Assembly: GCF_036507355.1 (NCBI RefSeq)
Contig: NZ_AP027877.1
Source of the DNA: Escherichia coli
Lineage (GTDB): Bacteria > Pseudomonadota > Gammaproteobacteria > Enterobacterales > Enterobacteriaceae
Length of the DNA: 64,000 nucleotides
Strand: one strand, 5' to 3'
Part shown: in pieces, positions 1 through 64,000 of the stretch
Layout of the letters: each line of letters begins with the position of its first letter
Position numbering within the stretch: position 1 is the stretch's first letter
Position numbers and translations under genes: made by a program
The notes under the pieces: generated by a model
The model's input: only the letters and a program-made list of their open reading frames with translations
What the model was told of the DNA's origin: nothing
Database searches by the model: none

Positions 1-886
1 GCGCCACCTTCATACATTCGTAGCTGTCGCACAACAAGGAACTTTGGGGCGCGCGGCTGAAACCCTTAATTTGAGTCAACCTGCGCTCTCTAAGACATTG
101 AATGAACTGGAGCAACTGACGGGCGCTCGCTTGTTTGAGCGTGGTCGTCAGGGGGCGCAACTTACCTTACCCGGCGAACAATTTTTAACGCATGCAGTCA
201 GAGTTCTTGACGCCATCAACACTGCTGGACAGTCGCTTAATCGTAAAGAAGGTCCTAATAATGATGTCGTCAGGGTTGGTGCACTACCTACTGCGGCACT
301 GGGGATATTACCTTCGGTTATAGGTCAGTTTCATCAGCAACAAAAAGAGACGACCTTGCAAGTTGCGACAATGAGTAACCCTATGATTCTGGCGGGTTTG
401 AAAACCGGGGAAATCGATATCGGCATTGGTCGGATGTCAGATCCTGAACTGATGACCGGGCTTAATTACGAACTGCTGTTTCTTGAATCGCTGAAGCTGG
501 TTGTCCGCCCTAATCACCCGCTACTTCAGGAGAACGTAACGCTAAGCCGGGTGCTGGAATGGCCGGTCGTTGTATCACCAGAAGGCACTGCGCCACGCCA
601 GCATTCAGATGCATTAGTACAGAGCCAGGGATGTAAAATTCCTTCGGGTTGTATCGAAACGCTGTCTGCTTCGCTATCTCGTCAACTTACGGTTGAATAC
701 GACTACGTGTGGTTTGTCCCTTCTGGCGCGGTAAAAGACGACCTGCGTCATGCCACGCTGGTGGCCCTGCCTGTTCCGGGACATGGTGCAGGCGAACCGA
801 TTGGAATACTGACCCGCGTAGATGCGACGTTCTCTTCTGGTTGCCAGTTGATGATTAACGCTATTCGAAAATCAATGCCGTTCTGA
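1..886 (+). CDS. ydcI: LysR-family transcriptional regulator, 5' end lies outside the window
   Basis: Reading frame is open from the window edge (…LRHLHTFVAVAQQGTLGRAAETLNLSQPALSKTL…, a LysR-type HTH) and continues into ORF 44..886; symbol from synteny next to trg. Confidence 0.7.
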   Translation, partial: RHLHTFVAVAQQGTLGRAAETLNLSQPALSKTLNELEQLTGARLFERGRQGAQLTLPGEQFLTHAVRVLDAINTAGQSLNRKEGPNNDVVRVGALPTAALGILPSVIGQFHQQQKETTLQVATMSNPMILAGLKTGEIDIGIGRMSDPELMTGLNYELLFLESLKLVVRPNHPLLQENVTLSRVLEWPVVVSPEGTAPRQHSDALVQSQGCKIPSGCIETLSASLSRQLTVEYDYVWFVPSGAVKDDLRHATLVALPVPGHGAGEPIGILTRVDATFSSGCQLMINAIRKSMPF

Positions 887-923
887 AAGGTGAAGGGATC
901 TGTCGATCCCTCCTTGAACATTT

Positions 924-2564
924 TCACACCGTAGCGAAACTAACTTGTTCACCCGCTCCGCGAGGTTCTGCCGACACAGAATGTTTGTTCAGACGGAATA
1001 CGTCCACCGCCTCAGTTAATCGTGCAGCCTGTTCTTCAAGGGACACCGCCGCTGCTGAGGCCTCTTCTACCAGAGAAGCATTCTGTTGCGTCACCTTATC
1101 CATTTCAGAAATCGCCTGGCTAACCTGAGTTATGCCTCTACTTTGCTCATCCGAGGCGGCGGCGATTTCCTGCATGATATGTGTGACACTCGCGACGGCA
1201 TCAACAATAGTGCTCATGGTTTTCCCGGCCGTTGCCACCTCATCCGATCCCAGGTCAATTAACCTGACTGATTCACTGATCAAGCCTTCAATCTCTTTCG
1301 CCGCCTGGGCGCTGCGGCTTGCGAGTGTCCGTACTTCGCTGGCGACAACGGCAAATCCACGCCCTTGCTCACCCGCTCGCGCAGCTTCAACGGCAGCATT
1401 CAGTGCCAGAATATTCGTCTGGAAAGCAATACTGTTGATGACGGCGGTGATCTCAGAAATTTTCTTCGAACTCATAGAGATAGCACCCATCGTTTTTACT
1501 ACCCCGGAAACCGTCTGCCCGCCATCGCTGGCTTTAATAGAAGCCTCTTGCGCCAGTTTGCTGGCATGATGCGCGTTATCCGCATTCTGTTTCACCGTCG
1601 CAGTGAGTTGCTCCATGCTGGCGGCAGTTTGTTCGATAGCCGCCGCTTGTTCTTCGGTGCGAGATGAAAGGTCCGCATTGCCAGCGGAAATTTCGCTGGT
1701 GCCACGATAAATCTCTTCCGCGCCCTGTCGAACAGTCCCTACTGTCATCCCCAGTGAATGCTGCATTTGCTGTAAATGACGACTTAAGCGACCGATTTCA
1801 TTACGACCCGCCGGTTCATCATTCATCGTCAGATCGCCACTGGCGATTTTTTCAATCCGTTGTGCGGCATGTTGCAGTGGACGAATGACGATCTGCCGTA
1901 GCACCATAAATGTTATCAGCGTCATGACCAGGGCAAGCACAAACGCGCCAATCATGAACATCCCACCCACGCGGGTGCGCTGATGGGCCAGTTCCGCCAG
2001 TTGGTTGGCTCTGGTGCTACGTATCTTAACGGCTTTGTTCAAAATATCGGTATAAGCATTATCCAGCGTTCGGATCTGCTCACTTTCATGATTGATAATT
2101 GCTTCAAACATACCATTTTTGGCATATTTCAACATAGGTTGCATACCCGTGATATAAGCCTGAAAGCGTTGATTTAATTCAGTGTCGAGGGCTTCATCAG
2201 CAGGTGTTTTCACCGGCCGATTCTGATAAGCACGATAACCTTGCTGCGACTGTTTAATCTCCGATTCGGCTTGCGCAATATTTCGCTTCATTGCTTCCAT
2301 TTCCGCAATACGACTCGCAGCCCCGGCCTGAATCATATTGATCCGGGCTGAACGCAAAAAATCTGAACTGTTCGCTAACCCGGTCCGAATCTCAATCTCC
2401 GCAGTAACATCACGCTGATCGCGATCGGCCTGCCAGAGGAAATAGCCAGCCAGGGCTGAACTTAATGCGAATAGAACTAAGATACCGCCTAGAATGCAGG
2501 CAAATAACGGAACCAACCTGATGTGATGCAAAAAACCTAATCGCTGTGAGGGAGTTGTATTCAT
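924..2564 (-). CDS. trg: Methyl-accepting chemotaxis protein (ribose/galactose sensor type)
   Basis: 546-aa ORF with two TM segments, HAMP region and the conserved MCP signalling/methylation region (…[28 protein letters not shown]…); synteny. Confidence 0.85.
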
Positions 2565-2904
2565 TACCGTTGTCTCTCGTCTAGGTTTACTCCTGATAGA
2601 AAGTCATCGGCATTTGACGGTAATTACTTACGACTAAAAGCCTCTTTGCGTCACATTTTTACAACAATTATTGCAGAGAAGATTAATGCCATTGGAATGA
2701 AGAGAGTAACGAATGGTTAAACTGGCTAACCCGAATGACGAAAAATTCTGGAAAACAGCACGCAATTTCGTCAGGTGATTATTTTCGTCCCTAAGGAAAC
2801 CACATAGGATGCTCACGGGTGCCTGAGACTTTCTGTTTTCAGGCTAACCGGGAATCAGAAAGACGAAGGCCCCGACCGATATTTCTATCAACCGAGGCCA
2901 ACGA

Positions 2905-3112
<208 letters not shown>

Positions 3113-3116
3113 GGGC

Positions 3117-3140
3117 AAGCGCGGGGATTTTCCCCGCGCA
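3117..3140 (+). terminator. Stem-loop just downstream of hokB (gcgcgggga-ttt-tccccgcgc)
   Basis: Perfect GC-rich inverted repeat immediately after the hokB stop; no clear T-run, so function as terminator or mRNA fold element is uncertain. Confidence 0.4.
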
Positions 3141-3183
3141 TCTGACTAGCAGATTCATTTTCTCATGGCACCCCTTTTATACT

Positions 3184-3357
3184 TCAGTTAGTGCATGTTT
3201 TTTTCGATGCACTAATAGAACCATCATTACAGACAAATTTGCCGCCTGCCGTACAGTGTGAGATCCCCCCTTTCGAACCAGAACAGGGTTTGCGCCCGGC
3301 ATCGGCATAAAAGGAAACAAGCGTTCCCATAAACAAAATAAGTGCCAGTTTTTTCAT
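3184..3357 (-). CDS. ydcA: Small Cys-rich secreted protein (57 aa)
   Basis: Manual translation gives MKKLALILFMGTLVSFYADAGRKPCSGSKGGISHCTAGGKFVCNDGSISASKKTCTN (signal peptide, 4 Cys); position between hokB and cybB. Confidence 0.6.
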   Translation of the reverse strand: MKKLALILFMGTLVSFYADAGRKPCSGSKGGISHCTAGGKFVCNDGSISASKKTCTN

Positions 3358-3601
3358 ATAACCTCCATGGTTTATCGAATCTTATGTTCGATTTGAACGT
3401 TATACGCTGGTTTATTTTGATACCGTTGATGAGATCAAAGATCGGGTGAATTGATTAAAAATAAGCCAGATGGACGTATGGGCAAGGATTATGGTTTTAT
3501 TTGTCATACAAATAAATATAATAGGCGCTTCCGATGTAGACCCGTATTCTTCGCCTGTACCACGGGTCGGTTTTAGTACAGGCGTTTTCTTTAAATATCC
3601 T

Positions 3602-4132
3602 TCAGGAACGTTTACGCGGCATCATGCGTAGAAGTGTGTTGTCCTTCCAGAAATAGTGGTGTGCCAGTGCAGCCGCAGCGTGCAACCCGATGACAAAATA
3701 TCCCAGATTCGCCAGCGTTTCATGCCACGACTTTAAGCTATCTACCCGTTCGAAATTGGCCTCTGAAGCGTAAGGCATCGTCAAACCAAACGCAAACCAC
3801 GGGTTGCCCCGGTTATACATCATCACCAAACCAATCACTGGCAGCGCAATAAACAGGAGATAAATCACCAAATGTCCCAAATGCGCCAGTCCCGTCATCA
3901 TCGGTTTCGGCTTAGGTATAATCGGCGGGGGTGGGTATTTCAGTCTTAACAAAAGACGAACCACCATCAGCACGAGAATTGAGATGCCACAGGAAACATG
4001 AATCATGTTGATGAGCGGCCGATCGCTACGTGGGAAGAAACCACGAAACTCCATTGCGCAATACGCTGCGATAACCAGCAAAAAGACCAGCCAGTGAATG
4101 CCGATTTGTAACCTTGAGTATTTATTTTCCAT
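3602..4132 (-). CDS. cybB: Cytochrome b561
   Basis: Four-TM protein with conserved His ligands; start placed at the internal ATG giving MENKYSRLQIGIHW… (the ORF track begins 12 codons upstream). Confidence 0.85.
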   Translation of the reverse strand: MENKYSRLQIGIHWLVFLLVIAAYCAMEFRGFFPRSDRPLINMIHVSCGISILVLMVVRLLLRLKYPPPPIIPKPKPMMTGLAHLGHLVIYLLFIALPVIGLVMMYNRGNPWFAFGLTMPYASEANFERVDSLKSWHETLANLGYFVIGLHAAAALAHHYFWKDNTLLRMMPRKRS

Positions 4133-4320
4133 AACATTTCCTGCTTTAACATAATTTTCCGTTAACATAACGGGCTTTTCTCAAAATTTCATTAAATATT
4201 GTTCGCCCGTTTTCAGTACGTTACGTTTCACTGTAAGAATGGAGATTGCCCATCCCACAATCCTGGTCTAAGCCTGGAAAGGATCAATTTTCATCCGAAC
4301 GTTCCTGACAGGAGAAAACC

Positions 4321-5322
4321 ATGAGTAAAGTTGGTATTAACGGTTTTGGTCGTATCGGTCGACTGGTGTTGCGTCGTTTACTTGAAGTCAAAAGCAACAT
4401 AGACGTTGTCGCTATTAATGATCTTACTTCCCCAAAAATTCTCGCCTATCTGCTGAAACATGATTCAAACTATGGTCCGTTCCCCTGGAGCGTTGATTTT
4501 ACGGAAGATTCACTTATCGTTGATGGGAAAAGTATCGCGATTTACGCCGAAAAAGAGGCTAAAAATATTCCGTGGAAAGCGAAAGGGGCAGAAATCATTG
4601 TCGAATGTACTGGCTTTTATACCTCCGCCGATAAATCGCAGGCGCATCTTGATGCTGGTGCGAAGAAGGTGTTGATTTCCGCTCCTGCCGGTGAAATGAA
4701 AACCATCGTTTATAACGTTAATGACGACACTCTGGATGGCAACGACACCATTGTTTCCGTGGCGTCATGCACCACTAACTGCCTTGCGCCGATGGCCAAA
4801 GCCTTGCATGACAGTTTCGGGATAGAAGTCGGCACGATGACGACCATTCATGCCTATACTGGCACCCAGTCACTGGTGAATGGCCCGCGTGGTAAAGATT
4901 TACGTGCTTCACGCGCAGCGGCAGAAAATATCATTCCCCACACTACGGGGGCGGCAAAAGCCATTGGTCTGGTGATCCCGGAACTGAGCGGCAAACTGAA
5001 AGGTCATGCGCAACGCGTGCCGGTGAAAACAGGTTCGGTCACTGAGCTGGTGTCCATTCTCGGAAAAAAAGTGACTGCCGAAGAGGTGAATAACGCACTT
5101 AAACAAGCAACCACCAATAACGAGTCATTTGGTTATACCGATGAAGAAATAGTCTCTTCCGATATCATTGGCAGCCATTTCGGTTCAGTGTTTGATGCCA
5201 CGCAAACGGAAATTACCGCCGTGGGCGATTTACAACTGGTGAAAACGGTCGCCTGGTACGATAACGAATATGGCTTCGTCACGCAGCTTATTCGCACCCT
5301 CGAAAAATTCGCTAAACTCTGA
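4321..5322 (+). CDS. gapC: Glyceraldehyde-3-phosphate dehydrogenase, apparently intact
   Basis: 333-aa uninterrupted ORF with NAD-binding [10 protein letters not shown] and catalytic [10 protein letters not shown] motifs. Confidence 0.85.
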
Positions 5323-5330
5323 CGCGCACA

Positions 5331-5360
5331 GGCGGAGGGAAAAAACCTCCGCCTCTTTCA
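5331..5360. terminator. Bidirectional stem-loop between convergent gapC and aldA
   Basis: ggcggaggg-aaaaaa-cctccgcc followed by a T-rich stretch, lying between the two stop codons. Confidence 0.55.
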
Positions 5361-5364
5361 CTCA

Positions 5365-6804
5365 TTAAGACTGTAAATAAACCACCTGGGTCTGCAGATA
5401 TTCATGCAGGCCATGTTTACCATCTGCGCCGCCAATACCGGATTTACGCCATCCGGCGTGGAAGCCTTGCATAGCTTCGAAGTTTTCACGATTGATGTAA
5501 GTTTCACCAAACTTCAGCCCTTTAATGGCTTTCATCGCGACGTTCAGATTTTGGGTATAGATTGATGAGGTCAGGCCGTAATCACTGTCATTAGCCATTG
5601 AGATAGCATCTTCCAGCGTGTCAAATGCGACTACCGGCAGAACCGGGCCAAAGGTTTCCTCATGCATAATCGACATTTCCTGGCGAACATCCAGCAGCAA
5701 TGTCGGCGGATAATAATATCCTTTCCCCTCTACCGCTTTGCCACCCAACGCCACTCTCGCCCCTTCTTCTACTGCGCGCGCCACTTTTTGCTCGACCCTT
5801 TCCAGCGCCGCGGCGTTAATCAACGGCCCCATCGCAATGTCGTTGCGTTCAGCGGGGTTACCAAATTGAACCGCCTGCATCGCTTCACCCAGCCGATTGA
5901 CGAACTGATCATAAATGCCTTTCTGTACATAAACACGTTCTGCACAGTTACACACTTGCCCACTATTAATGACGCGTGAATCAACGATGGCTTTGACTGC
6001 CAGTTCAAGATCGGCATCGTCCATTACGATAGCTGGTGCTTTACCCCCCAGTTCCAGGCACACTTTGGTGATGTTTTTCGCCGCAGTCGCCATGATCTTC
6101 TCACCTGCAGAGACGCTGCCTGTCATACTGACCATTGCGACCTTTGGGTTACCCGCCAGTTCTTGCCCAACGGTTTCACCACACCCCAGAACAAGGTTAA
6201 ACACGCCGCGCGGAAGGCCTATTTCATCGACGATTTTGGCGAATGCAATCGCATTGTTTGGCGTAAATTCACTGGGTTTAATGACAATGGTATTACCAGT
6301 CAAAAGAGCGGGAGCCATTTTGCGGGCAATGAGGAAGAACGGGAAGTTCCACGGCAGAATGCCGGTAGTCACACCAAGCGCACGTTTAAACAGAAGAATA
6401 TTTTCTCCTGGACGATCGCTTTGAATAATCTCGCCCTCGTAACGCCGTGCCCACTCCGCCATGTAATCGATATAGTCGGCAGTAAAAGCCACTTCGACTT
6501 CAGCCAGCTGCTGGATCTTGCCCCCTTCTTCAACAATCAGCGCACTGATTTCACTGGCGCGTTCGCGGATCCCGGCGGAGATTTTGCGCAACCAACTGGC
6601 GCGTTCAATAGCAGGCAACGCTTCCCATTCTGGTTGTGCACGTTCTGCTGCATCGATTGCCTTACGGGCATCCTCGGCCTGACCATCGGGTATGCGGGAA
6701 ATGACAGCCTCTGTAGCAGGGTTTACCACATCAATCCATGCGTCTCCACGCCAGGTAACAAACTGTCCATCGATATACATAGGATGTTGAACGGGTACTG
6801 ACAT
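5365..6804 (-). CDS. aldA: NAD-dependent aldehyde dehydrogenase (lactaldehyde dehydrogenase type)
   Basis: 479-aa ORF with ALDH family features (catalytic Cys region …GQVCNCAERVYVQ…); synteny. Confidence 0.9.
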   Translation of the reverse strand: MSVPVQHPMYIDGQFVTWRGDAWIDVVNPATEAVISRIPDGQAEDARKAIDAAERAQPEWEALPAIERASWLRKISAGIRERASEISALIVEEGGKIQQLAEVEVAFTADYIDYMAEWARRYEGEIIQSDRPGENILLFKRALGVTTGILPWNFPFFLIARKMAPALLTGNTIVIKPSEFTPNNAIAFAKIVDEIGLPRGVFNLVLGCGETVGQELAGNPKVAMVSMTGSVSAGEKIMATAAKNITKVCLELGGKAPAIVMDDADLELAVKAIVDSRVINSGQVCNCAERVYVQKGIYDQFVNRLGEAMQAVQFGNPAERNDIAMGPLINAAALERVEQKVARAVEEGARVALGGKAVEGKGYYYPPTLLLDVRQEMSIMHEETFGPVLPVVAFDTLEDAISMANDSDYGLTSSIYTQNLNVAMKAIKGLKFGETYINRENFEAMQGFHAGWRKSGIGGADGKHGLHEYLQTQVVYLQS

Positions 6805-7000
6805 GGGCGACTCCTGTGATTTATATGTTTGTTTTCGGTGAATACATTGTTAATTAACATCAATCATCATAGAGACGGCATCGTGAAAGGACAATTCTGT
6901 GAAGGGCTTCATAAAAACAAGTGTAAAAGGAATAAAAGGCAGAAATAAAAGTCAGGAGTCATGCCCGTTTGCAAACAAGTGGTTCACAAACGGGCAATTT

Positions 7001-7801
7001 TTAACGTAACGAGCGACTTTCCATCGCCTCGATGAGCACCGCATCGTGTTTAAGCGTTTGCCATGCCTGAATGACTTCTGCCGGAAAATCAACGTGAACG
7101 ATAAAATCTCGCCCGCGGGGACCGTAGCCATCGCTATCATCGCGTAAACGCGGCAGCTCGCCAGTGAGTAGTGAGAGATAACGCTCAACCGGCCATAATC
7201 CTTGTAACTGATTAATAAAGATTACACTGTCTGCGTTATTTCCTAACTGAGGAACGAATCCGGGATAACTCAACCAGCGGGGTGCATCGGGATTGTCCCC
7301 GGTCATACGGCGGAACGTTGCCATCGTGCGCCGCTGCATGGTGGGGTCCTGTACAACGATAGCCGTATGAACTCGTTCTACGGCCTGATTCAATAGCGCG
7401 ATGCTAAAGCGTGCGTTTTCACCGCAGTTTGTTGACTGGTCTTCAACCCAGATTTTTTCATGCGGAATATGCCAGAACTGATGAGCGATATCCGCCAGGA
7501 TGGTCGCTTCTGCTCTGCCAGTGGTGCGGATAGTGTTGTAGTGCGGATGCTGTGCGATGGCGCTATACAAAAAAGTTGTCGAGTGACCGATACCACCACT
7601 AATCAGTAAAGGAATTTGCTGATCGCGAGCAATCTTACATGCCGCATCGATAGTCGGCATAACCGCATTTCCTGCAAGTATGACGCAATCAGCCTGATAC
7701 GGCACCTCACCGGAGAAATCATCCTGCGCCAGCCACTGTCCGATAACATTTATGGCATCTATAGTTGCCGTCGAAAGCGTCGGAAACGGGGTAATGTTCA
7801 T
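7001..7801 (-). CDS. ydcF: DUF218-family protein
   Basis: 266-aa ORF between aldA and hrpA; symbol from synteny. Confidence 0.7.
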
Positions 7802-8069
7802 GGTTCCTCCTTATCGTTCCCTTCAGAATACTGCGTGAGATAATAGTGAGAAGCGGAGCACTCTGAAAGGAGGAAGTCGTATGTCCTTAACCGCCACTCC
7901 GCAAGCCTGACATATCTTTTAAGGAAATGCTGTAGATAAACATTATTCATCTTGCAGCAGAGAATTGTATTTTTCAGAATTCCTGAATTTTTGCCCTTAC
8001 CGTTTTAGAATTAAAAAACCCGGCGCTAAATGCTTACCGGGTTTTAGATTTATCAGGCAAATAGCAGGG

Positions 8070-11000
8070 TTAACCGCTAATCTGCTCCATCGCCTGCAAA
8101 ATACGCTTATCTGAAATAGGATAAGGCGTACCAAGTTGTTGAGCGAAGTAACTAACGCGCAGCTCTTCTATCATCCAACGGATCTCTTTCACGTCTTCAT
8201 CCTCACGACGTGCAGGCGGCAGTTTGTTGATCCATTGCTGCCACGCCTGCTGGACGTTTTCGACTTTCAGCATCTGAGCACGGTCGCGATGCGGATCAAC
8301 CGCCAGTTTTTCCAGCCGTTTTTCAATCGCCTGCAAATAACGCAGCGTGTCGCCCAGCCGTTTGAAGCCGTTACCAGTCACAAAACCGCGATACACCAGC
8401 CCGCCCATCTGCGCTTTAATGTCAGAAAGCCCCAGCGCCATCGTCATATCCACCCGCCCTTTCAGGCGTTTGTTGATATTGAACACCGCAGTGAGGATTT
8501 GCTCGACCTGCTTCGCAATATCCACCACCGTGTCATTCAGTTCGGCGCGCACTTTTTCATGCAGCGCAGCAAAGCCTTCTTCCGTCCAGACCGGGCCACC
8601 ATTGGCGTCGATCAGTTGATCCACGCCGCAGGAGATACAATCGTCGATCAGATCCAACACTTTGCCATACGGGTTAAAGTACAGCCCTAACTTGGCTTTA
8701 TTTGGCAACTTCTCATGCAAATATTTGATTGGCGAAGGAATATTCAGCAACAGTAAACGGCGAAGGCCGTTCCACATTGCCTGTTTTTGCTCCAGCGGAT
8801 TATCAAACAGTTTGATCGCCACACTGTCGCGTTCATCAACCAGCGCAGGCCACGCCTTCACTTTGTAGTTGCCACGCTTCTGCTCGTAGCTTTCCGGCAG
8901 TTGTCCAAAGCTCCAGATATGCAGTCCGCTCTGCTCGATACCGTCATCCGCCACCGCAGACAACGTTTCCTGTACTTTGCCTTTTAGCGCCTCTTTCAGT
9001 GCCTGCAAAGAACGTCCTTCCTGAAGCTTCTTGTTTTTGTCATCCACCACGCGGAAGGTGATTTTCAGGTGATCGGGCACTTGATCCCAGTGCCAGTCTT
9101 CGCGGTCAACGGTAACGCCGGTCATCCGCCGTAACTCGCGCTCAAGGCTGTCGAGCAACGGTAACTCCAATGGTGTTGCGCGGCCTAAAAACGCTTCGGC
9201 GTAGTTTGGCGCAGGTACAAAATTACGGCGTACCGGTTTCGGCAGCGATTTAATCAGAGCAATCACCAGTTCGCGGCGCAGACCGGGGATCTGCCACTCA
9301 AACCCGCTCTCCTCAACCTGGTTAAGCAGCGGCAGCGGAATATGTACGGTCACGCCGTCAGCATCTGCCCCCGGCTCAAACTGATAGCTCAAACGCAGCT
9401 TGAGATTGCCCTGATGCCAGAAGTTCGGGTAATCCAGTTTGCTGATTTTTTCTGCGCCCTCTTTGATCAACATGCTTTTTTCAAAGTTGAGCAAATCAGG
9501 GGTTTCGCGGCTGACTTTTTTCCACCAGCTGTCGAAGTGACGAGCGGAGATTACATCGTGGCTGATGCGCTGGTCGTAGAACTCAAACAGCGTTTCGTCA
9601 TCCACCAGAATATCGCGGCGACGTGATTTGTGTTCCAGCTCTTCCACTTCCGCCCGCAGTTTCAGGTTTTCACGGAAGAATGCGTGACGCGTCTGCCAGT
9701 CACCTTCCACCAGCGCGTGGCGAATAAAGAGTTCACGACATAACGCCGGATCGATCTGGCTGTAGTTGACCTTGCGCGCAGCAACAATCGGCAAACCATA
9801 AACAGTGACTTTTTCCGTTGCCATCACCGCGCCCTGCGCCCGTTCCCAGTGCGGTTCGCTGTAGGTGCGTTTAATCAAATGCTGAGCGACAGGCTCCACC
9901 CATTCCGGGTCGATACGCGCAGCAATGCGGCCCCACAGGCGGCTGGTTTCTACCAGTTCCGCCACCATTACCCATTTCGGCGGTTTTTTGAATAAACCAG
10001 AACCGGGGAAGATGGAGAAACGCGCGTTACGTGCGCCGGTATATTCTTGTTTATCGGCATCTTTCATGCCGATATGCGAAAGCAAACCGGTCAGTAAGGC
10101 GATGTGAATTTCGCGATACTCCGCCGGTTCGCTGTTAACCGGAATGCCAAGCTCTTTCACCACCTGGCGCAACTGAGTGTAGATATCCTGCCATTCGCGC
10201 ACGCGCAGATAGTTGAGATAATCGGTACGACACAGGCGACGGAAGGCGTTAGAAGAAAGCGCCTTTTGCTGCTCGCCAAGATAATTCCACAGATTTACAA
10301 ACGCGAGGAAGTCGGATTCTTTGTCGTGGAAGCGACGATGTTTTTCGTCCGATGCCTGCTGTTTGTCCATCGGACGTTCGCGCGGATCCTGAATGGAGAG
10401 CGCGGACGTGATAATCATCGCCTCACGCACGCAGCCATGTTTTTGCGCTTCCAGCACCATACGCGCCAGACGTGGGTCGACAGGCAACTGCGAGAGCTGG
10501 CGACCGAGCGGCGTCAGTTTATAGGCGCTGGCCTGTTCATCAGTGGTGATCGCGCCCAGCTCTTCGAGCAGACGCACGCCATCCTGGATATTGCGTTTAT
10601 CCGGTGCTTCGACAAACGGGAACGCAGCGATATCGCCCAGCCCCAGCGCGGTCATCTGCAAAATAACCGAGGCCAGGTTGGTACGCAGAATCTCCGGATC
10701 GGTAAACTCCGGGCGCGAGAGGAAATCGTCTTCGGAATAGAGACGAATACAGATCCCTTCGGACACACGACCACAGCGGCCTTTACGCTGATTGGCAGAC
10801 GCCTGGGAAATCGGCTCAATCGGCAAACGCTGCACTTTGGTGCGATAGCTGTAGCGGCTGATACGTGCTGTACCGGGGTCGATAACGTATTTAATCCCCG
10901 GTACGGTCAGCGAGGTTTCCGCGACGTTGGTCGCCAGCACAATACGCCGTCCACTGTGCGACTGGAACACGCGGTTCTGTTCGCTGTTCGAAAGCCGCGC

Positions 11001-11972
11001 ATAAAGCGGCAAGATTTCGGTATGACGCAGATTTAGCTTGTTCAGCGCATCGGCGGTATCGCGAATTTCCCGCTCGCCGCTCATAAAGATCAGAATGTCG
11101 CCGGGGCTTTCCTGGCTCAGTTCGTCTACGGCGTCAAAAATCGCCTGCAATTGATCGCGCTCGGTGTCATCGGCTTCTTCAACAATCGGGCGATAGCGCA
11201 CTTCCACCGGATAGGTCCGACCGGAGACTTCAATAATCGGCGCATTATTAAAGTGGCGCGAAAAGCGTTCCGGGTCGATAGTCGCGGAAGTGATAATGAT
11301 TTTTAGGTCAGGACGCCGCGGCAGCAACTCTTTCAAATAGCCGAGCAAAAAATCGATATTCAGGCTGCGTTCGTGCGCTTCGTCAATAATGATAGTGTCG
11401 TACTGCATCAGCAGGCGGTCTTGCTGGATCTCCGCCAGCAGGATACCGTCGGTCATCAGCTTGACCATCGTGTTATCACTTACGTGATCGCTGAAACGCA
11501 CTTTGTAACCGATGCAACCGCCCGGCTCCGTTTTCAGCTCTTCCGCAATACGGTTCGCCACTGTTCTTGCCGCCAGACGACGCGGCTGGGTATGGCCGAT
11601 CAGCCCTTTAATCCCGCGCCCCAGCTCCATACAGATTTTCGGTAGCTGAGTCGTTTTACCGGAACCGGTTTCCCCGGCGACGATCACCACCTGGTGATCA
11701 CGAATCGCTTCGAGAATGTCCTGCTTTTTCTGACTAACCGGTAAATTGTCAGGGTAAGTAATTTCCGGTCGTGCCGCTTCACGCAGCAGGACTTTCCCTG
11801 CCGCCTGGTCAATCTCTTTCGCCATCTCCTGGAAAATGGCCTGTTGTGCATCAGGATTTTTAACCTTCTTCACACCATGCAGACGGCGAGAAAAACGCAG
11901 TCTGTCACGCAGCATCAGCGAATCCAGCCGCTGCTGCAAAGCAGTAAAGGTCAATTTTTGTTGTTCTGTCAT
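8070..11972 (-). CDS. hrpA: ATP-dependent DEAH-box RNA helicase
   Basis: 1300-aa ORF with Walker A (GETGSGKTTQ), DEAH box (IIIDEAHERS) and helicase C motifs. Confidence 0.9.
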   Translation of the reverse strand: MTEQQKLTFTALQQRLDSLMLRDRLRFSRRLHGVKKVKNPDAQQAIFQEMAKEIDQAAGKVLLREAARPEITYPDNLPVSQKKQDILEAIRDHQVVIVAGETGSGKTTQLPKICMELGRGIKGLIGHTQPRRLAARTVANRIAEELKTEPGGCIGYKVRFSDHVSDNTMVKLMTDGILLAEIQQDRLLMQYDTIIIDEAHERSLNIDFLLGYLKELLPRRPDLKIIITSATIDPERFSRHFNNAPIIEVSGRTYPVEVRYRPIVEEADDTERDQLQAIFDAVDELSQESPGDILIFMSGEREIRDTADALNKLNLRHTEILPLYARLSNSEQNRVFQSHSGRRIVLATNVAETSLTVPGIKYVIDPGTARISRYSYRTKVQRLPIEPISQASANQRKGRCGRVSEGICIRLYSEDDFLSRPEFTDPEILRTNLASVILQMTALGLGDIAAFPFVEAPDKRNIQDGVRLLEELGAITTDEQASAYKLTPLGRQLSQLPVDPRLARMVLEAQKHGCVREAMIITSALSIQDPRERPMDKQQASDEKHRRFHDKESDFLAFVNLWNYLGEQQKALSSNAFRRLCRTDYLNYLRVREWQDIYTQLRQVVKELGIPVNSEPAEYREIHIALLTGLLSHIGMKDADKQEYTGARNARFSIFPGSGLFKKPPKWVMVAELVETSRLWGRIAARIDPEWVEPVAQHLIKRTYSEPHWERAQGAVMATEKVTVYGLPIVAARKVNYSQIDPALCRELFIRHALVEGDWQTRHAFFRENLKLRAEVEELEHKSRRRDILVDDETLFEFYDQRISHDVISARHFDSWWKKVSRETPDLLNFEKSMLIKEGAEKISKLDYPNFWHQGNLKLRLSYQFEPGADADGVTVHIPLPLLNQVEESGFEWQIPGLRRELVIALIKSLPKPVRRNFVPAPNYAEAFLGRATPLELPLLDSLERELRRMTGVTVDREDWHWDQVPDHLKITFRVVDDKNKKLQEGRSLQALKEALKGKVQETLSAVADDGIEQSGLHIWSFGQLPESYEQKRGNYKVKAWPALVDERDSVAIKLFDNPLEQKQAMWNGLRRLLLLNIPSPIKYLHEKLPNKAKLGLYFNPYGKVLDLIDDCISCGVDQLIDANGGPVWTEEGFAALHEKVRAELNDTVVDIAKQVEQILTAVFNINKRLKGRVDMTMALGLSDIKAQMGGLVYRGFVTGNGFKRLGDTLRYLQAIEKRLEKLAVDPHRDRAQMLKVENVQQAWQQWINKLPPARREDEDVKEIRWMIEELRVSYFAQQLGTPYPISDKRILQAMEQISG

Positions 11973-12163
11973 AACGTTAGAGGGCAGTAGTCTGCCTGAT
12001 TAATTTTCTTTTAAATGATAGATATAGAGTACCACATCGCGGCTTTCTATGCGTTGTTCAATAAATTCGAACATAGGCTTCGATTTATTGCGCTATCTCT
12101 GTGGCAGGATTGTGAATAAAGTGTCAACAAGCAACGGGGCATCGCCCATTCAAACATCTATAA

Positions 12164-12778
<615 letters not shown>

Positions 12779-12831
12779 CCGGACACGGTCTTGATGTGGA
12801 CTGTAGATATTCAGTCCACATCTCAATCCAC

Positions 12832-15895
<3,064 letters not shown>

Positions 15896-15910
15896 TTTCT
15901 CTATTTTCCT

Positions 15911-16807
15911 TCAGTAACAGCAGTAGCGAATAAAATAAAAAAATACCGGATCGGTGAAAATTAATGAGTCAATCCTGTCAAGGAGTCCGCCATGTCCTGG
16001 TAATAGTTTTCCGCTATCTTTAACACCAATATCTCGTTTGATGGCTGACATCACTACATCGCCGCAAAAACCACTAATACCAATTAACAAACCCGCTAAT
16101 AATGCCTGTAATGTATTTAGCGGTGTCAGCAACGGTCCAATAATCAGTGACGCAATCATGGTGGTGATGACGCCCCCCACCAGACCTTCCAGCGTTTTTC
16201 CCGGGCTGACTTTGGGGACCACTTTTCTTCTGCCGCAGGATTTCCCCCATAAATACTGTGCAATATCGTTTGACTCTGTTAACGCCAAAAGAAATAACAC
16301 CAGTAACGCCCCGCCCTGGGTATTTATGGTTGGCAACATTAATAGCCAGGCGGTATGACTCAAGGCGAAAACGGTCATTATCCAGCCCCAAAAAATGGCG
16401 CTCACGATATGCAGAAAACCGGAGGGATCACCCACAAAAACTCGCCAGGTGGCTAATATCAGAAACCCAGTCAAAGGTATAAATAACAGAAACAGCTCAA
16501 AGCAATTAAAACCGATAAGCAAATAGTTAAGAGGAATAACCCAATATAACCAACGCGGAAAATGTACGGATATAAGCGTACAATATTCTTTCAATGCCAG
16601 AAAACTTATCAGCGCAAAAAACGTCAACGTCATCCAGCGTGGACCTGAAATCACCAGTGAAAAACAAATGACGATACCCCACCAGGTACGAATACGTAAT
16701 GTAACTTCATCCCCTTTTCTCTCCGGTAACCGCCATACCCGAAAACGGTTTATCAGCGTTGCTAAAATTAACAACGCGAAAAGTGTTGCCAGAGATTTTT
16801 CCAGCAT
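15911..16807 (-). CDS. ynbB: CDP-diglyceride synthetase (CdsA)-like integral membrane protein
   Basis: 298-aa multi-TM ORF; its start overlaps the ynbA stop at 16807. Confidence 0.7.
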   Translation of the reverse strand: MLEKSLATLFALLILATLINRFRVWRLPERKGDEVTLRIRTWWGIVICFSLVISGPRWMTLTFFALISFLALKEYCTLISVHFPRWLYWVIPLNYLLIGFNCFELFLLFIPLTGFLILATWRVFVGDPSGFLHIVSAIFWGWIMTVFALSHTAWLLMLPTINTQGGALLVLFLLALTESNDIAQYLWGKSCGRRKVVPKVSPGKTLEGLVGGVITTMIASLIIGPLLTPLNTLQALLAGLLIGISGFCGDVVMSAIKRDIGVKDSGKLLPGHGGLLDRIDSLIFTDPVFFYFIRYCCY

Positions 16808-17418
16808 TATCTTTCAGCACTCATCAGGAGCACACTCCGACAACGATTAATCGCAGTCCAGATAAGCAGAATTGAAGCAATGCCCCATAAAAGATTATTC
16901 CATTGCATCCACTGTGGATAAATGGCAACGGCCAGCCCCCACAACCCAAATATTAACGCACGATCGCTTTTGCCGAATGGACCGGCATAACTGCGAATAC
17001 CGTTAATCGTCTGCGCGAGTAAACCGCAAAACTCAGTCAATATGGTGCAAAATAACATGAGTATTACGAGTGATGCGTTACTTTCCGGTAAAAATAAAAA
17101 CGGTAAATAGAGCGCAATATCGGAAATAACATCGCCAGTTTCATTCAAAATCGCCCCCAGACGTGTTTGCTGATTGCACTCACGCGCCAACATGCCATCC
17201 AGCGCATTGAGTGCCATACGGATAAAAAGCACGATGGGCAATAGCAAAAAGAGGATGGGTTGTGCGACCAACATCAACAGCAATCCGTTAATAAGAGAAA
17301 GCGCCAGTGCAGCAAGAGTGATGTGATTCGCTGTAACATGGTGCTTATAAAGCCAAAACATCGTCGGCCTTAACAGCGACTGAAAGAGCGGTTTTATCTG
17401 GTAGAGCGTCATTATCAA
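16807..17418 (-). CDS. ynbA: CDP-alcohol phosphatidyltransferase family protein
   Basis: 203-aa membrane ORF with the CDP-alcohol transferase motif (…DGMLAR…G…GDVISD…). Confidence 0.75.
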   Translation of the reverse strand: MIMTLYQIKPLFQSLLRPTMFWLYKHHVTANHITLAALALSLINGLLLMLVAQPILFLLLPIVLFIRMALNALDGMLARECNQQTRLGAILNETGDVISDIALYLPFLFLPESNASLVILMLFCTILTEFCGLLAQTINGIRSYAGPFGKSDRALIFGLWGLAVAIYPQWMQWNNLLWGIASILLIWTAINRCRSVLLMSAER

Positions 17419-17581
17419 TCCTTGATAATTCGGTTTGCGCTATGGTGCATCAATTCCCCTGACGGAGATATCGCAACACGACGCTTCATTAAAAATTCAG
17501 AATATATCAAGGTATTGGGGACTCACTGTCAGGAATGATTATCCCAATAAATCAAGTGGTTAAAAATTATTACGCTGTTAT

Positions 17582-18478
17582 TCAATACAACTCATCAAGT
17601 TTTCTCATCGCTTGTTCCCGTATTGCGCGCGTCTTACCGTTAAGCGCCAGCTGGCGAACTAAATCCAGTTCAGGGTTAACAAGCTCTAACGCCAGCAAAG
17701 GATCACGTTTCAGCCTCGCCTTTAATACATCAACTGGAAAACGGGGATTATTCATCGCCACAATCCACCACTCGGGATCAATTTCTGCCGCCAGTACTGC
17801 AGGCGGTGTGTGGCGGTTGTTAAGTGCGCCGAACTTGAAAAATGTGAGATTGCTTTTCGCCAGTGTACTCCACCATATACGATCCGGTTGTTTTGCCAGT
17901 ACATCCAGTTGTGCTAACGCATCGGGGTCTAGTGCATAATAAACACGTAACGCTTCGTTAACCTGCGCACGGGAACTGTTTTCCTGCCTCAGAAAAAACT
18001 TCGCCCAAATATCATTGCGTGGCGTGTTTTGCTGTAATTCCTTGAGAACAACAGCGGGTAAATTATCCCAACTAATTAATGCACTCTCTAAAAAGTCCCA
18101 GTCGTCCGAACGTATCAGAGAGGTGGCATTTAATAGCATCTGGTCATCAACTTCACCGTAGCTGATAAGCTCAGACAAAATCATATCAGCGCTGGTTTCA
18201 TATGCATCTGAATCTGCTTTGGGATTATTTTTCCGATGCGATAAAGCACGTTGCCAAATTTTTTGTTTCATCGACGTGCTCAGATACTGATTTTTCGCCA
18301 GATTACTCCACCCCTCAGGATCGTTGAAACGTGTCAATAACCGTTGTAAAGCAGCGTCAGAGTGAATTATCTGCATATCCCGACAGCAAAAGTAGGCAGG
18401 GGATTTTTTCTCCATCCTTTTAACAAAATTAAACTGTAAGTTATCTGGCAACGCTAAAAATAACGCATCTATTAGATC
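17582..18478 (-). pseudogene. ydbD: 3' fragment of ydbD-like gene, truncated at its 5' side by IS1
   Basis: 289-aa C-terminal-type ORF (17582..18451) runs up to the IS1 end at 18479 with no credible upstream start; symbol from synteny next to ynbA, moderate certainty. Confidence 0.5.
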
Positions 18479-19246
18479 GGTAATGACTCCAACTTATTGA
18501 TAGTGTTTTATGTTCAGATAATGCCCGATGACTTTGTCATGCAGCTCCACCGATTTTGAGAACGACAGCGACTTCCGTCCCAGCCGTGCCAGGTGCTGCC
18601 TCAGATTCAGGTTATGCCGCTCAATTCGCTGCGTATATCGCTTGCTGATTACGTGCAGCTTTCCCTTCAGGCGGGATTCATACAGCGGCCAGCCATCCGT
18701 CATCCATATCACCACGTCAAAGGGTGACAGCAGGCTCATAAGATGCCCCAGCGTCGCCATCGTGCGTTCACCGAATACGTGCGCAACAACCGTCTTCCGG
18801 AGCCTGTCATACGCGTAAAACAGCCAGCGCTGGCGCGATTTAGCCCCGACATAGCCCCACTGTTCGTCCATTTCCGCGCAGACGATGACGTCACTGCCCG
18901 GCTGTATGCGCGAGGTTACCGACTGCGGCCTGAGTTTTTTAAGTGACGTAAAATCGTGTTGAGGCCAACGCCCATAATGCGGGCTGTTGCCCGGCATCCA
19001 ACGCCATTCATGGCCATATCAATGATTTTCTGGTGCGTACCGGGTTGAGAAGCGGTGTAAGTGAACTGCAGTTGCCATGTTTTACGGCAGTGAGAGCAGA
19101 GATAGCGCTGATGTCCGGCGGTGCTTTTGCCGTTACGCACCACCCCGTCAGTAGCTGAACAGGAGGGACAGCTGATAGAAACAGAAGCCACTGGAGCACC
19201 TCAAAAACACCATCATACACTAAATCAGTAAGTTGGCAGCATCACC
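18479..19246 (-). mobile_element. insAB: IS1 (768 bp), copy 1, minus orientation; insA 18916..19191, insB' 18494..18997
   Basis: Both terminal inverted repeats recognised (GGTGATGCTGCCAACTTACTGAT… and …AAGTTGGAGTCATTACC); InsA/InsB ORFs; flanking 9-mers differ (attagatcg vs cacgtcggt), so no target-site duplication. Confidence 0.9.
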
Positions 19247-21479
19247 CACGTCGGTATCAGCCGTTTTGTTTGTGTTGCTAAATGCAATCGAACGGCTACT
19301 GTCAAGGTTGTGAACGTCATAACGCAATGCGTTATTCCAGTTCATGCCGTTGTCGAAGGACATCTGATGTTTCAGGCCAAAGAACTGGCTATAACCACCT
19401 GTGACGCCATTATCACCCGCTTTCTGCGCACCATCACCATCGAGACGAGCGATACCGTATTCCAGGCTCATGCTCTGGCTTTCGCTCAGGTCAACGGTTT
19501 TACGCAGTGCCAGCATGTCATACTCGGTGTTATTTCCGAGTTCCTCACGCGGGTCACCTTTCGCCACCACGTTAAAGGCCAGGCCATTGCCCACCTTCGG
19601 CGCGGCATCCGCCAGCATGCTGAAGCGGTTGCTTAACATACGCGCTTCACGGAATACCGTGGTCGCCTGGCTACCGCTCACCTGCTTCAGGGCGCTATTC
19701 AGTTCAGCAGTGGTGCCCACGTTCAGGCTGGTATACAGCTCGTTATTGGTGTAACCCGCATCCAGTGCCTTCGCCACATCGTTCACCGAAGCATCGGTCG
19801 CCACATCGGTGTAGGCGTTTTTGCTCATGATGACGTCAACGTTGCCGCTGGCATCGGTGCTGCCTTTGGCGGTCCATACCACGGACGTTGAGGTGATGGC
19901 ATCGGCGTCGGTCAGGTTGATGCCTTCCACCACGTTGTCGAAACTGACCGTGGTGTCTGCCGTACCGGCGGCGAAACCGGTGTTGATCCCGACACCATTC
20001 ATGCTGGCGTTGTTGACCTTCAGTTTACCGGCGCTGCCGTCAACGTTGGTACCGACGATATAGCCGTTGAGGTTGTTACTGCTGCCATCGCTACTACCGC
20101 TATCAGTCGTTTCACTGAAAGGTGAAGTGGTGTAAGTGTTTGGCATGTCCGGCAACGTGTAGTCGGTGTAATGCACTTCGGTATTGTTACCGCTGTTGCC
20201 GTTCACCCCTTCCACATTCACGCTGTCGCCCTGCTTAATCAACCCCGAACCAGTCACGCCGTCGGCAATCACCACCGTACCGTTGTTAACGATATGACCT
20301 TCTGTGCCCAGTACGCTGAACGCAAACGAGTCGTTAGCAAAAATATTGATCGTGCCGTTGTTCTCAATTACCGCATCGGCGGTGGCATTGGCATCCAGTT
20401 GCATACCAGTCAATCCGGTATCGGTGGTGCCTTCGGTACCGAGATTGATAACACCGTTGTTAACCAGCTGTGCGTTTTTATCGCCTTCCATCGCCACGGC
20501 GTTGTTGCCGCTGATGTTCATTACACCATCGTTGAGAGCAACATAGTTGTTGTGGGTGAATTTAACCGCGCTGGCGTTGTCTTTATCGAAGTTAATTACC
20601 CCGCCATCCTGGTTCCACAAGAAGGCATCGCTTTCTGTCGCACCGGCAGTACTTACCGCCACGGTGACTTTCGCATCCACCACGCCCTTGTTAATAAACT
20701 GGCTGGCGCCATCGTCATAGTGAATAGCGCCCGCACCTAATGCGGCATCCAGCGTCATTTCACCGGTGTTATATAACGTGGCGTTAGCATTGCTGCCCTG
20801 GAAGCGAATGGCGTTTTTGCTGTTATCAAGGATGAGTTTGCCGCTGTTGTTGAACGTTGACTTATCGTCAATATCCAGCGTCCCGGCATTGTTGTTTTCA
20901 TCCTGATAACCCATTTTCCAGGTACCCGCGTTATTCACTACCGCAGAGTTATAGAGAATCGCGCCTTTACGCGCCTCGCCGCCTGCAAGGTTATTGAATA
21001 CCGCATCGCCCTGAGCGTTAACGCGCGCCGACGCAATACCGCTGTTATTCACCGTACCATCGTGAAGTTGTAAAGTTGACAGGGAACCGGTGTTATTAAT
21101 TACCGCGTTGCTGTTTTTCTCAATTTTTACGACGTCATTAAGCGTTCCGTTGTTATTGAAGGTCCCTCCTTCCAAAGTCACCGTGTTCAATACACCTTCA
21201 TTGGTTAACGCACCGCCTGCATTCACGACGATGGCTGAGCTAATGGTTCCGCTCGACTCGTTAACCAGCGCACCATTTTCGAGTATCCTGATCGTTCCAT
21301 TTTTAACAGCACCCGCACTGGTGACATCCCCGTTGATAATCGCACCAGACGATAATAATACGGTCTCACCCGCAGAACTTAATACATCGCCATCATCATA
21401 CAAATCGGCGATATAATTATCCGTCGGATTATATTCATCGGCCCCCTGGCAAACCCCAAAGGTACAAATGGTGCCATAG
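19247..21479 (-). pseudogene. ydbA: Internal fragment of autotransporter adhesin passenger domain (ydbA-like)
   Basis: Asn/Gly/Thr-rich beta-helix-type repeats (…NNGTLN…VNNSG…). The apparent start (TTG) and last 8 codons (GDAANLLI*) are encoded by IS1 ends, so this is not an intact gene. Confidence 0.7.
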
Positions 21480-22247
21480 GGTGATGCTGCCAACTTACTG
21501 ATTTAGTGTATGATGGTGTTTTTGAGGTGCTCCAGTGGCTTCTGTTTCTATCAGCTGTCCCTCCTGTTCAGCTACTGACGGGGTGGTGCGTAACGGCAAA
21601 AGCACCGCCGGACATCAGCGCTATCTCTGCTCTCACTGCCGTAAAACATGGCAACTGCAGTTCACTTACACCGCTTCTCAACCCGGTACGCACCAGAAAA
21701 TCATTGATATGGCCATGAATGGCGTTGGATGCCGGGCAACAGCCCGCATTATGGGCGTTGGCCTCAACACGATTTTACGTCACTTAAAAAACTCAGGCCG
21801 CAGTCGGTAACCTCGCGCATACAGCCGGGCAGTGACGTCATCGTCTGCGCGGAAATGGACGAACAGTGGGGCTATGTCGGGGCTAAATCGCGCCAGCGCT
21901 GGCTGTTTTACGCGTATGACAGGCTCCGGAAGACGGTTGTTGCGCACGTATTCGGTGAACGCACGATGGCGACGCTGGGGCGTCTTATGAGCCTGCTGTC
22001 ACCCTTTGACGTGGTGATATGGATGACGGATGGCTGGCCGCTGTATGAATCCCGCCTGAAGGGAAAGCTGCACGTAATCAGCAAGCGATATACGCAGCGA
22101 ATTGAGCGGCATAACCTGAATCTGAGGCAGCACCTGGCACGGCTGGGACGGAAGTCGCTGTCGTTCTCAAAATCGGTGGAGCTGCATGACAAAGTCATCG
22201 GGCATTATCTGAACATAAAACACTATCAATAAGTTGGAGTCATTACC
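21480..22247 (+). mobile_element. insAB: IS1 (768 bp), copy 2, plus orientation; insA 21535..21810, insB' 21729..22232
   Basis: Terminal IRs at both ends; flanking 9-mers differ (gtgccatag vs ctggactta); inverted relative to copy 1. Confidence 0.9.
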
Positions 22248-22357
22248 CTGGACTTACGTGTTTTTTCGGTTGAGTCGGGTATTGAAGTATCCGCAGCCCA
22301 TGTCTGGCTACTTAACGCCATGGCAACACAAACAGACAATAATTTTTTCCTTTGCAT
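22248..22357 (-). pseudogene. ydbA: 5' end of autotransporter gene (signal peptide) cut by IS1
   Basis: Minus-strand ATG at 22355-22357 gives MQRKKLLSVCVAMALSSQTWAADTSIPDSTEKT… (signal peptide) and runs into IS1 copy 2 after about 36 codons. Confidence 0.55.
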
Positions 22358-22764
22358 ATAAAATTCCTTAGATCTAGACCGTGCGTAACAAGCCATGCAG
22401 AATTTGAAGATAAATCGTAGTAAATATTCATAGTGAAATAAGCAATAAAGAAATGCTTATATAATTCACAAAATCAATATTAAAATCAGGCAAGTAAAAG
22501 CATACAAAAAAACAGTTGATGGAATTATATTCCACAAAAAACTCACTTCAATCTAAAAATTAACGACAAAAAACAAAAACACACTAATAATTCATTGACG
22601 CTGCATATATATTTTGTGATTACATATATATTGGTAATGATTTGTTATTTAAGGGAAGGATATATAAGGTTTTTGTAGAAATATCCACGGTAATTAAGCA
22701 TGCTAACGTCAGTTTAAATACTGTAAAAGATCATTAATAGATACATTTTGTAGCCAACTATAAT

Positions 22765-23091
22765 TTATTTGCGCAACCATTTACCATTAATTCCCTGAAC
22801 ATATTGCCCCGACTTCGCGCGAGCAACAAGCTTTTGTCCAGCCAGTTTGGCTATCTCTTTAGTGGATACATTATTTTGCTTTGCCAGTTGTTGGTAACTA
22901 TGGTTACGAGCTTCATTAATATCTTTTACTAATGCCTGTGTTTCGGCATCCGTTTGTAGCGCCACCAGGTAACCGTTAAGCGTTTCACCTACCCGCCCCT
23001 GACTTCTGGCTTCGTTCAGGGTTAAAGCCATTGCACTGTCGCTCATCAGGCCAATGGCCCATACAGCTATGAGTAATGTTCTTTTCATCAT
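22765..23091 (-). CDS. ydbL: DUF1318-family periplasmic protein
   Basis: Start chosen at the internal Met giving a 108-aa signal-peptide protein (MKRTLLIAVWAIGLMSDSAMA…); last gene of ydbH-ynbE-ydbL. Confidence 0.7.
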   Translation of the reverse strand: MMKRTLLIAVWAIGLMSDSAMALTLNEARSQGRVGETLNGYLVALQTDAETQALVKDINEARNHSYQQLAKQNNVSTKEIAKLAGQKLVARAKSGQYVQGINGKWLRK

Positions 23092-23095
23092 CACC

Positions 23096-23281
23096 TCAAA
23101 ATAGATCGCTACGGGTTTTGAGCAGGTCTTCAACGTCCTTATCCGCTTTAATGATGATTTCATGCTCAATTTTAACGTTCATATTAATGGTGATTGGCTC
23201 TTTCGGCGCAGCCACTTCAATGCGAGGCGTGCAACCAACCAACATAAAAGAGGACGCAAACGCGGCTATCACTATTTTCAT
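23096..23281 (-). CDS. ynbE: Small lipoprotein
   Basis: 61-aa ORF with lipobox (…FMLVGC…); overlaps the ydbH stop by 4 nt. Confidence 0.75.
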   Translation of the reverse strand: MKIVIAAFASSFMLVGCTPRIEVAAPKEPITINMNVKIEHEIIIKADKDVEDLLKTRSDLF

Positions 23282-25917
23282 TGTTTTTCCTCACACTCTT
23301 TTCCTGATGGGCAGCCAGTTTCCGGTAGCTGGGCATTCTGCTCCAGCCATACCTGGAGATTATCGCCAAAGCGTAAACTGCGCCATAACGTAAAAATATT
23401 CTCTTCATGGTGATAATTAAGGTTTACCGTACCGCTTTTACCATCGACGCGACTGGTGCCCGAAATGTTGGCCTGCATGGTTAACACACCGAGATTATCT
23501 AAATTAATCCTTGTTGATGAGCGACTGATTTCCATATAACGCAACCAGTTGATGGCAGTTCCAGCGGTCATATTGTCTTTGGCCACCGCATCTGCAGTGT
23601 CTTTATCCAGACGCAGCGTCATCGGCCCCGCGTTTGCCAACCAGCCATCTTTGACAATCCATTTTTCATTGTTCAGCCATAGTGGCAAGGCCCCACTGAA
23701 TGCCCCAGACATGGCGAATTGTTTCGGATTGACGGCGCTAACCAGTTCGCTGGATGAGAGATTATTCAGCCGCAACAGCGCCGGGTCATGTTGCGGCATA
23801 CGTAATTGTTTCATCAGCACGTTACCGCCTAACACATCGACGCTAACATCAGTCAACAGCAATGGTTCTTCTTCAGTCCACGGATAACGCCCTTGCAAAT
23901 CAGCCGTAATATTTTTCGCTGTCACCAGATTAATCACTTCGGCAATTCGCAACGTAACGGGGCCGCGAGTCCCAAGATGCCAGGCTCCATCGGCAAAACG
24001 GAAAGGCAGGACAAAATCGACACCGTTAACCTGATTATCTGGCATCCAGGCACTACCGCCTTTCAACACGCCGTGCCCTCCCGCGCGGAATCCTTGTTCA
24101 GGCGCAGCAGAAAATGCAACCTGAGCATACAGTTCACCATCGCGTAAGTTCATCTTCCAGTCGGGTGGCACCAGCGGCTGGAATACAGTCAGTGATTGTT
24201 TAGGCCACCAGGCGTTACCGCGCAGACGAATACCGTCCCAGCGACCATTTACCCGAACCGGGCCAATCTCACCAGCATGTAAATCGCCTTTAAAGAGGAA
24301 ATACGTCGGATCGCGCCCATCGACGCTAAATTTTAAGGTTGATGGCGGTAACACACTGCCGCCAGTGAACAGCGTTTGCCCGGCGTCCAGTGACAGCGCG
24401 CCGCTGAAGGAGGGATGCTGTGCGTCACGTACCCAGACGACGGGCTTGTCGAGAATTAATCGCGGCTTTTCTACCGTCATCGTACCGTATTGTAGCTGGT
24501 CGAAACCGGTGGAGAGATCGGTCAGCGTAATCGTGCTGTCATGCCACTCACCTTTTCCTGCGACATCCCAGGTGGCATTCATCGGTGTAAAACTCCCTTT
24601 TCCCCAGTAGCGCCACTGCCAGCGGCCAGCGTCAGGGAGAAAATCATTCGCCAGCCCATCCATATGCAGCACGAAATCGCCCAGTTCATTTTCATGCGCC
24701 TGCAAAATGGCCTGCAAACGTCCGTCAACACCACGTTGGGTGACTTTTACACCCGCTAAAGGCCAGCGGATTTCATCGATGTCCAGCGAATCGATGACTC
24801 TTCCCTTTGAACGAAGTAACGCGCCTGGCTCAAAGGTCAGCGTTGGGTCAGACAGACTTCCACTTACCTGCGCAGGTAAACGGGCATATAAAATGAGGTC
24901 CGCCTGTTTCGCTTCACCGGTCAGCTGCAGAGGCAGCTGGCTGTTATCCATGCTTAATTTTCCTGGGCCAAAATTAAGCACCGCGTTGCCCTTACCCGCT
25001 TGCCCCTGGGTCAGCACACTCAGTCGTCCGCTGACCAGAGCGTTCTCAAGCCCTGCCTGCCAGTTGTCGACTTTGACACCCAGTCGGCCACTCAAAGGAA
25101 AACCTGCATACGGCCAGCTCCAGCGACCATCGCTTACGGTCAATTGTTGACGCGTAATTTGCCACGGCAAATCGAGCAACGGATCGCCGTTATCCCGTGC
25201 CAGCACGATCAATTGCCCGCTATTTTCCTGCCAGTCCAGCTCTGCATCCACCAGTGACGGTTCCTGCGGCAAGTTTAACGTCGCAGTAGCATGCCCACTT
25301 ACAGGAAGTCCATCCGGCACGAGCGGCATAGTAAATTCCCCCACCAGTTTAACCGGCGGCTGATTTTCAAACGCGACGACATCCAGCTCGCTGACTGTAA
25401 GTTGTTGCCCTTTCAGCTGGCCTTGAAATTTAACTTTTTCGCCCTGATAACGCAGTTGCTGGATATCAGAGGTTAATGCGAGAGAGAGTTTTCCCTGCCA
25501 TTCCTGCCAGGGAGAAAAAATCAGTTTATCGATATTGATCCAGGTGTTAGGCAGCATGGACTGCCACTGCGCGAGGGTTTTTGGAGCAGCTGGCGATTGC
25601 TCCGTCTGCGGCAATTTCGCCAGACAAGCAGAATCAAGTTCTACCGTGCCGACGTTCAATAACCAGCGGCTGGGATGTGAAAGGCTGGCGTTGGTGATAT
25701 GCGCAAGCTGACAATCTCCCACCAGATAACGGAGATCGGGAATGATTAAACCTTTACGCGTAATGCGTGGGCTTTCATCTAATGCAATACGTGTCCCGAG
25801 CGGTAGCCAGATGCCCGCCAGCGTGGGAACCCACAGCCCGAGCGTCATCAGCAGCGTCAACGGCACAAGAATAATCAGTAATAACAGCGCGAGAACGGCT
25901 TTATATTTACCCAGCAT
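23278..25917 (-). CDS. ydbH: AsmA-like large envelope protein
   Basis: 879-aa ORF with N-terminal TM anchor; operon with ynbE and ydbL. Confidence 0.8.
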   Translation of the reverse strand: MLGKYKAVLALLLLIILVPLTLLMTLGLWVPTLAGIWLPLGTRIALDESPRITRKGLIIPDLRYLVGDCQLAHITNASLSHPSRWLLNVGTVELDSACLAKLPQTEQSPAAPKTLAQWQSMLPNTWINIDKLIFSPWQEWQGKLSLALTSDIQQLRYQGEKVKFQGQLKGQQLTVSELDVVAFENQPPVKLVGEFTMPLVPDGLPVSGHATATLNLPQEPSLVDAELDWQENSGQLIVLARDNGDPLLDLPWQITRQQLTVSDGRWSWPYAGFPLSGRLGVKVDNWQAGLENALVSGRLSVLTQGQAGKGNAVLNFGPGKLSMDNSQLPLQLTGEAKQADLILYARLPAQVSGSLSDPTLTFEPGALLRSKGRVIDSLDIDEIRWPLAGVKVTQRGVDGRLQAILQAHENELGDFVLHMDGLANDFLPDAGRWQWRYWGKGSFTPMNATWDVAGKGEWHDSTITLTDLSTGFDQLQYGTMTVEKPRLILDKPVVWVRDAQHPSFSGALSLDAGQTLFTGGSVLPPSTLKFSVDGRDPTYFLFKGDLHAGEIGPVRVNGRWDGIRLRGNAWWPKQSLTVFQPLVPPDWKMNLRDGELYAQVAFSAAPEQGFRAGGHGVLKGGSAWMPDNQVNGVDFVLPFRFADGAWHLGTRGPVTLRIAEVINLVTAKNITADLQGRYPWTEEEPLLLTDVSVDVLGGNVLMKQLRMPQHDPALLRLNNLSSSELVSAVNPKQFAMSGAFSGALPLWLNNEKWIVKDGWLANAGPMTLRLDKDTADAVAKDNMTAGTAINWLRYMEISRSSTRINLDNLGVLTMQANISGTSRVDGKSGTVNLNYHHEENIFTLWRSLRFGDNLQVWLEQNAQLPETGCPSGKECEEKQ

Positions 25918-26124
25918 GGGTAGTTAATATCCTGATTTAGCGAAAAATTAAGCATTCAATACGGGTATTGTGGCATGTTTAACCGTTCAGTTGAAGGTTG
26001 CGCCTACACTAAGCATAGTTGTTGATGAATTTTTCAATATCGCCATAGCTTTCAATTAAATTTGAAATTTTGTAAAATATTTTTAGTAGCTTAAATGTGA
26101 TTCAACATCACTGGAGAAAGTCTT

Positions 26125-27114
26125 ATGAAACTCGCCGTTTATAGCACAAAACAGTACGACAAGAAGTACCTGCAACAGGTGAACGAGTCCTTTGGCTTTG
26201 AGCTGGAATTTTTTGACTTTCTGCTGACGGAAAAAACCGCTAAAACTGCCAATGGCTGCGAAGCGGTATGTATTTTCGTAAACGATGACGGCAGCCGCCC
26301 GGTGCTGGAAGAGCTGAAAAAGCACGGCGTTAAATATATCGCCCTGCGCTGTGCCGGTTTCAATAACGTCGACCTTGACGCGGCAAAAGAACTGGGGCTG
26401 AAAGTAGTCCGTGTTCCAGCCTATGATCCAGAGGCCGTTGCTGAACACGCCATCGGTATGATGATGACGCTGAACCGCCGTATTCACCGCGCGTATCAGC
26501 GTACCCGTGACGCTAACTTCTCTCTGGAAGGTCTGACCGGCTTTACTATGTATGGCAAAACGGCAGGCGTTATCGGTACCGGTAAAATCGGTGTGGCGAT
26601 GCTGCGCATTCTGAAAGGTTTTGGTATGCGTCTGCTGGCGTTCGATCCGTATCCAAGTGCAGCGGCGCTGGAACTCGGTGTGGAGTATGTCGATCTGCCA
26701 ACCCTGTTCTCTGAATCTGACGTTATCTCTCTGCACTGCCCGCTGACACCGGAAAACTACCATCTGTTGAACGAAGCCGCCTTCGATCAGATGAAAAATG
26801 GCGTGATGATCGTCAATACCAGTCGCGGTGCATTGATTGATTCTCAGGCAGCAATTGAAGCGCTGAAAAATCAGAAAATTGGTTCGTTGGGTATGGACGT
26901 GTATGAGAACGAACGCGATCTATTCTTTGAAGATAAATCCAACGACGTGATCCAGGATGACGTATTCCGTCGCCTGTCTGCCTGCCACAACGTGCTGTTT
27001 ACCGGGCACCAGGCATTCCTGACAGCAGAAGCTCTGACCAGTATTTCTCAGACTACGCTGCAAAACTTAAGCAATCTGGAAAAAGGTGAAACCTGCCCGA
27101 ACGAACTGGTTTAA
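26125..27114 (+). CDS. ldhA: Fermentative D-lactate dehydrogenase (2-hydroxyacid dehydrogenase family)
   Basis: 329-aa ORF MKLAVYSTKQYDKKYLQQVNE… with NAD-binding GxGxxG (GVIGTGKIG). Confidence 0.9.
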   Translation: MKLAVYSTKQYDKKYLQQVNESFGFELEFFDFLLTEKTAKTANGCEAVCIFVNDDGSRPVLEELKKHGVKYIALRCAGFNNVDLDAAKELGLKVVRVPAYDPEAVAEHAIGMMMTLNRRIHRAYQRTRDANFSLEGLTGFTMYGKTAGVIGTGKIGVAMLRILKGFGMRLLAFDPYPSAAALELGVEYVDLPTLFSESDVISLHCPLTPENYHLLNEAAFDQMKNGVMIVNTSRGALIDSQAAIEALKNQKIGSLGMDVYENERDLFFEDKSNDVIQDDVFRRLSACHNVLFTGHQAFLTAEALTSISQTTLQNLSNLEKGETCPNELV

Positions 27115-27224
27115 TCTTGCCGCTCCCCTGCAATCCAGGGGAGCTGATTCAGATAATCCCCAATGACCTTTCATCCTCTATTCTTAAAATAGTCCTGAGT
27201 CAGAAACTGTAATTGAGAACCACA

Positions 27225-27647
27225 ATGAAGAAAGTAGCCGCGTTTGTTGCGCTAAGCCTGCTGATGGCGGGATGTGTAAGTAATGACAAAATTGCTGTTA
27301 CGCCAGAACAGCTACAGCATCATCGCTTTGTGCTGGAAAGCGTAAACGGTAAGCCCGTGACCAGCGATAAAAATCCGCCAGAAATCAGCTTTGGTGAAAA
27401 AATGATGATTTCCGGCAGCATGTGTAACCGCTTTAGCGGTGAAGGCAAACTGTCTAATGGTGAACTGACAGCCAAAGGGCTGGCAATGACCCGTATGATG
27501 TGCGCTAACCCGCAGCTTAATGAACTCGATAACACCATTAGCGAAATGCTGAAAGAAGGTGCACAAGTGGATCTGACCGCGAACCAGTTAACGCTGGCGA
27601 CCGCGAAACAGACATTAACTTATAAGCTGGCGGATTTAATGAATTAA
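27225..27647 (+). CDS. hslJ: Heat-inducible lipoprotein HslJ (META domain)
   Basis: Start at the internal ATG giving MKKVAAFVALSLLMAGCVSN… (lipobox); about 140 aa. Confidence 0.8.
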   Translation: MKKVAAFVALSLLMAGCVSNDKIAVTPEQLQHHRFVLESVNGKPVTSDKNPPEISFGEKMMISGSMCNRFSGEGKLSNGELTAKGLAMTRMMCANPQLNELDNTISEMLKEGAQVDLTANQLTLATAKQTLTYKLADLMN

Positions 27648-27910
27648 TAGCTGCCACAGCTCCCGGCGGCAAGTGACTGTTCGCTACAGCGTTTGCCGTT
27701 GGGTAATGCACACATCCCAATCGCCGTACCATCCAGTTGACGGGCAACAGAAAGCGAACCGCCGATCATTGCACAATTTGCTTCTCCACTACTGGACATC
27801 GACGCTTTTAAACCTGGCACTACGTGCGCCGCTGTCGCCTGCTGAACAGGCTCACTACTACACGCCGACAACAATAAAGCGGCACACCCTACCCAAAACG
27901 CTGCTCGCAT
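27644..27910 (-). CDS. ydbJ: DUF333 small lipoprotein
   Basis: 88-aa ORF with lipobox (…LLLSACSS…) and conserved Cys residues. Confidence 0.7.
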   Translation of the reverse strand: MRAAFWVGCAALLLSACSSEPVQQATAAHVVPGLKASMSSSGEANCAMIGGSLSVARQLDGTAIGMCALPNGKRCSEQSLAAGSCGSY

Positions 27911-28183
27911 CTCTTCTTCCTCTGATCTTCAAGCCAAACGACACCGCCATAAATAATAGGCAGCACAGAGGGTGGCGTCGAGAGCTGTCCTGCGCGTTGC
28001 CCCGCATTTTTACTTTTTTATGGCTATTTTTTTGCCCTCTGTTTGATCAAAACATTCATTACTCTGATGTGGGGGACACAAAAGCGAAAATGCAGAAGAA
28101 AGCCATTTGCTAAAATTGAAGGATTACTACTGGGCGCGCAGCAATTTCGTGCGCCCCTCATTTGCGCAATGTAAGGGTGTCAT

Positions 28184-31100
28184 ATGATTACTATTGACGG
28201 TAATGGCGCGGTTGCTTCGGTGGCGTTTCGCACCAGTGAAGTTATCGCCATCTACCCTATTACCCCCAGTTCCACGATGGCAGAACAGGCTGATGCCTGG
28301 GCCGGAAACGGCTTGAAGAACGTTTGGGGAGACACACCACGCGTGGTTGAAATGCAGTCGGAAGCGGGTGCTATCGCTACCGTGCATGGCGCTTTGCAGA
28401 CGGGTGCCCTTTCAACATCGTTTACGTCATCGCAGGGTTTGCTGCTGATGATCCCGACGCTGTACAAACTGGCAGGCGAACTCACACCGTTTGTCCTGCA
28501 TGTAGCGGCACGTACCGTTGCCACACATGCACTCTCTATTTTTGGCGATCATTCCGACGTCATGGCGGTGCGCCAGACGGGTTGCGCGATGTTGTGTGCG
28601 GCAAACGTCCAGGAAGCGCAAGACTTTGCTCTCATTTCGCACATCGCGACGCTGAAAAGCCGCGTGCCATTTATTCATTTCTTTGATGGTTTCCGTACGT
28701 CCCACGAAATCAATAAAATTGTCCCGCTGGCCGATGACACGATTCTTGATCTCATGCCGCAGGCCGAAATTGATGCTCATCGCGCCCGGGCGCTCAACCC
28801 GGAACATCCGGTGATCCGCGGTACGTCCGCCAATCCTGACACTTATTTCCAGTCTCGCGAAGCCACCAACCCATGGTACAACGCGGTCTATGACCATGTT
28901 GAACAGGCGATGAATGATTTCTCTGCCGCGACAGGTCGTCAGTATCAGCCGTTTGAATATTACGGGCATCCGCAAGCGGAACGGGTGATTATCCTGATGG
29001 GCTCTGCCATTGGCACCTGTGAAGAAGTGGTTGATGAATTGCTAACCCGTGGCGAAAAAGTTGGCGTGCTGAAAGTTCGCCTGTACCGTCCCTTCTCCGC
29101 CAAACACTTGCTGCAAGCTCTGCCGGGATCCGTACGCAGCGTGGCGGTACTGGACAGAACCAAAGAACCCGGTGCCCAGGCAGAACCACTCTATCTGGAT
29201 GTAATGACCGCACTGGCAGAAGCCTTTAATAATGGCGAGCGCGAAACTCTGCCCCGTGTCATTGGTGGGCGCTATGGTCTTTCATCCAAAGAATTTGGCC
29301 CGGACTGTGTACTGGCGGTATTTGCCGAGCTCAACGCGGCTAAACCGAAAGCGCGCTTTACGGTTGGTATTTACGATGATGTGACCAATCTGTCACTGCC
29401 GTTGCCGGAAAACATCCTGCCAAACTCGGCGAAACTGGAAGCCTTGTTTTATGGCCTTGGCAGTGATGGCAGCGTTTCCGCGACCAAAAACAATATCAAG
29501 ATTATCGGTAATTCCACGCCGTGGTACGCACAGGGCTATTTTGTTTACGACTCCAAAAAGGCGGGCGGCCTGACGGTTTCTCACCTTCGAGTGAGCGAAC
29601 AGCCGATTCGTTCCGCTTATCTCATTTCCCAGGCTGATTTTGTTGGCTGCCACCAGTTGCAGTTTATCGATAAATATCAGATGGCTGAGCGTTTAAAACC
29701 TGGCGGCATTTTCCTGCTCAACACGCCGTACAGCGCAGATGAAGTGTGGTCGCGCTTGCCGCAAGAAGTTCAGGCCGTGTTAAACCAGAAAAAAGCGCGC
29801 TTCTATGTGATTAACGCAGCTAAAATCGCCCGCGAATGTGGCCTGGCGGCCCGTATTAATACCGTCATGCAGATGGCTTTTTTCCATCTGACGCAAATTC
29901 TGCCTGGCGATAGCGCCCTCGCAGAATTGCAGGGTGCGATTGCCAAAAGTTACAGTAGCAAAGGTCAGGATCTGGTGGAGCGCAACTGGCAGGCTCTGGC
30001 GCTGGCACGTGAATCCGTAGAAGAAGTTCCGTTGCAACCGGTAAATCCGCACAGCGCCAATCGACCGCCAGTGGTTTCCGATGCCGCCCCTGATTTCGTG
30101 AAAACCGTAACCGCTGCGATGCTCGCCGGGCTTGGTGATGCCCTCCCCGTTTCGGCGCTGCCGCCAGACGGCACCTGGCCGATGGGCACCACTCGCTGGG
30201 AAAAACGCAATATCGCCGAAGAGATCCCCATCTGGAAAGAGGAACTCTGTACCCAATGTAACCACTGCGTCGCCGCTTGCCCACACTCAGCTATTCGCGC
30301 AAAAGTGGTACCGCCTGAAGCGATGGAAAACGCCCCTGCCAGCCTGCATTCGCTGGATGTGAAATCGCGTGATATGCGCGGGCAGAAATATGTCTTGCAG
30401 GTGGCTCCGGAAGATTGCACCGGTTGTAACCTGTGCGTCGAAGTTTGCCCGGCGAAAGACCGTCAGAATCCAGAGATTAAAGCCATCAATATGATGTCGC
30501 GCCTGGAACATGTCGAAGAAGAGAAAATCAATTACGATTTCTTCCTCAACCTGCCAGAAATCAACCGTAGCAAACTGGAACGTATTGATATTCGTACATC
30601 GCAGCTGATTACACCGCTGTTTGAATATTCCGGTGCTTGCTCCGGTTGTGGCGAGACGCCGTATATTAAATTGCTGACTCAGCTCTATGGCGACCGGATG
30701 TTGATCGCTAACGCCACCGGCTGTTCTTCAATTTATGGCGGTAACCTGCCCTCTACACCGTATACCACCGATGCCAACGGTCGTGGGCCGGCATGGGCGA
30801 ACTCTCTATTTGAAGATAATGCCGAATTTGGCCTTGGTTTCCGCCTGACGGTCGATCAACACCGTGTCCGCGTGCTGCGTCTGCTGGATCAATTTGCCGA
30901 TAAAATCCCGGCGGAATTACTGACTGCATTGAAATCAGACGCCACGCCAGAGGTTCGTCGTGAACAGGTCACAGCTTTACGCCAGCAACTCAACGATGTT
31001 GCCGAAGCACATGAACTGCTGCGTGACGCAGATGCACTGGTGGAAAAATCAATCTGGCTGATTGGTGGCGACGGCTGGGCTTACGATATCGGCTTTGGCG

Positions 31101-31708
31101 GTCTGGATCATGTATTGAGTTTGACGGAAAACGTCAACATTCTGGTGCTGGATACGCAATGCTATTCCAACACCGGTGGTCAGGCGTCGAAAGCGACACC
31201 GCTGGGTGCAGTAACTAAATTTGGCGAGCACGGCAAACGTAAAGCGCGTAAAGATCTTGGCGTCAGTATGATGATGTACGGTCATGTTTATGTGGCGCAG
31301 ATTTCTCTCGGCGCGCAACTGAACCAGACGGTGAAAGCGATTCAGGAAGCGGAAGCGTATCCGGGGCCATCGCTGATCATCGCTTATAGCCCATGTGAAG
31401 AGCATGGTTACGATCTGGCACTCAGCCATGACCAGATGCGCCAACTCACAGCTACCGGCTTCTGGCCGCTATATCGCTTCGATCCGCGTCGTGCCGATGA
31501 AGGCAAACTGCCGCTGGCGCTGGATTCACGCCCGCCGTCAGAAGCACTGGAAGAAACGTTACTTCACGAGCAACGTTTCCGTCGGCTGAATTCGCAGCAG
31601 CCAGAAGTGGCAGAACAGTTATGGAAAGATGCTGCAGCTGATTTGCAAAAACGCTATGACTTCCTGGCACAAATGGCCGGAAAAGCGGAAAAAAGCAACA
31701 CCGATTAA
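28184..31708 (+). CDS. ydbK: Pyruvate:flavodoxin/ferredoxin oxidoreductase
   Basis: 1174-aa ORF with two 4Fe-4S ferredoxin motifs (CTQCNHCVAACP, CTGCNLCVEVCP) and a TPP-binding region. Confidence 0.9.
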   Translation: MITIDGNGAVASVAFRTSEVIAIYPITPSSTMAEQADAWAGNGLKNVWGDTPRVVEMQSEAGAIATVHGALQTGALSTSFTSSQGLLLMIPTLYKLAGELTPFVLHVAARTVATHALSIFGDHSDVMAVRQTGCAMLCAANVQEAQDFALISHIATLKSRVPFIHFFDGFRTSHEINKIVPLADDTILDLMPQAEIDAHRARALNPEHPVIRGTSANPDTYFQSREATNPWYNAVYDHVEQAMNDFSAATGRQYQPFEYYGHPQAERVIILMGSAIGTCEEVVDELLTRGEKVGVLKVRLYRPFSAKHLLQALPGSVRSVAVLDRTKEPGAQAEPLYLDVMTALAEAFNNGERETLPRVIGGRYGLSSKEFGPDCVLAVFAELNAAKPKARFTVGIYDDVTNLSLPLPENILPNSAKLEALFYGLGSDGSVSATKNNIKIIGNSTPWYAQGYFVYDSKKAGGLTVSHLRVSEQPIRSAYLISQADFVGCHQLQFIDKYQMAERLKPGGIFLLNTPYSADEVWSRLPQEVQAVLNQKKARFYVINAAKIARECGLAARINTVMQMAFFHLTQILPGDSALAELQGAIAKSYSSKGQDLVERNWQALALARESVEEVPLQPVNPHSANRPPVVSDAAPDFVKTVTAAMLAGLGDALPVSALPPDGTWPMGTTRWEKRNIAEEIPIWKEELCTQCNHCVAACPHSAIRAKVVPPEAMENAPASLHSLDVKSRDMRGQKYVLQVAPEDCTGCNLCVEVCPAKDRQNPEIKAINMMSRLEHVEEEKINYDFFLNLPEINRSKLERIDIRTSQLITPLFEYSGACSGCGETPYIKLLTQLYGDRMLIANATGCSSIYGGNLPSTPYTTDANGRGPAWANSLFEDNAEFGLGFRLTVDQHRVRVLRLLDQFADKIPAELLTALKSDATPEVRREQVTALRQQLNDVAEAHELLRDADALVEKSIWLIGGDGWAYDIGFGGLDHVLSLTENVNILVLDTQCYSNTGGQASKATPLGAVTKFGEHGKRKARKDLGVSMMMYGHVYVAQISLGAQLNQTVKAIQEAEAYPGPSLIIAYSPCEEHGYDLALSHDQMRQLTATGFWPLYRFDPRRADEGKLPLALDSRPPSEALEETLLHEQRFRRLNSQQPEVAEQLWKDAAADLQKRYDFLAQMAGKAEKSNTD

Positions 31709-31737
31709 ATGCTCTGGATAAGGATTATCCAATTCTA

Positions 31738-31846
31738 AAAAAAAGCCCGGACGACTGTTCGGGCTTGTCTTTTTATATGTTGGAAAATCAGTGGCAATGC
31801 AATGGCCCAACAGAAAATAAAATCTGTGACAATAAAGGCATATAAC
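31738..31846 (-). ncRNA. micC: MicC small RNA (porin regulator), divergent from ompN
   Basis: Minus strand reads GTTATATGCCTTTATTGTCACAGATTTTATTTTCTGTTGGGCCATTGCATTGCCACTGATTTTCCAACATATAAAAAGACAAGCCCGAACAGTCGTCCGGGCTTTTTTT, matching MicC as I recall it, ending in a hairpin plus T-run. Confidence 0.8.
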
Positions 31847-32073
31847 CCGCGCAGAATAACGTATAGAAAATTAAAAGTATAATTTTTATTTTGTATGTAT
31901 TATCTTCGATACATTCACCAGACTTATTATCATTTCAGAAGAATTATTTGATTAAGGTTTTACTTAAGGCGTAACAAATGATATTTATCGGCTAACTGAA
32001 CTTCTCCTTTAGGATGTTTTCACTCCCCGAAATGGGGATAAAAGGCAAATAAAATAACTAAAGGATTTATTCA

Positions 32074-33207
32074 ATGAAAAGCAAAGTACTGGCACTTTTA
32101 ATTCCTGCCCTGCTCGCCGCAGGTGCTGCACATGCAGCCGAAGTTTATAATAAAGACGGCAACAAATTAGATCTGTATGGCAAAGTTGATGGCCTGCATT
32201 ATTTTTCAGATAATTCGGCGAAAGATGGCGACCAGAGCTATGCGCGTCTGGGTTTTAAAGGCGAAACCCAAATTAACGATCAACTTACTGGCTACGGTCA
32301 ATGGGAATACAATATTCAGGCAAACAACACTGAATCTTCAAAAAACCAGTCATGGACCCGTCTGGCATTTGCCGGACTGAAATTTGCAGATTACGGTTCT
32401 TTCGATTACGGACGTAATTATGGCGTAATGTACGACATCGAAGGCTGGACCGATATGCTGCCTGAATTTGGCGGTGACTCTTATACCAATGCAGACAACT
32501 TTATGACTGGTCGAGCCAATGGCGTCGCGACTTATCGTAATACTGATTTCTTCGGTCTGGTAAATGGTCTGAACTTCGCGGTGCAGTATCAAGGTAACAA
32601 CGAAGGAGCCAGTAATGGTCAGGAAGGCACCAACAACGGACGTGATGTTCGCCATGAAAACGGTGACGGCTGGGGTCTTTCCACAACATATGATTTAGGC
32701 ATGGGCTTTAGCGCTGGTGCGGCATACACCTCTTCTGACCGCACCAATGACCAGGTTAACCATACTGCGGCGGGTGGTGATAAAGCAGACGCGTGGACTG
32801 CTGGGCTAAAATACGATGCTAACAATATTTACCTGGCAACCATGTATTCAGAAACGCGTAATATGACCCCGTTTGGCGACAGCGATTATGCTGTTGCAAA
32901 CAAAACCCAGAACTTTGAAGTCACTGCACAGTACCAGTTTGATTTTGGTCTGCGTCCGGCAGTCTCTTTCCTGATGTCTAAAGGCCGTGACCTGCACGCT
33001 GCCGGTGGTGCAGACAACCCGGCAGGTGTTGATGATAAAGATCTGGTTAAATACGCCGATGTTGGCGCGACTTACTATTTCAATAAAAACATGTCCACTT
33101 ATGTTGACTATAAAATCAACCTGTTGGATGAAGATGACAGTTTCTACGCTGCCAACGGCATCTCTACCGATGATATTGTCGCTTTAGGTCTGGTTTATCA
33201 GTTCTAA
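32074..33207 (+). CDS. ompN: Outer membrane porin (OmpC/OmpF family)
   Basis: 377-aa ORF with signal peptide ([21 protein letters not shown]), porin beta-strand pattern and C-terminal …LVYQF. Confidence 0.85.
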
Positions 33208-33215
33208 ATCCTCCT

Positions 33216-33240
33216 GCCCGCTGTTATGGCGGGCTTTTTC
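33216..33240 (+). terminator. Rho-independent terminator after ompN
   Basis: gcccgc-tgttatg-gcgggc followed by ttttt. Confidence 0.7.
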
Positions 33241-33266
33241 TGCTTATTCTTCCTCCTTTGATCTAA

Positions 33267-33782
<516 letters not shown>

Positions 33783-33789
33783 CACTAAC

Positions 33790-33815
33790 GCCCGCACATT
33801 GCTGCGGGCTTTTTG
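33790..33815 (+). terminator. Rho-independent terminator after uspF
   Basis: gcccgcacattgctgcgggc followed by ttttt. Confidence 0.7.
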
Positions 33816-33957
33816 ATTCATTTCGCAAATGTGCTGACATTTTCCCCTCTAATCCGTACCATACACGCCACAGTTTTTATATCAGATTTCTTATGCTGGG
33901 CGTTCCGGCATGACGCATACTCTTCTGATGCCATATAACGAATTGAGTCGCTTTTAA

Positions 33958-34010
33958 ATGTCGCAAAATCAAGAAATTAGCAAGAAAGAACAATACAACC
34001 TGAACAAGTA
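33958..34010 (+). pseudogene. ttcC: ttcA 5' remnant (ttcC-like) at the int-distal prophage junction
   Basis: atgtcgcaaaatcaagaaattagcaagaaagaacaatacaacctgaacaag ([17 protein letters not shown]) parallels the start of ttcA at 45115 and contains the shared att core. Confidence 0.65.
33982..34007. repeat. Prophage att core, int-distal copy (direct repeat of 45140..45165)
   Basis: About 26 bp, aagaaagaacaatacaacctgaacaa, occurs again within the start of ttcA next to intR. Confidence 0.75.
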
Positions 34011-34248
34011 AGGGCAAAAATCACAACTATCTGACTCATAAGTGTTTTACTTATTTTTCAATGTGTTAAACATCATCAGCGAGAACAATAAACTACGATA
34101 ATCAACTCTTTTTTTGCCCCTTTTTTGCCCCTTTTGCAGCGTTTTGCCCCATTTTTGCCACAAAAAAAAATTCCAAAACGTCTCAATCAAAGTCAAACCA
34201 ACCGCAGCACGTTCTTGCTTAAGACGTGCTGCGGCATAATCCCAATGA

Positions 34249-34833
34249 TTACTCCCTGACAGGGTTCGTAGGCCACTCAATATCAGGTGCAGTTGATGTA
34301 TCAACACGGTTCAGCAACACCCGATACTTTTTCCAGGCTTCCAGCAATGAGGTTTCTTCCTCCGTTGCGATTTCCAGATCCACAGCATCCTGAAGTGGCG
34401 CAATATGCTCACTGGCTACCTGCATCAGGCTGTTTTTTGTTTCTTCCGCCTCTCGGATCCGGAACAGTTTTTCTGCTTCTGCATCTTTCACCCAGGCTGT
34501 GCCGTTCCACTTCTGAAACTCCCCTTCCGGCGATAACCAGGTAACATTTTCCGGTAACGGACCGAGTTCAGAAATAAATAACGCGTCCCCTGACGCTACG
34601 TCATAAACCGTTTTACCCCGATGGTCTTCAACGAGATGCCACGATGCCTCATCACTGTTGAAAACAGCCACGAAGCCTGCCGGAATATCTGGCGGTGCAA
34701 TATCGGTACTGTTTGCTGGCAGACCTGTATGAGGCGGAATATATGCATCACCTTCACCAATAAATTCATTAGTTCCGGCCAGCAGATTATAAATTTTTAT
34801 GGTCCGTGGTTGTTCACTCATTCTGAATGCCAT
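34249..34833 (-). CDS. tfaR: Phage tail fibre assembly protein
   Basis: 194-aa ORF directly downstream of the tail-fibre remnant; Tfa-like sequence; prophage context. Confidence 0.7.
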
Positions 34834-35737
34834 TATGCAAGCCTCACAATGTAGTTAAATGCGATGTTTTTGACGGTGTTTTCCGCGTTACCCGCAGCGT
34901 TAACGGTGATGGTGTGTCCATGTGAGCCAATCGAAACAGAGTGCGTATGAGCACCAATTCCGACAGTATGTGCGTGAGCACCTGCAGATGCAGCTGTGCC
35001 GCTGACACTATGAGTGTGCGCTCCTGCAGCACTTGTATTCACACTGGCCGCAGACACAACCTTATGTACTGACCCATTTTGTGACTACTGGCTGACTGCT
35101 GATGCGCCTGTGACACTATGAGTATGGTTTCCGGCACTTGCGGCTGTACCGCTCACACTGTGTGTATGTGCCCCGGTGTTATTCGTAGATTTAGTGCCGT
35201 AATCAAACGACGATGTGGTTTTCGTACCCAAATCCGTACTGGATGCGCTGGCGCTGTGGGTGTGCGATTTAATACCGTCCTGTTCCTGAGACAATACGGC
35301 CCGACCACTGGCAGGTTTGCCCTTAATCGTCCAGCCACGCATATCAGGGATCACGCCTGACGGATAAGCGGCTGCAAGTTTCGGGTAAGCAGATTTGTCA
35401 AAAGTTTGCCCCTGCATCAGGGCATAGCCAGACGGAACGGTATCTGATGGCCACGGGATTGGTGCACCGACTGGATAAAACTCTGCAGGAGGATGAGCTG
35501 AGGTGTAAAGCTGCGCCCACGGCGACCAGTTTGCGTCGGTCGTATCCCGTCGTGAACGAATAAATGCCGGAGCATGAGCACCGCTTGTACCACTCCAGCC
35601 GATGAGTAACTCACCTTCGCCAACGGCTGTCATCCCTTTCAGGTGAATGATATTTCCATACGCTGTTGGATATCCGTTGTTATACACCTCGTATAACTCA
35701 AGACCTGTTGCCCCCTGCGTATTGTCTGTCAGCGCGG
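34833..35737 (-). pseudogene. stfR: Side tail fibre gene, C-terminal remnant with an internal frame break
   Basis: Two ORFs (35085..35687 and 34833..35057) in different frames with G-A-H-T-H-S-V-S-G-type repeats typical of tail-fibre C-termini; the N-terminal about 800 codons are absent. Confidence 0.65.
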
Positions 35738-36238
35738 TTAGCCGCCATTGTCACCAAGAAAATCCCCGCCCTGCGACATAGCGATGGAAAGAGCAGGTAT
35801 TGATTCGTAGTACGCCAGCATTTCAGAAAGGATCGCATCCAGTTTCCTTATCGGAAAATAGGCCTGGTCATAGTTGCGATCCACCCGAAACTGGAACTCG
35901 TGATAATCATCATCGAGCTGAATGAAGTATTTACACCCGACCAGTTTTGCCTGGTCGAAACAGGCATTACGGGCGTAAAAAATTGAGCGGCGGTCACAGA
36001 AATTATCGGCTTCGTCAAAACGACTGGCGATATCGGCTTTGGAAAACACCAGCACCTGTTCACCAAATTCAGCCATGTACTGATGCCGTGTCTTATCTTC
36101 ATCATCAACAACGATAAAAATTTTCCCGGTATAGCCAGCACGACGCAACGTCCGGTAAGTCAGAACTTTGTCCGGTCGCCCGTGAGTCAGAATAAAGGCG
36201 CAAAAATCATCACGCATATTCCTCCTCCTCACCACCAT
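35738..36238 (-). CDS. Prophage hypothetical protein (ydaY-like); possible nucleotide-sugar transferase-like N-terminal fold
   Basis: 166-aa ORF overlapping the upstream gene by 29 nt; motifs …IFIVVDDED… and …QLDDDY… resemble GT-A/DxD signatures (eyeball inference); abuts the tail-fibre deletion junction. Confidence 0.45.
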
Positions 36239-37001
36239 GCATGATCTCCACCATGCGCTGCGTCATCCGGACAAATCCATTTTCAATAGCCTGCTGATAA
36301 TCAATGATCACCAGCGCCGACTCCTCGAAAAAACACTGAATTTCAGCGGGGGCGTGAGCGTAATAGTCCGCAATTCTGCTGAAATTAAACACCGTGTGAC
36401 GTTCTGCCGCACACAGGAGGAATTTCTCAATATCAGGCTCAAGGGACGCCGAACGTATCCGGCTGATCAGCTCCTGAGTTTTCGTATCGTCGTACAGTTC
36501 ACTGATATCCGGTTTACCGCCCGACGGCTCATAAACAGGCGTATCAATTTTCGTCGTATACGGCTCCTCCTCATTTCCTGTACCGGGCAAAACATCCGTC
36601 AACAGTTCATCAATTTCTGTCGGGATGAAGCCTGTCAGGGAGACATCAAAATCAGCATTGATTAGGTCCGACAGCTCCATCCGCAACAGATCTTCATCCC
36701 AGCCAGCATTCATCGGCAGGCGATTATCTGCCAGGCGGTACGCCTTTTTCTGCTCATCCGTCAGGCCAGACAGAACAATGACCGGAACAGAATCCATTTT
36801 GAGCATTTCAGCCGCCATAACACGACCGTGACCCGCAATAATTTCGCCCTTTTCGTCAATCAGCACCGGATTAGTCCAGCCGAATTGCTTAATACTTTCT
36901 ACCAGTTGTGCCACCTGCTCAGTACTGTGCGTCCTGGCGTTGTGCGCATACGGTGACAATTCTTGTAATGGGCGATAGACTATCTTTAATTTCTCGCTCA
37001 T
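36210..37001 (-). CDS. ParB-like nuclease (ParB N-terminal) domain protein, prophage-encoded (ynaK-like)
   Basis: 263-aa ORF; N-terminus …YRPLQELSPYAHNARTH…LVESIKQFGWTNPVLID…IIAGHGRVMAA…VPVIVL…AYRLADNRL matches the ParB/Srx-fold signature. Confidence 0.6.
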   Translation of the reverse strand: MSEKLKIVYRPLQELSPYAHNARTHSTEQVAQLVESIKQFGWTNPVLIDEKGEIIAGHGRVMAAEMLKMDSVPVIVLSGLTDEQKKAYRLADNRLPMNAGWDEDLLRMELSDLINADFDVSLTGFIPTEIDELLTDVLPGTGNEEEPYTTKIDTPVYEPSGGKPDISELYDDTKTQELISRIRSASLEPDIEKFLLCAAERHTVFNFSRIADYYAHAPAEIQCFFEESALVIIDYQQAIENGFVRMTQRMVEIMHGGEEEEYA

Positions 37002-37138
37002 ACAGCCTTGCTTTATGAATAAAACGCACCCCAGCAGCCAGTGCTACTGGGGACGGAGGTGTTGCTGGTAAAGTTAGGTATTGGATCAATGAGTGAGTCA
37101 ACATAATATTAAACTCACAATTATAAATCAGCCATATA

Positions 37139-38596
37139 TTAGGAGCGCCAAAAAAAACCTGAAAACAATATAATAACAGGATAAATTTCAAGGCGACCAA
37201 GAATCATAGCTATGCACATTAAACATTTTGCAATGTCATTAAGCACTCCGAATGACGATGCAGTAGCCCCAAAACCTAATCCCATATTATTAATACATGC
37301 AGCCACTGTTGCAAATGATGTAAGAAAATCATATCCCATACCATTTAACACCAGTATAAAAAACACCGTGAAGAGAGTATAAAGAAAAAAGAAACTCCAT
37401 ACAGACCTCATTACACGATCTGTAACTATCTTCCCTCCTACATTTACACTCAACAACGCTCTGGGATGAGAAAGCTGATTTATCTCGTGTTTGCTTTGTT
37501 TGAAAAGTATAAGAAATCGAAGTGACTTAATTCCACCACAAGTTGAACCTATACATCCCCCAAAGAAACTTGACAACAGCAAAAACACTATCGTGTGCGT
37601 GGGCCAACTTGCATAATCCTGCGTAGCTAAACCATTATCAGTGAGCATGGAGCTGGCAAGAAAAAACGAATGAATAAAACTTCCATGCAAGTCATACATA
37701 CCTATATGCCAGACCTGGAAAGAGGTAACAATGATCACCCCTAAGGCTATTAACAGAAAGAAACGAAGTTCAATATCTCTGATTAAAGGTTTTATCGTTT
37801 TCCTGCTAATAACAATATACCAAAGAGTGAAGTTGAAAGCCGATAGCAGGGAAAAAGAACCAGCCACCAGCTCAACCAAATAGTTATTAAAATATCCGAT
37901 ACTCTCGCTATGAGTTGAGAAACCACCAAGCGAAACTGTGGAAATCCCGTGACAAATAGCATCAAACAAAGGCATTCCTGCAAGTCTATAACAGACAATA
38001 CAAGCAATACCTAATAAAGAATAAGTTATCCACAGTGTCCGTGACGTATCGGCCAGGCGGGGAGTGAGTTTGTCATCCTTAAATGGCCCCGGCATTTCTG
38101 ACTGATAAAGCTTTGCACCACCAATACCCAATAATGGCAATACAGCAACCGCCAGAACAATAACTCCTAAACCACCTATAAAATTTAACTGTGACCGATA
38201 GTACAAATATGCCCGAGGTAATGAACTAACATCATCAATTACAGTTGCTCCTGTTGTTGTTATTCCAGAAACCCCTTCAAACAGAGCATCAATGAACGTT
38301 AAATTAAGTTCTGAGTCAATCCATAAAGGGAATGCACTAATAACAGAAAACAAAATCCAAAACATTACAATTATAATAAACCCATCACGGGTACGTAATT
38401 GAATGCCAGATTTCTTAGTTGTATACCACGCTCCGCCACCAATGCAAAAAAATATAACGAAAGTTATAAAGAAAACGAACAGGCTTTTTTCTTTATAAAA
38501 CAATGCTACAACCATTGGTGGCAACATTGAAAGACTATAGAGCCAAACCAGGAACCCACACATATGAGTAACAACTCTTACATGAGATGTATTCAT
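37139..38596 (-). CDS. trkG: Trk-system potassium uptake protein (prophage cargo)
   Basis: 485-aa multi-TM TrkH/TrkG-family ORF from the internal ATG (MNTSHVRVVTH…). Confidence 0.8.
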   Translation of the reverse strand: MNTSHVRVVTHMCGFLVWLYSLSMLPPMVVALFYKEKSLFVFFITFVIFFCIGGGAWYTTKKSGIQLRTRDGFIIIVMFWILFSVISAFPLWIDSELNLTFIDALFEGVSGITTTGATVIDDVSSLPRAYLYYRSQLNFIGGLGVIVLAVAVLPLLGIGGAKLYQSEMPGPFKDDKLTPRLADTSRTLWITYSLLGIACIVCYRLAGMPLFDAICHGISTVSLGGFSTHSESIGYFNNYLVELVAGSFSLLSAFNFTLWYIVISRKTIKPLIRDIELRFFLLIALGVIIVTSFQVWHIGMYDLHGSFIHSFFLASSMLTDNGLATQDYASWPTHTIVFLLLSSFFGGCIGSTCGGIKSLRFLILFKQSKHEINQLSHPRALLSVNVGGKIVTDRVMRSVWSFFFLYTLFTVFFILVLNGMGYDFLTSFATVAACINNMGLGFGATASSFGVLNDIAKCLMCIAMILGRLEIYPVIILFSGFFWRS

Positions 38597-38733
38597 ATCT
38601 AAATATTCTTTCAATTATAACCACCTTGCTGCAATATTATGATTATACTGTATAAAATTTAACTCCTCTTAGATCTTACTTCACTGTTCCTTATGAAACA
38701 ATCATCAAAATGAATCATATTGTAGTTAAGATT

Positions 38734-38862
38734 TTACTTTAAACACTGCTCGGTTATGTATTGCTGAGCACCTTCAAGTTGGGCCTGCATCATTACCAGT
38801 CGTTCCCGGAGGGTGAAATAATCCCGTTCAGCGGTGTCTGCCAGTCGGGGGGAGGCTGCATT
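38734..38862 (-). pseudogene. rzpR: 3' ends of phage lysis genes Rz/Rz1 (rzpR/rzoR-like), 5' parts replaced by IS3
   Basis: Minus-strand translation …ADTAERDYFTLRERLVMMQAQLEGAQQYITEQCLK*, with an embedded +1-frame proline-rich Rz1 tail (…QPPPDWQTPLNGIISPSGNDW*). Confidence 0.65.
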
Positions 38863-40120
38863 TGATCCTACCCACGTAATATGGACACAGGCCTAAGCGA
38901 GGTTCTGGTTTTCAAATTGTTCCGGACTGAGGCCGCCACACCAACTGTGCCGCCGCCACCGATTGTAATCACATTCGATATAATTAAACACCGTTGCCCG
39001 CATTATTTCCCGGCTGATAAAGTGTTCTCCATGGATACATTCCACTTTCAGCGAATGAAAGAAGCTTTCCACGCAGGCATTATCGTAGCAGCAACCTTTT
39101 GCGCTCATACTTCCACGCAGATTATGCCGCTTCAGTTGCGCCTGATAATCTGCTGAACAGTACTGGCCTCCACGGTCCGTGTGAACGATAACGTTCCGGG
39201 GCCTCTTACGCCGCCACAGCGCCATCTGCAGGGCATCGCAGGCCAGTTGCGCCGTCATGCGTGGCGACATTGACCAGCCAATAACGGCACGTGACCACAG
39301 GTCAATGACCACTGCCAGATACAGCCAGCCTTCATCTGTACGTAAGTACGTGATGTCTCCTGCCCACTTCTGGTTCGGGCCACTGGCGTAAAAATCCTGC
39401 TCCAACAGATTTTCTGACACAGGCAGGCCGTGTGCGCGGTAGCTGACCGGGCTGAACTTCCGGGAGGCCTTTGCCCTCAGTCCCTGACGGCGCAGGCTTG
39501 CCGCCACGGTTTTTACGTTAAAGGGGTAACCCTGAGCACGCAGTTCATCCGTCAGGCGTGGGGCACCGTAACGCTGTTTTGACCGGGTAAAAGCCGCGAG
39601 GACAACGCTGTCGCAGTGTTGGCGGAACTGCTGACGCGTGCTTATCCTTGTCCGCCGCTGACACCACGTATACCAGCCGCTGCGGGCCACCCGGAGCACG
39701 CGGCACATTGCTTTGATGCTGAACTCAGCCTGATGTTTTTCAATAAAGACATACTTCATTTCAGGCGCTTCGCGAAGTATGTCGCGGCCTTTTGGAGGAT
39801 AGCCAGCTCTTCATCCCGTTCTGCCAGCTGGCGTTTGAGACGTGCAATCTCGGTAGACATCTCCAGTTCACGTTCAGAAGACGTCTGCTGATTTTGCTGT
39901 TTACTGCGCCAGTTGTAGAGCTGTGATTCATACAGGCTGAGTTCACGGGCTGCGGCAGTAACACCGATGCGTTCAGCAAGCTTCAGGGCTTCACTGCGAA
40001 ATTCAGGCGAATGCTGTTTACGGGGTTTTTTACTGGTTGATACTGTTTTTGTCATGTGAGTCACCTCTGACTGAGAGTTTACTCACTTAGCCGCGTGTCC
40101 ACTATTGCTGGGTAAGATCA
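38863..40120 (-). mobile_element. insEF: IS3 (1258 bp); insE/orfA 39756..40055, insF/orfB 38893..39759
   Basis: Terminal IRs TGATCCTACCCACGTAATATGGACAC… and …GTGTCCACTATTGCTGGGTAAGATCA; orfA/orfB transposase pair; flanking triplets differ, so no 3-bp target duplication. Confidence 0.9.
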
Positions 40121-40270
40121 CCGGACGCAACTGAACATCATCAGGACACGCAGCCGCTGGATGCTCAGTCACAGGTAAATTCTGTTGATGCGAAATATCA
40201 GGAACTGCGGGCAGAACTCCATGAAGCCCGGAAAAACATTCCATCAAAAAATCCTGTCGATGCCGATAAA

Positions 40271-41500
40271 TTGCTTGCTGCATCACGTGGTGAATTTGTT
40301 GACGGAATTAGCGACCCGAACGATCCGAAATGGGTAAAGGGGATCCAGACTCGCGATTGTGTGTACCAGAACCAGCCAGAAACGGAAAAAACCAGCCCAG
40401 ATATGAATCAACCTGAGCCAGTAGTGCAACAGGAACCGGAAATAGCCTGCAATGCCTGCGGCCAGACTGGCGGGGATAACTGCCCTGACTGTGGTGCGGT
40501 GATGGGCGACGCAACATACCAGGAAACATTCGATGAAGAGAGTCAGGTTGAAGCTAAGGAAAATGATCCGGAGGAAATGGAAGGCGCTGAACATCCGCAC
40601 AATGAGAATGCTGGCAGCGATCCGCATCGCGATTGCAGTGATGAAACTGGCGAAGTCGCAGATCCCGTAATCGTAGAAGACATAGAGCCAGGTATTTATT
40701 ACGGAATTTCGAATGAGAATTACCACGCGGGTCCCGGTATCAGTAAGTCTCAGCTCGATGACATTGCTGATACTCCGGCACTATATTTGTGGCGTAAAAA
40801 TGCCCCCGTGGACACCACAAAGACAAAAACGCTCGATTTAGGAACTGCTTTCCACTGCCGGGTACTTGAACCGGAAGAATTCAGTAACCGCTTTATCGTA
40901 GCACCTGAATTTAACCGCCGTACAAACGCCGGAAAAGAAGAAGAGAAAGCGTTTCTGATGGAATGCGCAAGCACAGGAAAAACGGTTATCACTGCGGAAG
41001 AAGGCCGGAAAATTGAACTCATGTATCAAAGCGTTATGGCTTTGCCGCTGGGGCAATGGCTTGTTGAAAGCGCCGGACACGCTGAATCATCAATTTACTG
41101 GGAAGATCCTGAAACAGGAATTTTGTGTCGGTGCCGTCCGGACAAAATTATCCCTGAATTTCACTGGATCATGGACGTGAAAACTACGGCGGATATTCAA
41201 CGATTCAAAACCGCTTATTACGACTACCGCTATCACGTTCAGGATGCATTCTACAGTGACGGTTATGAAGCACAGTTTGGAGTGCAGCCAACTTTCGTTT
41301 TTCTGGTTGCCAGCACAACTATTGAATGCGGACGTTATCCGGTTGAAATTTTCATGATGGGCGAAGAAGCAAAACTGGCAGGTCAACAGGAATATCACCG
41401 CAATCTGCGAACCCTGTCTGACTGCCTGAATACCGATGAATGGCCAGCTATTAAGACATTATCACTGCCCCGCTGGGCTAAGGAATATGCAAATGACTAA
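40271..41500 (+). CDS. recE: Exonuclease VIII (RecE) C-terminal portion, N-terminal part of gene missing
   Basis: 409-aa ORF ending …[12 protein letters not shown] just upstream of recT and beginning shortly after the IS3 end; contains the nuclease-domain region. Confidence 0.7.
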
Positions 41501-42302
41501 GCAACCACCAATCGCAAAAGCCGATCTGCAAAAAACTCAGGGAAACCGTGCACCAGCAGCAGTTAAAAATAGCGACGTGATTAGTTTTATTAACCAGCCA
41601 TCAATGAAAGAGCAACTGGCAGCAGCTCTTCCACGCCATATGACGGCTGAACGTATGATCCGTATCGCCACCACAGAAATTCGTAAAGTTCCGGCGTTAG
41701 GAAACTGTGACACTATGAGTTTTGTCAGTGCGATCGTACAGTGTTCACAGCTCGGACTTGAGCCAGGTAGCGCCCTCGGTCATGCATATTTACTGCCTTT
41801 TGGTAATAAAAACGAAAAGAGCGGTAAAAAGAACGTTCAGCTAATCATTGGCTATCGCGGCATGATTGATCTGGCTCGCCGTTCTGGTCAAATCGCCAGC
41901 CTGTCAGCCCGTGTTGTCCGTGAAGGTGACGAGTTTAGCTTCGAATTTGGCCTTGATGAAAAGTTAATACACCGCCCGGGAGAAAACGAAGATGCCCCGG
42001 TTACCCACGTCTATGCTGTCGCAAGACTGAAAGACGGAGGTACTCAGTTTGAAGTTATGACGCGCAAACAGATTGAGCTGGTGCGCAGCCTGAGTAAAGC
42101 TGGTAATAACGGGCCGTGGGTAACTCACTGGGAAGAAATGGCAAAGAAAACGGCTATTCGTCGCCTGTTCAAATATCTGCCCGTATCAATTGAGATCCAG
42201 CGTGCAGTATCAATGGATGAAAAGGAACCACTGACAATCGATCCTGCAGATTCCTCTGTATTAACCGGGGAATACAGTGTAATCGATAATTCAGAGGAAT
42301 AA
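41493..42302 (+). CDS. recT: Single-strand annealing recombinase RecT
   Basis: 269-aa ORF from the internal ATG ([29 protein letters not shown]…), overlapping the recE stop. Confidence 0.85.
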
Positions 42303-42346
42303 TTCAGCCTGGCGGTGTAATGCACCGCCAACTTGAAATATTTTTT

Positions 42347-43330
42347 ATGAGAAAAATTATGAGATATGACAATGTTGGTGATGCTGCCAACTTACTGATT
42401 TAGTGTATGATGGTGTTTTTGAGGTGCTCCAGTGGCTTCTGTTTCTATCAGCTGTCCCTCCTGTTCAGCTACTGACGGGGTGGTGCGTAACGGCAAAAGC
42501 ACCGCCGGACATCAGCGCTATCTCTGCTCTCACTGCCGTAAAACATGGCAACTGCAGTTCACTTACACCGCTTCTCAACCCGGTACGCACCAGAAAATCA
42601 TTGATATGGCCATGAATGGCGTTGGATGCCGGGCAACAGCCCGCATTATGGGCATTGGCCTCAACACGATTTTACGTCACTTAAAAAACTCAGGCCGCAG
42701 TCGGTAACCTCGCGCATACAGCCGGGCAGTGACGTCATCGTCTGCGCGGAAATGGACGAACAGTGGGGCTATGTCGGGGCTAAATCGCGCCAGCGCTGGC
42801 TGTTTTACGCGTATGACAGGCTCCGGAAGACGGTTGTTGCGCACGTATTCGGTGAACGCACGATGGCGACGCTGGGGCGTCTTATGAGCCTGCTGTCACC
42901 CTTTGACGTGGTGATATGGATGACGGATGGCTGGCCGCTGTATGAATCCCGCCTGAAGGGAAAGCTGCACGTAATCAGCAAGCGATATACGCAGCGAATT
43001 GAGCGGCATAACCTGAATCTGAGGCAGCACCTGGCACGGCTGGGACGGAAGTCGCTGTCGTTCTCAAAATCGGTGGAGCTGCATGACAAAGTCATCGGGC
43101 ATTATCTGAACATAAAACACTATCAATAAGTTGGAGTCATTACCGACAATGTTAAACCATGTCCATTTTGTGGTTGTCCATCAGTAACGGTGAAAGCCAT
43201 TTCAGGATATTACCGAGCGAAGTGTAACGGATGCGAATCCCGAACCGGTTATGGTGGAAGTGAAAAAGAAGCACTCGAAAGATGGAATAAACGAACCACT
43301 GGAAATAATAATGGAGGTGTTCATGTATAA
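42347..43330 (+). pseudogene. ralR: lar/ralR (restriction alleviation; type I TA toxin) interrupted by IS1
   Basis: 5' codons (MRKIMRYDNV) at 42347..42376 and the remainder (…KPCPFCGCPSVTVKAISGYYRAKCNGCESRTGYGGSEKEALERWNKRTTGNNNGGVHV*) at 43145..43330, separated by IS1 with a duplicated GACAATGTT. Confidence 0.7.
42377..43144 (+). mobile_element. insAB: IS1 (768 bp), copy 3, simple insertion; insA 42432..42707, insB' 42626..43129
   Basis: Terminal IRs present; perfect 9-bp target-site duplication GACAATGTT at 42368..42376 and 43145..43153. Confidence 0.9.
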
Positions 43331-43532
43331 AATTACCGCCACTATTGAAAAGGAAGGTGGCACTCCTACTAACTGGACAAGATATTCAAAATCTAAACTA
43401 ACGAAATCAGAATGCGAAAAAATGCTCTCAGGTAAAAAAGAAGCAGGCGTTTCCAGAGAGCAGAAAGTAAAACTGATAAATTTTAATTGCGAGAAACTTC
43501 AGTCCTCGAGAATTGCATTGTATTCAAATTAA
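43323..43532 (+). CDS. ydaC: Small prophage protein
   Basis: 69-aa ORF MYKITATIEKEGGTPTNWTRYSKSK… whose start overlaps the lar stop; symbol from position between lar and xisR. Confidence 0.6.
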   Translation: MYKITATIEKEGGTPTNWTRYSKSKLTKSECEKMLSGKKEAGVSREQKVKLINFNCEKLQSSRIALYSN

Positions 43533-43610
43533 AACTTCATAGCTGATTATTAATAATCAACATCGGGCGTCAATTTCAGTCTAACATTGGCGCCTGCCAG
43601 AGGTGATGCG

Positions 43611-43826
43611 ATGGCACAAGTAATCTTTAATGAAGAGTGGATGGTTGAATACGGCCTGATGCTTCGCACTGGTCTGGGGGCCAGACAAATTGAAGCATAC
43701 CGCCAGAACTGTTGGGTGGAGGGCTTCCACTTCAAACGAGTATCTCCTTTAGGTAAGCCAGACAGCAAACGAGGGATTATCTGGTACAACTATCCAAAGA
43801 TAAATCAGTTTATCAAAGACTCATGA
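43611..43826 (+). CDS. xisR: Prophage excisionase
   Basis: 71-aa ORF from the internal ATG ([17 protein letters not shown]…) immediately upstream of the integrase. Confidence 0.7.
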
Positions 43827-43827
43827 T

Positions 43828-45063
43828 ATGTCTAAATTACCAACAGGTGTCGAGATTAGAGGTAGATACATTCGCATCTGGTTCATGTTTCGAGGAAAAC
43901 GATGTCGGGAAACATTAAAAGGCTGGGAGATTACAAACAGTAATATTAAAAAGGCCGGAAATTTAAGAGCGCTGATAGTTCATGAAATAAACTCCGGTGA
44001 ATTTGAGTATTTAAGACGTTTTCCCCAGTCCAGCACTGGGGCAAAAATGGTGACAACGAGAGTCATAAAAACGTTCGGAGAGCTTTGTGATATCTGGACA
44101 AAAATTAAAGAGACAGAGTTAACAACAAACACAATGAAGAAAACGAAATCACAATTAAAAACACTCAGAATAATAATTTGTGAAAGTACCCCGATATCAC
44201 ATATTCGTTATAGCGATATCTTAAACTACCGGAATGAACTGCTGCATGGAGAAACGCTTTACCTGGATAATCCAAGATCCAACAAAAAAGGAAGAACCGT
44301 GCGCACAGTTGATAACTATATCGCCCTGCTCTGTTCGCTGTTGCGTTTTGCGTATCAGTCGGGATTTATATCAACCAAACCATTTGAAGGAGTAAAAAAA
44401 TTACAGCGAAACAGAATAAAGCCTGATCCGTTATCTAAAACAGAATTCAATGCATTAATGGAAAGTGAAAAAGGACAGAGCCAGAACTTGTGGAAATTTG
44501 CCGTTTACTCAGGACTTCGTCACGGGGAACTGGCAGCTCTGGCGTGGGAGGATGTGGATCTCGAAAAGGGAATAGTGAATGTCAGAAGAAACCTGACGAT
44601 ACTTGATATGTTCGGTCCCCCAAAAACAAATGCCGGGATCCGAACAGTAACACTACTGCAGCCTGCTCTTGAAGCACTGAAGGAGCAATACAAACTGACC
44701 GGGCATCATCGCAAAAGCGAAATCACCTTTTATCATCGGGAGTACGGCAGAACCGAAAAGCAAAAACTGCATTTTGTTTTCATGCCCAGGGTGTGTAACG
44801 GAAAACAAAAACCTTATTACTCGGTAAGCAGTTTGGGGGCAAGGTGGAATGCAGCAGTAAAACGTGCTGGTATTCGCCGCCGTAATCCGTACCATACGCG
44901 GCATACTTTTGCCTGCTGGCTGTTGACGGCAGGAGCGAACCCGGCATTTATAGCCAGCCAAATGGGGCATGAAACTGCGCAGATGGTGTATGAAATTTAC
45001 GGTATGTGGATTGATGACATGAACGACGAACAGATAGCCATGTTGAATGCGCGGTTATCGTAG
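43828..45063 (+). CDS. intR: Prophage tyrosine integrase
   Basis: 411-aa ORF with the C-terminal catalytic tyrosine-recombinase region (…HTRHTFACWLLTAGANP…QMGHET…MVYEIY…). Confidence 0.85.
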   Translation: MSKLPTGVEIRGRYIRIWFMFRGKRCRETLKGWEITNSNIKKAGNLRALIVHEINSGEFEYLRRFPQSSTGAKMVTTRVIKTFGELCDIWTKIKETELTTNTMKKTKSQLKTLRIIICESTPISHIRYSDILNYRNELLHGETLYLDNPRSNKKGRTVRTVDNYIALLCSLLRFAYQSGFISTKPFEGVKKLQRNRIKPDPLSKTEFNALMESEKGQSQNLWKFAVYSGLRHGELAALAWEDVDLEKGIVNVRRNLTILDMFGPPKTNAGIRTVTLLQPALEALKEQYKLTGHHRKSEITFYHREYGRTEKQKLHFVFMPRVCNGKQKPYYSVSSLGARWNAAVKRAGIRRRNPYHTRHTFACWLLTAGANPAFIASQMGHETAQMVYEIYGMWIDDMNDEQIAMLNARLS

Positions 45064-45114
45064 TTGCAAAGTTTGCCCCCAATTTGCCCCATTTAGTACC
45101 AGGGAACTGAAATA

Positions 45115-46050
45115 ATGCAAGAAAATCAACAAATTACAAAGAAAGAACAATACAACCTGAACAAATTACAAAAACGCCTGCGTCGTAACGTGGGCGAAGC
45201 CATTGCTGACTTCAATATGATTGAAGAAGGCGATCGCATCATGGTTTGCCTCTCCGGGGGTAAAGACAGCTATACCATGCTGGAGATTCTGCGCAATTTG
45301 CAGCAAAGCGCGCCAATCAATTTTTCGCTGGTGGCTGTTAACCTCGATCAAAAGCAACCGGGCTTCCCGGAACACGTTCTGCCCGAGTATCTTGAAAAGC
45401 TGGGCGTTGAGTACAAGATTGTTGAAGAGAACACTTACGGTATCGTGAAAGAGAAGATTCCAGAGGGCAAAACCACTTGCTCACTGTGTTCTCGGCTACG
45501 TCGCGGTATCCTTTATCGCACCGCAACGGAACTGGGGGCGACGAAGATCGCGCTGGGTCACCATCGTGACGATATCCTGCAAACGCTGTTCTTAAATATG
45601 TTCTACGGCGGCAAGATGAAAGGTATGCCTCCGAAATTGATGAGCGATGATGGCAAACATATCGTGATTCGTCCGCTGGCCTACTGCCGCGAGAAAGATA
45701 TTCAGCGCTTTGCCGATGCAAAAGCGTTCCCGATTATTCCGTGCAACCTGTGCGGTTCACAGCCTAACCTGCAACGTCAGGTGATTGCTGACATGTTGCG
45801 TGACTGGGATAAACGTTATCCGGGGCGTATCGAGACGATGTTCAGCGCGATGCAGAATGTGGTGCCATCGCATCTGTGCGATACCAACCTGTTCGATTTT
45901 AAAGGCATTACCCACGGTTCTGAAGTGGTTAACGGGGGTGATCTGGCGTTTGATCGCGAAGAGATCCCACTACAACCGGCGGGCTGGCAGCCAGAAGAAG
46001 ATGAAAATCAGTTGGATGAGTTACGGCTGAATGTGGTTGAAGTGAAATAA
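45115..46050 (+). CDS. ttcA: tRNA 2-thiocytidine(32) synthetase
   Basis: 311-aa ORF with PP-loop (…[11 protein letters not shown]…) and Cys clusters. Confidence 0.85.
45140..45165. repeat. Prophage att core, int-proximal copy inside the 5' end of ttcA
   Basis: aaagaaagaacaatacaacctgaacaa matches 33982..34007. Confidence 0.75.
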
Positions 46051-46057
46051 CCAGGAT

Positions 46058-46135
46058 AGCGCCCGATGCGCAAGCGTATCGGGCTACTCTTATGGAGGCC
46101 GGATAAGACGCGGCCAGCGTCGCATCCGGCAATCC
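46058..46135. repeat. REP (palindromic unit) elements downstream of ttcA
   Basis: gcccgatgcgcaagcgtatcgggc and gccggataagacgcggccagcgtcgcatccggc palindromes typical of enterobacterial REP. Confidence 0.7.
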
Positions 46136-46178
46136 CGAATAAGATGTTTACTCTTGCACCCGGCAATTCAACATTTCA

Positions 46179-47552
46179 TTATTTTAATAACCGCACCCGG
46201 CACGTTTTTCCTTTAATCTTCCCGCCCTGTAACTGTTTCCATGCTTTATGAGCAACAGCCTGACGGACCGCGACATAGACATGCGCCGGATGCACGGCGA
46301 TTTTGCCAATATCTGCGCCATCAAGCCCGATATCTCCTGTCAGTGCACCTAATACATCACCCGGGCGCATTTTGGCTTTTTTCCCGCCATCGATACACAA
46401 CGTTGCCATTTCTGCTTCCAGCGTCACAATGGAACTATTAGCTGGCGGCGTTTGCCAGTTAAGTTTTATCTGCAACATGTCAGAAATGATATTGGCCCGC
46501 TGTGCTTCTTCCGGAGCACAGAAACTGATCGCCAGACCGCTATTTCCTGCACGAGCTGTACGACCGATGCGATGTACATGAACTTCAGGGTCCCACGCCA
46601 GCTCAAAGTTCACCACCAGCTCAAGCGATTTAATATCCAGACCACGCGCAGCAACATCAGTCGCGACCAGTACACGGGCGCTACCGTTAGCAAAACGTAC
46701 CAGGGTCTGATCGCGATCGCGTTGCTCCAAATCGCCGTGTAATGACAATGCACTTTGCCCTACTTCATTCAGCGCGTCGCAGACAGCCTGGCAATCTTTT
46801 TTGGTATTGCAAAACACCACGCAAGAGGATGGCTGATGCAAGCTTAATAACCGTTGCAACAGAGGAATTTTGCCTTTACTGGATGTCTCATAAAATTGTT
46901 GATCAATGGGTGGCAAAGCATCTGTTGAGTCAATTTCAATCGCCAAAGGATCGCGTTGCACTCGTCCGCTGATTGCAGCGATGGCTTCCGGCCAGGTTGC
47001 TGAAAACAGAAGCGTCTGTCGAGATGCAGGCGCAAAACGGATGACATCATCAATGGCATCGCTAAATCCCATATCCAGCATGCGGTCGGCCTCATCCATC
47101 ACCAAAGTATTCAGCGCATCCAGTGATACCGTGCCTTTTTGCAAGTGATCCAGCAAACGACCCGGCGTTGCCACGATAATATGCGGCGCATGTTGCAACG
47201 AATCACGCTGCATACCGAACGGTTGACCACCGCACAACGTCAAAATTTTGGTATTTGGCAGAAAACGCGCCAGCCGACGCAATTCACCTGCCACCTGATC
47301 CGCCAGTTCACGCGTAGGACACAGCACTAAAGCCTGGGTTTGAAATAGCGACGCATCAATTTGCTGTAACAAGCCGAGGCCAAAAGCCGCCGTTTTGCCG
47401 CTGCCGGTTTTCGCCTGCACGCGAACATCTTTTCCGGCAAGGATCGCCGGAAGCGCGGCGGCCTGCACCGGCGTCATGGTTAAATAACCCAACTCATTAA
47501 GGTTCGTGAGTTGGGCGGGAGGCAAAACATTCAGGGTAGAAAAAGCGGTCAC
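46179..47552 (-). CDS. dbpA: DEAD-box ATP-dependent RNA helicase (23S rRNA specific)
   Basis: 457-aa ORF with Walker A (AKTGSGKT), DEAD box (LVMDEADRML), SAT and HRIGRTAR motifs. Confidence 0.9.
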   Translation of the reverse strand: MTAFSTLNVLPPAQLTNLNELGYLTMTPVQAAALPAILAGKDVRVQAKTGSGKTAAFGLGLLQQIDASLFQTQALVLCPTRELADQVAGELRRLARFLPNTKILTLCGGQPFGMQRDSLQHAPHIIVATPGRLLDHLQKGTVSLDALNTLVMDEADRMLDMGFSDAIDDVIRFAPASRQTLLFSATWPEAIAAISGRVQRDPLAIEIDSTDALPPIDQQFYETSSKGKIPLLQRLLSLHQPSSCVVFCNTKKDCQAVCDALNEVGQSALSLHGDLEQRDRDQTLVRFANGSARVLVATDVAARGLDIKSLELVVNFELAWDPEVHVHRIGRTARAGNSGLAISFCAPEEAQRANIISDMLQIKLNWQTPPANSSIVTLEAEMATLCIDGGKKAKMRPGDVLGALTGDIGLDGADIGKIAVHPAHVYVAVRQAVAHKAWKQLQGGKIKGKTCRVRLLK

Positions 47553-47581
47553 AATCTATTCTCGTGGTCATCGACGCAAAG

Positions 47582-47755
47582 TTAGCAGGCGCGTATCCTC
47601 GCAGATCTACGCTCACGATGCGACAATTTAATCGGTTCTTCATCGGGTGGTGGGTCAGGCATGGGTTGCGGGCGAGGGATCGGATCGGGCACTGGAACAG
47701 GATCGCCAGGAATCGGTTCAGGGACAGGAATTTGCAAATAAATAAGTGTCGTCAT
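47582..47755 (-). CDS. Small proline-rich ORF (57 aa) immediately upstream of dbpA, unidentified
   Basis: Manual translation: MTTLIYLQIPVPEPIPGDPVPVPDPIPRPQPMPDPPPDEEPIKLSHRERRSARIRAC; GGAGGG Shine-Dalgarno about 5 nt upstream of the ATG; ends 30 nt before the dbpA start. Confidence 0.45.
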   Translation of the reverse strand: MTTLIYLQIPVPEPIPGDPVPVPDPIPRPQPMPDPPPDEEPIKLSHRERRSARIRAC

Positions 47756-47812
47756 ATTTCCCTCCGGTCATTGGGTGGACTCTTAAAGGGTAGACGCTGA
47801 TAAATAACAGGC

Positions 47813-47934
47813 AAAAAAAAGCCGACTCATCAAAGTCGGCGTCGTACGAATCAATTGTGCTATGCAGTAATTCAAAAAAGGAAGTAAGACAATATGGAGC
47901 GCAACGCCCATCGCTTGACGTTGCATTCACCTGC
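47813..47934 (-). ncRNA. fnrS: FnrS small RNA
   Basis: Minus strand reads GCAGGTGAATGCAACGTCAAGCGATGGGCGTTGCGCTCCATATTGTCTTACTTCCTTTTTTGAATTACTGCATAGCACAATTGATTCGTACGACGCCGACTTTGATGAGTCGGCTTTTTTTT, matching FnrS as I recall it, with terminal hairpin and T-run. Confidence 0.8.
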
Positions 47935-47969
47935 AAGAGAGATATTGCCCTGAATGGGTAGAGAGTTTA

Positions 47970-47983
47970 TTGACTTCGCTCAA
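47970..47983. promoter_or_regulatory. FNR-type binding site (TTGAC-N4-CTCAA) centred about 42 bp upstream of fnrS
   Basis: ttgacttcgctcaa palindrome resembling the FNR consensus TTGAT-N4-ATCAA, at the class II activation distance. Confidence 0.6.
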
Positions 47984-48029
47984 ACTTTGCGGCGTTTTTG
48001 TATACAGACAGCCGGAAAAATTGCTTTTG

Positions 48030-49034
<1,005 letters not shown>

Positions 49035-49267
49035 TTATTTTGTAGTCTAGCCTTCTGGCCCTGTTACGCAACATCTCATCACCCCATTACCCTGAAATGA
49101 TTAATAAAATTCTGTCTAAATTGAATACAAAAAGCAAAATGCTTTTCCGTATACAAACCGTGTGAAGTGTTAAATAGCGTCTATCATTATCAGAATTATC
49201 TGATCATATGACGAGGCTTTTTTGCGATCGGATAGCAACAAAAATTGATAAAAATAATGGGATCTCA

Positions 49268-50500
49268 ATGATTACGCACAACTTCAATACCCTGGACTTA
49301 CTCACCAGTCCTGTCTGGATCGTTTCGCCCTTTGAGGAACAGTTAATTTATGCCAATAGCGCGGCGCGACTGTTGATGCAAGACCTCACGTTTAGTCAGC
49401 TACGAACCGGTCCCTATTCCGTCTCCTCACAAAAAGAACTGCCGAAATACCTCTCCGATCTGCAAAACCAACACGATATTATCGAAATCCTCACTGTTCA
49501 GCGTAAAGAAGAGGAAACAGCATTAAGCTGTCGGCTTGTTTTGCGAGAGCTGACAGAAACAGAACCGGTGATTATTTTCGAAGGTATCGAAGCGCCGGCA
49601 ACGCTGGGGTTAAAAGCCAGTCGCTCGGCAAATTATCAGCGCAAAAAACAAGGTTTTTATGCGCGCTTTTTTCTGACTAACTCTGCACCAATGTTGTTGA
49701 TTGACCCGTCACGAGATGGACAAATCGTCGATGCTAACCTCGCCGCGCTCAATTTCTATGGTTATAACCATGAAACGATGTGCCAGAAACATACCTGGGA
49801 AATAAATATGCTCGGGCGTCGCGTCATGCCTATCATGCATGAAATTTCGCATTTACCCGGCGGTCATAAACCTTTGAATTTTGTTCATAAACTGGCGGAT
49901 GGATCTACTCGTCATGTGCAGACCTATGCCGGACCGATTGAAATTTATGGCGACAAGCTCATGTTATGTATTGTGCATGATATTACTGAGCAAAAACGGC
50001 TGGAGGAGCAGCTGGAACATGCTGCTCACCATGACGCGATGACCGGATTACTGAATCGGCGACAGTTTTATCACATTACGGAACCAGGCCAAATGCAGCA
50101 TCTCGCCATCGCTCAGGATTACAGCTTGTTGCTCATCGACACCGATCGTTTTAAACACATTAACGATCTCTATGGGCATTCTAAAGGTGATGAGGTGTTA
50201 TGCGCCCTCGCCCGCACCCTCGAAAGTTGCGCTCGCAAAGGCGATTTGGTGTTTCGTTGGGGAGGCGAAGAGTTTGTCTTATTGCTACCAAGAACCCCAC
50301 TGGATACCGCGCTTTCGCTGGCTGAAACTATCCGCGTAAGCGTGGCAAAAGTGAGTATTTCGGGCTTACCACGCTTTACCGTCAGCATTGGTGTGGCGCA
50401 TCACGAAGGAAATGAAAGCATCGATGAACTGTTTAAACGCGTTGATGATGCTTTGTATCGGGCGAAAAATGATGGACGCAACCGCGTGCTGGCGGCATAA
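49268..50500 (+). CDS. dgcM: PAS-GGDEF diguanylate cyclase
   Basis: About 410-aa ORF from the internal ATG (MITHNFNTLDLLTSPVWIV…) with PAS regions and a GGEEF active site (RWGGEEF). Confidence 0.8.
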   Translation: MITHNFNTLDLLTSPVWIVSPFEEQLIYANSAARLLMQDLTFSQLRTGPYSVSSQKELPKYLSDLQNQHDIIEILTVQRKEEETALSCRLVLRELTETEPVIIFEGIEAPATLGLKASRSANYQRKKQGFYARFFLTNSAPMLLIDPSRDGQIVDANLAALNFYGYNHETMCQKHTWEINMLGRRVMPIMHEISHLPGGHKPLNFVHKLADGSTRHVQTYAGPIEIYGDKLMLCIVHDITEQKRLEEQLEHAAHHDAMTGLLNRRQFYHITEPGQMQHLAIAQDYSLLLIDTDRFKHINDLYGHSKGDEVLCALARTLESCARKGDLVFRWGGEEFVLLLPRTPLDTALSLAETIRVSVAKVSISGLPRFTVSIGVAHHEGNESIDELFKRVDDALYRAKNDGRNRVLAA

Positions 50501-50559
50501 GCCGCGGATGCGTCTCGAGATCAACGACTGCGCTTAGCGTGGCGCTCCCAGTTTTCTTG

Positions 50560-51084
50560 CTACGCCTGCGCCGTTTTACGTAGTGCGACGTAACACGCCC
50601 CGCTGCCGCCATGATGCGGTAGCGCGGTGCAATATGCCTGAACATCATCAAATTCGGTCAGCCAGCGCGCCACATAGCTGCGGACAATATTGGCATGCGA
50701 TTTATCATCCCGCCCTTTACCATGAATAATCAGCACGTTACGCAAACCATCCGCCAGGGCTTGTTGAATAAAACTGAACACCATTTTGCGGCACTCTTCC
50801 ACCGGCTGGCGCAAAAGATTCAGGCTCGCCTGTTGCGGATATTTACCACTGCGCAGCTTATCCAGCACCCCATGTTGCAACCCTTCCCGCCGAAACTCCA
50901 GCGGCTGACTTAGTGGGATGATGTCGAGAAATCCGGTGGTGAGGAAATTATCAAGCTGCAGCGTGTCGATACGCTGCGGCGCACGTTGGTTACGCGTTGG
51001 ATGCCAGTGGACATCGGTAGCACGTTTCAGCGGCTGGACATCTTCCATGGCGTCAAGAAACAGCGATTTGTCGTCAAGGTTCAT
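50560..51084 (-). CDS. smrA: Smr-domain DNA endonuclease
   Basis: 174-aa ORF with a C-terminal Smr-like region (…LIIHGKGR…); synteny next to dgcM. Confidence 0.65.
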   Translation of the reverse strand: MNLDDKSLFLDAMEDVQPLKRATDVHWHPTRNQRAPQRIDTLQLDNFLTTGFLDIIPLSQPLEFRREGLQHGVLDKLRSGKYPQQASLNLLRQPVEECRKMVFSFIQQALADGLRNVLIIHGKGRDDKSHANIVRSYVARWLTEFDDVQAYCTALPHHGGSGACYVALRKTAQA

Positions 51085-51278
51085 GTAACCTCCTATGCAC
51101 CTTCACACGTCGTGATTCAGACGGGTTAATTGTTCATACTTACTGCATCGTTCCCTTCACAGATTGAAACAATACTCTACTTCATACCTGTGAGTATCTG
51201 CGCAGGCGGGGCATTTTATACTAGCCTGTTAGCAGTATCGAACAGTTTAGCCCGAGTTTAATTCAGCACAGGCTCCGA

Positions 51279-52792
51279 TCAGGATGATTTATTCATAGCA
51301 GGAACCAACAAAAATGCGATAAATAACAGACCACTGATTAGCAGAAAGGTATCCGAAAATGCCATAGTTTGCGCCTCCCTCAGCATCAATTGACTCAATA
51401 ATTTGGTTGAAGCCAGTATTTCCGATGTCTGGTCACTTCCACTGCGATTAAAAAATAAAGCACTTCTGGAAATGAAGTCATTCACCGTATGGGGAACAGA
51501 AACCATTTTTTCACCCATTCTCGAAAAATGAAAATTAGTTCGATTATTGAGAATAGAGCCACACAGGGCAATACCGATCGCGCCCCCAAGATTACGTGTT
51601 AAATTAAATACACCAGAGGCTAACTTCAGCCGTTCTTTTGGAATTCCCCCCAGCGTTAATGTTACGATGGGGGCCATCGCAAACTGCTGCGAAATCCCTC
51701 TAATTGCCTGTGGAAACAGTAACTCCTGCCATCCCCATTCGTGGGTTATAGGGGTAAAAAGATACATTGAAAACACAAATCCGCCCAGCCCCGCCATCAA
51801 CAGCCATCGCAGATTTATTTTTTTACTTAACCAGAAGTAAAAGGGAACAGAAAATAACTGGAAAATACCTGTTGTGCAAACGGCAAAACCTATCTCTTCG
51901 GCATTTAATCCGCGAATCTGCCCCAAAAACACAGGTATTAAATATACAGTAGAGAATATCCCAACTCCTCCAGAAAAAGAAAAAAACATCCCAGAGTGAA
52001 ATTTTTATCCTTAAAAGCATGAAGATCCATTATCGGATTGGATATTGTAAGTGTACGCGCAGCAAATAAAATAAAACTCACCAATGCCAGAACTGATGTC
52101 AGCAAAATAGTATTATCATCCAGCCATCCCCAGCGCGCTCCTTCTTCAAGGGTATATTCCAGACATCCCAGTGTCATGGCCAACAGGATAATACTCGGAT
52201 AATCAGCAACTTTCAGTAAAGAGAGATCAGGTTTATCAAAATTAACCAGAAAAGGAATACTCAAAACTAAATATATGCCAGGTAATATATTGATATAAAA
52301 TAGCCATCGCCAGTCGAGGTTATCAGTGATCCAGCCCCCCAGAGTTGGCCCTAGCGTCGGTGACAGTGAGGCCAGCGCACTGACTACCGCAGCAGCCAAC
52401 CCCAACTCTTTACCCTGGTAATAAATAAACGCCGTCGTGAAAACTAAAGGGATCATGGATGCGCCAGCAGCTCCCTGTAAAGCACGAAACAAAATCATGA
52501 TCTGAATATTCCATGCAAGTCCACACGCGATACTCATTAAAGTAAATATTCCCGCGGATAGAGTAAAAAGCCAACGAGTGGAAAATACCCGTGACAGCCA
52601 CCCAGAGAGCGGAATAACAATAATCTCAGCAATTAAATAGCTGGTCTGAAGCCAGGCCATTTCGTCTTTACCTGCGGACAGACCACCACCTATTTCATTT
52701 AGGGATGACGATACAATTTGAATATCAAGCTGAGCAATAAATAATCCCATACACATACTGGCGAAAGCAATATGTTTACGCATAGACATCAT
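51279..52792 (-). pseudogene. EmrB/QacA-family MFS efflux transporter, disrupted by a frameshift
   Basis: Two ORFs in different frames (51938..52792 N-terminal half, 51279..51989 C-terminal half) overlapping by about 50 nt; both multi-TM MFS-like. Confidence 0.65.
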
Positions 52793-53820
52793 CTCTCATC
52801 AACACTGACGGTGACGGACAGTCCCGGGCGAAGAAGTTGCTTTAATTCCTTTGCGTCGTCAAATGCAATCCGTACCGGGACACGCTGAACAATTTTGGTG
52901 AAATTGCCAGTGGCATTTTCTATCGGAATCAAGCTGAAACTGGCTCCTGTCGCTGGGGAAAGGCTTTCAATGTGACCGTGAAACACTTCCCCTTTGAGAA
53001 TATCAGCACGGATCTCAGCCTTCATTCCTGGCTTCATTCCCGCTATTTGGTTTTCTTTATAATTTGCATCAACCCACAACTCACTGACTGGTACTAGTGA
53101 AACTAACGATGTGCCGCCTTCCACCCAACTGCCTGTATGGGCGCTGCGGTTTGCGACAATGCCATCAATCGGCGCACGAACAAGGGTATATTCCAGATCC
53201 AGTAGTGCCTGAGTCAAAGCGGCCTGAACTTCTTCGATACTCGCACGTACGTTTTCTTCCTGAGCAGATAAAACTGCCAGCCGTTGCTTCTCCACCAGGA
53301 AATCGTTCGCGGCTTTGCGCTCCTTTGCTGCGACCTGCTGGTAGTCAAACCTGGCGTTATCAATAATTTGTTGCGATATTGCCGCTGATTGTGCGAGTTT
53401 TTCATAACGTTCAGTATCTCGCAGGCGCTTTTGCTCCTCATGTTTTACTGCCTGCCATGTTTCACTGGCACTTTGAATTATCGACTGCTGCATCGCAATA
53501 GTGGCTTGAATGCTTTCGAGATTGGCTTTGCTACTTTTTATTTTTGCCTCAAGCCTGGCGACATTTGCACGATAATCCCGATCATCGAGACGCAGGATAA
53601 TATCGCCTTTTTTTACGCTCTGATTATCGCGCACCTCTATAGCAGAAATATAACCAGAAACTTTACTTGCCACCGTGGTGATATTACCACCAATGTAAGC
53701 ATCATCCGTCGTCTGTATAAATCTTCCTTTGCTTACCCACCAGATAAAAAAGACAACGCCAGTCAAAAGAATACCGATCGCTACCACCCCAATAAGCTGT
53801 TTTTTAGAAATTATCATCAC
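52789..53820 (-). CDS. HlyD/EmrA-family membrane fusion protein
   Basis: 343-aa ORF with N-terminal TM anchor, long coiled-coil region and a C-terminal beta domain; stop overlaps the MFS start. Confidence 0.75.
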   Translation of the reverse strand: MMIISKKQLIGVVAIGILLTGVVFFIWWVSKGRFIQTTDDAYIGGNITTVASKVSGYISAIEVRDNQSVKKGDIILRLDDRDYRANVARLEAKIKSSKANLESIQATIAMQQSIIQSASETWQAVKHEEQKRLRDTERYEKLAQSAAISQQIIDNARFDYQQVAAKERKAANDFLVEKQRLAVLSAQEENVRASIEEVQAALTQALLDLEYTLVRAPIDGIVANRSAHTGSWVEGGTSLVSLVPVSELWVDANYKENQIAGMKPGMKAEIRADILKGEVFHGHIESLSPATGASFSLIPIENATGNFTKIVQRVPVRIAFDDAKELKQLLRPGLSVTVSVDER

Positions 53821-53913
53821 TCTTTACACCGTATATATCCGGAAACTTGCATACGTCATATTTAAAATTTAACATGGCTTATTTGATGATTTCTGACAAA
53901 ATACCTACTGTAA

Positions 53914-54729
53914 ATGACAATTACACTGCAACCCAAAGCATCACCAGGGCATCACATTATCGGACTGGATTCGGAACATCTGAATGGAGGTACAGTTCCC
54001 TGGCATAAACATCTCTATGCCCAGTTGCTTTACCCGGCTGAAGGAGTCGTTCGTGTATGGGCTGGAGAAAGCGTCTGGCTAGTCCATGCCAGCAGCGCGC
54101 TTTGGCTGCCCCCACAAATGCCGCATAAGTTTGTTGCGACAGGCAACGTACTTTTAAAAACCGTACTGGTTTCAGAAGCGGAAAGTGAAACGCTGGGAAC
54201 AGTTTGCTTCATGACGGGTATTTCACCCCTGTTAAGGGAATTACTAATTGCAATTAACCAACTTCCACCGTCGCAAAGTACCACAGATAAACAACAGTTA
54301 CGTTTTTCAGCCCTCGAGACACTGATACTTCAGGAAATAAAAATGGGGGTGAAAATGTCACTTGAACTCCCTTGGCCAAATGATGAGCGGCTACAGCAGC
54401 TTTGTGAGAATTTGCTAAACAACCAAGGGTATCTGCCAACACTGGATAATCTAGCGGATAAAATTAACGTCAGTAGCCGTACACTCATGCGCTTATTTGT
54501 TAAAGAGACGGGATTAACATTTCGCCACTGGGTTCAGCAAATGCACGTTATATCTGCAGTGACGCTTCTTGATGATGGATATTCGTTGACCAAAATTGCC
54601 CATCGTCTGGGCTATGCCTCAGCTGAATCGTTCGGCAATATGTTTAAGCGTCGAACGGGTTACTCGCCCGGTAAATTTACTCGTCGATTAACGATGCATG
54701 ATTATGCAATCACAAGACAAATGATTTAA
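53914..54729 (+). CDS. AraC-family transcriptional regulator (cupin N-domain plus HTH), divergent from the efflux genes
   Basis: 271-aa ORF with a C-terminal AraC-type HTH (…LTKIAHRLGYASAESFGNMFKRRTGYSPGKF…). Confidence 0.75.
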   Translation: MTITLQPKASPGHHIIGLDSEHLNGGTVPWHKHLYAQLLYPAEGVVRVWAGESVWLVHASSALWLPPQMPHKFVATGNVLLKTVLVSEAESETLGTVCFMTGISPLLRELLIAINQLPPSQSTTDKQQLRFSALETLILQEIKMGVKMSLELPWPNDERLQQLCENLLNNQGYLPTLDNLADKINVSSRTLMRLFVKETGLTFRHWVQQMHVISAVTLLDDGYSLTKIAHRLGYASAESFGNMFKRRTGYSPGKFTRRLTMHDYAITRQMI

Positions 54730-54799
54730 CTTATATTTTCGTGAAATCTGTCACTGAAGAAAATTGGCAACGGATGGGTAAAACCGTTATAACACTGTC

Positions 54800-54894
54800 A
54801 CCGGTCACCAGGACCCCAGGCCGGATTTAAGACGAGGATGCACTGCTGTGTGTACTGTAGAGTCTGGCGGATGTCGACAGGCTCTATTTTTTTA
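54800..54894 (+). ncRNA. mcaS: McaS (IsrA)-like small RNA, variant sequence
   Basis: …GGATTTAAGACGAGGATGCACTGCTGTGTGTACTGTAGAGTCTGGCGGATGTCGACAGGCTCTATTTTTTTAT closely matches McaS as I recall it; the 5' about 25 nt differ but still form a stem. Confidence 0.6.
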
Positions 54895-55272
54895 TTCATT
54901 TTTTAGCTCTGTAAATAACCACATTCTCGCCGGGATTGGGGAATGAGTGACGAGATCAGTGGTGTCTGGCGGCTATCACGCCACAGAATCAAATAACAGA
55001 TAGCCTACGGTAAAATTTCGCTGACTGGAATTATCCCACCCTCGATCCATGTGATGGCTTGCCCTCATTTCTTCAGGCAGAAAAATCAAAAAATCGCTTT
55101 ATGCTATCAAACTGCGACAAACCAGACGCGAAACTGGGTACTTACTATTCGTTAGTCTTGCCCTATCCACTTATCTTTTTGGTGGTATGGCTGCTGATGT
55201 TGCTGGCGTGGTATCTTGTCGGTCTGCCGATAGGTCCGGGTATTTACCCACGTTTGTCTTAAGAGAGAACGG

Positions 55273-55788
55273 ATGCTGAGATTACTTGAAGAAAAAATTG
55301 CCACGCCACTGGGTCCACTGTGGGTGATTTGCGATGAGCAATTTCGCCTGCGGGCGGTTGAATGGGAAGAGTACAGCGAACGCATGGTGCAGCTGCTGGA
55401 CATCCATTATCGCAAAGAAGGCTATGAGCGCATTTCTGCCACCAACCCAGGTGGTTTAAGCGACAAGCTTCGTGAATATTTTGCCGGTAATCTTAGCATT
55501 ATTGATACGCTTCCCACTGCCACGGGGGGGACGCCATTTCAGCGCGAAGTCTGGAAAACACTGCGCACTATCCCCTGCGGGCAGGTAATGCATTACGGCC
55601 AACTGGCTGAACAATTGGGCCGCCCTGGCGCGGCGCGTGCCGTTGGTGCGGCAAACGGATCGAATCCCATCAGCATCGTCGTACCTTGCCATCGGGTTAT
55701 TGGCCGAAACGGCACCATGACCGGATATGCAGGCGGAGTTCAGCGAAAAGAGTGGTTATTGCGCCACGAAGGTTATCTTTTGCTGTAA
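55273..55788 (+). CDS. ogt: Methylated-DNA--protein-cysteine methyltransferase
   Basis: 171-aa ORF with the active site PCHRV. Confidence 0.9.
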
Positions 55789-55982
55789 ACATTAAACAAT
55801 TTGTGCCAGCTTGTTCACACTTTTATGTAAAGTTACCCTTAACAACTTAAGGGTTTTCAAATAGATAGACATATATTTACATCTAATATCGGAATTCTCT
55901 GCTGTTAAGGTTTGCTTAGACTTACTTGCTCCCTAAAAAGATGTTAAAATTGACAAATATCAATTACGGCTTGAGCAGACCT

Positions 55983-56735
55983 ATGATCCCGGAAAAGCGA
56001 ATTATACGGCGCATTCAGTCTGGCGGTTGTGCTATCCATTGCCAGGATTGCAGCATCAGCCAGCTTTGCATCCCGTTCACACTCAACGAACATGAGCTTG
56101 ATCAGCTTGATAATATCATTGAGCGGAAGAAGCCTATTCAGAAAGGCCAGACGCTGTTTAAGGCTGGTGATGAACTTAAATCGCTTTATGCCATCCGCTC
56201 CGGTACGATTAAAAGTTATACCATCACTGAGCAAGGCGACGAGCAAATCACTGGTTTTCATTTAGCAGGTGACCTGGTGGGATTTGATGCCATCGGCAGC
56301 GGTCATCACCCGAGCTTCGCGCAGGCGCTGGAAACCTCGATGGTATGTGAAATCCCGTTCGAAACGCTGGACGATTTGTCCGGTAAAATGCCGAATCTGC
56401 GTCAGCAGATGATGCGTCTGATGAGCGGTGAAATCAAAGGCGATCAGGACATGATCCTGCTGTTGTCGAAGAAAAATGCCGAGGAACGTCTGGCTGCATT
56501 CATCTACAACCTGTCCCGTCGTTTTGCCCAACGCGGCTTCTCCCCTCGTGAATTCCGCCTGACGATGACTCGTGGCGATATCGGTAACTATCTGGGCCTG
56601 ACGGTAGAAACCATCAGCCGTCTGCTGGGTCGCTTCCAGAAAAGCGGCATGCTGGCAGTCAAAGGTAAATACATCACCATCGAAAATAACGATGCGCTGG
56701 CCCAGCTTGCTGGTCATACGCGTAACGTTGCCTGA
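55983..56735 (+). CDS. fnr: Anaerobic global regulator FNR (CRP/FNR family)
   Basis: 250-aa ORF from the internal ATG with the N-terminal Cys cluster (…[16 protein letters not shown]…) and C-terminal HTH. Confidence 0.9.
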
Positions 56736-56886
56736 TTTTTCCGCATAACTCACTATCCTTCTGTCATATCATTAAATTTTTCTGATTTATTGATCTGGCA
56801 GAAGGTTCATCACTGTTTCATTCACCAGATATGGGTTAATCTTTTAATTACAAACTGCGTTGACAGTTGTTGTAAGGAGACCCTGT

Positions 56887-57837
56887 ATGGCTATGTATCA
56901 GAACATGCTCGTTGTTATCGATCCTAACCAGGACGACCAACCAGCATTGCGGCGAGCTGTTTATTTACATCAACGGATTGGTGGCAAAATTAAAGCCTTT
57001 TTGCCGATCTATGACTTCTCATACGAAATGACCACCCTGCTCTCCCCGGACGAACGTACCGCTATGCGTCAGGGCGTCATCAGCCAGCGTACAGCCTGGA
57101 TCCACGAGCAGGCAAAATATTATCTCAATGCTGGCGTTCCCATTGAAATTAAAGTGGTCTGGCATAACCGTCCTTTCGAAGCCATCATTCAGGAAGTGAT
57201 CAGCGGCGGGCACGATTTGGTGCTAAAAATGGCGCACCAACATGACCGTCTGGAAGCGGTGATTTTTACGCCAACGGACTGGCATCTGTTACGCAAATGC
57301 CCAAGCCCGGTGTGGATGGTGAAAGACCAGCCGTGGCCGGAAGGAGGTAAGGCGCTGGTGGCGGTGAATCTCGCCAGTGAAGAGCCGTATCATAATGCGC
57401 TCAATGAAAAACTGGTCAAAGAGACGATCGAACTGGCAGAACAAGTCAACCATACCGAAGTTCATCTGGTTGGCGCTTACCCAGTAACGCCAATTAATAT
57501 CGCGATTGAACTGCCGGAATTTGATCCGAGCGTTTATAACGATGCCATTCGTGGGCAACATTTGCTGGCAATGAAAGCTCTGCGGCAGAAATTCGGCATT
57601 AATGAAAACATGACGCACGTAGAAAAAGGTCTGCCAGAAGAGGTGATTCCTGATTTGGCGGAGCACTTACAGGCGGGGATTGTGGTTCTGGGTACGGTAG
57701 GACGCACCGGTATTTCAGCAGCATTCCTCGGCAACACGGCGGAACAGGTGATTGATCATCTTCGCTGCGATCTGTTGGTCATTAAACCTGACCAGTATCA
57801 GACACCCGTTGAACTGGATGACGAAGAAGACGATTAA
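56887..57837 (+). CDS. uspE: Tandem-domain universal stress protein E
   Basis: About 316-aa ORF from the internal ATG ([15 protein letters not shown]…), two Usp domains. Confidence 0.85.
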
Positions 57838-57886
57838 CGACTCTTCAATAACTGACAAGGCCCGAGTTATCGGGCCTATTTTTTAC

Positions 57887-58144
57887 TTACTGCTCTTCGC
57901 CGCCAAGGAAATAAATTCCCAACGGGATTGCCAGCAACACAGTAAAGACCAGGCTATAAACAAAAATCATCGATGACTGAATCACATACATTGATGTCGT
58001 CCACTCAGACAGCGGAATATTGTACTGTTCTATAACGCCGCCGATAGTCGCGCGAGTCACAACCGACGCCGCAATAATGAAAACCGCCAACAAACCAAAG
58101 AGAAATTTCTTCCCTTTCGCTGACTTCAGTTTCGCCATAATCAT
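57887..58144 (-). CDS. ynaJ: Small inner-membrane protein (DUF2534)
   Basis: 85-aa two-TM ORF; synteny between uspE and ynaI. Confidence 0.7.
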   Translation of the reverse strand: MIMAKLKSAKGKKFLFGLLAVFIIAASVVTRATIGGVIEQYNIPLSEWTTSMYVIQSSMIFVYSLVFTVLLAIPLGIYFLGGEEQ

Positions 58145-58387
58145 GATGTAATCCTTGTGCAGACAAATTTCTTGTTACCTAAACGTAACAATACCATGAC
58201 ATTTCACCGTTGTCTGCTCTGAAAACCTCACCTCTTAGCTGGATTTACAATCAACGCATTGATTAGTTAGCTAATGTTGCTACTTCCTTCCCTGACTATT
58301 GATGATCTGAATGAATTGTCGCGGTAAAATAGCCCCGCCAGGGGTTTCCGGCATGACGACAATTATCTGGAGGAGCCTGATAAAACA

Positions 58388-59419
58388 ATGATCGCTGAAC
58401 TGTTTACAAATAATGCGCTTAATCTGGTCATTATTTTCGGTAGCTGCGCAGCATTGATTCTGATGAGCTTTTGGTTTCGCCGCGGAAATCGTAAAAGAAA
58501 AGGTTTTTTATTCCATGCGGTGCAATTTTTAATCTACACCATAATTATCAGTGCTGTTGGTAGCATTATTAATTATGTTATAGAAAACTATAAACTCAAA
58601 TTTATCACCCCAGGCGTTATCGATTTTATCTGTACGTCCCTGATTGCGGTTATTCTGACGATTAAGCTATTTTTGCTGATTAATCAGTTTGAAAAACAGC
58701 AGATTAAAAAAGGTCGCGATATCACCAGTGCGCGGATTATGTCGCGCATTATCAAAATCACCATTATTGTGGTGCTTGTTCTGCTTTATGGCGAACATTT
58801 TGGCATGAGCCTTTCTGGCTTGCTGACCTTTGGTGGTATTGGTGGTCTGGCTGTCGGTATGGCCGGTAAAGATATTCTGAGTAATTTCTTTTCCGGGATC
58901 ATGCTCTATTTCGACCGTCCTTTCAGTATTGGCGACTGGATCCGTTCACCGGACAGAAATATCGAAGGTACAGTAGCGGAAATTGGCTGGCGAATTACCA
59001 AAATTACGACCTTTGATAATCGTCCATTGTACGTACCGAACTCGCTGTTTTCGTCGATCAGCGTAGAAAACCCAGGACGAATGACCAACCGCCGCATTAC
59101 CACGACCATTGGTTTACGTTATGAGGATGCGGCAAAAGTGGGCGTTATTGTCGAAGCCGTACGTGAGATGCTGAAAAATCACCCGGCCATCGACCAGCGA
59201 CAAACCTTACTGGTTTATTTCAACCAGTTTGCTGACTCGTCATTGAATATTATGGTTTATTGCTTTACCAAAACCACGGTATGGGCTGAGTGGCTTGCTG
59301 CACAGCAAGACGTTTATTTGAAGATTATCGATATTGTACAGTCACACGGCGCGGACTTTGCCTTCCCCAGCCAGACGCTGTATATGGATAACATTACACC
59401 GCCGGAACAGGGTCGCTAA
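58388..59419 (+). CDS. ynaI: MscS-family mechanosensitive channel
   Basis: 343-aa ORF with N-terminal TM helices and the MscS pore/beta-domain region. Confidence 0.8.
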
Positions 59420-59469
59420 ATCAGACATCACTGGCGTTATCCACAAGGGTAACGCCAGTTCCCATCACA

Positions 59470-61083
59470 TCAATGCTTCACAATATACATAGTCCGACTG
59501 TACGCCACATCTTCAGGGTTATTAATGGGATAACCTTTCAGCCACGGTTTGATTAATCGTCCATTGGTATATTGATAAATTGGTGCAATCGGTGCTTGCT
59601 CCATGAGGATTTTTTCTGCCGCGTTGTAATCGGCATTACGCGCTTTAACGGTATTTTCCGTCGATGCCTGGGCCAGAACTTTGTCGTATGCCGGATTGTT
59701 AAAGCGTGAAATATTTCCTGAATGCGTTGACGTTAATAATGTCAGGAAAGTGGAGGGTTCATTATAATCCCCCACCCATGAGGCGCGGATAACATCAAAA
59801 TTGCCGGTGTTACGGCTATCGATATAGGTTTTCCATTCCTGATTTTGCAATTTAACATCTACGCCAAGGTTCTTTTTCCACATCGATGCTACAGCAATCG
59901 CAATTTTTTGATGGTTTTCTGAAGTGTTATACAAAAGCGTCAGCTTCAGCGGTTTTTGCGGACCATAACCAGCTGCGCTCAACAAAGTTTTTGCCTGCGC
60001 ATTCAGTTCTTCCTGACTCATTTGTTCAAACGGCGAAGGTTCCGGCGTAAATCCGGCGGTAACATCTGGTGTAAAATGCCACGCTGGCTTTTCGCCCGTC
60101 CCTAATACTTTTTCGGTCATCAGGCGGCGATCTATCGTCATACTTAATGCCAGACGAACGCGCTGATCTGCCGTCGGCCCTTTTTGCGTGTTAAACGCAT
60201 AATAATAGGTCCCGAGCTGCGGCGGCGTATAAACCTGCCCCGGAATATCCTTCAACAGCTTCTGATACATATTTTTCGGGAAGGATTCGGTGATATCAAT
60301 ATCCCCCGCGAGGTAACGCTTAGTGGCTGCGGATTCCTGATTAATTGGCAGGAAGGTCACTTTTTGCAGTACCGTTTTGGCGTTATCCCAATAATGGGTA
60401 TTCGGTACCACGACCAGTTTTTCATTGACTACGCGCTCTTTAAGAACATAAGCGCCATTGCCGATCAGATTTCCGGGTTTCGTCCACTCTTTACCGCTTT
60501 CTACGTTGGCTTTTTGCACCGGGAAGAAGGCAAAGTTAGCGGTTAAATTCACAAACCACGGCAACGGTTTATCAAGCTGAATTTTCAAAGTATGGGCATC
60601 AACTGCGGTGACGCCAAGCTGGTCAGGCGTAGCTTTACCATCAATAATCGCCTGTGCGTTGTTGATTCCCGCCAGCGCGGCAAACCATGCAAATGGCGAT
60701 AGCGTTTTCGGGTCCACCAGACGCTGCCAGCTGTAGACAAAATCTTGCGCCGTTACCGGTGTGCCATCCGCCCATTTTGCGTTATCGCGCAGGGTAAAAG
60801 TCCAGATACGGTTGTCATTACTTTTCCACTGAGTCGCAACGCCGGGGACAATCTCCCCTTTCTCGTTCTGATTCACCAGTCCTTCAAACAGATCGCGAAT
60901 GACCTGAATCTCTGGCAGGCCCACGGCTTTAGCGGGATCCAGCGACGCAGGCTCATCTTTAATGTGGCGCACCAGCTCCTGCTTCTCTGCCAGTACTGTG
61001 CCGCTCGGAACTTCTGCAGCATACGAAAGAGAAATGCTGCTGACCAACAGCGCACAACACGTGACTGAAACAGAGTGCTTCAT
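59470..61083 (-). CDS. mppA: Periplasmic murein tripeptide-binding protein (ABC substrate-binding family 5)
   Basis: About 537-aa ORF from the internal ATG (MKHSVSVTCCALLVSS…), OppA-like. Confidence 0.85.
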   Translation of the reverse strand: MKHSVSVTCCALLVSSISLSYAAEVPSGTVLAEKQELVRHIKDEPASLDPAKAVGLPEIQVIRDLFEGLVNQNEKGEIVPGVATQWKSNDNRIWTFTLRDNAKWADGTPVTAQDFVYSWQRLVDPKTLSPFAWFAALAGINNAQAIIDGKATPDQLGVTAVDAHTLKIQLDKPLPWFVNLTANFAFFPVQKANVESGKEWTKPGNLIGNGAYVLKERVVNEKLVVVPNTHYWDNAKTVLQKVTFLPINQESAATKRYLAGDIDITESFPKNMYQKLLKDIPGQVYTPPQLGTYYYAFNTQKGPTADQRVRLALSMTIDRRLMTEKVLGTGEKPAWHFTPDVTAGFTPEPSPFEQMSQEELNAQAKTLLSAAGYGPQKPLKLTLLYNTSENHQKIAIAVASMWKKNLGVDVKLQNQEWKTYIDSRNTGNFDVIRASWVGDYNEPSTFLTLLTSTHSGNISRFNNPAYDKVLAQASTENTVKARNADYNAAEKILMEQAPIAPIYQYTNGRLIKPWLKGYPINNPEDVAYSRTMYIVKH

Positions 61084-61419
61084 AAGTTTCCCTCTAACCG
61101 ACATTAAAATTGATGCGTAATTATTTGTTTCGCCTTAAAGAAATGCAAACAACTTCCATCAAAAAAGTGACACAGGAAGCATAAAATGTTTTATGTATCA
61201 ATATATTAAATCAGATTTAGTGTAAATAATAGACGCCAAAATGCGGCAAAGCACATAGAACACCGAACACTACGTTCGGGCTTCGCACGTTCAAACCAGT
61301 TTTCGGTATCATAATCAGCATCTGTCGCCATTGTACGAAGAATAAAAAATAACCAAAACGTTGAAAGGAACTGAGAATACGTTAAGAGAAGAATTAAATT
61401 AATGTATCAGCAAGTAGTG

Positions 61420-62319
61420 CTAAACAGCACCTTTATACTTCAGCCTATCTATAAATAATGAGAATGCCGAGCCAGCATGTCGACGGTGTGGATAGTACAG
61501 GTGATAACCGGGTAAATCTGGTGTGAATTTATCCAAAACACGTATCAGTTTTTTTTCTTTAATAGCCCGCTCAACCTGATCATAAGGTAGATACGCCAAT
61601 CCATGCCCATCAATTGCAGCATCAATGATCAGGTCTATCGTATTCAGTAAAAGCTGACCTTCCATGCGAACACGAACTTCACGTCCACCGCGTATTAATC
61701 TCCAGCGATTTGCTGTACCCGATGTGGGAAGATACAAATTAACTGCCTGATGATCTATTAATTGTGACACTGACGTTGGAACACTTCGGCGGGAAAAATA
61801 ATCCGGTGAGCCGACAATAGCCATTGGTATATCTGGCCCGATTCGAATGGCGATCATATCTTTATCCATCTCCCCACCCAGACGGACGCCTGCATCAAAA
61901 CGCTCAGAAACGACATCAGTCAAACCATAATCAATGATAAGCTGAATATCAATTTCAGGGTGTGATTTCAGGAATGTGCGCATGGCTGGTAACAATATCG
62001 TTTTTGCTGCATGTTCTACAGTAGTAATACGTATTGTCCCGGATGGGCGGTTCTGCAGATCGCTCAGGGATGCCAGGGCAGAATCTATGTCATGCAGCAT
62101 AGGGCCAAGAACAGACAAAAGATGCTCGCCCGCTTCAGTGGGTACAACACTGCGCGTGGTTCGCGTCAGAAGCCGCAATCCCAATCGTTCTTCTATACGG
62201 CGCACTATCTGGCTTAAAGCTGACTGCGCCATGCTCAGGCGGGCTGCTGCTCGAGTGAAGCTACGCTCCTCTGCAACGACGACAAACGCCATCAGATCAG
62301 CGATCTCTTCACGCTTCAT
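61420..62319 (-). CDS. pgrR: LysR-family transcriptional regulator
   Basis: 299-aa ORF with N-terminal LysR HTH (…FTRAAARLSMAQSALSQIVRRIEERLG…); symbol from synteny next to mppA. Confidence 0.7.
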   Translation of the reverse strand: MKREEIADLMAFVVVAEERSFTRAAARLSMAQSALSQIVRRIEERLGLRLLTRTTRSVVPTEAGEHLLSVLGPMLHDIDSALASLSDLQNRPSGTIRITTVEHAAKTILLPAMRTFLKSHPEIDIQLIIDYGLTDVVSERFDAGVRLGGEMDKDMIAIRIGPDIPMAIVGSPDYFSRRSVPTSVSQLIDHQAVNLYLPTSGTANRWRLIRGGREVRVRMEGQLLLNTIDLIIDAAIDGHGLAYLPYDQVERAIKEKKLIRVLDKFTPDLPGYHLYYPHRRHAGSAFSLFIDRLKYKGAV

Positions 62320-62424
62320 TCAGTATCTCCATACAATCTATTAATCATTTAAATGATAGGTCTAATCATGATTTTGGGTCTAATCAACTTAATGATCAAT
62401 ATCTATAGTGATATCACCAACCGT

Positions 62425-63653
62425 TGAATCGCCACGGGTTTAACAGACACCTCAGAGTCATTTAAGATGGCTTAAAGAGAGGTGCCCATGAGCGGTAAGC
62501 GTTATCCCGAAGAGTTTAAAATTGAAGCAGTCAAACAGGTTGTTGATCGCGGTTATTCTGTTGCCAGCGTTGCAACACGTCTCGATATCACCACCCACAG
62601 CCTTTACGCCTGGATAAAGAAGTACGGTCCGGATTCTTCCGCTAATAAAGAACAGTCAGATGCTCAGGCCGAGATCCGCCGTCTCCAGAAAGAGCTGAAG
62701 CGGGTTACCGACGAACGGGACATATTAAAAAAAGCCGCGGCGTACTTCGCAAAGCTGTCCGACTGAGGTACGCCTTTATCCGTGACAACACCTGTTGCTG
62801 GCCTGTTCGCCTGCTCTGTCGGGTGCTGGATGTTCATCCCAGTGGTTTTTACGCCTGGCTTCAGCAGCCGCATTCACAACGCCATCAGGCAGACCTGAGG
62901 CTGACAGGGCAGATTAAACAGTTCTGGCTGGAATCGGGATGCGTCTATGGTTATCGCAAAATCCATCTGGATCTGCGGGACAGCGGGCAACAGTGCGGAG
63001 TGAACAGAGTCTGGCGACTGATGAAACGTGTCGGGATAAAGGCTCAGGTCGGATACCGGAGCCCGCGGGCACGTAAAGGCGAGGCCAGTATCGTGTCGCC
63101 CAACAGGCTCCAGCGACAGTTCAATCCGGATGCTCCGGATAAGCGTTGGGTAACGGACATAACCTACATCAGGACCCACGAAGGCTGGCTGTATCTTGCC
63201 GTGGTTGTTGATCTGTTCTCACGCAAAATTATCGGCTGGTCCATGCAATCCCGGATGACAAAGGACATTGTCCTGAACGCACTGCTGATGGCTGTATGGC
63301 GCCGTAATCCCCAAAAACAGGTGCTGGTTCATTCGGATCAGGGCAGTCAGTACACAAGCCATGAGTGGCAGTCGTTCCTGAAATCACACGGCCTGGATGG
63401 CAGCATGAGCCGTCGCGGTAACTGCCATGATAATGCGGTTGCAGAAAGCTTTTTCCAGTTGTTGAAACGCGAACGGATAAAGAAAAAGATCTACGGAACG
63501 CGGGAAGAAGCCCGCAGCGATATTTTTGATTACATCGAAATGTTTTATAACAGTAAGCGTCGGCATGGTTCCAGCGATCAGATGTCACCGACAGAATATG
63601 AAAACCAGTATTATCAACGGCTCGGAAGTGTCTAGATTATCCGTGGCGATTCA
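62425..63653 (+). mobile_element. IS3-family insertion sequence (about 1229 bp), exact IS name not resolved; orfA 62482..62766, orfB 62823..63635
   Basis: Terminal inverted repeats TGAATCGCCACGG … CCGTGGCGATTCA; orfA (HTH) and orfB (DDE transposase) in -1 frame relation with an A7G slippery site at 62726..62733. Confidence 0.8.
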
Positions 63654-63864
63654 TACAATTCTTCGCCCTGCCTGGCTGACGGATGAAGATATTATTGATT
63701 ATGAGCTTACCTCACGCAATGAACCATTCAAAGGTACGATCGTATCACGTAAGAGTGTCGCAGCATTAATTACAGATATCATCGATAAACCTGAGAAACA
63801 CATTGGTGAGAATATAGGCATCAATCAACCCGGGACTGATGGCGATAAGCCATTCTTCATGTAA
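63654..63864 (+). pseudogene. 3' fragment of an unidentified gene truncated by the IS3-family element
   Basis: Open frame (…WLTDEDIIDYELTSRNEPFKGTIVSRKSVAALITDIIDKPEKHIGENIGINQPGTDGDKPFFM*) begins at the IS boundary with no start codon of its own. Confidence 0.4.
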
Positions 63865-64000
63865 ATCAATTATATAGCCACCATCGTACTGTACTATGTG
63901 CAGTACGATTTATTAAACTTATTAAGGTGAACTGATCAATCAGATGCGATTAACATGTGTAGAACCAGTAAGAATAAAATACGCCATGTATATAACATTA

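Follow-up and report, generated by a model that had tools for sequence, protein, structure and literature searches.

gapC is intact in the window examined here, by which we mean the whole 64,000-nucleotide stretch of Escherichia coli DNA (contig NZ_AP027877.1) that was analyzed. With a probability of about 85%, we regard the window gene as an ordinary chromosomal E. coli gapC, the break of this gene in K-12 as a lineage polymorphism, and the rare substitution D187N in the window protein as likelier to weaken the enzyme than to abolish it. This substitution was missed by the initial annotation of the region and, as a rare allele, is the sole unusual aspect of the window gapC.

The coding sequence of gapC (333 codons and a stop; 4321..5322, + strand) was delineated by ORF, HMM, and alignment evidence, and the ORF listing of the window gives it as a single unbroken reading frame with an ATG start and one terminal stop. 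The whole protein scores 442.2 bits against the HMM of type I glyceraldehyde-3-phosphate dehydrogenase (GAPDH; TIGR01534, curated NCBI cut-off 367.2 bits), with residues 3-325 aligned to positions 1-330 of the 330 in the profile. The Pfam domains Gp_dh_N (PF00044, 122.5 bits) and Gp_dh_C (PF02800, 190.9 bits) are each matched over their full length, and the product has the two-domain architecture of type I GAPDH, with an NAD-binding and a C-terminal catalytic domain. The Rossmann GxGxxG motif for NAD binding is found as GFGRIGR at residues 8-14 (4342..4362, + strand), whose G10 and G13 do not vary within the family, together with the acidic Asp34 for NAD+. The catalytic Cys150 (codon TGC, 4768..4770, + strand) is located in SCTTNC and the catalytic His177 is encoded by CAT (4849..4851, + strand), each being retained in 98 of 99 family representatives. 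Also present are Thr180, Arg198, and Arg232 (within QRVPV), the first two of which are kept in 98 of the 99 representatives; we take these phosphate-site residues to be Thr179, Arg195, and Arg231 in B. stearothermophilus numbering. The claim of the initial annotation that the ORF encodes a full 333-aa GAPDH with NAD-binding and catalytic-Cys motifs is therefore borne out. Membership in type I GAPDH by score holds despite Asn187, as the invariant Asp at this position is a conserved feature of the family and no formal criterion of it.

The MG1655 annotation lists gapC (b4493) as a pseudogene of 1001 bp flanked by aldA and cybB. Base-by-base alignment of the window and K-12 genes yielded 22 differences (97.8% DNA identity) and located two lesions in K-12: a nonsense mutation, K39* (AAA to TAA, window 4435), and the loss of 1 bp in a run of seven A at codon 248 (window 5064-5070). 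K-12 gapC also carries R18G. Neither lesion is present in the window copy, where codon 39 is AAA (Lys; 4435..4437, + strand, by alignment to K-12) and the run spanning codons 248-250 (5064..5070, + strand) is A7, in contrast to the A6 that shifts the frame in K-12. The alignment thus agrees with the initial annotation on the absence of a frameshift and shows no premature stop in the window copy either, and the statement of that annotation that gapC is split in K-12 proved correct, since b4493 is annotated as a pseudogene and both the nonsense mutation and the frameshift were found.

The frequency of these lesions was determined among complete E. coli genomes by short exact-allele queries with the diagnostic base inside the aligned part. 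A 41-mer carrying the K-12 nonsense mutation matched exactly in 1152 of 5417 genomes, and a 44-mer carrying the K-12 frameshift in 1043 of 5413. Exact-allele counts were used because record length (spans of 1299 versus 1300 bp) is an unreliable cue for frameshifts; two such records, H33 and H36, have an intact gene and an intergenic indel. The K-12 lesions thus occur in approximately 19-21% of complete E. coli genomes and about four fifths are without them, which makes K-12 atypical at gapC. Exact matches to the nonsense 41-mer include an ETEC strain from a pig and one clinical isolate, and in E. coli 720632 (human stool, Pakistan) gapC is annotated as “frameshifted; internal stop”. K39* and the -1 frameshift co-occur in natural human and pig isolates and are no laboratory artefact, and their presence in natural isolates qualifies the literature statement that “laboratory strains accumulate mutations in gapC”. 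For annotation, caution is warranted in using K-12 as the reference at gapC, as its lesions are a natural polymorphism found in about 20% of complete genomes. Two independent IS1 events were also observed at this locus. In SCPM-O-B-7615, an IS1-associated deletion has left an IS1 in place of the 3' four fifths of gapC together with the end of aldA, and in NCTC10537 an IS1 lies between cybB and an intact gapC, upstream of the latter, where it probably affects the promoter.

The initial annotation had further suggested that a second functional GAPDH may be expressed in this lineage. The gene is indeed intact, it is broken in K-12, and a protein identical to it at 330 of 333 residues is active; as a trait of the lineage, however, the suggestion fails, because the K-12 lesions are confined to the 1152 and 1043 genomes counted above. 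That an intact, expressed second GAPDH sets this particular lineage apart is highly improbable, even though the contrast between an intact gene in the window and a broken one in the reference K-12 would favor it: the population counts, with approximately 80% of complete E. coli genomes free of the K-12 lesions, refute it, and intact alleles are seen in E. coli genomes of human, dog, chicken, and baboon origin. The same conclusion is reached from the literature. Two papers that cite Espinosa-Urgel and Kolter date the description of the intact gene to 1998 and report gapC to be intact in environmental isolates, truncated by mutation in laboratory strains, and preferentially expressed in fresh water, where it is considered adaptive (PMC2949598, PMC1796617), and the gene has been employed in qPCR as an E. 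coli species marker (PMC10614358). A functional second GAPDH outside K-12 is established knowledge, and an intact gapC such as that of the window is already known. The intact gene therefore carries little weight for biology at large, since it is the norm in E. coli and the enzyme has already been purified and crystallized.

Intact gapC is maintained by selection. In alleles with 95-97% DNA identity, carried by strains from a patient, a dog, and a chicken and by a Japanese isolate, gapC is annotated as an intact gene of 1002 nt. Across seven intact alleles, dS reaches 0.19 and dN/dS stays at 0.01-0.08, which indicates strong purifying selection on the intact gene. It is scarcely conceivable, accordingly, that the open frame is a chance survivor of a gene no longer selected anywhere in E. 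coli. The dispensability of gapC in K-12 and its loss in several lineages would be in keeping with such a survival, but neither the low dN/dS over this range of dS nor a 1002-nt frame that is still open in alleles diverging by 5% in DNA would be.

An open frame without stop or frameshift is not the same as a functional gene, however, and the window copy is substituted at a family-invariant residue. Compared with the commonest E. coli allele, window GapC differs at two residues, V74I and D187N, and compared with the protein of PDB 7C5F (EcGAPDH1) it differs by V74I, E104D, and D187N, for a full-length identity of 330/333. Codon 74 is ATT (Ile; 4540..4542, + strand), where seven other E. coli alleles compared have Val and the family column is variable. 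Codon 187, in the S-loop, is AAT (Asn; 4879..4881, + strand), where the other GAPDHs examined have Asp (GAT); we take this residue to be Asp186 in B. stearothermophilus numbering. Asp187 was found in all 99 diverse type I GAPDHs in an alignment of full-length representatives, which were retrieved by searching 1.84 billion cluster representatives in a library clustered at 50% identity. Only three columns of this alignment are invariant, namely Gly10, Gly13, and Asp187, whereas even the catalytic Cys and His stand at 98/99. Alignment of 150 hits by hmmalign likewise placed Asp in this column in 148, the exceptions being one gap and one apparent misalignment by one column. GapA also has the Asp, in V-D-G-P, and reversion of N187 to D adds 4.4 bits to the family profile score.

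The D187N allele is rare. An exact match to the window 41-mer around the AAT codon was found in 0 of 5414 complete E. coli genomes, although a genome with AAT and a second nearby SNP would escape this query, and the 41-mer had no match among GTDB species-representative genomes. The common allele is carried by at least 1000 contigs, the exact window GapC protein by only 5-8. This protein is also encoded, in DNA with 99.96-99.97% identity to the window, on contigs of an NCBI assembly and of a Logan run, two sources independent of each other, and D187N is thus no sequencing error. The nearest allele, from strain PapRG-06-5, is separated from the window gapC by two synonymous and two non-synonymous changes; this ratio is suggestive of relaxed selection on the branch, but the counts are far too few to show it. 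Because D187N affects a family-invariant residue, “functional” is a less certain description of gapC here than in a typical E. coli.

The consequences of D187N may be considered from its position in the S-loop, where the conserved Pro189 follows two residues later. In the GAPDH of A. vaginae, the S-loop Pro forms one wall of the adenine-ribose pocket for the NAD of the R-axis-related subunit (PMC5385343). For the equivalent of Asp186 itself, a literature search yielded general statements only, to the effect that the S-loop lines the R-axis groove and that a nearby Pro is in the NAD pocket of the neighbor. The S-loop packs against the neighboring subunit and its NAD pocket, and the substitution would be likelier to weaken the enzyme, through tetramer packing, NAD handling, or stability, than to abolish its activity. 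Roitel et al. are said to have reported in 2002 that Asp186 of the B. stearothermophilus GAPDH makes a hydrogen bond with Ser48 of the neighboring subunit at the R-axis interface, and that D186G alone reportedly left the enzyme tetrameric, whereas D186G/E276G gave inactive dimers. In our alignment, 98 of 99 sequences have Ser or Thr in the column of the partner Ser48, which fits such a hydrogen bond.

Given the absolute conservation of the Asp, D187N could be inactivating. The gene would then be a missense pseudogene of this lineage, in which the frame is intact and the function cryptically lost because D187N inactivates the enzyme or destabilizes the tetramer; this would be another independent loss of gapC beside the K-12 lesions and the IS1-mediated deletion. 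We regard such a loss as possible but doubtful. It would be in line with the place of Asp187 among only three invariant columns, the cost of 4.4 bits against the family profile, the great rarity of the allele, the repeated loss of gapC in E. coli, the reported R-axis bond with its conserved partner column, and the two non-synonymous against two synonymous changes on the terminal branch, compared with a dN/dS of approximately 0.03 elsewhere. On the other hand, Asn is an isosteric replacement for Asp that still offers a hydrogen-bond acceptor, the single D186G mutant reportedly remained tetrameric, and the allele persists in several independent samples. Moreover, the window gapC has no second lesion, and its promoter region, Shine-Dalgarno sequence, and all catalytic residues are unchanged. 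As Asn thus resembles Asp in shape and in the ability to accept a hydrogen bond, we judge the Asn187 enzyme more likely to be weakened but active than dead, and, Asn being chemically near to Asp, it may even be fully active. If the enzyme is crippled, the lineage would be one that is losing gapC by missense, and this natural mutant could show why the Asp is never replaced. The D187N allele is, in either case, a ready natural variant for probing the role of the invariant S-loop Asp.

The genomic setting of gapC is that of its orthologues. By sequence, the window GapC falls in the same 90% cluster as the common E. coli allele, from which it is two residues apart, and by position the gene lies between cybB (3602..4132, - strand), its divergent upstream neighbor in conserved synteny, and aldA (5365..6804, - strand), its convergent downstream neighbor. 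Of 5426 complete E. coli genomes, 5417 contain a 1.3-kb region covering the locus, and the order is invariably cybB, gap, aldA. Five of the 5438 matches to the gapC region are on plasmid-labeled records, which are probably mislabeled chromosomal pieces. All of the K-12 genes from trg through ynbA have intact counterparts in the window, so the region is not in general decay. Upstream of cybB and gapC, the window also contains intact hokB and mokB, the sok antitoxin RNA of hokB/mokB (2817-2968, + strand, 104.9 bits), and the sRNA RydC (3528-3591, + strand, 92.5 bits), both RNAs at the Rfam gathering level.

Several signals around the gene bear on its expression, which for the window allele itself is inferred. 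A Shine-Dalgarno sequence read from the sequence, AGGAG (4310..4314, + strand), is located 6 nt before the ATG and is the same in K-12. The divergent cybB-gapC intergenic region (188 bp, 4133..4320) is the presumed site of the gapC promoter and is identical to K-12 at 183 of 188 positions; a sigma-70 consensus scan of 3500-5500 found 2 sites where 2.7 would be expected, with no excess over shuffles. In K-12, a sigma-S ChIP-seq peak has been assigned to gapC/cybB (PMC4447067), and in K-12 derivatives gapC RNA is rpoS-dependent and induced by slow growth (PMC2759082). Downstream, gapC and aldA converge with 42 bp between their stops, and this gap contains a GC-rich, terminator-like hairpin of 9 bp, found by folding (5330..5354; GGCGGAGGG / CCUCCGCCU), with a folding energy of -19.1 kcal/mol and a z-score of -4.5, and 0 of 200 shuffles were equally stable. 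This hairpin is absent from the output of a consensus terminator scan, and its T-tail is weak as read from the sequence. Its loop (5346-5351) is one base off K-12 (GAAAAAA versus AAAAAA), a second homopolymer-length polymorphism beside the A7/A6 difference within the gene. As gapC converges on aldA and a strong hairpin lies in the gap between them, gapC is monocistronic and is not in an operon, nor co-transcribed, with aldA. The proximity of aldA, which the initial annotation had mentioned, consequently has no functional meaning: the two genes converge on a common hairpin, and adjacency implies no co-expression.

The wider window belongs to a lineage without a complete genome in the RefSeq E. 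coli set, as its identity to complete RefSeq E. coli genomes is at most 98.3-98.7% over 25 kb; against K-12 it is 97.6% over 18.5 kb. An IS1 copy of 768 bp (18479-19246) with typical inverted-repeat ends truncates ydbD at approximately codon 470. It adjoins an ORF (19220-21493) that is a C-terminal remnant of the ydbA/BigA autotransporter and is 85% identical to K-12 ydbA. No pdxI is present beside this IS1 copy, and ydbD and ydbA have lost their 5' parts, in what looks like an IS1-mediated deletion. The approximately 20-kb cluster feaB-tynA-paaZ-paaA..K-paaXY, found between ydbH and ydbA in K-12, has no match anywhere in the window, and the lineage therefore has neither the phenylacetate nor the amine oxidase genes at the ydbA-ydbH junction (about 21500-23300). 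A reduced Rac-like prophage remnant spans approximately 36000-45100. It includes a trkG-like transporter (37139-38614), an IS3-family transposase (38893-39759), RecE with only its C-terminal 409 aa (40271-41500), RecT (41436-42302), and a tyrosine integrase adjoining ttcA (43828-45063).

The window gapC product is a type I GAPDH and is predicted to be NAD-dependent and phosphorylating, an activity carried over from the near-identical EcGAPDH1. By analogy with the EcGAPDH1 structures, the Cys150 thiolate, activated by His177, would attack glyceraldehyde-3-phosphate; a hydride would then pass to NAD+ as the thiohemiacetal becomes the thioacyl enzyme, and phosphate would cleave this intermediate to release 1,3-bisphosphoglycerate. 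A GAPDH-like enzyme of another role, such as an erythrose-4-phosphate dehydrogenase, an ArsJ-coupled GAPDH, or an NADP-dependent gluconeogenic GAPDH, is most improbable. Paralogues with such roles occur in the family, and K-12 transcript studies describe the locus as rpoS-dependent and place it with gluconeogenic genes (PMC2759082), which would lend this reading slight favor. However, the generic type I model is the only GAPDH model whose cut-off is passed: the score against the Epd (GapB) erythrose-4-phosphate dehydrogenase models is 273-277 bits for cut-offs of 530-539, that against the ArsJ-associated GAPDH model is 303 bits for a cut-off of 450, and the scores against several clade-specific GAPDH models are far under theirs. 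No arsJ is located near gapC in the window, and the NAD-specificity determinants Asp34 and Pro189 are both present. Moreover, EcGAPDH1 oxidizes glyceraldehyde-3-phosphate with NAD+ (PMC8615399).

Among characterized systems, EcGAPDH1 (PDB 7C5F and the 7C5G-7C7K series) is the closest to the window GapC, with the same Cys150 and His177, NAD-binding residues, and phosphate sites, but neither it nor the seven other E. coli alleles compared have D187N. EcGAPDH1 is an active NAD-dependent GAPDH with a KM for glyceraldehyde-3-phosphate of 0.73 mM, and its C150A mutant has no activity while that of H177A is approximately 8000-fold lower (PMC8615399). The corresponding UniProt entry for O157:H7 GapC is P58072 (cited in PMC10614358). 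The gapC locus of K-12 (b4493, formerly gapC_1/gapC_2, b1416/b1417) is orthologous and shares the Shine-Dalgarno sequence and 183 of the 188 upstream positions, but differs in its K39*, codon-248 deletion, and R18G, none of which the window gene has. Among the top 60 PDB matches to GapC, the best ones below the E. coli entries are chains named merely GAPDH, including the 3K73/3LVF series, presumably staphylococcal GAPDHs, and 1GD1, which we take to be that of B. stearothermophilus; we recognized no solved E. coli GapA chain among these 60. Epd belongs to the same superfamily, although the window GapC is not a member of it. GapA, the housekeeping glycolytic GAPDH of E. coli, has the same fold, domains, and catalytic residues as GapC, but is only 45% identical to it and is encoded at a separate locus.

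Follow-up and report, generated by a model that had tools for sequence, protein, structure and literature searches.

This locus raised the question of how two oppositely oriented copies of the insertion sequence IS1 came to enclose an internal piece of an autotransporter gene in an Escherichia coli chromosome. The window, that is, the whole stretch of 64,000 nucleotides that was analysed (contig NZ_AP027877.1), was E. coli-like, with 99-100% identity to E. coli assemblies. A preliminary description of the same DNA, made from the sequence alone, had reported the inverted IS1 pair and had named IS1-mediated deletions as its likely cause. The features are given below, where reference (ref) coordinates refer to the reverse complement of locus record L025 of the near-identical relative GCA_016660925.1.

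17582..18478, minus strand: ydbD 3' remnant, the last 298 codons and stop of 768, with the first 470 codons deleted; 100% identical to ref 10001-10897
18479..19246, minus strand: left IS1, 768 bp; IRR adjoins ydbD and IRL adjoins the ydbA fragment; replaces ref 10898-13918
19220..21493, minus strand: chimeric 757-aa open reading frame; its TTG start and first 4 2/3 codons are the IRL of the right IS1, and its last 8 codons and stop are the IRL of the left IS1
19247..21479, minus strand: internal fragment of ydbA (BigA-family autotransporter), 2,233 bp; 100% identical to ref 13919-16151, same strand
21480..22247, plus strand: right IS1, 768 bp; IRL adjoins the ydbA fragment and IRR adjoins the ydbA 5' remnant; replaces ref 16152-19193
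21535-21810 and 21729-22232, plus strand: insA and insB, respectively, of the right IS1
22248..22357, minus strand: ydbA 5' remnant, 110 nt, codons 1-36 and 2 nt; matches ref 19194-19303
42377..43144, plus strand: third IS1; simple insertion, target perfectly duplicated over 9 bp (gacaatgtt)

IS1 copies and their flanking sequences

All three copies (3/3) had the length and ends of the IS1 family, being 768 bp long with canonical termini (GGTGATGCTGCCAACTTACTGAT ... AAGTTGGAGTCATTACC) and imperfect terminal inverted repeats of approximately 23 bp (GGTGATGCTGCCAACTTACTGAT / GGTAATGACTCCAACTTATTGAT). InsA was intact, with the Pfam domains Zn_ribbon_InsA and HTH_Tnp_IS1, as was InsB, with DDE_Tnp_IS1, and the A6C motif of the -1 frameshift typical of the family (TTAAAAAAC) was present in the insA/insB overlap. 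The right copy matched at 100% identity the copies that many E. coli records annotate as "IS1A family". It differed from the left copy at 1 of 768 positions and from the third copy by 1 nt, and each of the three carried its own private single-base difference. The inverted-repeat arms of the pair (18479-19247 and 21479-22247) measured 769 nt each, made up of the 768 bp of IS1 and one flanking base that is complementary by chance. The inverted pair was therefore present as first described.

The left IS1 was flanked by tattagatc and cacgtcggt, and the right IS1 by gtgccatag and ctggactta; neither pair was a direct duplication, and all four 9-mers differed from one another. The third copy served as an internal control for an undisturbed IS1 insertion in the same genome, and the 9-bp target duplication of a simple insertion was found there and at neither copy of the ydbA locus, in agreement with the earlier observation on the pair. 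The absence of the duplication at these two copies points to a later rearrangement, while the elements themselves remain IS1. The reverse-complement flank pattern of an inversion was also absent at both copies, so that the flanks did not fit a simple inversion, as the preliminary description had noted.

Comparison with an intact relative

Alignment with a genome carrying an intact ydbD-pdxI-ydbA region had been named as a check in the preliminary description and was carried out with GCA_016660925.1. The locus of this relative was uninterrupted and IS-free, coding for YdbD (768 aa), PdxI (286 aa) and YdbA (1954 aa), and the two genomes differed by 4 mismatches over approximately 23.8 kb of flanking DNA (by part, 3/18,478 bp in record L019 and 0/10,897, 0/2,233 and 1/3,114 bp in record L025). 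The pieces of the window mapped to ref 1-10897, 13919-16151 and 19194-22307, on one strand and collinear, and were separated by two gaps, each with one IS1 in its place. The first gap (ref 10898-13918, exactly 3,021 bp) took the 5' 1,410 nt of ydbD, the whole of pdxI/ydbC and the last 480 nt of ydbA. The second (ref 16152-19193, exactly 3,042 bp) took ydbA nt 111-3152. As in an IS-adjacent deletion, the missing DNA ended exactly at an IS terminus with the rest collinear with the intact relative. The loss of 3,021 and 3,042 bp exactly at the IS1 boundaries supports the proposal of IS1-mediated deletions, together with the claims that the 757-aa gene is an artefact, that the signal-peptide start of ydbA survives separately and that ydbD is 5'-truncated. 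With a sister genome that is intact and approximately 99.98% identical, the locus is a clean and datable case of IS1-driven gene decay, and the events are recent.

Since the three segments were collinear in native orientation, no inversion has taken place. Replicative (duplicative) inversion is described for IS26 and IS1 and likewise leaves close inverted copies of one IS, neither with a direct target duplication; here, unlike in that process, the intervening segment was uninverted and the flanks were not mutual reverse complements. Replicative inversion, or inversion between the copies, was rejected for these reasons.

A composite IS1 transposon that carried the ydbA fragment and transposed into the site was also considered. 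Tn1681 is such a transposon with inverted IS1 arms, and the window shares with this type two inverted intact IS1 copies around a short passenger segment, here 2.2 kb. Unlike in Tn1681, the passenger lay in its native chromosomal position: it was native ydbA in its native order and orientation, between its own neighbours and 100% identical to the relative, and the outer flanks (tattagatc versus ctggactta) formed no 9-bp duplication around the pair. The arrangement thus arose in situ, and arrival by transposition, which has next to no probability, was rejected on the missing outer duplication and the native passenger. In future the inverted IS1 pair could nonetheless move as a transposon.

The same structure was searched for in other genomes. 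When 17000-23000 was compared by megablast with 5,426 complete E. coli genomes, no record with it was returned. Of the four 200-mers that span the junctions, none matched a junction exactly, and all that they hit were nearby independent IS1 insertions in ydbD. An exact 30-mer over the ydbD|IS1 junction had 0 occurrences in genome_contigs and 0 in metagenome_contigs. An arrangement absent from every other assembly searched could be an assembly artefact, in which the flank-IS1 junctions would be genuine but contigs were joined through collapsed IS1 repeats and the 3-kb blocks are still in the genome, here between further IS1 copies or moved elsewhere, and near-identical repeats of 768 bp do exceed short-read length. 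Such an error is nevertheless unlikely. The private single-base differences of the three IS1 copies argue for individually resolved copies and not for consensus filling, order and orientation were fully collinear with the reference, and a search of the rest of the 64-kb window did not find the deleted 3,021- and 3,042-bp blocks.

The ydbD remnant held the DUF2773 C-terminal domain (Pfam). The enclosed ydbA fragment corresponded to nt 3153-5385, codons 1052-1795 of 1954, in native orientation. It contained the later part of the passenger, the BigA_beta sandwich and the beginning of the beta-barrel domain (Pfam); a start, a signal peptide and a complete barrel were all lacking. The Pfam Autotransporter beta-domain match begins at about residue 1726 of YdbA, so the fragment runs into this domain; the preliminary description, which had given the 2.2 kb as passenger-domain sequence, was right about the passenger and has to be extended to the opening portion of the beta-barrel translocator. 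The ydbA 5' remnant included the signal peptide MQRKKLLSVCVAMALSSQTWA and had its native upstream region intact (the start codon at 22357 is taken from the gene call of the relative, L025). The 1954-aa YdbA of the relative has the signal peptide, the BigA_N and BigA_beta passenger domains and the C-terminal Autotransporter beta-barrel of a YdbA/BigA-type autotransporter in one frame. The window has codons 1-36 and 1052-1795 only, with IS1 between them and the last 159 barrel codons lost.

The 757-aa open reading frame is a read-through artefact between two IRL ends, as had been recognised from its start and its last 8 codons. An exact-protein look-up of the chimeric reading frames (757 aa, 43 aa and 56 aa) found none on record, a conjectured contig-edge form contained a stop codon, and a homologue search with the 757-aa frame returned only fragments of the BigA/YdbA family, with no identical truncated cluster. 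Judged from the sequence, ydbD, pdxI and ydbA are all inactivated in this strain.

Probable order of insertion and deletion

The arrangement probably arose when IS1 inserted twice, recently and independently, and each insertion then gave rise to an IS1-adjacent deletion. The ancestral order would have been ynbA - ydbD - pdxI/ydbC - ydbA - ydbL, all on the minus strand, and two IS1 copies would have inserted into it independently in opposite orientations. Each would then have deleted approximately 3 kb beginning exactly at one of its own ends, by intramolecular transposition into a nearby target, in which the intervening DNA and one copy of the 9-bp duplication would be lost. The expected product is ydbD-3' / IS1(-) / ydbA codons 1052-1795 / IS1(+) / ydbA codons 1-36. 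We infer both the order, insertion and then deletion, and the part played by transposase rather than RecA. Every IS-plus-deletion event followed in the LTEE was an insertion first and an adjacent deletion second (PMC11708052). Against this reading, an intermediate (IS1 at any of the four junctions, with the duplication intact and no deletion) was found in none of the collections searched.

The outer junctions had A+T contents of 70% and 62%, and the inner junctions 48% and 54%. In other lineages, simple IS1 insertions with target duplications were found 43-120 bp from the ydbD junction, which marks it as a genuine primary IS1 target site. The higher A+T and the targeting of the ydbD site in other lineages hint that IS1 may first have inserted at the AT-rich outer junctions and that the two deletions may then have extended inward from the IRL ends.

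Missing target duplications have been attributed to either of two standard causes, recombination between IS copies or adjacent deletions (PMC11708052), and RecA homologous recombination between directly repeated IS1 copies is a possible, though clearly less probable, origin. By this route IS1(-) would have stood at ref 10897 and 13919 and IS1(+) at 16151 and 19194, and each same-orientation pair would have recombined, leaving one hybrid IS1 between one half of each original duplication, with the DNA between lost. Recombination predicts what was observed, namely no target duplication, endpoints at IS ends and collinear flanks, and IS1 has hit the locus repeatedly; adjacent deletion and same-orientation IS1 recombination are expected to give the identical sequence product. 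However, six events (4 insertions and 2 recombinations) would be needed at only about 4 substitutions per 23.8 kb from an IS-free relative, and the genomes searched contained none of the four simple insertions that this route presumes.

The insertion-then-deletion reading itself requires four events in approximately 8 kb since a very recent divergence, which is many, although IS bursts do yield such numbers.

In a further reading, each IS1 would have come with its own deletion in a duplication-free transposition event, or both copies and both deletions would have come from one complex intramolecular reaction; a duplicative (replicative) intramolecular event, with a re-inversion after it, might even connect the two copies. 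Duplication-free IS movement coupled to deletion has been reported for IS5 and IS481 (PMC11708052), and the two copies are inverted, as from replicative inversion, and only 1 nt apart in sequence. A one-step origin is still quite improbable, since the enclosed segment was uninverted, the flanks had no reverse-complement duplication of replicative inversion, and any duplicative-inversion pathway takes more steps than two insertions and two deletions. The IS-plus-deletion cases of the LTEE were all resolved as two-step (PMC11708052). Were it true, the locus would be a natural example of a one-step "IS-plus-deletion" rearrangement by IS1.

Related cases and annotation

Classical IS1-promoted adjacent deletions are those of the gal region of E. 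coli K-12, and Reif and Saedler reportedly described such deletions in 1975. The IS150 "IS-del" events come from the LTEE of Lenski (PMC11708052). In both, as in the window, the IS is kept at the boundary, the deletion begins exactly where the IS ends, a target-site duplication is lacking and the surroundings are collinear. Unlike those cases, the window holds two events at oppositely oriented IS1 copies 2.2 kb apart, with an orphan internal gene fragment that resembles a composite transposon, and, as no ancestor with a simple insertion was recovered, the two-step order is inferred.

The locus represents ordinary insertion-sequence gene decay, a textbook phenomenon, with no new element, mechanism or system. 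It matters mainly for annotation, in which the 757-aa "gene" becomes a chimeric pseudogene fragment, and ydbD, pdxI (ydbC) and ydbA are to be listed as lost in this strain. In E. coli K-12 this autotransporter gene is likewise an IS-inactivated pseudogene, which suggests that ydbA is dispensable and repeatedly lost. In K-12 the interruption is by IS2 and IS30, whereas in the window it is by IS1, with large parts of ydbA, pdxI and the 5' 60% of ydbD deleted. The locus is thus one more sign that insertion sequences repeatedly target ydbA and the AT-rich part of ydbD.

IS1 copies at the ydbA locus

A repeat search and a reading of 17400-22600 revealed a single inverted repeat with arms at 18479-19247 and 21479-22247, each arm made up of the 768 bp IS1 and one flanking base complementary by chance. 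The inverted IS1 pair of the preliminary description is confirmed; the two copies differed at 1 position. Both had canonical ends and intact reading frames for insA (Pfam Zn_ribbon_InsA, HTH_Tnp_IS1) and insB (Pfam DDE_Tnp_IS1), and the A6C frameshift motif was found in their sequence. Many E. coli chromosomes and plasmids carry copies, with the annotation "IS1A family", to which the right one is 100% identical. The elements are genuine IS1.

IS1 copies and ydbA-derived features
18479-19246, minus strand, left IS1
19247-21479, internal ydbA fragment, codons 1052-1795
19220-21493, minus strand, 757-aa ORF, chimera with IS1 sequence at both ends
21480-22247, plus strand, right IS1
22248-22357, ydbA 5' remnant, codons 1-36 and 2 nt, signal peptide included
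42377-43144, plus strand, third IS1, simple insertion between recT and intR of a prophage remnant

The flanks of the left copy (tattagatc / cacgtcggt) and right copy (gtgccatag / ctggactta) had no direct 9-mer match, so both lack a target duplication as had been described, and no reverse-complement matches of the kind left by recombination or replicative inversion between copies. The third IS1, with a 1-nt difference from the right copy, carried a perfect 9-bp duplication (gacaatgtt) on both sides, so the expected duplication is seen where IS1 has inserted normally in this genome.

The 757-aa ORF is a read-through chimera, as its earlier reading as an artefact had it. It starts at a TTG within the IRL (terminal inverted repeat) of the right IS1, and its last 8 codons (GDAANLLI) and stop belong to the corresponding IRL of the left copy. 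No gene with its product was found among the records looked up.

A near-identical genome with the locus intact

An exact search with the HrpA of the window led to a near-identical relative, GCA_016660925.1, one contig of which showed 3 mismatches in 18,478 bp. The whole locus was retrieved by look-up of the YdbD of the same genome, on a contig (L025) whose reverse complement served as reference. The locus of the relative is IS-free, with ydbD (768 aa), pdxI (286 aa) and a ydbA of 1954 aa that is uninterrupted and has BigA-family domains.

Aligned segments and absent blocks
Window 7582-18478, reference 1-10897, 0 mismatches
Absent block 1, reference 10898-13918, 3,021 bp, 5' 1,410 nt of ydbD, pdxI/ydbC in full and 3' 480 nt of ydbA
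Window 19247-21479, reference 13919-16151, 0 mismatches
Absent block 2, reference 16152-19193, 3,042 bp, ydbA nt 111-3152
Window 22248-25361, reference 19194-22307, 1 mismatch

The order and strand of the three segments were unchanged, and exactly two blocks are therefore absent from the window, with one IS1 in place of each; neither block was found in the rest of the 64 kb. This alignment with an intact-locus genome, proposed as a check in the preliminary description, upheld IS1-mediated deletions as the cause and the 5' truncation of ydbD.

In ydbA, BigA_beta occupies residues 1523-1606 and the Pfam Autotransporter beta-domain match begins near residue 1726, so the internal fragment comprises the late passenger and the first part of the barrel. 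Its description as passenger-domain sequence thus holds for the late passenger and needs slight refinement where it enters the barrel; the signal-peptide start does survive separately.

The K-12 ydbA is already an IS-disrupted pseudogene. The gene is unusually divergent among lineages (91-98% identity vs about 99% for the flanks). Its 5' part, gone from the window (reference about 18647-19006), has a tandem repeat with a 30-nt unit, translated as (PVPPDDGGDT)n, whose copy number differs among strains. Several short-read contigs stop within ydbA about 185-205 codons from the start, possibly at this repeat.

Route of the deletions

The net change is two IS1-bounded deletions and zero inversion. 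Duplicative inversion followed by re-inversion is disfavoured, as it takes more steps and its expected signatures were absent. Collapse of the assembly through the IS1 repeats is argued against by a private single-base difference in each of the three IS1 copies and by perfect collinearity with the reference. Insertion of a composite transposon was excluded, the passenger being native and without an outer duplication. In its testable features the rearrangement fits an IS-adjacent deletion, and neither replicative inversion nor composite-transposon insertion.

A missing duplication is usually due to recombination between IS copies or to adjacent deletion (PMC11708052), and both routes yield the same product. 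Recombination between two same-orientation IS1 copies would give what is observed; it requires 6 events, however, while no more than about 4 substitutions per 23.8 kb separate the lineage from an IS-free relative, and it is unlikely. The adjacent-deletion route, with 4 events over that divergence, is probably the correct one. IS1 would have inserted first, and intramolecular transposition into a nearby target would then have removed the intervening DNA and one duplication copy. All IS-plus-deletion events that were traced in the Lenski LTEE began as insertions, with adjacent deletion as the second step (PMC11708052).

A+T was 70% and 62% at the outer junctions (ydbD with left IS1, right IS1 with ydbA 5' remnant) and 48% and 54% at the inner ones. 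The AT-rich outer sites, and the ydbD one being a proven primary IS1 target, weakly suggest primary insertions at the outer junctions, with both deletions running inward from the IRL ends. The rearrangement is classical IS1 behaviour, ordinary and already known; its value lies in annotation and as a tidy case of recent IS-driven gene loss.

Occurrence elsewhere and the Rac-like remnant

The arrangement was not found among 5,426 complete E. coli genomes, GTDB species representatives or JGI metagenome contigs, and the gene-position index had no match to the chimeric ORFs. Other lineages showed independent IS1 insertions at the same places. In strain 14EC033 a simple IS1 insertion (duplication gcttgtgac) lies in ydbD at 120 bp from the junction of the window, and pdxI and ydbA are intact; a metagenome contig (L017) has IS1 43 bp from that junction, and in 7 of the 5,426 complete genomes the distance to an IS1 is a few hundred bp at most. 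The AT-rich middle of ydbD (window about 18350-18480; also L017 1-181 and contig L027 12241-13008; 70% A+T at the junction) is a recurrent IS1 target across unrelated lineages. In E. coli L26 an independent IS1 (L002 13074-13841) with an 8-bp duplication lies upstream of ydbA, about 80 bp from the start codon, at a site corresponding to window 22436-22443; the ydbA of this strain is intact (1984 aa).

Another lineage, seen in Logan/ENA assemblies (L012-L016 and L018), has a 1,516-bp deletion without IS (reference 10867-12382), which joins the pdxI 3' end to the C-terminal part of ydbD that the window also keeps, at window 18447, 31 bp from the IS1 junction. Loss of the ydbD 5' part is therefore recurrent, by different routes.

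Features of the Rac-like prophage remnant
37139-38614, trkG
38864-40121, minus strand, full-length IS3, 1,258 bp
40271-41500, recE remnant
41436-42302, recT
43828-45063, intR
45115-46050, ttcA

The 3-bp flanks of the IS3 (att / ccg) differ, so it has no target duplication, and the adjoining recE remnant keeps just positions 469-877 of the 877 of the RecE profile. This junction looks like another IS-bounded deletion. IS3 is also listed for the Rac-like region in some complete E. coli genomes.

Follow-up and report, generated by a model that had tools for sequence, protein, structure and literature searches.

What is the long AT-rich gap that precedes the autotransporter gene bigA/ydbA in an Escherichia coli chromosome in which that gene has been destroyed: a control region that has outlived its target, or a mere spacer? 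In the window (the whole stretch of DNA analysed, 64 kb) the minus-strand gene order is ydbH-ynbE-ydbL, the AT-rich gap and the bigA/ydbA signal peptide. The three upstream genes lie at 23278-25917 (ydbH), 23096-23281 (ynbE, between the other two) and 22765-23091 (ydbL, the last of them; DUF1318, Pfam E = 1e-30), and they encode a TamB/AsmA-like envelope protein, its lipoprotein partner and what RefSeq annotates as a probable chaperone, respectively. They run head-to-tail with the autotransporter gene, and no intrinsic terminator stands between. The ydbL stop codon ends at 22765 and the bigA/ydbA ATG occupies 22357-22355 on the minus strand, so that the gap extends exactly from 22358 to 22764; we refer to it below as the tract and presume it to comprise a promoter, a 5' leader and a target of H-NS. 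The ATG at 22357 is the same start as that annotated by RefSeq in intact alleles, and it opens MQRKKLLSVCVAMALSSQTWAADTS..., a typical signal peptide. The first-pass annotation had placed the gap between ydbL and the ydbA signal-peptide start, with transcription directed into an IS1; names, order and geometry were all confirmed. We consider it fairly probable that the tract represents the native 5' regulatory region of bigA/ydbA, presumably silenced by H-NS, that it was imported together with its bigA allele, and that it is now orphaned.

The most conspicuous property of the tract is its composition. Its 407 bp contain 177 A, 121 T, 55 G and 54 C, a GC content of 26.8% compared to 48.4% for the 64-kb window (A+T, 73.2% and 51.6%, respectively). 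An AT-rich gap of approximately 400 bp had been pointed out here from the letters alone, and it indeed proved to be the lowest-GC 407-bp stretch in the 64 kb: equally AT-rich segments make up 0.08% of all segments of this length, and each of them overlaps the tract. The next GC troughs of the window reach 30.7% and 32.4%, which are the values of two other AT-rich stretches, at 38254-38742 and 31681-32103, respectively; the latter is situated just upstream of an ORF (32074-33207) which, judging by the gene order of strain 48, is probably ompN. Ten-mers with at least eight A/T account for half of the tract, as against 8.8% window-wide.

The homopolymer runs and TATA-like repeats that the earlier reading had emphasized do exist: A7 at 22506-22512, two A6, two A5 and one T5 are present, and (AT)4 occurs twice, within the direct repeat CATATATATT at 22604-22613 and 22623-22632. 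As a signal going beyond composition, however, they did not stand, as the tract has 26 A-tracts (shuffles, 21.0 +/- 3.1) and 51 TpA steps (shuffles, 52.7 +/- 4.4), both near chance for a sequence of this composition. The inverted and direct repeats are such as chance would give, each being short, AT-rich and present in two copies, and a search of the tract for tandem repeats and for terminal inverted repeats found neither. The signal of the tract therefore resides in its composition and not in repeats. The A-tract centres (22360-22749) display a weak 10.5-bp phasing, reached by 1.2% of the shuffles with eight periods tested, which could be a sign of intrinsic curvature.

The best sigma-70-like match in the tract is found at 22524-22551 on the minus strand, with a -35 element TTGAAG (22551-22546), a 16-nt spacer and a -10 element TATAAT (22529-22524). 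This is the sole 10/12 match in the surrounding 19.9 kb, and it is oriented toward bigA. The predicted -10 ends 166 nt before the bigA ATG, which would place the start of transcription near 22517 and yield a leader of approximately 160 nt. A Shine-Dalgarno sequence, AAGGA, can be read at 22365-22369 (minus strand), 7 nt upstream of the ATG, and is kept in the alleles of E. whittamii, Escherichia sp. E1V33 and O157. In the alignment with E. whittamii, identity is 76% in the SD-ATG block and 75% in the -35/-10 block, the latter ranking within the top 5% of 28-nt windows, as opposed to 58% for the tract as a whole; the better conservation of these two blocks, in what is a single diverged homologue, lends modest support to the predicted promoter. 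The promoter proposed upon first reading is thereby represented by a plausible sigma-70 candidate (10/12, minus strand, directed at bigA), and the tract most likely holds the promoter and the 5' leader of the autotransporter gene, as far as can be judged from its sequence.

Between the putative promoter and the gene lies a T-run (22506-22512, minus strand; the A7 of the plus strand), the length of which varies in alignments of different strains from T6 (E1V33) through T7 (the window) and T8 (O157 strain 472) to T9 (O157 Al Ain). Because the run is located downstream of the predicted -10, its length does not affect the promoter spacing. The O157:H7 alleles also carry a 5-bp TAATG duplication just after ydbL (approximately 22736), outside the -35/-10 spacer.

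The tract is present in a single copy. Of 5426 complete E. coli genomes, 374 (O157:H7, O55:H7 and a scattering of other strains) carry it at 97.6-99.8% identity. It is absent from K-12-type genomes; in K-12, the 19-kb feaR-feaB-tynA-paa segment lies between ydbL and ydbA, and the tract has no detectable homology to either the ydbL-feaR or the paaY-ydbA gap of that strain. The fea-tynA-paa locus has been described as a heterogeneous region (PMC4951805). Where the allele is intact, a gap of likewise 407 bp precedes a BigA of 1951-1961 aa. In other genera the usual neighbour downstream of ydbL is feaR; the ydbL-bigA adjacency was encountered in this Escherichia haplotype and in none of at least 50 other Enterobacterales loci.

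The origin of this arrangement is indicated by a comparison with two references. The identity of the window to K-12 is 99% through ydbH up to approximately 23700; beyond this point it falls to about 84%, then to 71-79% in ydbL, and in the gap it becomes undetectable. Relative to Escherichia sp. E1V33 the pattern is reversed, with 87% identity in ydbH and 99.7% from approximately 23700 to the start of bigA. This switch, down for K-12 and up for E1V33 at the same position, identifies ydbL, gap and bigA of the window, on the strength of these alignments, as DNA, free of the fea-tynA-paa cluster, that came in from another Escherichia lineage through homologous recombination, with a sharp crossover within the 3' part of ydbH at about 23700; the tract is by the same token horizontally exchanged DNA. 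The retained imported haplotype block (22248-23700, minus strand) is composed of the 3' part of ydbH, ynbE, ydbL, the tract and the start of bigA, and it is 99.7% identical to E1V33 and 82% identical to K-12. The K-12 version of the block is 94.9% identical to that of Escherichia sp. MOD1-EC7003, and the adjoining part of ydbH 93.4%.

A more distant homologue of the tract was identified in E. whittamii, where it is colinear without large indels and has a GC content of 30.5% (alignment z = 23.7, 58% identity). The representative of that species (locus 4325-5012) has kept the tract and approximately 34 codons of the bigA signal peptide, while the remainder of bigA is deleted and pdxI follows some 180 bp further on. 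As the tract survives there without bigA, its persistence is no proof of function.

This bears on the alternative to which we assign the largest share of the remaining probability, although we regard it as rather unlikely: that the tract is an inert spacer, neutrally drifting AT-rich DNA with no dedicated promoter, and that an intact bigA would be silent or read through from ydbH-ynbE-ydbL. An identity of 58% to E. whittamii is approximately what neutral drift would produce, the A-tracts and TpA steps are at the level expected from composition, and no intrinsic terminator separates ydbL from bigA. A simple consensus scan detected 6.8 promoter-like sites per kb in the tract compared to 0.9 per kb outside it, but the three sites concerned are no more common than in composition-matched shuffles (2.9 +/- 1.7), and promoter matches may be a by-product of AT-richness. 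What speaks for a regulatory region nevertheless is that the 10/12 sigma-70 match is correctly oriented, unique within 20 kb and embedded in a conserved block, that the length and colinearity of the tract have been kept between species without large indels, and that its positional analogue in K-12 binds both RNA polymerase and H-NS in vivo (PMC3661553).

Silencing of the tract by H-NS, argued largely by analogy, is a reasonable assumption and the likeliest reading. Two traits of H-NS targets are found here: a high A+T content over hundreds of base pairs (73.2% over 407 bp) and a location within horizontally exchanged DNA. The high-affinity H-NS 10-mer used in the scan, tCG(t/a)T(a/t)AATT, is reportedly the nucleation consensus of Lang et al. 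2007; it has one 9/10 match in the tract, at 22557-22566, beside the predicted -35, and is not enriched, with 24 matches window-wide compared to an expected 20.7 +/- 5.1. The literature on ydbA, bigA and ydbL yielded no ChIP or expression data for the allele carried by the window. For K-12, the region upstream of ydbA is one of the 78 promoter islands of Shavkunov/Panyukov and Ozoline, a class called with PlatProm from an extreme density of overlapping promoter-like start points over 300 bp or more. Such islands bind RNA polymerase yet yield little full-length transcript, and their coverage by H-NS is heavy. H-NS binding to the ydbA region is recorded in the ChIP data of both Kahramanoglou and Oshima, and the upstream regions of two further K-12 autotransporter genes, yfaL and ycgV, are also listed among the islands (PMC3661553). 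Transcription of K-12 ydbA is low and can be de-repressed, with a 7.7-fold increase in an rpoZ mutant (PMC5811629), and for uropathogenic E. coli, repression of autotransporter genes by H-NS has been reported (PMC3966885).

The gene that the tract precedes has been destroyed. An intact BigA contains BigA_N and BigA_beta domains and matches the NCBIfam model auto_BigA; in the window, all that follows the tract is a chimeric stub ORF of 43 codons (22226-22357, minus strand), of which 36 are derived from bigA and the last seven, together with the stop codon, from the right end of an IS1. The bigA part of the stub (22248-22357) encodes the signal peptide MQRKKLLSVCVAMALSSQTWA and 15 additional residues, and the stop is at 22226. 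The IS1 itself (21480-22247, plus strand) is 768 bp long, has both inverted repeats, the right one directly adjoining the stub, and contains insA (21535-21810) and insB' (21729-22232). A 9-bp target duplication is absent at this element, which is flanked by GTGCCATAG on one side and CTGGACTTA on the other, and 3042 bp of bigA are missing beside it in comparison with strain 48. Because the flanks differ and this part of bigA is missing, the element marks an IS1-associated deletion or rearrangement and not a simple insertion. On its far side there is an internal bigA fragment (19247-21479, minus strand), which corresponds to positions 1239-1714 of the auto_BigA model NF033178 and is devoid of both the N-terminus and the C-terminal end; this is followed by a second, inverted IS1 (18479-19246, minus strand; 99.87% identical), which replaces the 3' end of bigA, pdxI and the 5' part of ydbD. 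The bigA/ydbA gene of the window is thus a pseudogene, truncated twice by IS1.

In all, the window contains three IS1 copies (18479-19246, 21480-22247 and 42377-43144), which are 99.87-100% identical. The first two are inverted relative to each other, flank the 2.2-kb internal fragment of bigA, toward which their left ends point, and each adjoin a deletion (3.0 and 3.1 kb compared to strain 48). The junction between IS1 and bigA was found in 0 of 5,426 complete E. coli genomes, and contigs with an identical YdbH also lack it; exact-protein matches to the stub and to the bigA fragment were likewise absent. Together with the three IS1 copies, the absence from complete genomes may indicate a Shigella-like or IS-rich E. 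coli lineage. In the E. coli CUWW06 locus, an independent IS1 (2235-3001) is situated inside the tract, at the equivalent of window position 22449, and has removed the 91 bp of the tract nearest to bigA together with the whole of bigA, pdxI and the 5' part of ydbD. As the junctions of this IS1 differ from those in the window, the locus has been struck by IS1 more than once.

It had also been suggested that the tract would drive transcription into the nearer IS1. The geometry for this is right: transcripts leaving the tract would enter the element at its right inverted repeat and run antisense to insB and then to insA. Such antisense transcription is geometrically possible. The antisense IS1 RNA has a C/G ratio of 1.3-1.56, below the 90th percentile of the window (1.57), which points to a moderate Rho-loading potential; by IS1 polarity, untranslated RNA past the stop codon of the stub would probably be terminated by Rho.

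The preferred reading of the tract as an imported, probably silenced and now orphaned regulatory region would thus proceed as follows. A sigma-70 promoter near 22551-22524 (minus strand), followed by an AAGGA site and a leader length of about 160 nt, would be embedded in approximately 400 bp of DNA with 73% A+T; H-NS (and StpA) would coat this DNA and hold the adhesin gene in a silent state that an anti-silencer or changed conditions could lift. Tract and bigA allele came jointly from another Escherichia lineage through homologous recombination, and two IS1-associated deletions have since destroyed bigA and left the region an orphan. Residual transcription would now yield the 43-residue signal-peptide stub only, and then an untranslated RNA passing through IS1, antisense to insB and insA, and probably stopping early.

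Two other scenarios are concerned with the genes upstream. In the first, which we hold to be improbable, the tract is a boundary or termination zone for ydbH-ynbE-ydbL, H-NS-assisted or Rho-dependent, that insulates bigA; a promoter in the tract would be compatible with such a role. No intrinsic terminator was found after ydbL, and an RNA fold of the region 3' of this gene was no more stable than shuffles (z = -0.46), so that some mechanism must end the operon transcript, which would include 407 nt of untranslated RNA. The sense RNA is T-rich, however, with a C content of 10-19% over most of the tract and a C/G ratio of 0.8-1.3, and would be a poor substrate for Rho loading. In the second scenario, to which we attach a distinctly smaller chance, the tract would act as a conditional gate, an H-NS-coated spacer that sets the extent of read-through from ydbH-ynbE-ydbL into bigA, with ydbL, gate and bigA moving from one Escherichia species to another as one recombination cassette. 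Read-through into bigA is conceivable because ydbL has no intrinsic terminator, and if the gate existed, an autotransporter adhesin would be coupled to a TamB-like machine.

We consider it very improbable that the tract conceals a small protein gene or a small RNA. The analogous gap in K-12 does contain the 21-aa ynbG, and several ORFs of 12-39 codons are present in the tract. None of these is credible as a gene, however: no ORF exceeds 39 aa, none is preceded by a Shine-Dalgarno sequence, and there is no similarity to the ynbG region. An internal ORF of 35 codons was considered as a candidate and rejected, as in E. whittamii it runs into a stop codon after 12 codons, and as the T6-T9 polymorphism shifts its reading frame. 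The covariance models of Rfam 15, run on both strands of 21000-24000, returned zero matches at E<=1, and neither the fold of the putative bigA leader (z = +1.06) nor that of the region 3' of ydbL mentioned above was more stable than shuffles. The description of the tract as non-coding has therefore withstood scrutiny. The least probable explanation, a mobile-element relic (phage, plasmid, IS or MITE) or a scar of fea-tynA-paa loss, might be suggested by the position of the tract where K-12 has its 19 kb of fea-tynA-paa, in a published region of heterogeneity (PMC4951805) at a locus repeatedly struck by IS1, but the tract is single-copy, has neither terminal inverted nor tandem repeats and no similarity to either K-12 junction, and a plasmid or phage origin was rejected upon finding zero matches among 72,556 plasmids and 50,697 phages.

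Taken together, these results describe an unremarkable AT-rich region upstream of a variable adhesin gene, probably a silenced promoter, with no sequence relationship to its K-12 counterpart. It joins the many AT-rich, probably H-NS-covered regions that precede variable adhesin genes of E. coli, in this case one the gene of which is dead. The tract itself is of lesser interest than its inter-species import, the repeated damage by IS1 and the convergence in composition, none of which would surprise a specialist. The two alleles of bigA/ydbA have non-homologous upstream regions that are nevertheless both of approximately 25-27% GC, which suggests that composition, and not sequence, is what persists. 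A control region with the appearance of a silenced one moves from one Escherichia species to another along with its adhesin gene, through homologous recombination, and the bigA locus is a recurrent target of IS1-associated deletions. For annotation, the message is that ydbA is here a doubly IS1-truncated pseudogene.

Several known systems resemble parts of this locus. The IS1 adjacent to the stub has the features of an IS1 insertion accompanied by an adjacent deletion, namely a length of 768 bp, inverted repeats, insA/insB', a one-sided loss of host DNA and a position in which outside transcription would enter the element. A simple IS1 insertion is defined by a 9-bp target duplication, and it is in lacking this duplication that the window element differs from one. 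The regulatory region of Ag43 (flu) is, like the tract, the upstream region of an AIDA-type E. coli autotransporter adhesin; its phase variation via Dam and OxyR needs three clustered GATC sites in the OxyR site. The tract, in contrast, has two GATC sites situated 358 bp apart (22371 and 22729). A phase-variable switch was considered for the tract and rejected: its GATC sites are not clustered, its T6-T9 run lies downstream of the -10, and it has no tandem repeats.

The likeness is greater with the H-NS-silenced promoters of adhesin genes such as upaC, ehaG/upaG, F9 and the cryptic chaperone-usher fimbriae, in which an AT-rich region likewise precedes a variable, exchanged adhesin gene and for which a low basal expression is expected (PMC3966885). 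The cases of the upaC, ehaG/upaG and F9 type are founded on de-repression in hns mutants and on gel shifts, whereas that of the tract is founded on composition and analogy, with its target gene destroyed.

The closest parallel by position is the K-12 paaY/ydbA promoter island. The sequences of the two are unrelated, as a local alignment of the tract with the K-12 ydbA gap (1563-1892 of the K-12 locus) revealed no significant similarity (z = 1.5). Their upstream neighbours also differ, paaY in K-12 and ydbL in the window, and the tract lacks both the 21-aa ynbG and the two terminator-like hairpins of the K-12 gap. Binding of H-NS and RNA polymerase has been measured for the K-12 gap, while the tract is known from its sequence. 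What the two share is their place, directly upstream of the ydbA/bigA signal peptide, and their dimensions and composition, 330-385 bp at 25.2% GC in K-12 and 407 bp at 26.8% GC here; common to both is also their setting, in horizontally acquired DNA in front of a pseudogene disrupted by insertion sequences.

Follow-up and report, generated by a model that had tools for sequence, protein, structure and literature searches.

A strongly reduced Rac prophage in the 5′ end of Escherichia coli ttcA, very probably decayed in place

Results

Gene content and boundaries of the element

The window, i.e. the whole 64-kb stretch of DNA analysed here, carries a compact prophage-like segment between the gene pairs ompN–uspF and dbpA–zntB, which are arranged as in K-12. 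Its features are as follows (coordinates in the window, strand, description and basis).

33958–34011, + strand: ttcC, the original ttcA 5′ end, 17 codons and a stop (translation; alignment to K-12 ttcC)
33982–34007, + strand: uspF-side att core, 26 bp, within ttcC (exact match, identical to the K-12 Rac core)
34008–34234, no strand: non-coding Rac end arm (contiguous with K-12 Rac right-end DNA)
34249–34833, − strand: tfa, tail-fibre assembly, intact, 194 aa (Caudo_TAP, E = 3e-45; 95% amino acid identity to K-12 TfaR)
34833–35744, − strand: stf′ pseudogene, last ~304 of ~1008 codons (matches NCTC9064 at 99.2% without a break as far as 35744)
35741–35744, no strand: deletion junction from stf′ to the glycosyltransferase fragment, GCCG overlap (ends and starts of matches)
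35738–36217, − strand: truncated gene of the TET-associated-glycosyltransferase family, 159–166 of ~310 codons (PF20691 TAGT, E = 9e-24)
36210–37001, − strand: ParB_N-domain protein, full-length, 263 aa (ParB_N; phrog_620, E = 1e-90)
37142–38596, − strand: trkG, potassium transporter, intact (100% amino acid identity to K-12 TrkG, 485 aa; TrkH domain)
38617–38862, − strand: Rz/Rz1 (rzpR/rzoR) 3′ remnant (matches K-12 to Rac position 14517 and the NCTC9064 lysis gene; Phage_lysis in relatives)
38863–40120, − strand: IS3, 1,258 bp (ends read directly from the sequence; flanks ATT and CCG)
40121–41500, + strand: recE′, codons 408–866 only (tblastn to K-12 RecE residues 408–866, 99.8%; PDDEXK DUF3799)
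41493–42302, + strand: recT, intact (100% amino acid identity to K-12 RecT over 269 aa)
42360–43330, + strand: ralR toxin gene, split by IS1 after codon 6 (break in the K-12 match)
42377–43144, + strand: IS1, 768 bp (9-bp target duplication GACAATGTT at 42368–42376 and 43145–43153)
43323–43532, + strand: rcbA (ydaC), intact (100% amino acid identity to K-12 RcbA; DUF1187)
43329–43507, − strand: RalA antitoxin sRNA, intact (Rfam RF02694, 225 bits; gathering score 170)
43611–43826, + strand: xisR excisionase, intact (100% amino acid identity to K-12 XisR, 71 aa; DUF1233)
43828–45063, + strand: intR tyrosine integrase, intact (100% amino acid identity to K-12 IntR, 411 aa)
45115–46050, + strand: ttcA, intact hybrid gene, 311 aa (99.7% amino acid identity to K-12 TtcA)
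45139–45164, + strand: ttcA-side att core, in ttcA codons 9–17 (exact match)

The 26-bp core AAGAAAGAACAATACAACCTGAACAA occurs exactly twice in the window, where the number of exact 26-mer matches expected by chance is 0, and both copies have the sequence of the two K-12 Rac att cores. The original prediction had placed one core in a ttcA remnant and the other in intact ttcA, which is what we find; its left coordinates agree with ours, while those on the right (45140–45165) are off by 1 bp. Beyond the core the repeat continues imperfectly over 43 nt (33965–34007 and 45122–45164, 93% identity). The cores are 11,157 bp apart, a distance that includes 9,131 bp of non-IS DNA and bears out the earlier description of a strongly reduced Rac of about 11 kb. 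The DNA between them is 99.9–100% identical to the Rac of K-12 or NCTC9064, except at the tail-fibre end. The uspF-side arm, presumed to be the integrase/excisionase arm-site region, differs from K-12 at ~11 positions in 227 bp (~10 substitutions and one indel) and falls inside a continuous 99.2% match to NCTC9064. The flanks of the ttcA-side core are 99.6% identical to K-12.

The ttcC fragment is the ttcA 5′ end displaced through Rac integration. In the hybrid ttcA, the prophage supplies the promoter and the first eight codons, and the resulting N-terminus reads MQENQQIT, against MSQNQEIS in ttcC.

Thus, the segment is integrated in the ttcA 5′ end with ttcC at its far end, is bounded by a direct repeat of the att core, has an IntR-type integrase and XisR beside ttcA, and retains the early-left operon recE–recT–ralR–rcbA, with recE truncated at its 5′ end and ralR split by IS1. 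Alignment to K-12 Rac and related genomes, proposed as a check of the original prediction, identifies the DNA as Rac-derived and puts the deletion endpoints at 35741–35744 and at IS3; nothing found in this analysis contradicts a Rac identity. The segment is therefore the Rac cryptic prophage at its canonical site in the ttcA 5′ end, very probably decayed in place to 11.2 kb. In a published set of 638 genomes, 69% were reported to carry Rac at ttcA (PMC6379469). The intR–att–ttcA junction is present in 2,907 of the 5,426 complete genomes searched here.

The tail-fibre end and its deletion junction

At the uspF side, the tail genes are reduced to tfa and to the 3′ end of stf, the side tail fibre gene, whose remnant encodes Collar and Phage_fiber domains. 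An Rfam IS009 match lies inside tfa. The stf remnant is interrupted by an in-frame stop (TGG to TAG at 35086) seen in the window only, by comparison with L009, L010 and NCTC9064.

The match to NCTC9064 stops at 35744 and the match to AR_0061 (L006) begins at 35741. Relative to the NCTC9064 Rac, this junction removes ~23.2 kb comprising head and tail genes. It occurs in none of the 5,426 complete genomes. Six other assemblies carry it, with stf′ uninterrupted there, which indicates that the junction is real and inherited and that the nonsense change came later. The original prediction had the junctions coincide with IS3, which they do in one case, and with an stf/ydaY boundary; ydaY is absent, and stf′ adjoins the glycosyltransferase fragment instead.

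The genes next to this junction had been read as a ParB-like pair. One member is indeed a full-length ParB_N protein, but its partner is the TAGT-family glycosyltransferase fragment, whose full-length homologue matches phrog_842 (E = 6e-104). Residues 1–86 of K-12 YnaK (87 aa) align to the ParB_N protein at 98.8%, and YnaK is an N-terminal stump of the 263-aa protein. The absence of pinR and ynaE is an allelic difference, with no deletion scar. Apart from the second ParB-like member, the predicted gene list (intR, xisR, rcbA, ralR′, recT, recE′, trkG and tfa/stf′) stands. So do the predicted losses of immunity, kil, sieB, replication, head and tail genes: racR, ydaS–W, kilR, sieB, racC and the head/tail genes are absent.

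IS3 and the truncated recE

This IS3 shares 99.9% identity with the copy in AR_0061. Base-level reading finds no target duplication at the element ends, and the K-12 Rac coordinates bordering it are 14517 and 7166; the linked deletion amounts to 7.35 kb relative to K-12 and 7.8 kb relative to NCTC9064. It could have arisen by adjacent deletion from a single IS3 or by recombination between two IS3 copies; the reciprocal junctions predicted for simple IS3 insertions at both sites were searched for and none was found. The Rz′/IS3 junction is covered to at least 80% in 21 genomes, and six of the eight matches listed are in a single piece. Three complete genomes carry the IS3/recE′ junction, and identical RecE′ ORF products are found on 30 contigs (409 aa) and 57 contigs (365 aa).

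The deletion removed recE codons 1–407 and the native upstream promoter region. There is no start codon at the junction; the first possible ones are a TTG at 40271, in frame and 150 nt downstream of it, and an ATG at ~40403. The transposase genes of IS3 are oriented away from recE′, and a simple scan of the + strand between 39,900 and 40,500 for sigma-70-like promoters found no site facing recE′ from IS3. The claim that the element keeps RecET holds for recT, but goes too far for the truncated recE.

Integrase-side genes and excision

IntR, with its Arm-DNA-bind_2 and Phage_integrase domains, and XisR are kept intact, as predicted. The breakage of ralR had been noticed earlier, but its cause, the IS1, had been overlooked. 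The K-12 match stops at 42376 and restarts at 43145 with a 9-bp overlap, and RalR residues 4–64 map to 43145–43327. This IS1 is 99.7–99.9% identical to two further IS1 copies in the window, and a search of the 5,426 genomes for the ralR/IS1 junction gave no match.

Excision of K-12 Rac by IntR/XisR has been demonstrated experimentally and changes four N-terminal residues of TtcA (PMC4632033). The same four residues differ between ttcC and ttcA in the window. IntR and XisR are identical to those of K-12, which makes excision competence plausible, and since both cores and both adjacent arms are also present, excision should remain possible. The remnant should then leave as a circle that does not replicate and is lost, and TtcA should regain its ancestral N-terminus.

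Discussion

A scenario of decay

Relative to a fuller Rac of ~41 kb like that of NCTC9064, four lesions account for the whole structure. The first is an illegitimate deletion of ~23 kb with a microhomology of at most 4 bp (GCCG), running from the stf 3′ end to the 5′ half of the glycosyltransferase gene and taking out all head, tail and terminase genes. The second is an IS3-associated deletion of 7.4–7.8 kb, which removed part of the lysis cassette and the 5′ part of recE, together with late-regulation, replication and immunity genes, sieB, kilR and racC. A simple IS1 insertion, splitting ralR, and the nonsense mutation in the stf remnant complete the series. Of the modules of a functional temperate phage, only the Rz/Rz1 stub, tfa and the stf pseudogene are left, and the remnant is unable to form phage. 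A phage satellite or PICI-like island was considered and rejected: all non-IS segments are collinear with Rac at 99–100% and end in deletion scars, and there are no primase/replication or capsid-redirecting genes.

Passive or selected retention

The original prediction saw a snapshot of domestication. On such a reading, selected functions (TrkG potassium uptake, RecE nuclease with RecT, or the IntR/XisR switch of the TtcA N-terminus) would be kept and toxic genes (kilR, ydaS/T, ralR) purged by selection. Every toxic or lethal gene of Rac has been lost or disrupted, whereas trkG, recT, rcbA, xisR and intR remain intact and do not differ from K-12. In other strains, at least four further independent deletions end within the N-terminal half of recE, which is dispensable, and spare recT. 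What is retained of RecE here covers the C-terminal nuclease domain, which is sufficient for RecET recombination. The recurrence in other strains of independent Rac deletions ending in the recE 5′ half could hint at selection for this domain and RecT. However, recE′ lacks a start codon at its new 5′ end as well as the native promoter region, the scan found no promoter-like site facing it from IS3, and the retention survey gives domestication no backing: among the 5,426 genomes, recE-C plus recT is found in 1,728, hardly more than the 1,681 with kilR to recE-N, and trkG in 1,538, only about half of the 2,907 with the intR–ttcA junction, against which these counts, which are not locus-specific, are set. 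At 99.9% nucleotide identity to K-12, there are too few substitutions for a dN/dS test of purifying selection, and the architecture, judged by its stf′/glycosyltransferase junction, is rare. We consider domestication unlikely.

A bolder variant, which we regard as improbable, is a selected, excisable "mini-island", in which every one of the repeated, independent truncations leaves the RecE nuclease domain, RecT and TrkG in place for use by the host, and IntR/XisR-driven loss switches the TtcA N-terminus. If true, one use would be RecE′/RecT recombination with incoming lambdoid phages.

In K-12, sbcA mutations switch on RecE/RecT, and IS3-family elements are known to form hybrid promoters. Outward transcription from IS3, which lies directly upstream of recE′–recT at a junction inherited in several genomes, might by analogy turn on the truncated RecE and RecT. 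The orientation of the transposase genes, the empty promoter scan and the distant TTG start all speak against such activation, which appears very improbable.

Collapse or mis-joining at the multi-copy IS3 and IS1 or at the internal repeats of stf is hardly credible as the source of the small size, given the six independent assemblies with the stf′/glycosyltransferase junction, the IS3/recE′ junction in three complete genomes and on tens of contigs, the Rz′/IS3 junction covered to at least 80% in 21 genomes, the perfect IS1 target duplication, and the location of the ORF products BED22553.1, BED22554.1 and BED22559.1 on a 4,643,937-bp contig, taken as the complete source chromosome.

Neutral decay with the help of IS elements, within a small clade, describes the element better, and we infer that trkG, recT and recE′ were retained passively rather than by selection. 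Rac in ttcA is already well known, and the state of decay seen here is rare; the element is an ordinary though unusually small example of prophage decay and has little importance beyond annotation. Its value lies in a base-level record of how one Rac copy shrank by a microhomology deletion, an IS3-linked deletion, an IS1 insertion and a nonsense mutation, and in showing K-12 ynaK to be a stump of a ParB_N gene, which in fuller Rac-type phages forms a pair with a glycosyltransferase gene. Should the remnant still be able to excise, it would offer a handy minimal IntR/XisR substrate without the toxic Rac genes.

Comparison with other Rac prophages

The Rac of K-12 MG1655 (b1345–b1375, 23,060 bp) shares with the window the ttcA site, the 26-bp core and ttcC. 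IntR, XisR, RcbA, RecT and TrkG are 100% identical, and shared blocks show 99.9% nucleotide identity. Unlike K-12 Rac, the window lacks racC, ydaE, kilR, sieB, ydaF/G, racR, ydaS–W, ydaY, ynaA, lomR, IS5, pinR, ynaE, ynaM and the recE 5′ half, and it carries IS3 and IS1. The ynaK stump of K-12 is fused to ydaY, whereas the window has the full-length ParB_N gene and the glycosyltransferase fragment. Its tfa/stf allele is only 89% identical to that of K-12.

The Rac-type prophage of NCTC9064 (NZ_LR134315.1, ~2,401,000–2,442,200) occupies the same site and is the best available ancestor proxy. It shares the end structure, with tfa adjoining the Rac end and no pinR/ynaE, and all blocks retained in the window are 99.2–100% identical to it. 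Unlike the window, it retains kilR, sieB, an untruncated recE and complete sets of head, tail, terminase and lysis genes; it also has an IS5 of its own between ynaK and trkG. The element in the window measures 11.2 kb, and those of K-12 and NCTC9064 measure 23 kb and ~41 kb; it lacks ~31 kb of the NCTC9064 prophage and adds IS3, IS1 and the stf nonsense mutation.

The reduced Rac remnants of 23CRST025, JNQH497, AR_0061 and Ec1120 keep the same core as the window (trkG...recE′–recT–ralR–rcbA–xisR–intR), and their deletions likewise end within the recE 5′ half. Ec1120 has the exact IS3/recE′ junction of the window. Elsewhere the deletion endpoints and agents differ: IS1 is involved in JNQH497, and no IS element lies at the junctions of AR_0061 and 23CRST025. 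Rz of 23CRST025 does contain an IS3, but as a simple insertion of its own that duplicated 3 bp, at a site 43 bp away from that in the window. The stf′/glycosyltransferase junction, present in none of these four, sets the window element apart from them.

Identity of the prophage and its ends

The locus is a known element, the textbook cryptic prophage Rac at ttcA, in a rare, strain-cluster-specific state of decay. The Rac identity proposed in the original prediction is borne out by the att cores, by blocks collinear with K-12 and by proteins identical to those of K-12. All Rac membership tests applied came out positive; by the corresponding tests, the locus qualifies neither as a functional phage nor as a satellite. 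K-12 blocks were defined by local blastn, in which the window is in reverse orientation relative to K-12.

Features of the locus and K-12 blocks (prime marks denote truncated genes)
to 34234, K-12 block: ompN-uspF-ttcC and 227 bp of the Rac end
33958–34011, ttcC-equivalent ORF, 17 codons, holding the left att copy
34271–35477, K-12 block: tfaR and the stfR 3' end, only 89% identical
34833–35744, stf remnant, last ~304 of ~1008 codons
36210–37001, ParB_N protein, 263 aa (phrog_620, E = 1e-90)
36748–38862, K-12 block: ynaK-trkG-rzpR', 99.9% identical
38863–40120, IS3, 1,258 bp, transposase on the minus strand
40120–42376, K-12 block: recE codons 408–866, recT and the first 17 nt of ralR, 99.9% identical
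42377–43144, IS1, 768 bp, after codon 6 of ralR
43145–48000, K-12 block: remaining ralR, rcbA, xisR, intR, ttcA and dbpA, 99.4% identical
43329–43507, minus strand, RalA antitoxin sRNA, intact (Rfam)
45115–46050, ttcA, intact, 311 aa, with the right att copy in codons 9–17

IntR and XisR, the integrase and excisionase predicted to be retained, are 100% identical to their K-12 counterparts, as are RcbA, RecT and TrkG. RecE 408–866 is 99.8% identical, and the Pfam domains of the retained genes are concordant. The strong reduction that had been noted also holds: the att cores lie 11,157 bp apart (9,131 bp of it non-IS DNA), compared to ~41 kb for the Rac of E. coli NCTC9064. Products of window ORFs are recorded in E. 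coli (BED22553.1, BED22554.1, BED22559.1).

The 64-kb window contains exactly two copies of the 26-mer AAGAAAGAACAATACAACCTGAACAA, at 33982–34007 and 45139–45164 (0 expected by chance), and each has the same sequence as the two Rac att cores of E. coli K-12 MG1655. The repeat had been predicted with two copies and correct left coordinates; its right-hand coordinates were 1 bp off. Imperfect homology extends the repeat to 43 nt at 93% (33965–34007 vs 45122–45164). The 17-codon ORF at the left end is the K-12 ttcC pseudogene, i.e. the original 5' end of ttcA, and the first eight codons of the intact ttcA (MQENQQIT) are supplied by the prophage. Excision of K-12 Rac reportedly changes four N-terminal TtcA residues (PMC4632033), and the ttcC and ttcA N-termini of the window differ in these same four amino acids. 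The ttcA-side arm is present and, over the 300 bp to its left, differs from K-12 by a single mismatch; the uspF-side arm is present over 227 bp, with ~11 differences. IntR/XisR-driven excision of K-12 Rac was shown experimentally (PMC4632033). Because the cores and arms are present and IntR and XisR of the window match these Rac-excising proteins exactly, excision of the element as a non-replicating circle is plausible.

The tail fiber junction

The segment 35478–36747 has no K-12 counterpart and matches fuller Rac-type prophages. Rac of NCTC9064 occupies the same site, with its tail, head, terminase and lysis genes complete. The window matches it continuously at 31001–35744 (99.2%) and then at 35741–37078, 37074–38862, 40120–42376 and 43145–46897 (99.3–100%). 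Since these matches end and start at 35741–35744 (a GCCG overlap), this is where the stf remnant is joined to the first ~159 codons of a glycosyltransferase-family gene, which has 310 codons in NCTC9064. The ~23.2 kb deleted here comprise the 5' part of stf, lom, J, tail genes, ydaY, head genes, terminase and the 3' half of the glycosyltransferase gene. The stf/ydaY boundary originally placed at this junction is therefore incorrect: ydaY lies within the deletion. At 35086, the stf remnant has in addition a TGG to TAG change that is not found in relatives.

The absence of pinR, ynaE and ynaM was considered as a further deletion scar and rejected, as the near-complete NCTC9064 Rac has the same layout, with tfa next to the end (99.7%). 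The sequence downstream of tfa is common to other lambdoid prophages too. An Rfam match to the 'IS009' RNA family (226 bits) falls within the tfa coding sequence (34292–34490, minus strand).

The gene truncated at the junction is a member of the TET-associated glycosyltransferase family (PF20691, E = 9e-24). Its full-length form matches phrog_842 (6e-104), labeled 'beta-glucosyl-HMC-alpha-glucosyltransferase'. The presumed ParB-like pair is in fact one 263-aa ParB_N protein and this fragment, and K-12 YnaK (87 aa) is just the N-terminal stump of the former. The two genes span 35738–37001 on the minus strand. In fuller Rac-type prophages, the ParB_N gene is followed by the 310-aa glycosyltransferase-family gene just upstream of terminase (other E. 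coli Rac loci, L006 7415–9131 and L001 6635–8351). The pair may be a DNA-modification module. RefSeq lists the glycosyltransferase as 'hypothetical'; the ynaK-like ParB gene is entered there as an incomplete pseudogene of ~258 bp.

IS3 and the recE-side deletion

As predicted, a second junction coincides with IS3. Across the element, coordinates of the K-12 Rac locus (L003) leap from 14517 to 7166, a 7,350-bp deletion that takes the 5' part of rzpR, ydaW-V-U-T-S, racR, ydaG, ydaF, sieB, kilR, ydaE, racC and recE codons 1–407. IS3 is flanked by ATT and CCG, and there is therefore no 3-bp target duplication. Either adjacent deletion or recombination between two copies of IS3 could have produced the 7.4-kb deletion. 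The second model predicts reciprocal junctions left by simple insertions of IS3 at these sites in Rz and recE; a search for them gave no exact match, the nearest cases being copies of IS3 that lie in Rz at a distance of a few bp or of 43 bp. Strain 23CRST025 (L016 6390–7650) carries an independent IS3 in Rz/Rz1, 43 bp from the window site, with a 3-bp duplication (ATA), and in A23 and USDA-ARS-USMARC-51688 IS3 lies at, or at most ~6 bp from, the window's Rz/Rz1 site. This clustering suggests that IS3 has a target preference here. Near the right end of the window, at 62823–63635, lies another IS3-family transposase ORF (270 aa), with only ~70% DNA identity to IS3.

The recE remnant has lost its start codon and native upstream region; the earliest codon in it that could serve as a start is a TTG, 150 nt in. 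Expression driven by IS3 was rejected: a plus-strand promoter scan found no promoter-like site facing recE' from IS3.

IS1 and ralR

The IS1 in ralR, overlooked in the original prediction, is a simple insertion with a perfect 9-bp duplication (GACAATGTT). RalA is an orphan antitoxin, intact while its toxin gene ralR (42360–43330) is split. Altogether, three IS1 copies and one IS3 are present within the 64 kb. The other two IS1 copies (18479–19246 and 21480–22247) are inverted, 99.7–99.9% identical to the ralR copy, and enclose part (757 aa) of a BigA-like autotransporter adhesin (19220–21493, minus strand). Their layout resembles a composite transposon that holds a piece of a pseudogene.

Distribution, retention and comparison with other Rac prophages

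A frequency of 69% among 638 E. coli/Shigella genomes has been reported for Rac at ttcA (PMC6379469). Among 5,426 complete RefSeq E. coli genomes, the whole architecture is found in none; the single genome that covers at least 80% of the region, AR_0061, has a different structure. The stf'/glycosyltransferase' junction (0/5,426) recurs in six other assemblies or read sets; the clade that shares it includes GCA_905398635.1 and GCA_905398585.1. The Rz'/IS3 junction is present at ≥80% coverage in 21 of the 5,426 genomes, the IS3/recE' junction in three, where the other IS3 flank differs, and the IS1/ralR junction in none. E. coli B27 (L008 4427–7518), one of the 21 genomes with the Rz'/IS3 junction, has the trkG-Rz'-IS3 junction of the window at another chromosomal site, in a prophage adjoining ybhB and with a lysozyme fragment beyond IS3, which means that the trkG block moves from one lambdoid prophage to another.

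Retention in 5,426 genomes (crude counts of genomes covering ≥80% of each query)
intR-att-ttcA junction, 2,907
recE-C and recT, 1,728
kilR-ydaE-racC-recE-N, 1,681
trkG, 1,538

Independent Rac deletions that end in the 5' half of recE and keep the nuclease domain and recT are seen in at least four more E. coli genomes (L001 11142–12512, L015 7216–9530, L016 7889–9769, L007 7923–10530), the agents being IS1, IS3 or no IS. These repeated endpoints are suggestive of domestication. However, these crude counts give no clear sign of preferential keeping, and with a recE' devoid of a start codon or an IS3-facing promoter-like site, the domestication originally proposed over-reads the locus. Selection is beyond measurement because identity to K-12 is 99.9%. 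Passive, IS-assisted decay is the more economical account of the remnant. Rac-like forms run from complete to fragmentary (PMC4632033), and independent reductions are seen in AR_0061 (holin'/recE' junction), JNQH497 (lysozyme'-IS1-recE') and 23CRST025 (rzpD'/recE' junction, plus the separate IS3 in Rz).

Follow-up and report, generated by a model that had tools for sequence, protein, structure and literature searches.

The window, a stretch of 64,000 nucleotides of Escherichia coli DNA (contig NZ_AP027877.1), covers the uspF - ttcA region. A Rac-like prophage remnant of 11 kb is inserted there, in the 5' end of ttcA. The remnant is bounded by two copies of a 26-bp att core (AAGAAAGAACAATACAACCTGAACAA) on the + strand, the left one at 33982-34007, with bacterial DNA to its left and phage DNA from 34008 onwards, and the right one at 45139-45164 within the 5' end of ttcA. 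A repeat search revealed that similarity between the two ends extends beyond the 26-bp identity over 33965-34007 and 45122-45164. In an alignment, the Rac-free strain F690 matches the left junction in its left part and the right junction in its right part, as a direct fusion of the two, and the phage DNA was therefore delimited to 34008 to about 45138. Outside the prophage, a remnant of an int gene is present at 33827-33910 (+ strand), in the interval that separates uspF from the native ttcA start. It shows 76% DNA identity to 44860-44910 and translates to KCADIFPSNPYHTRHSFYIRFLMLGVPA followed by a stop codon, as compared with KRAGIRRRNPYHTRHTFACWLL in the prophage integrase; since it is identical in strain F690, it represents the fixed remains of an earlier integration at this site.

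The gene int (43828-45063, + strand, stop codon 45061-45063) encodes an IntR-like tyrosine integrase of 411 amino acids, of which residues 5-69 (nucleotides 43840-44034) were assigned to the Pfam arm-binding domain Arm-DNA-bind_2 (DUF3596/PF12167). This N-terminal domain was modelled as three strands and a helix with a pLDDT of 88.8, and the nearest solved structure to the core-binding and catalytic part of the protein is that of the Tn1549 integrase. The xisR gene (43611-43826, + strand) specifies a DUF1233 excisionase (Pfam PF06806, E 8.9e-21) that is annotated as YdaQ in phage 683R6; the mechanically called open reading frame begins with a TTG at 43587, and the ATG at 43611 is the likely start of translation. 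The int-distal end of the prophage is occupied by tfaR (34249-34833, - strand), and the phage supplies ttcA with the start codon at 45115-45117 (+ strand). Four imperfect 40-nt direct repeats in the tail-fibre gene region (34947-35178; spacing 42, 108 and 42) presumably represent a repeated peptide motif of the fibre.

Both ends of the prophage contain tandem copies of the motif TTTGCCCC, which occurs outside the core and differs from it. The distal, long-arm array at 34109-34161 (+ strand) begins at a distance of 105 bp from the left core, on the phage side, and consists of five units of about 10.5 bp, each preceded by a T-run, including three exact sequence matches to TTTGCCCC (34113-34120, 34124-34131 and 34143-34150) and the degenerate units TTTGCAGC (34133-34140) and TTTGCCAC (34154-34161), with G-to-G steps of 11, 9, 10 and 11 bp. 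Tandem Repeats Finder reported the same array as 4.8 copies of period 11 at 34111-34159 with the consensus TTTTTGCCCC. The proximal, short-arm site comprises two exact copies of TTTGCCCC (45072-45079 and 45083-45090, + strand), 11 bp apart, that follow the int stop after 8 bp, precede the ttcA ATG and end 48 bp ahead of the right core. All copies in the array and the pair share one orientation, and a repeat search of the window grouped the repeats of both prophage ends into a single family. Exact copies of TTTGCCCC occur seven times on the two strands of the 64 kb, as compared with 2.9 expected, and five of the seven are situated at the prophage ends. The earlier note on this DNA had described tandem repeats about 100 bp inside one att core and a related pair about 45 bp inside the other, and both descriptions were confirmed; its statement that the repeats lie at fixed distances holds true for their presence in both arms and fails for the distances themselves, which are unequal (about 105 bp versus 48 bp). 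It had also remarked that no open reading frame explains the repeats, and we likewise rejected a protein-coding explanation, as the sites are overlapped by mechanically called open reading frames alone and RefSeq annotates no gene over either of them.

Additional sequence features were recorded in the vicinity of the repeats. A candidate IHF site, TTTCAATGTGTTA (34056-34068, + strand), with one mismatch to the consensus WATCAANNNNTTR, lies midway between the left core and the array, and a second candidate, AATCAACAAATTA (45124-45136, + strand), matches the consensus exactly and lies between the proximal pair and the right core. Both assignments are tentative, as the IHF consensus is weak and AATCAACAAATTA also encodes the TtcA N-terminus. 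A counterpart of the distal block that differs by one base, TTTCAATATGTTA, is present in phage phi367 (2883-2895 of its locus L010), and phage PHB10 contains an exact IHF consensus match at the same distance of +49/50 from its core as well as AATCAACAAAATA at the place equivalent to the proximal candidate. An inverted copy of the motif, GGGCAAAAAT (34012-34021), directly adjoins the core within the phage DNA; it was not counted as a site, since O157-type arms have GAGTAAAAAC instead, and it may be a chance occurrence or part of a core-type site. A small or structured RNA at the array was likewise rejected: an Rfam E-value search of 33700-34500 gave no match on the array itself, and the matches in this region were a full-length IS009 (RF02111; 225.8 bits, 34292-34490, - strand) within the tfaR coding sequence and weak CssrB matches on a hairpin. 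This hairpin, with the 11-bp stem CCGCAGCACGT...ACGTGCTGCGG at 34202-34234, is located directly past the tfaR stop on the - strand and is probably the terminator of the late operon, outside the conserved arm.

The conservation of the distal arm was deduced from an alignment of eight elements that share the left junction and differ in the cargo beyond it, the cargo comprising tfaR, ynaM/ydfK (K-12), that of phage Rac-SA53, two sitABCD islands, DUF1076 effector genes (O157 86-24) and IS600. The same stretch from core to array is thus joined to a sitABCD manganese/iron transporter in L002 and L006, to the DUF1076 effector genes in L004 and to IS600 in L005. When invariant columns were counted over seven rows, with omission of the arm that lacks one unit, they amounted to 46 of 53 for the array, 62 of 100 for the spacer and 16 of 70 for the sequence past the array. 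The most diverged arm, that of O157 86-24, shows 69% identity to the window in the spacer, 92% in the array and 41% in the next 70 bp. Homology between the elements stops within a few bases past the array end, and the array accordingly delimits the conserved arm on its outer side, as would be expected at the end of a functional attP. The arm of E. coli 2014C-3599 (L005) lacks exactly one 11-bp unit (alignment columns 172-182), which demonstrates that the number of array units is polymorphic among E. coli. For the proximal arm, the window was compared with three members of an Int clade of about 69% identity: the interval from the int stop to the ttcA ATG is largely rewritten, and TTG.CC and TGCCCC of the two sites belong to the very few positions in it that do not vary.

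The comparison was extended to a set of seven intact or reconstructed attP regions, those of Rac, PHB10, phi367, VT1-Sakai, BR319a, MX560 and BMP-1, with Int identities ranging from 100% to 26%. PHB10, phi367, BMP-1 (BPP-1 type) and BR319a are isolated or induced phages and VT1-Sakai is a prophage. The uninterrupted attP of PHB10 (Int 69%) shows the int stop followed by TTTTGCCCCTAT and TATGCCCCTAT, 11 bp apart, and by a ttcA-like start with the core, and its distal sites are TTTTTTTGCCCCTAT ... TTTTTGCCCCTAA ATTTGCCCCTAT, in an arm whose intervening sequence could not be aligned to that of Rac by eye. In phi367, a 933W-type Stx phage (Int 44%), the proximal sites TGCCCCAgacgTGCCCCAaa are located in the int 3' end and four TGCCCCAA-type units follow about 200 bp downstream. 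In VT1-Sakai (Int 43%), TGTCCCATGTATGCCCCATAA precedes the yehV core, and GTGTCCCATA CATGCCCCATT GATGCCCCATAA are found 105 bp inside the other junction. The Bordetella phage BMP-1 (Int 26%) has TTTGCCCCAAATTCGTCCCAAAG at the proximal position and ATTTGTCCCAAGATTTGTCCCAAG beyond a tRNA-like core. In the two Pseudomonas elements a pair is present on each side of a tRNA-like core, of TGTTCCCA in the phiCTX-like BR319a (Int 31%) and of ATGMCAGC in MX560 (Int 30%). As Int diverges, the motif drifts from TTTGCCCC through TGCCCCAA, TGYCCCAT, TTTGYCCCAA and TGTTCCCA to ATGMCAGC. All seven attPs share one layout, with a tandem pair at the 3' end of int and two to five copies in the same orientation in the far arm.

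The significance of this layout was assessed by counting sequences in which the same 8-mer, with at most one mismatch, occurs as two tandem pairs with 10-12 bp spacing that are at least 60 bp apart. All seven attPs contain such an arrangement. Dinucleotide shuffling of each attP reproduced it in 0-2 of 1000 sequences, and it was absent from all 277 tiles of the window. The arm word was returned for each attP when the most-repeated 8-mer was sought in an unbiased manner; the copy number alone is weakly significant, being reached in 4-5 of 200 shuffles in the six-copy cases and not significant in the cases with two copies in each arm. In phi367, VT1-Sakai and BMP-1 the proximal pair falls within the non-conserved C-terminal tail of the int open reading frame, which argues that it is conserved as DNA, coding or not. 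Such intragenic pairs were located at 2739-2761 of the 933W-type L010, at 2737-2757 of the VT1-Sakai locus L011, at about 2366-2388 of the BPP-1-type L096 and in the int 3' ends of the metagenomic loci L102 and L103; each CCC is read as proline (for instance in RAPDVPQS, VPCMPHKK and DLPQIRPK), and the Int proteins of Rac and PHB10 stop just before the pair.

A profile search detected 2004 clusters (50% identity) of this type of integrase at E<=1e-30. Clear tandem sites at the int 3' end were found in three of eight diverse representatives whose DNA could be retrieved, namely three TGYCCCATC units in L102, GTGCCCCAAAA/ATGCCCCAAAA in L103 and ACGTGCCAT twice in L105; weak pairs recognized by eye in remoter members are individually inseparable from chance. 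A blind test was applied to 18 loci of the family and 959 control tiles, in which a 9-mer had to match itself at 10-12 bp spacing between -75 and +45 of the int stop. A match of at least 8/9 positions was obtained for 6 of the 18 loci and 3.1% of the control tiles (P 1.3e-5), and a match of at least 7/9 for 15 of the 18 loci and 23.7% of the tiles (P 1.6e-7). No pair was detected downstream of int in phiNP, in which an ATPase gene follows int directly and attP probably lies elsewhere. Among 80 IMG/VR loci, nearly all of which end at the int stop codon, L043, L074 and L079 were informative. Taken together, the sites are non-random, they are conserved where their flanks are not, and their layout recurs across the integrase family.

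With a probability of roughly 0.78, we interpret the repeats as arm-type sites that the prophage integrase would contact through its N-terminal domain, since this domain is of the arm-binding kind and the motif recurs in the attPs of relatives. The reading as integrase arm-type sites had been put forward in the earlier note, and it is favoured by comparison, through the arm domain of Int and the two-arm layout in related phages. A lack of the motif in the attP arms of related functional phages would, according to the note, have been evidence to the contrary; these arms were inspected, and the same or a related motif was found in PHB10, phi367, the BMP-1/BPP-1-type phage, BR319a and VT1-Sakai.

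Among the other proteins that might recognize the repeats, the excisionase deserves most attention. XisR might polymerise on helically phased direct repeats in the manner of lambda Xis, Gifsy-1 Xis and 186 Apl, and DUF1233 genes accompany most integrases of the Rac Int family. According to PMC7498355, the sites of recombination directionality factors are typically direct repeats one helical turn apart, and the tripartite Gifsy-1 Xis site (PMC2603039) provides a precedent. Moreover, XisR binds a fragment from the array end of Rac: in the electrophoretic mobility shift assays of Liu et al. (2015; PMC4632033), His-tagged XisR shifted the fragment AttR and did not shift AttM. When the primers given in the supplement were placed by way of the K-12 sequence, AttR corresponded to 33884-34177 of the window and AttM to 34008-34298. 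The assay with AttM, reported in one paper for the tagged protein, is a single negative result. AttM holds the whole array in a central position with at least 100 bp on each side, and the shifted fragment AttR differs by the addition of 33884-34007. As the array is present in both fragments and AttR alone was shifted, XisR needs 33884-34007 or the junction and not the array. The stretch 33884-34007 is made up of bacterial DNA and the core rather than the phage arm, and AAGAAA repeats 11 bp apart (33970 and 33981) occur in or adjoining the core.

The presence of the motif in both arms also speaks against XisR. In lambda, P22 and L5, binding of Xis is restricted to one arm. The DUF1233 excisionase and the PF12167 integrase are co-inherited in six of eight diverse contexts, and this near-constant association means that gene co-occurrence cannot in general separate the two proteins; only BR319a is helpful in this respect, as it keeps the layout of two sites in each arm with no DUF1233 protein among its small early open reading frames. 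We consequently consider it unlikely that the repeats are XisR sites.

A second explanation assigns to the array a mainly structural role, as a curved, phased T-tract that possibly nucleates H-NS, Fis or IHF and shapes the arm or silences the prophage end in the absence of sequence-specific contacts with Int. The array does constitute the strongest TT signal with 10-11-bp phasing in the 64 kb (amplitude 14.8, next 10.1), a parameter-free measure. It also ranks first among the predicted bends, with 76 degrees over 31 bp as compared with a median of 16.6, an estimate that depends on wedge parameters. The proximal pair reached the 99.87th percentile. The feature common to the family, however, is the TGYCCC core at 11-bp spacing and not the T-runs, and in VT1-Sakai, L102 and L105 the sites retain TG(Y)CC, repeated every 11 bp, in the absence of T-tracts. 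Curvature moreover leaves the occurrence of the same word in both arms unexplained. As both word and spacing persist in relatives that have no T-runs, we regard the curvature as something added in the Rac clade rather than as the function that is conserved; it may well be an added feature that need not be an alternative to Int sites, and a purely structural array appears distinctly improbable.

It is very improbable that the repeats are transcription signals, with the pair serving as promoter or operator of ttcA and the array as an UP-like or terminator-associated sequence of the late operon. The pair does lie 25-44 bp upstream of the ttcA ATG, and the hairpin past the tfaR stop is near the array, but consensus scans detected neither a sigma-70-like promoter nor an intrinsic terminator on either site. 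In relatives, the pair is located within the int coding sequence and beside unrelated attB genes (wrbA-type, yehV and tRNAs), and the cargo past the array varies between elements while the array is kept. Equally hard to credit is a functionless, microsatellite-like product of replication slippage with a chance likeness to the pair at the other end, since the loss of exactly one 11-bp unit in 2014C-3599 does indicate that the unit number changes by slippage, but the array is better conserved than its flanks and recurs with integrases that are only 26-69% identical, in arms of otherwise unrelated sequence.

If the repeats are Int arm-type sites, the two prophage ends would join in the circular phage to form one attP of about 250 bp. 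Its predicted order is the int stop, the site pair, about 48 bp with an IHF-like site, the core, about 105 bp with an IHF-like site, and the array of three good and two degenerate units. In the joined sequence, the short-arm sites lie about 64-75 bp and the long-arm sites about 122-163 bp from the core centre. By analogy with the lambda paradigm, each Int protomer would be heterobivalent, with the N-terminal domain on a TTTGCCCC unit and the core-binding and catalytic domains on the ttcA core. The 11-bp spacing would place adjacent N-terminal domains on one face of the helix, and bends at the IHF-like sites, in Rac also at the phased T-runs, might allow the arm-bound protomers to reach the core. 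An Int tetramer could then be held by two sites per arm, and the minimum of two sites in each arm, as observed in three phages, fits one arm site per protomer of the tetramer. XisR would bias the usage of the arm sites and thereby set the direction of recombination. Both the binding of the sites by Int and the entire geometry of the intasome are what we infer from the nucleotide sequences and their comparison.

The arrangement can be compared with that of phage lambda, in which the arm-type sites of attP (P1, P2 and P'1-P'3) are likewise located outside the core, in both arms, and have a sequence unlike that of the core. The copies that adjoin int are in tandem at about 11 bp spacing, comparable to P'1-P'3, and the short P' arm of lambda also adjoins int. 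Further similarities are a long other arm, with the Rac sites about 105-155 bp from the core, an attP of about 250 bp and an Int N-terminal domain composed of three strands and a helix; the candidate IHF sites between arm sites and core would, if real, add to the likeness. On the other hand, the motif is TTTGCCCC in Rac and C/AAGTCACTAT in lambda, and the N-terminal domain belongs to Arm-DNA-bind_2 rather than to the lambda-type Arm-DNA-bind_1. The P2 site of lambda is inverted, whereas the Rac sites all have one orientation. Rac furthermore has two proximal sites instead of three and a contiguous distal array of five units instead of two separated sites, and its array is itself a phased T-tract.

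Short direct repeats near both ends are also a feature of the DR-2 sites of Tn916 and Tn1549, and binding by a beta-sheet N-terminal domain is known from Tn916. These elements differ in being conjugative transposons with loose target specificity, in their motif and in an N-terminal domain of the type Arm-DNA-bind_4. The arrays bound by recombination directionality factors, such as X1-X1.5-X2 of lambda, the tripartite Xis site of Gifsy-1 and the Apl sites of 186, are imperfect direct repeats with one-turn spacing inside attP as well, but they are confined to one arm, whereas the Rac motif occurs in both and the fragment with the array was not bound by XisR.

A further correspondence is with the IntBPP-1 subgroup of integrases, which has been defined by the DUF3596/PF12167 arm-binding domain through classification of proteins, the examples being called putative integrases (Smyshlyaev et al. 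2021; PMC8138268). The window Int carries the defining domain, the named examples from BPP-1 and a Stx2a phage are its homologues, and their relatives share the arm layout described above. In contrast to PMC8138268, which gives no arm sites, the present analysis adds the DNA sites. The subgroup spans the 933W-type and VT1-Sakai Shiga-toxin phages, the Bordetella BPP-1-type phages and the phiCTX-like phages.

Arm-type sites are a textbook class, and the sites of Rac are an ordinary kind of element that leaves the concept of tyrosine integrase action unchanged. A mapping of arm sites for Rac or its integrase subgroup was not found in the searchable literature, a scope that excludes much of the older subscription work, such as that of the 1990s on the phiCTX attP; in published work on Rac, just the 26-bp core and a crude XisR-binding fragment have been defined. 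We therefore put forward, tentatively and with some doubt, that the TGYCCC tandems with 11-bp spacing constitute an unmapped arm-site code common to the whole IntBPP-1 (Arm-DNA-bind_2) subgroup, that two sites in each arm represent one site per protomer of the tetramer, and that the bend of the Rac array is built into the DNA, such that part of the bending needs no host factor.

The arm-type sites of an attP determine how far its functional part truly extends and in which direction recombination runs. If the assignment is correct, the functional attP of the Rac-like element would begin at about 45064, include the core and end at about 34161, and a deletion or 'grounding' mutation in this span would be a candidate cause of a non-excising prophage. 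The layout would likewise tell builders of integration vectors how much flanking DNA to retain, and a TGYCCC pair at the int stop together with an array about 100-150 bp past the core could help annotators to place the ends of Stx-converting and related prophages. Among the records consulted, the entry 'Salmonella phage SPF_0923' includes uspF, ompN and other chromosomal genes.

Follow-up and report, generated by a model that had tools for sequence, protein, structure and literature searches.

Between trkG and a tail-fibre remnant of a Rac-type prophage, the 64,000-nucleotide stretch of Escherichia coli DNA analysed here (the window) carries two overlapping open reading frames on the minus strand, one of 263 codons (36210..37001) and one of 166 codons (35738..36238). 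The locus raises the question of whether these form an intact two-gene unit, and what such a unit may do. Both ORFs are real genes and not chance ORFs, since both match known profiles and recur as exact copies on several contigs. The larger encodes a ParB-like protein and the smaller a glycosyltransferase (GT) fragment.

Gene structure and the deletion junction

The features of the locus, with the evidence for each in brackets, are as follows.

37139..38614, minus strand: trkG, a moron that in Rac-type prophages is inserted between lysis genes and ParB-like gene (context)
37029..37052, minus strand: terminator-like hairpin, 10-bp stem and T-run, in the gap from the trkG stop to the ParB-like start (sequence)
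36210..37001, minus strand: ParB-like gene, intact, 263 aa, full-length version of K-12 YnaK (stop codon 36210-36212)
36597..37001, minus strand: ParB/Srx N-terminal domain (NTP-binding type), codons 1-135 (profile and motif match)
36531..36596, minus strand: linker, predicted disordered, codons 136-157 (carries most of the conserved motif)
36213..36530, minus strand: C-terminal domain (CTD), codons 158-263, helical, acidic, about 100 aa (motifs and predicted structure)
36220-36230, minus strand: Shine-Dalgarno run GAGGAGGAGGA before the putative GT start (sequence)
36210..36217, minus strand: 8-nt overlap ATGCGTGA of the putative GT start and the ParB-like stop (sequence)
35741..36217, minus strand: GT pseudogene, codons 1-159 of a 310-codon TAGT-family (GT-A) gene (profile and prophage comparison)
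35738..35741, no strand: deletion junction, with tail-fibre sequence up to 35740 (giving the TAA stop) and GT sequence from 35741 (prophage comparison)
34249..35687, minus strand: tail-fibre C-terminal remnant and tfaR, on the far side of the deletion (context)
35085-35687 and 34833-35057, minus strand: tail-fibre remnant ORFs (ORF list and homology)
34249-34833, minus strand: tail-fibre assembly gene tfaR (ORF list and homology)

The overlap of 29 nt described in the first-pass annotation is correct for the longest ORFs, but the true overlap is likely to be 8 nt. The GT probably starts at Met8 (ATG at 36217), because all homologues and both profiles begin there, which leaves 159 native codons, and a GGAGG lies 6 nt 5' of this ATG. 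The 8-nt overlap together with the Shine-Dalgarno run therefore indicates translational coupling of the two genes; an overlap of 8 or 11 nt is also seen in most homologous pairs.

Homology to the GT gene of an intact prophage (310 aa, locus L002 7545-8477) starts exactly at position 35741, and the TAA stop of the 166-aa ORF (35738-35740) is derived from the tail fibre. The intact prophage has the order lysis genes, trkG, ParB-like gene, GT, terS, terL and portal; relative to it about 21 kb are missing from the window, comprising terS, terL, portal, head and tail genes, with a microhomology of at most 3 bp at the junction. Judged from this comparison, an illegitimate deletion has joined GT codon 159 to the tail-fibre remnant, the enzyme is dead locally, and the pair, its GT being a 5' half, is no working module here. 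The description of the pair as intact thus holds for the ParB-like gene and not for the GT. The locus is almost certainly what is left of a two-gene cassette from the late operon of a Rac-type lambdoid prophage. The DNA flanking the deletion is 99.9% identical to the intact prophage over 3.1 kb; the deletion is therefore recent, and the intactness of the ParB-like gene is uninformative on selection.

Comparison with K-12 corrects the earlier picture in part. The Rac gene ynaK, likewise downstream of trkG, corresponds as supposed to a fragment of the ParB-like gene: it comprises the first 86 codons (98.8% identical, with homology ending at window position 36748), K-12 being deleted from about codon 86 onward and the window strain from GT codon 159 onward. 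The other proposed counterpart, ydaY, has no similarity to either protein and is an unrelated tail-region gene, flanked in the intact prophage by the genes for tail tube and tape measure. The idea that the window holds a rarer intact version also fails, since only the ParB-like gene is intact. Its exact 263-aa product is encoded on at least 1000 contigs; identical copies of the 159-aa GT sequence are found on 3 contigs. In other E. coli strains the ParB-like gene is frameshifted or truncated at many different points. Taken alone, the local copy is a further deletion scar in the Rac remnant and carries little weight.

Domain composition of the two proteins

The ParB-like protein is acidic (pI 4.5). 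Its ParB/Srx-type N-domain, recognised in the first-pass annotation, is confirmed by matches to Pfam ParB_N (PF02195, 1.9e-6), to phrog_620 over the whole length (1.3e-90) and, by profile against the PDB, to Noc (1.5e-11), so that both sequence and fold match place it in the ParB/Srx N-terminal domain superfamily. N21 and R23 are the Box I equivalents, and G57-H58-G59-R60 corresponds to the GERR box. N21, R23, G57, R60 and the invariant D92-N93 are kept across the family, where the GERR box reads GHGR and its catalytic Glu is replaced by His, Asn or Gln. Nucleotide binding and specificity of ParB-type domains cannot be predicted from sequence (PMC12704722). The linker carries the motif Y148-T149-x-K-I-x-x-P155-x-Y157-E-P159, the last two residues of which fall in the CTD; Y157 is invariant and the Tyr-Thr (Y148-T149) near-invariant. 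The CTD shows the motifs FLxxAAxRHxxFxF, IAxYY and ExSALVIID, and has neither a Pfam family nor a structural match in the PDB; PDB sequence searches gave no match to the protein outside its N-domain. No recognisable DNA-binding domain, and neither an HTH nor any known CTD, was found in the predicted model or in Pfam.

Partition ParB proteins (Spo0J, Noc, KorB), which are CTP-switch clamps, share the ParB/Srx N-domain fold and the phosphate-binding Arg and Asn residues equivalent to R23, R60 and N93. The window protein differs in being strongly acidic, in having His in place of the GERR Glu, and in lacking an HTH and a ParA/parS context. A canonical partition ParB (ParABS) was accordingly rejected: the neighbours are trkG and the GT and not parA, and TIGR00180 gives 38 bits over residues 11-94 only, below its cut-off of 58.45. 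Kinship is also found with ParB-N-DNA methyltransferase fusions of phages (phrog_498; PADLOC MTase_II; PF02195+PF01555), whose N-domains are 47-53% identical to that of the ParB-like protein. The matches cover positions 13-151 of 436 in MTase_II and 31-171 of 633 in phrog_498. Only the first 135-145 residues are thus shared; the methyltransferase domain is absent and the rest is CTD. There the effector is part of the same polypeptide, whereas here a novel CTD is accompanied by a separate GT, apparently coupled at translation.

For the 166-aa ORF, the suggested GT-A nucleotide-sugar transferase fold is confirmed, with matches to Pfam TAGT (PF20691, 9.8e-24, model positions 4-140 of 205) and to phrog_842 (3.1e-55, 1-140 of 270), and with IFIVVDDED and QLDDDY as conserved acidic motifs of the family. 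The intact orthologue matches both models nearly end to end (TAGT, 2.6e-34, 4-205 of 205; phrog_842, 1.6e-103, 1-269 of 270), and 24 of 24 family members match TAGT. The window fragment keeps R14 and the DDD motif (D102-D104) but is without E188-D189; 11 of the 17 invariant positions (K167 to H261) are lost, and the complete GT-A catalytic apparatus is not present.

The closest characterised enzymes are T2/T6 ggt and other TAGT or GT-A phage DNA glycosyltransferases, together with trypanosome JGT, which share the Pfam family, the full length of phrog_842 (T6 ggt, 5e-78) and, for the phage GT-A enzymes, the R...DDD...ED active-site pattern. When the GT family was aligned directly with T6 ggt by hhalign, no similarity was detected (E 0.57). 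The homology is only transitive, because the link runs solely through the shared Pfam and PHROG profiles. A PDB sequence search with the GT gave no match, and a single-sequence AlphaFold model of the 310-aa protein (pLDDT 37) was unusable. The TAGT family also includes the T2/T6 beta-glucosyl-HMC-alpha-glucosyltransferase (ggt). According to the cited literature it further holds the trypanosome base-J glucosyltransferase and GREB1; DNA is the substrate of those bacterial and phage members that have been characterised (PMC13216743; bioRxiv 10.1101/2023.12.21.572611), and 'solitary' homologues have been noted as uncharacterised (PMC13216743). The characterised enzymes add a sugar to 5-hydroxymethyl-pyrimidines or to a sugar thereon and are encoded with base-making enzymes, and T6 ggt sits between uvsX and gene 42 without a CTD partner. 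T2/T6 ggt is encoded with dCMP hydroxymethylase and alpha-GT, the source of its glucosyl-hmC acceptor. Functional orthology to it is not indicated for the present GT: neither a hydroxymethylase nor an alpha/beta-GT is annotated for the intact prophage or phage c5. As a claim about function, the RefSeq/PHROG name 'beta-glucosyl-HMC-alpha-glucosyltransferase' therefore lacks support for this subfamily, and it is one of three misleading database names to be flagged, the others being 'partitioning protein' and 'transcriptional regulator'.

Conserved pairing in other viruses

The cassette comprises at least 1,300 clusters at 50% identity, in viruses whose hosts span at least four bacterial phyla and the haloarchaea. 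Neighbours were surveyed in the best 80 loci of two scans. Among these, 55 GT clusters had a ParB-N+CTD protein upstream in 46 cases and a CTD-only protein in 5, while 4 were cut by the contig end; thus every readable case (51) has a CTD upstream, and none of the 55 was seen to be without a partner. Reciprocally, a GT lay downstream of the CTD protein in 78 of 78 cases, and the CTD was never found without a GT in the surveyed loci. The CTD-only partners keep the linker motif. Even for distant GT representatives on contigs of 1-2 kb an overlapping upstream ORF is still present. Most GTs are basic (pI 8-9.4), their partners always acidic (pI 4.05-4.6).

The first-pass annotation had placed the pair roughly where packaging genes sit, and this proved right: in intact prophages terS and terL follow immediately downstream. 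The same position is seen in intact phages of E. coli, Lactobacillus, Nocardia, Porphyromonas and Haloarcula, the latter four with the gene order and overlap of the intact E. coli prophage. WP_001291105.1 and WP_020233805.1 are the proteins of an intact E. coli pair. The terS/terL genes that follow belong to several unrelated families, in both cos and headful-type phages. The pair is also carried by the small cos phage c5, in which no integrase is annotated, by an archaeal virus, and by 190-kb Vibrio phages, where it stands amid replication genes and far from any terminase gene. In phage pOW20-A a ParB-N-methyltransferase fusion fills the corresponding slot, after a Q-like antiterminator gene and immediately before terS/terL, and at one locus (L144) such a fusion adjoins the pair. 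The fusions and the GT pair presumably both serve late DNA modification before packaging.

Among the 150 best representatives, the GT was found fused to a second TAGT domain, a sulfotransferase, Methyltransf_23 or a P-loop domain, and no ParB-GT or CTD-GT fusion was seen. The first three of these fusions point to a sugar that is built into a tailored glycan.

Function of the cassette and competing explanations

Taken as a whole, the locus is best explained, in our view with modest confidence, as a decayed late module for ParB-assisted DNA glycosylation. The DNA-modification option of the first-pass annotation is thereby retained for the intact phages, but not for the inactivated local copy. 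The glycosylation mechanism itself we propose tentatively, as a possibility somewhat short of probable. The first gene would supply an acidic protein with an NTP-binding-type ParB/Srx N-domain, a disordered linker with the Tyr/Thr/Pro motif and a novel helical CTD, and the second, translationally coupled to it, a basic TAGT-family GT-A glycosyltransferase. The two may bind each other through the CTD, and the complex would move sugar from a nucleotide-sugar to phage DNA at a late stage of infection, shortly before packaging or while it proceeds. The ParB-like subunit would act as activator or DNA-loading factor, by analogy with ParB176 and the thymine dioxygenase 5mYOX176, and the purpose may be anti-restriction, shielding the injected genome from host nucleases.

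The analogy with ParB176 and 5mYOX176 (PMC13229309) is close in several respects. There, too, a ParB-like protein with an NTP-binding-type N-domain and a CTD, and no DNA-binding domain, is encoded beside a post-replicative DNA-modifying enzyme, often near terminase genes; it is an obligatory activator on dsDNA, being needed by the base-modifying enzyme. The commonest neighbours of phage 5mYOX genes are GTs, ParBs and terminases (PMC13229309). The present partner, in contrast, is a GT-A glycosyltransferase and no Fe/2OG dioxygenase, and CTD-only partners exist. The ParB-like protein does not belong with the 5mYOX-associated ParBs, since a dioxygenase was found neither in the prophage nor in c5 nor among the recurrent neighbours, although the NBD-linker-CTD architecture is analogous. 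ParB proteins have been proposed earlier to direct modification machinery during packaging (cited in PMC8256090). Literature searches on ynaK and on ParB+TAGT returned nothing functional. ParB/TAGT associations were probably first noted by Iyer et al. in 2013.

Several observations speak against the DNA model. The ParB-like protein is very acidic and lacks a recognisable DNA-binding domain, some lineages do without the ParB N-domain, their partners being CTD-only, the catalytic Glu of the GERR box is His in the window protein, and homology to the characterised T6 ggt is only transitive. The annotations of the complete phage c5 genome and of the intact E. coli prophage list no 5mYOX/TET-JBP, dCMP/dUMP hydroxymethylase or C5-MTase, and hydroxymethyl-base enzymes are not recurrent among the surveyed neighbours. 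We know of no glycosyltransferase acting on canonical DNA bases. That the pair is a self-sufficient two-subunit enzyme glycosylating canonical, non-hydroxymethylated phage DNA, on base or backbone, just before packaging is a conjecture we regard as unlikely; if true, it would represent a modification chemistry without known precedent, common to tailed viruses of Bacteria and Archaea.

The absence of a hydroxymethyl-base pathway from the annotations of c5 and the intact prophage also favours a different acceptor, namely a protein: the GT could glycosylate its acidic partner (at Y148, T149 or Y157) or another phage or host protein, giving a glycosylated, possibly sulfated or methylated, acidic protein that may serve as DNA mimic, decoy or virion component. 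The CTD protein is the sole constant companion of the GT in both directions and is very acidic in every case, which is not what one expects of a DNA binder, and its invariant Tyr and near-invariant Tyr-Thr lie in a linker of predicted disorder, as is typical of acceptor or docking peptides, in a motif which the CTD-only partners retain. Tyr or Thr is the target of other GT-A enzymes, among them glycogenin and clostridial or Photorhabdus toxins, and within the TAGT family GREB1 is a protein O-GlcNAc transferase (PMC7968844). We nevertheless consider a protein acceptor rather unlikely, given the DNA substrates of the characterised bacterial and phage TAGT members, the kinship of about 50% identity between the partner's N-domain and DNA methyltransferase fusions, and a pre-terminase slot that is that of late DNA-modifying enzymes; the linker motif may instead be a docking element. 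An acidic gene followed by a basic one, the two overlapping by 8-11 nt, further resembles a type II toxin-antitoxin system, and the pair is found in prophages beside morons such as trkG, so that the partner might restrain the GT in host takeover or, in a prophage, abortive-infection defence. This appears quite improbable: the GT matches no defence family in PADLOC, the pair is fixed in the late/packaging slot and not in variable defence islands, it occurs in c5, the Vibrio phages and an archaeal virus, and the fusions to glycan-tailoring enzymes fit a biosynthetic role. Membership of a known defence system was rejected, PADLOC giving no match for the GT or a 69-aa ORF and, for the ParB-like protein, only the ParB-N part of MTase_II.

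The position immediately upstream of terS/terL, and the fact that some ParB-N proteins are named nucleases in Pfam and the PDB, could also mean that the ParB-like protein aids terminase at pac or cos, as HNH proteins do in HK97-like phages, with the GT as passenger. The association spans unrelated terminase families and both packaging types, however, its constant CTD partner is a GT and no terminase, CTD-only forms dispense with the ParB N-domain, and the Vibrio phages carry the pair far from the terminase gene; we attach very little probability to such a packaging accessory. Position is likewise the only argument for decayed terminase small and large subunit genes, the outcome by which the first-pass annotation would have been overturned. 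That reading can practically be discarded: PHROG, Pfam and NCBIfam give ParB and TAGT and no terminase match for either ORF, and in intact prophages terS (364 aa, phrog_51 2.4e-76) and terL lie downstream as genes of their own, deleted here. Finally, the ParB-like gene may have been retained for a function of its own, as regulator or as anti-plasmid or anti-phage factor independent of the GT, since it is intact where its neighbour is not and its exact product is very common in Enterobacteriaceae; some NCBI records label fragments of it 'transcriptional regulator'. Against this stand the recent date of the deletion, the many disrupted copies in other E. coli (K-12 ynaK included) and a CTD never seen without a GT in the surveyed loci. 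In addition, a terminator-like hairpin precedes the gene, no good promoter was found between the trkG stop and its start, and an IS3-associated deletion has taken out the late-operon region upstream. We find a separate function highly doubtful; most likely the gene is a bystander that lost its partner only recently, and it is probably transcribed at a low level.

Should ParB-assisted glycosylation hold, the cassette adds to the theme of ParB-fold proteins partnering DNA-modifying enzymes, so far shown only for a dioxygenase, and it bears on the role of many 'solitary' phage TAGT enzymes. Intact copies occur in ordinary E. coli prophages and induced phages (strain NMBU-W10C18, phage vB_EcoS-473R12), which makes the question directly testable in a standard host.

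The gene pair at a deletion junction in the Rac remnant

Both ORFs are present where the first-pass annotation had placed them, with a 29-nt overlap between the longest frames, and they are clearly real genes. The features discussed in this section are:

35738..36238, minus strand: glycosyltransferase (GT) ORF, longest form, 166 aa
36210..37001, minus strand: ParB-like ORF, 263 aa
37029-37052: strong terminator-like hairpin after trkG (10-bp stem with 7 GC pairs, and a T-run); the ParB-like start follows 28 nt later
38863-40100, minus strand: IS3-family element (orfB 38893-39759, orfA 39756-40064), abutting truncated rzoR

The 263-aa protein aligns end to end with phrog_620 ('ParB-like partition protein'; 1.3e-90) and also hits Pfam ParB_N, in agreement with the earlier ParB call. 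For the 166-aa protein the hits are Pfam TAGT ('TET-associated glycosyltransferase'; 9.8e-24) and phrog_842 (3.1e-55), and since TAGT is a GT-A fold in the literature (PMC13216743), the guess of a GT-A nucleotide-sugar transferase made from motifs was correct. The GT start is likely Met8 (ATG at 36217), which is preceded by GAGGAGGAGGA, is the start picked by PGAP and is where all homologues begin; from this start, the overlap with the ParB-like stop is the 8-nt ATGCGTGA. The exact 263-aa protein occurs in at least 1000 contigs and the exact 159-aa GT product in 3 contigs, from E. coli (BED22554.1). A 142-aa antisense ORF inside the ParB-like gene (36237-36665, plus strand) lacks support of its own and most likely represents a shadow ORF.

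The description of the pair as intact was wrong. The 166-aa ORF covers only the N-terminal half of both profiles (1-140 of 270 in phrog_842 and 4-140 of 205 in TAGT), and base-by-base comparison with the intact Rac-type prophage of E. coli NMBU-W10C18 puts a junction between 35740 and 35741. From 35741 to 38862 the identity to that prophage is 99.9%, while the window left of 35741 is unrelated to it, and the TAA stop of the ORF (35738-35740) comes from the tail-fibre side. Because of this junction the window keeps only GT codons 1-159 of 310, with R14 and the DDD motif present; the ED motif is lost, as are 11 of the 17 positions that are invariant in the family. In a megablast search of 5,426 complete E. 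coli genomes, the two sides of position ~35742 were similar to different genes (tail-fibre to the left, ynaK/hypothetical/trkG to the right) and none of the genomes spanned the junction. About 21 kb, from terS to the tail genes, is deleted relative to the intact prophage. The same deletion 5'-truncates the tail-fibre C-terminal remnant (34833-35687, minus strand), which lies in two ORFs (35085-35687 and 34833-35057) and carries His-rich repeats.

The gene order in the remnant is ttcA, intR, recT, recE, [IS3], rzoR', trkG, ParB-like, GT', stf', tfaR, uspF, ompN. In NMBU-W10C18 it is holin, endolysin, lysis protein, trkG, ParB/Srx (263 aa), a 310-aa 'hypothetical' protein (annotated as GREB1-related protein in the second E. 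coli record examined), a 69-aa ORF, terS, terL, portal, head and tail genes. The alternative that the two ORFs are decayed terminase genes, which the first-pass annotation had named against its own proposal, is thereby refuted, since they match the ParB and TAGT families and terS and terL are separate genes downstream in the intact prophage.

Beyond the IS3-family element lie recE, recT, intR and ttcA; the early-right/late-control part of Rac from recE to rzoR, in which late-gene control elements would lie, is missing beside it. Given this loss, the hairpin after trkG and the lack of a convincing promoter upstream of the ParB-like gene, the intact ParB-like ORF is best read as recently orphaned and not maintained. 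In other strains it is frameshifted or joined to many different downstream fragments. In the intact prophage, late transcription would need to read through the trkG-distal hairpin to reach it. Between tfaR and uspF (33782-34249), K-12 Rac pinR and ynaE are absent, an arrangement without pinR that is common to some E. coli strains, e.g. NCTC9064, with pinR kept in others.

As to the K-12 counterparts, described in the first-pass annotation as short fragments, ynaK is indeed a piece of this ParB-like gene, codons 1-86 (homology ends at 36748), but ydaY has no similarity to either window protein, and its equation with the 166-aa ORF was wrong. It is unrelated both to the missing part of ynaK and to the GT, and in the intact prophage it is flanked by the tail tube gene and the tape measure gene, the position of a tail assembly chaperone:

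3622-3981 of the K-12 locus (L172): ydaY
38262-38621 of the intact Rac-type prophage locus (L256): its counterpart

The local element is a dead remnant and the instance therefore ordinary. It belongs, however, to a widespread, strictly paired phage cassette, of which intact copies are available in E. coli.

Distribution and composition of the intact cassette

By tblastn, the 310-aa GT gene was found in only 36 of 50,697 phage records, at 27-47% identity, including Lactobacillus phages phi jlb1, c5, LL-Ku and Ld17, Haloarcula virus HHTV-2, Nocardia phage NTR1, a Porphyromonas phage and 190-kb Vibrio phages. Apart from the Vibrio phages, each of those examined has a ParB-like gene upstream on the same strand, with an annotated overlap of 4-29 nt, and the terminase genes directly follow the pair; in c5 the cos site immediately precedes it. 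In the Vibrio phages, a 139-aa 'hypothetical' gene before the GT encodes only the acidic C-terminal domain (CTD) of the partner.

A full phmmer scan of 1.84 billion representatives yielded 1,321 GT clusters with E <= 1e-3, of which 492 reached E <= 1e-30. Pairing was surveyed in the best 80 diverse IMG/VR loci from the GT alignment, with all ORFs scored by HMMs of both families. Among 55 GT clusters (85% identity), the upstream position held a ParB-N+CTD protein in 46, a CTD-only protein in 5 and a contig end in 4, and no cluster lacked a partner. The distance from partner stop to GT start was mostly -10 or -7 nt, an 11- or 8-nt overlap. Reciprocally, among the best-scoring loci from a CTD-alignment seed, 78 of 78 CTD proteins had the GT immediately downstream. 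The genes that come next after the pair are terS-like genes and terL genes belonging to five or more unrelated families. The conserved unit is thus CTD plus GT, placed before whatever packaging module follows; the CTD protein usually has a ParB N-domain as well. Partners that consist of the CTD alone show that this domain does more than tether the ParB domain and has a role of its own. Three metagenomic loci have other arrangements: two tandem CTD-only+GT pairs (L124, 7015-9525), a Methyltransf_23 gene between CTD-only and GT genes (L145, 6847-8903), and, immediately before the pair, a fusion of ParB-N with an N6/N4 DNA methyltransferase (L144, 5924-8858).

Partner, enzyme family and possible acceptor

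In all lineages the partner has a strongly acidic pI (4.05-4.6); the GT is mostly basic (pI 8-9.4). A partition ParB identity was rejected for the partner, which is below the TIGR00180 cut-off and without HTH or a parA neighbour. Its GERR box reads GHGR, and equivalents of the phosphate-binding Arg/Asn are retained. The N-domain resembles that of phage ParB-DNA-methyltransferase fusions far more closely than it resembles partition ParBs (PADLOC MTase_II, 1.7e-38; phrog_498, 8.9e-51; 47-53% identity to annotated phage methyltransferases), and in Psychrobacter phage pOW20-A such a fusion occupies the same slot, after a Q-like gene and before terL.

In its full-length form the GT covers the whole of the TAGT profile (2.6e-34), which 24/24 family members also match. 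It shares phrog_842 (1.6e-103) with the characterised T6 ggt (5e-78; TAGT 1.3e-8), but direct profile comparison of the GT family with T6 ggt gave no similarity, and T6 ggt adjoins dCMP hydroxymethylase and has no CTD partner, unlike the GT here. The function 'beta-glucosyl-HMC-alpha-glucosyltransferase' is therefore unsupported. Homologues of partner and GT also carry the names 'chromosome (plasmid) partitioning protein', 'transcriptional regulator', 'ParB-like nuclease' and 'GREB1-related protein'; none of these five is an experimentally established function for the subfamily.

A thymine dioxygenase acting on dsDNA needs a phage ParB-like protein with NBD and CTD and no DNA-binding domain (2026, PMC13229309), and the commonest neighbours of phage 5mYOX genes are GTs, ParBs and terminases (PMC13229309). 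The ParB fold is fused to methyltransferases in prophages and binds various NTPs, according to a 2025 survey that does not mention glycosyltransferases (PMC12704722). This analogy, together with the N-domain kinship, the genomic slot and the enzyme family, makes it tempting to propose, as the leading though still tentative reading, that GT and partner form a complex which would glycosylate phage DNA late, after replication, the ParB-like subunit acting as activator or loader. Such a cassette would add another form to the known theme of DNA modification associated with ParB proteins. The main objection is that the acceptor chemistry is missing and that the partner is acidic and has no DNA-binding domain. 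The complete 31.8-kb c5 genome and the intact E. coli prophage have no annotated dioxygenase, hydroxymethylase or C5-methyltransferase, and none recurs among the surveyed cassette neighbours, so the usual acceptor, 5-hydroxymethyl-pyrimidine, is not provided. A base-modification enzyme is missing from the neighbourhood in 65% of GT contigs (bioRxiv 10.1101/2023.12.21.572611), and 'solitary' TAGT homologues (288/753 phages) were explicitly left unexplained (PMC13216743). The strongest rival, which we regard as rather unlikely, is that the partner itself accepts the sugar through its invariant Tyr/Thr motif.

Several metagenomic GT homologues are fused to a second TAGT, Methyltransf_23, P-loop NTPase or galactose-3-O-sulfotransferase-like domain, and these domain combinations suggest that the transferred sugar may be extended and tailored:

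Fused GT homologues: P0269, P0268, P0248, P0252, P0282, P0286, P0271, P0311, P0320, P0285
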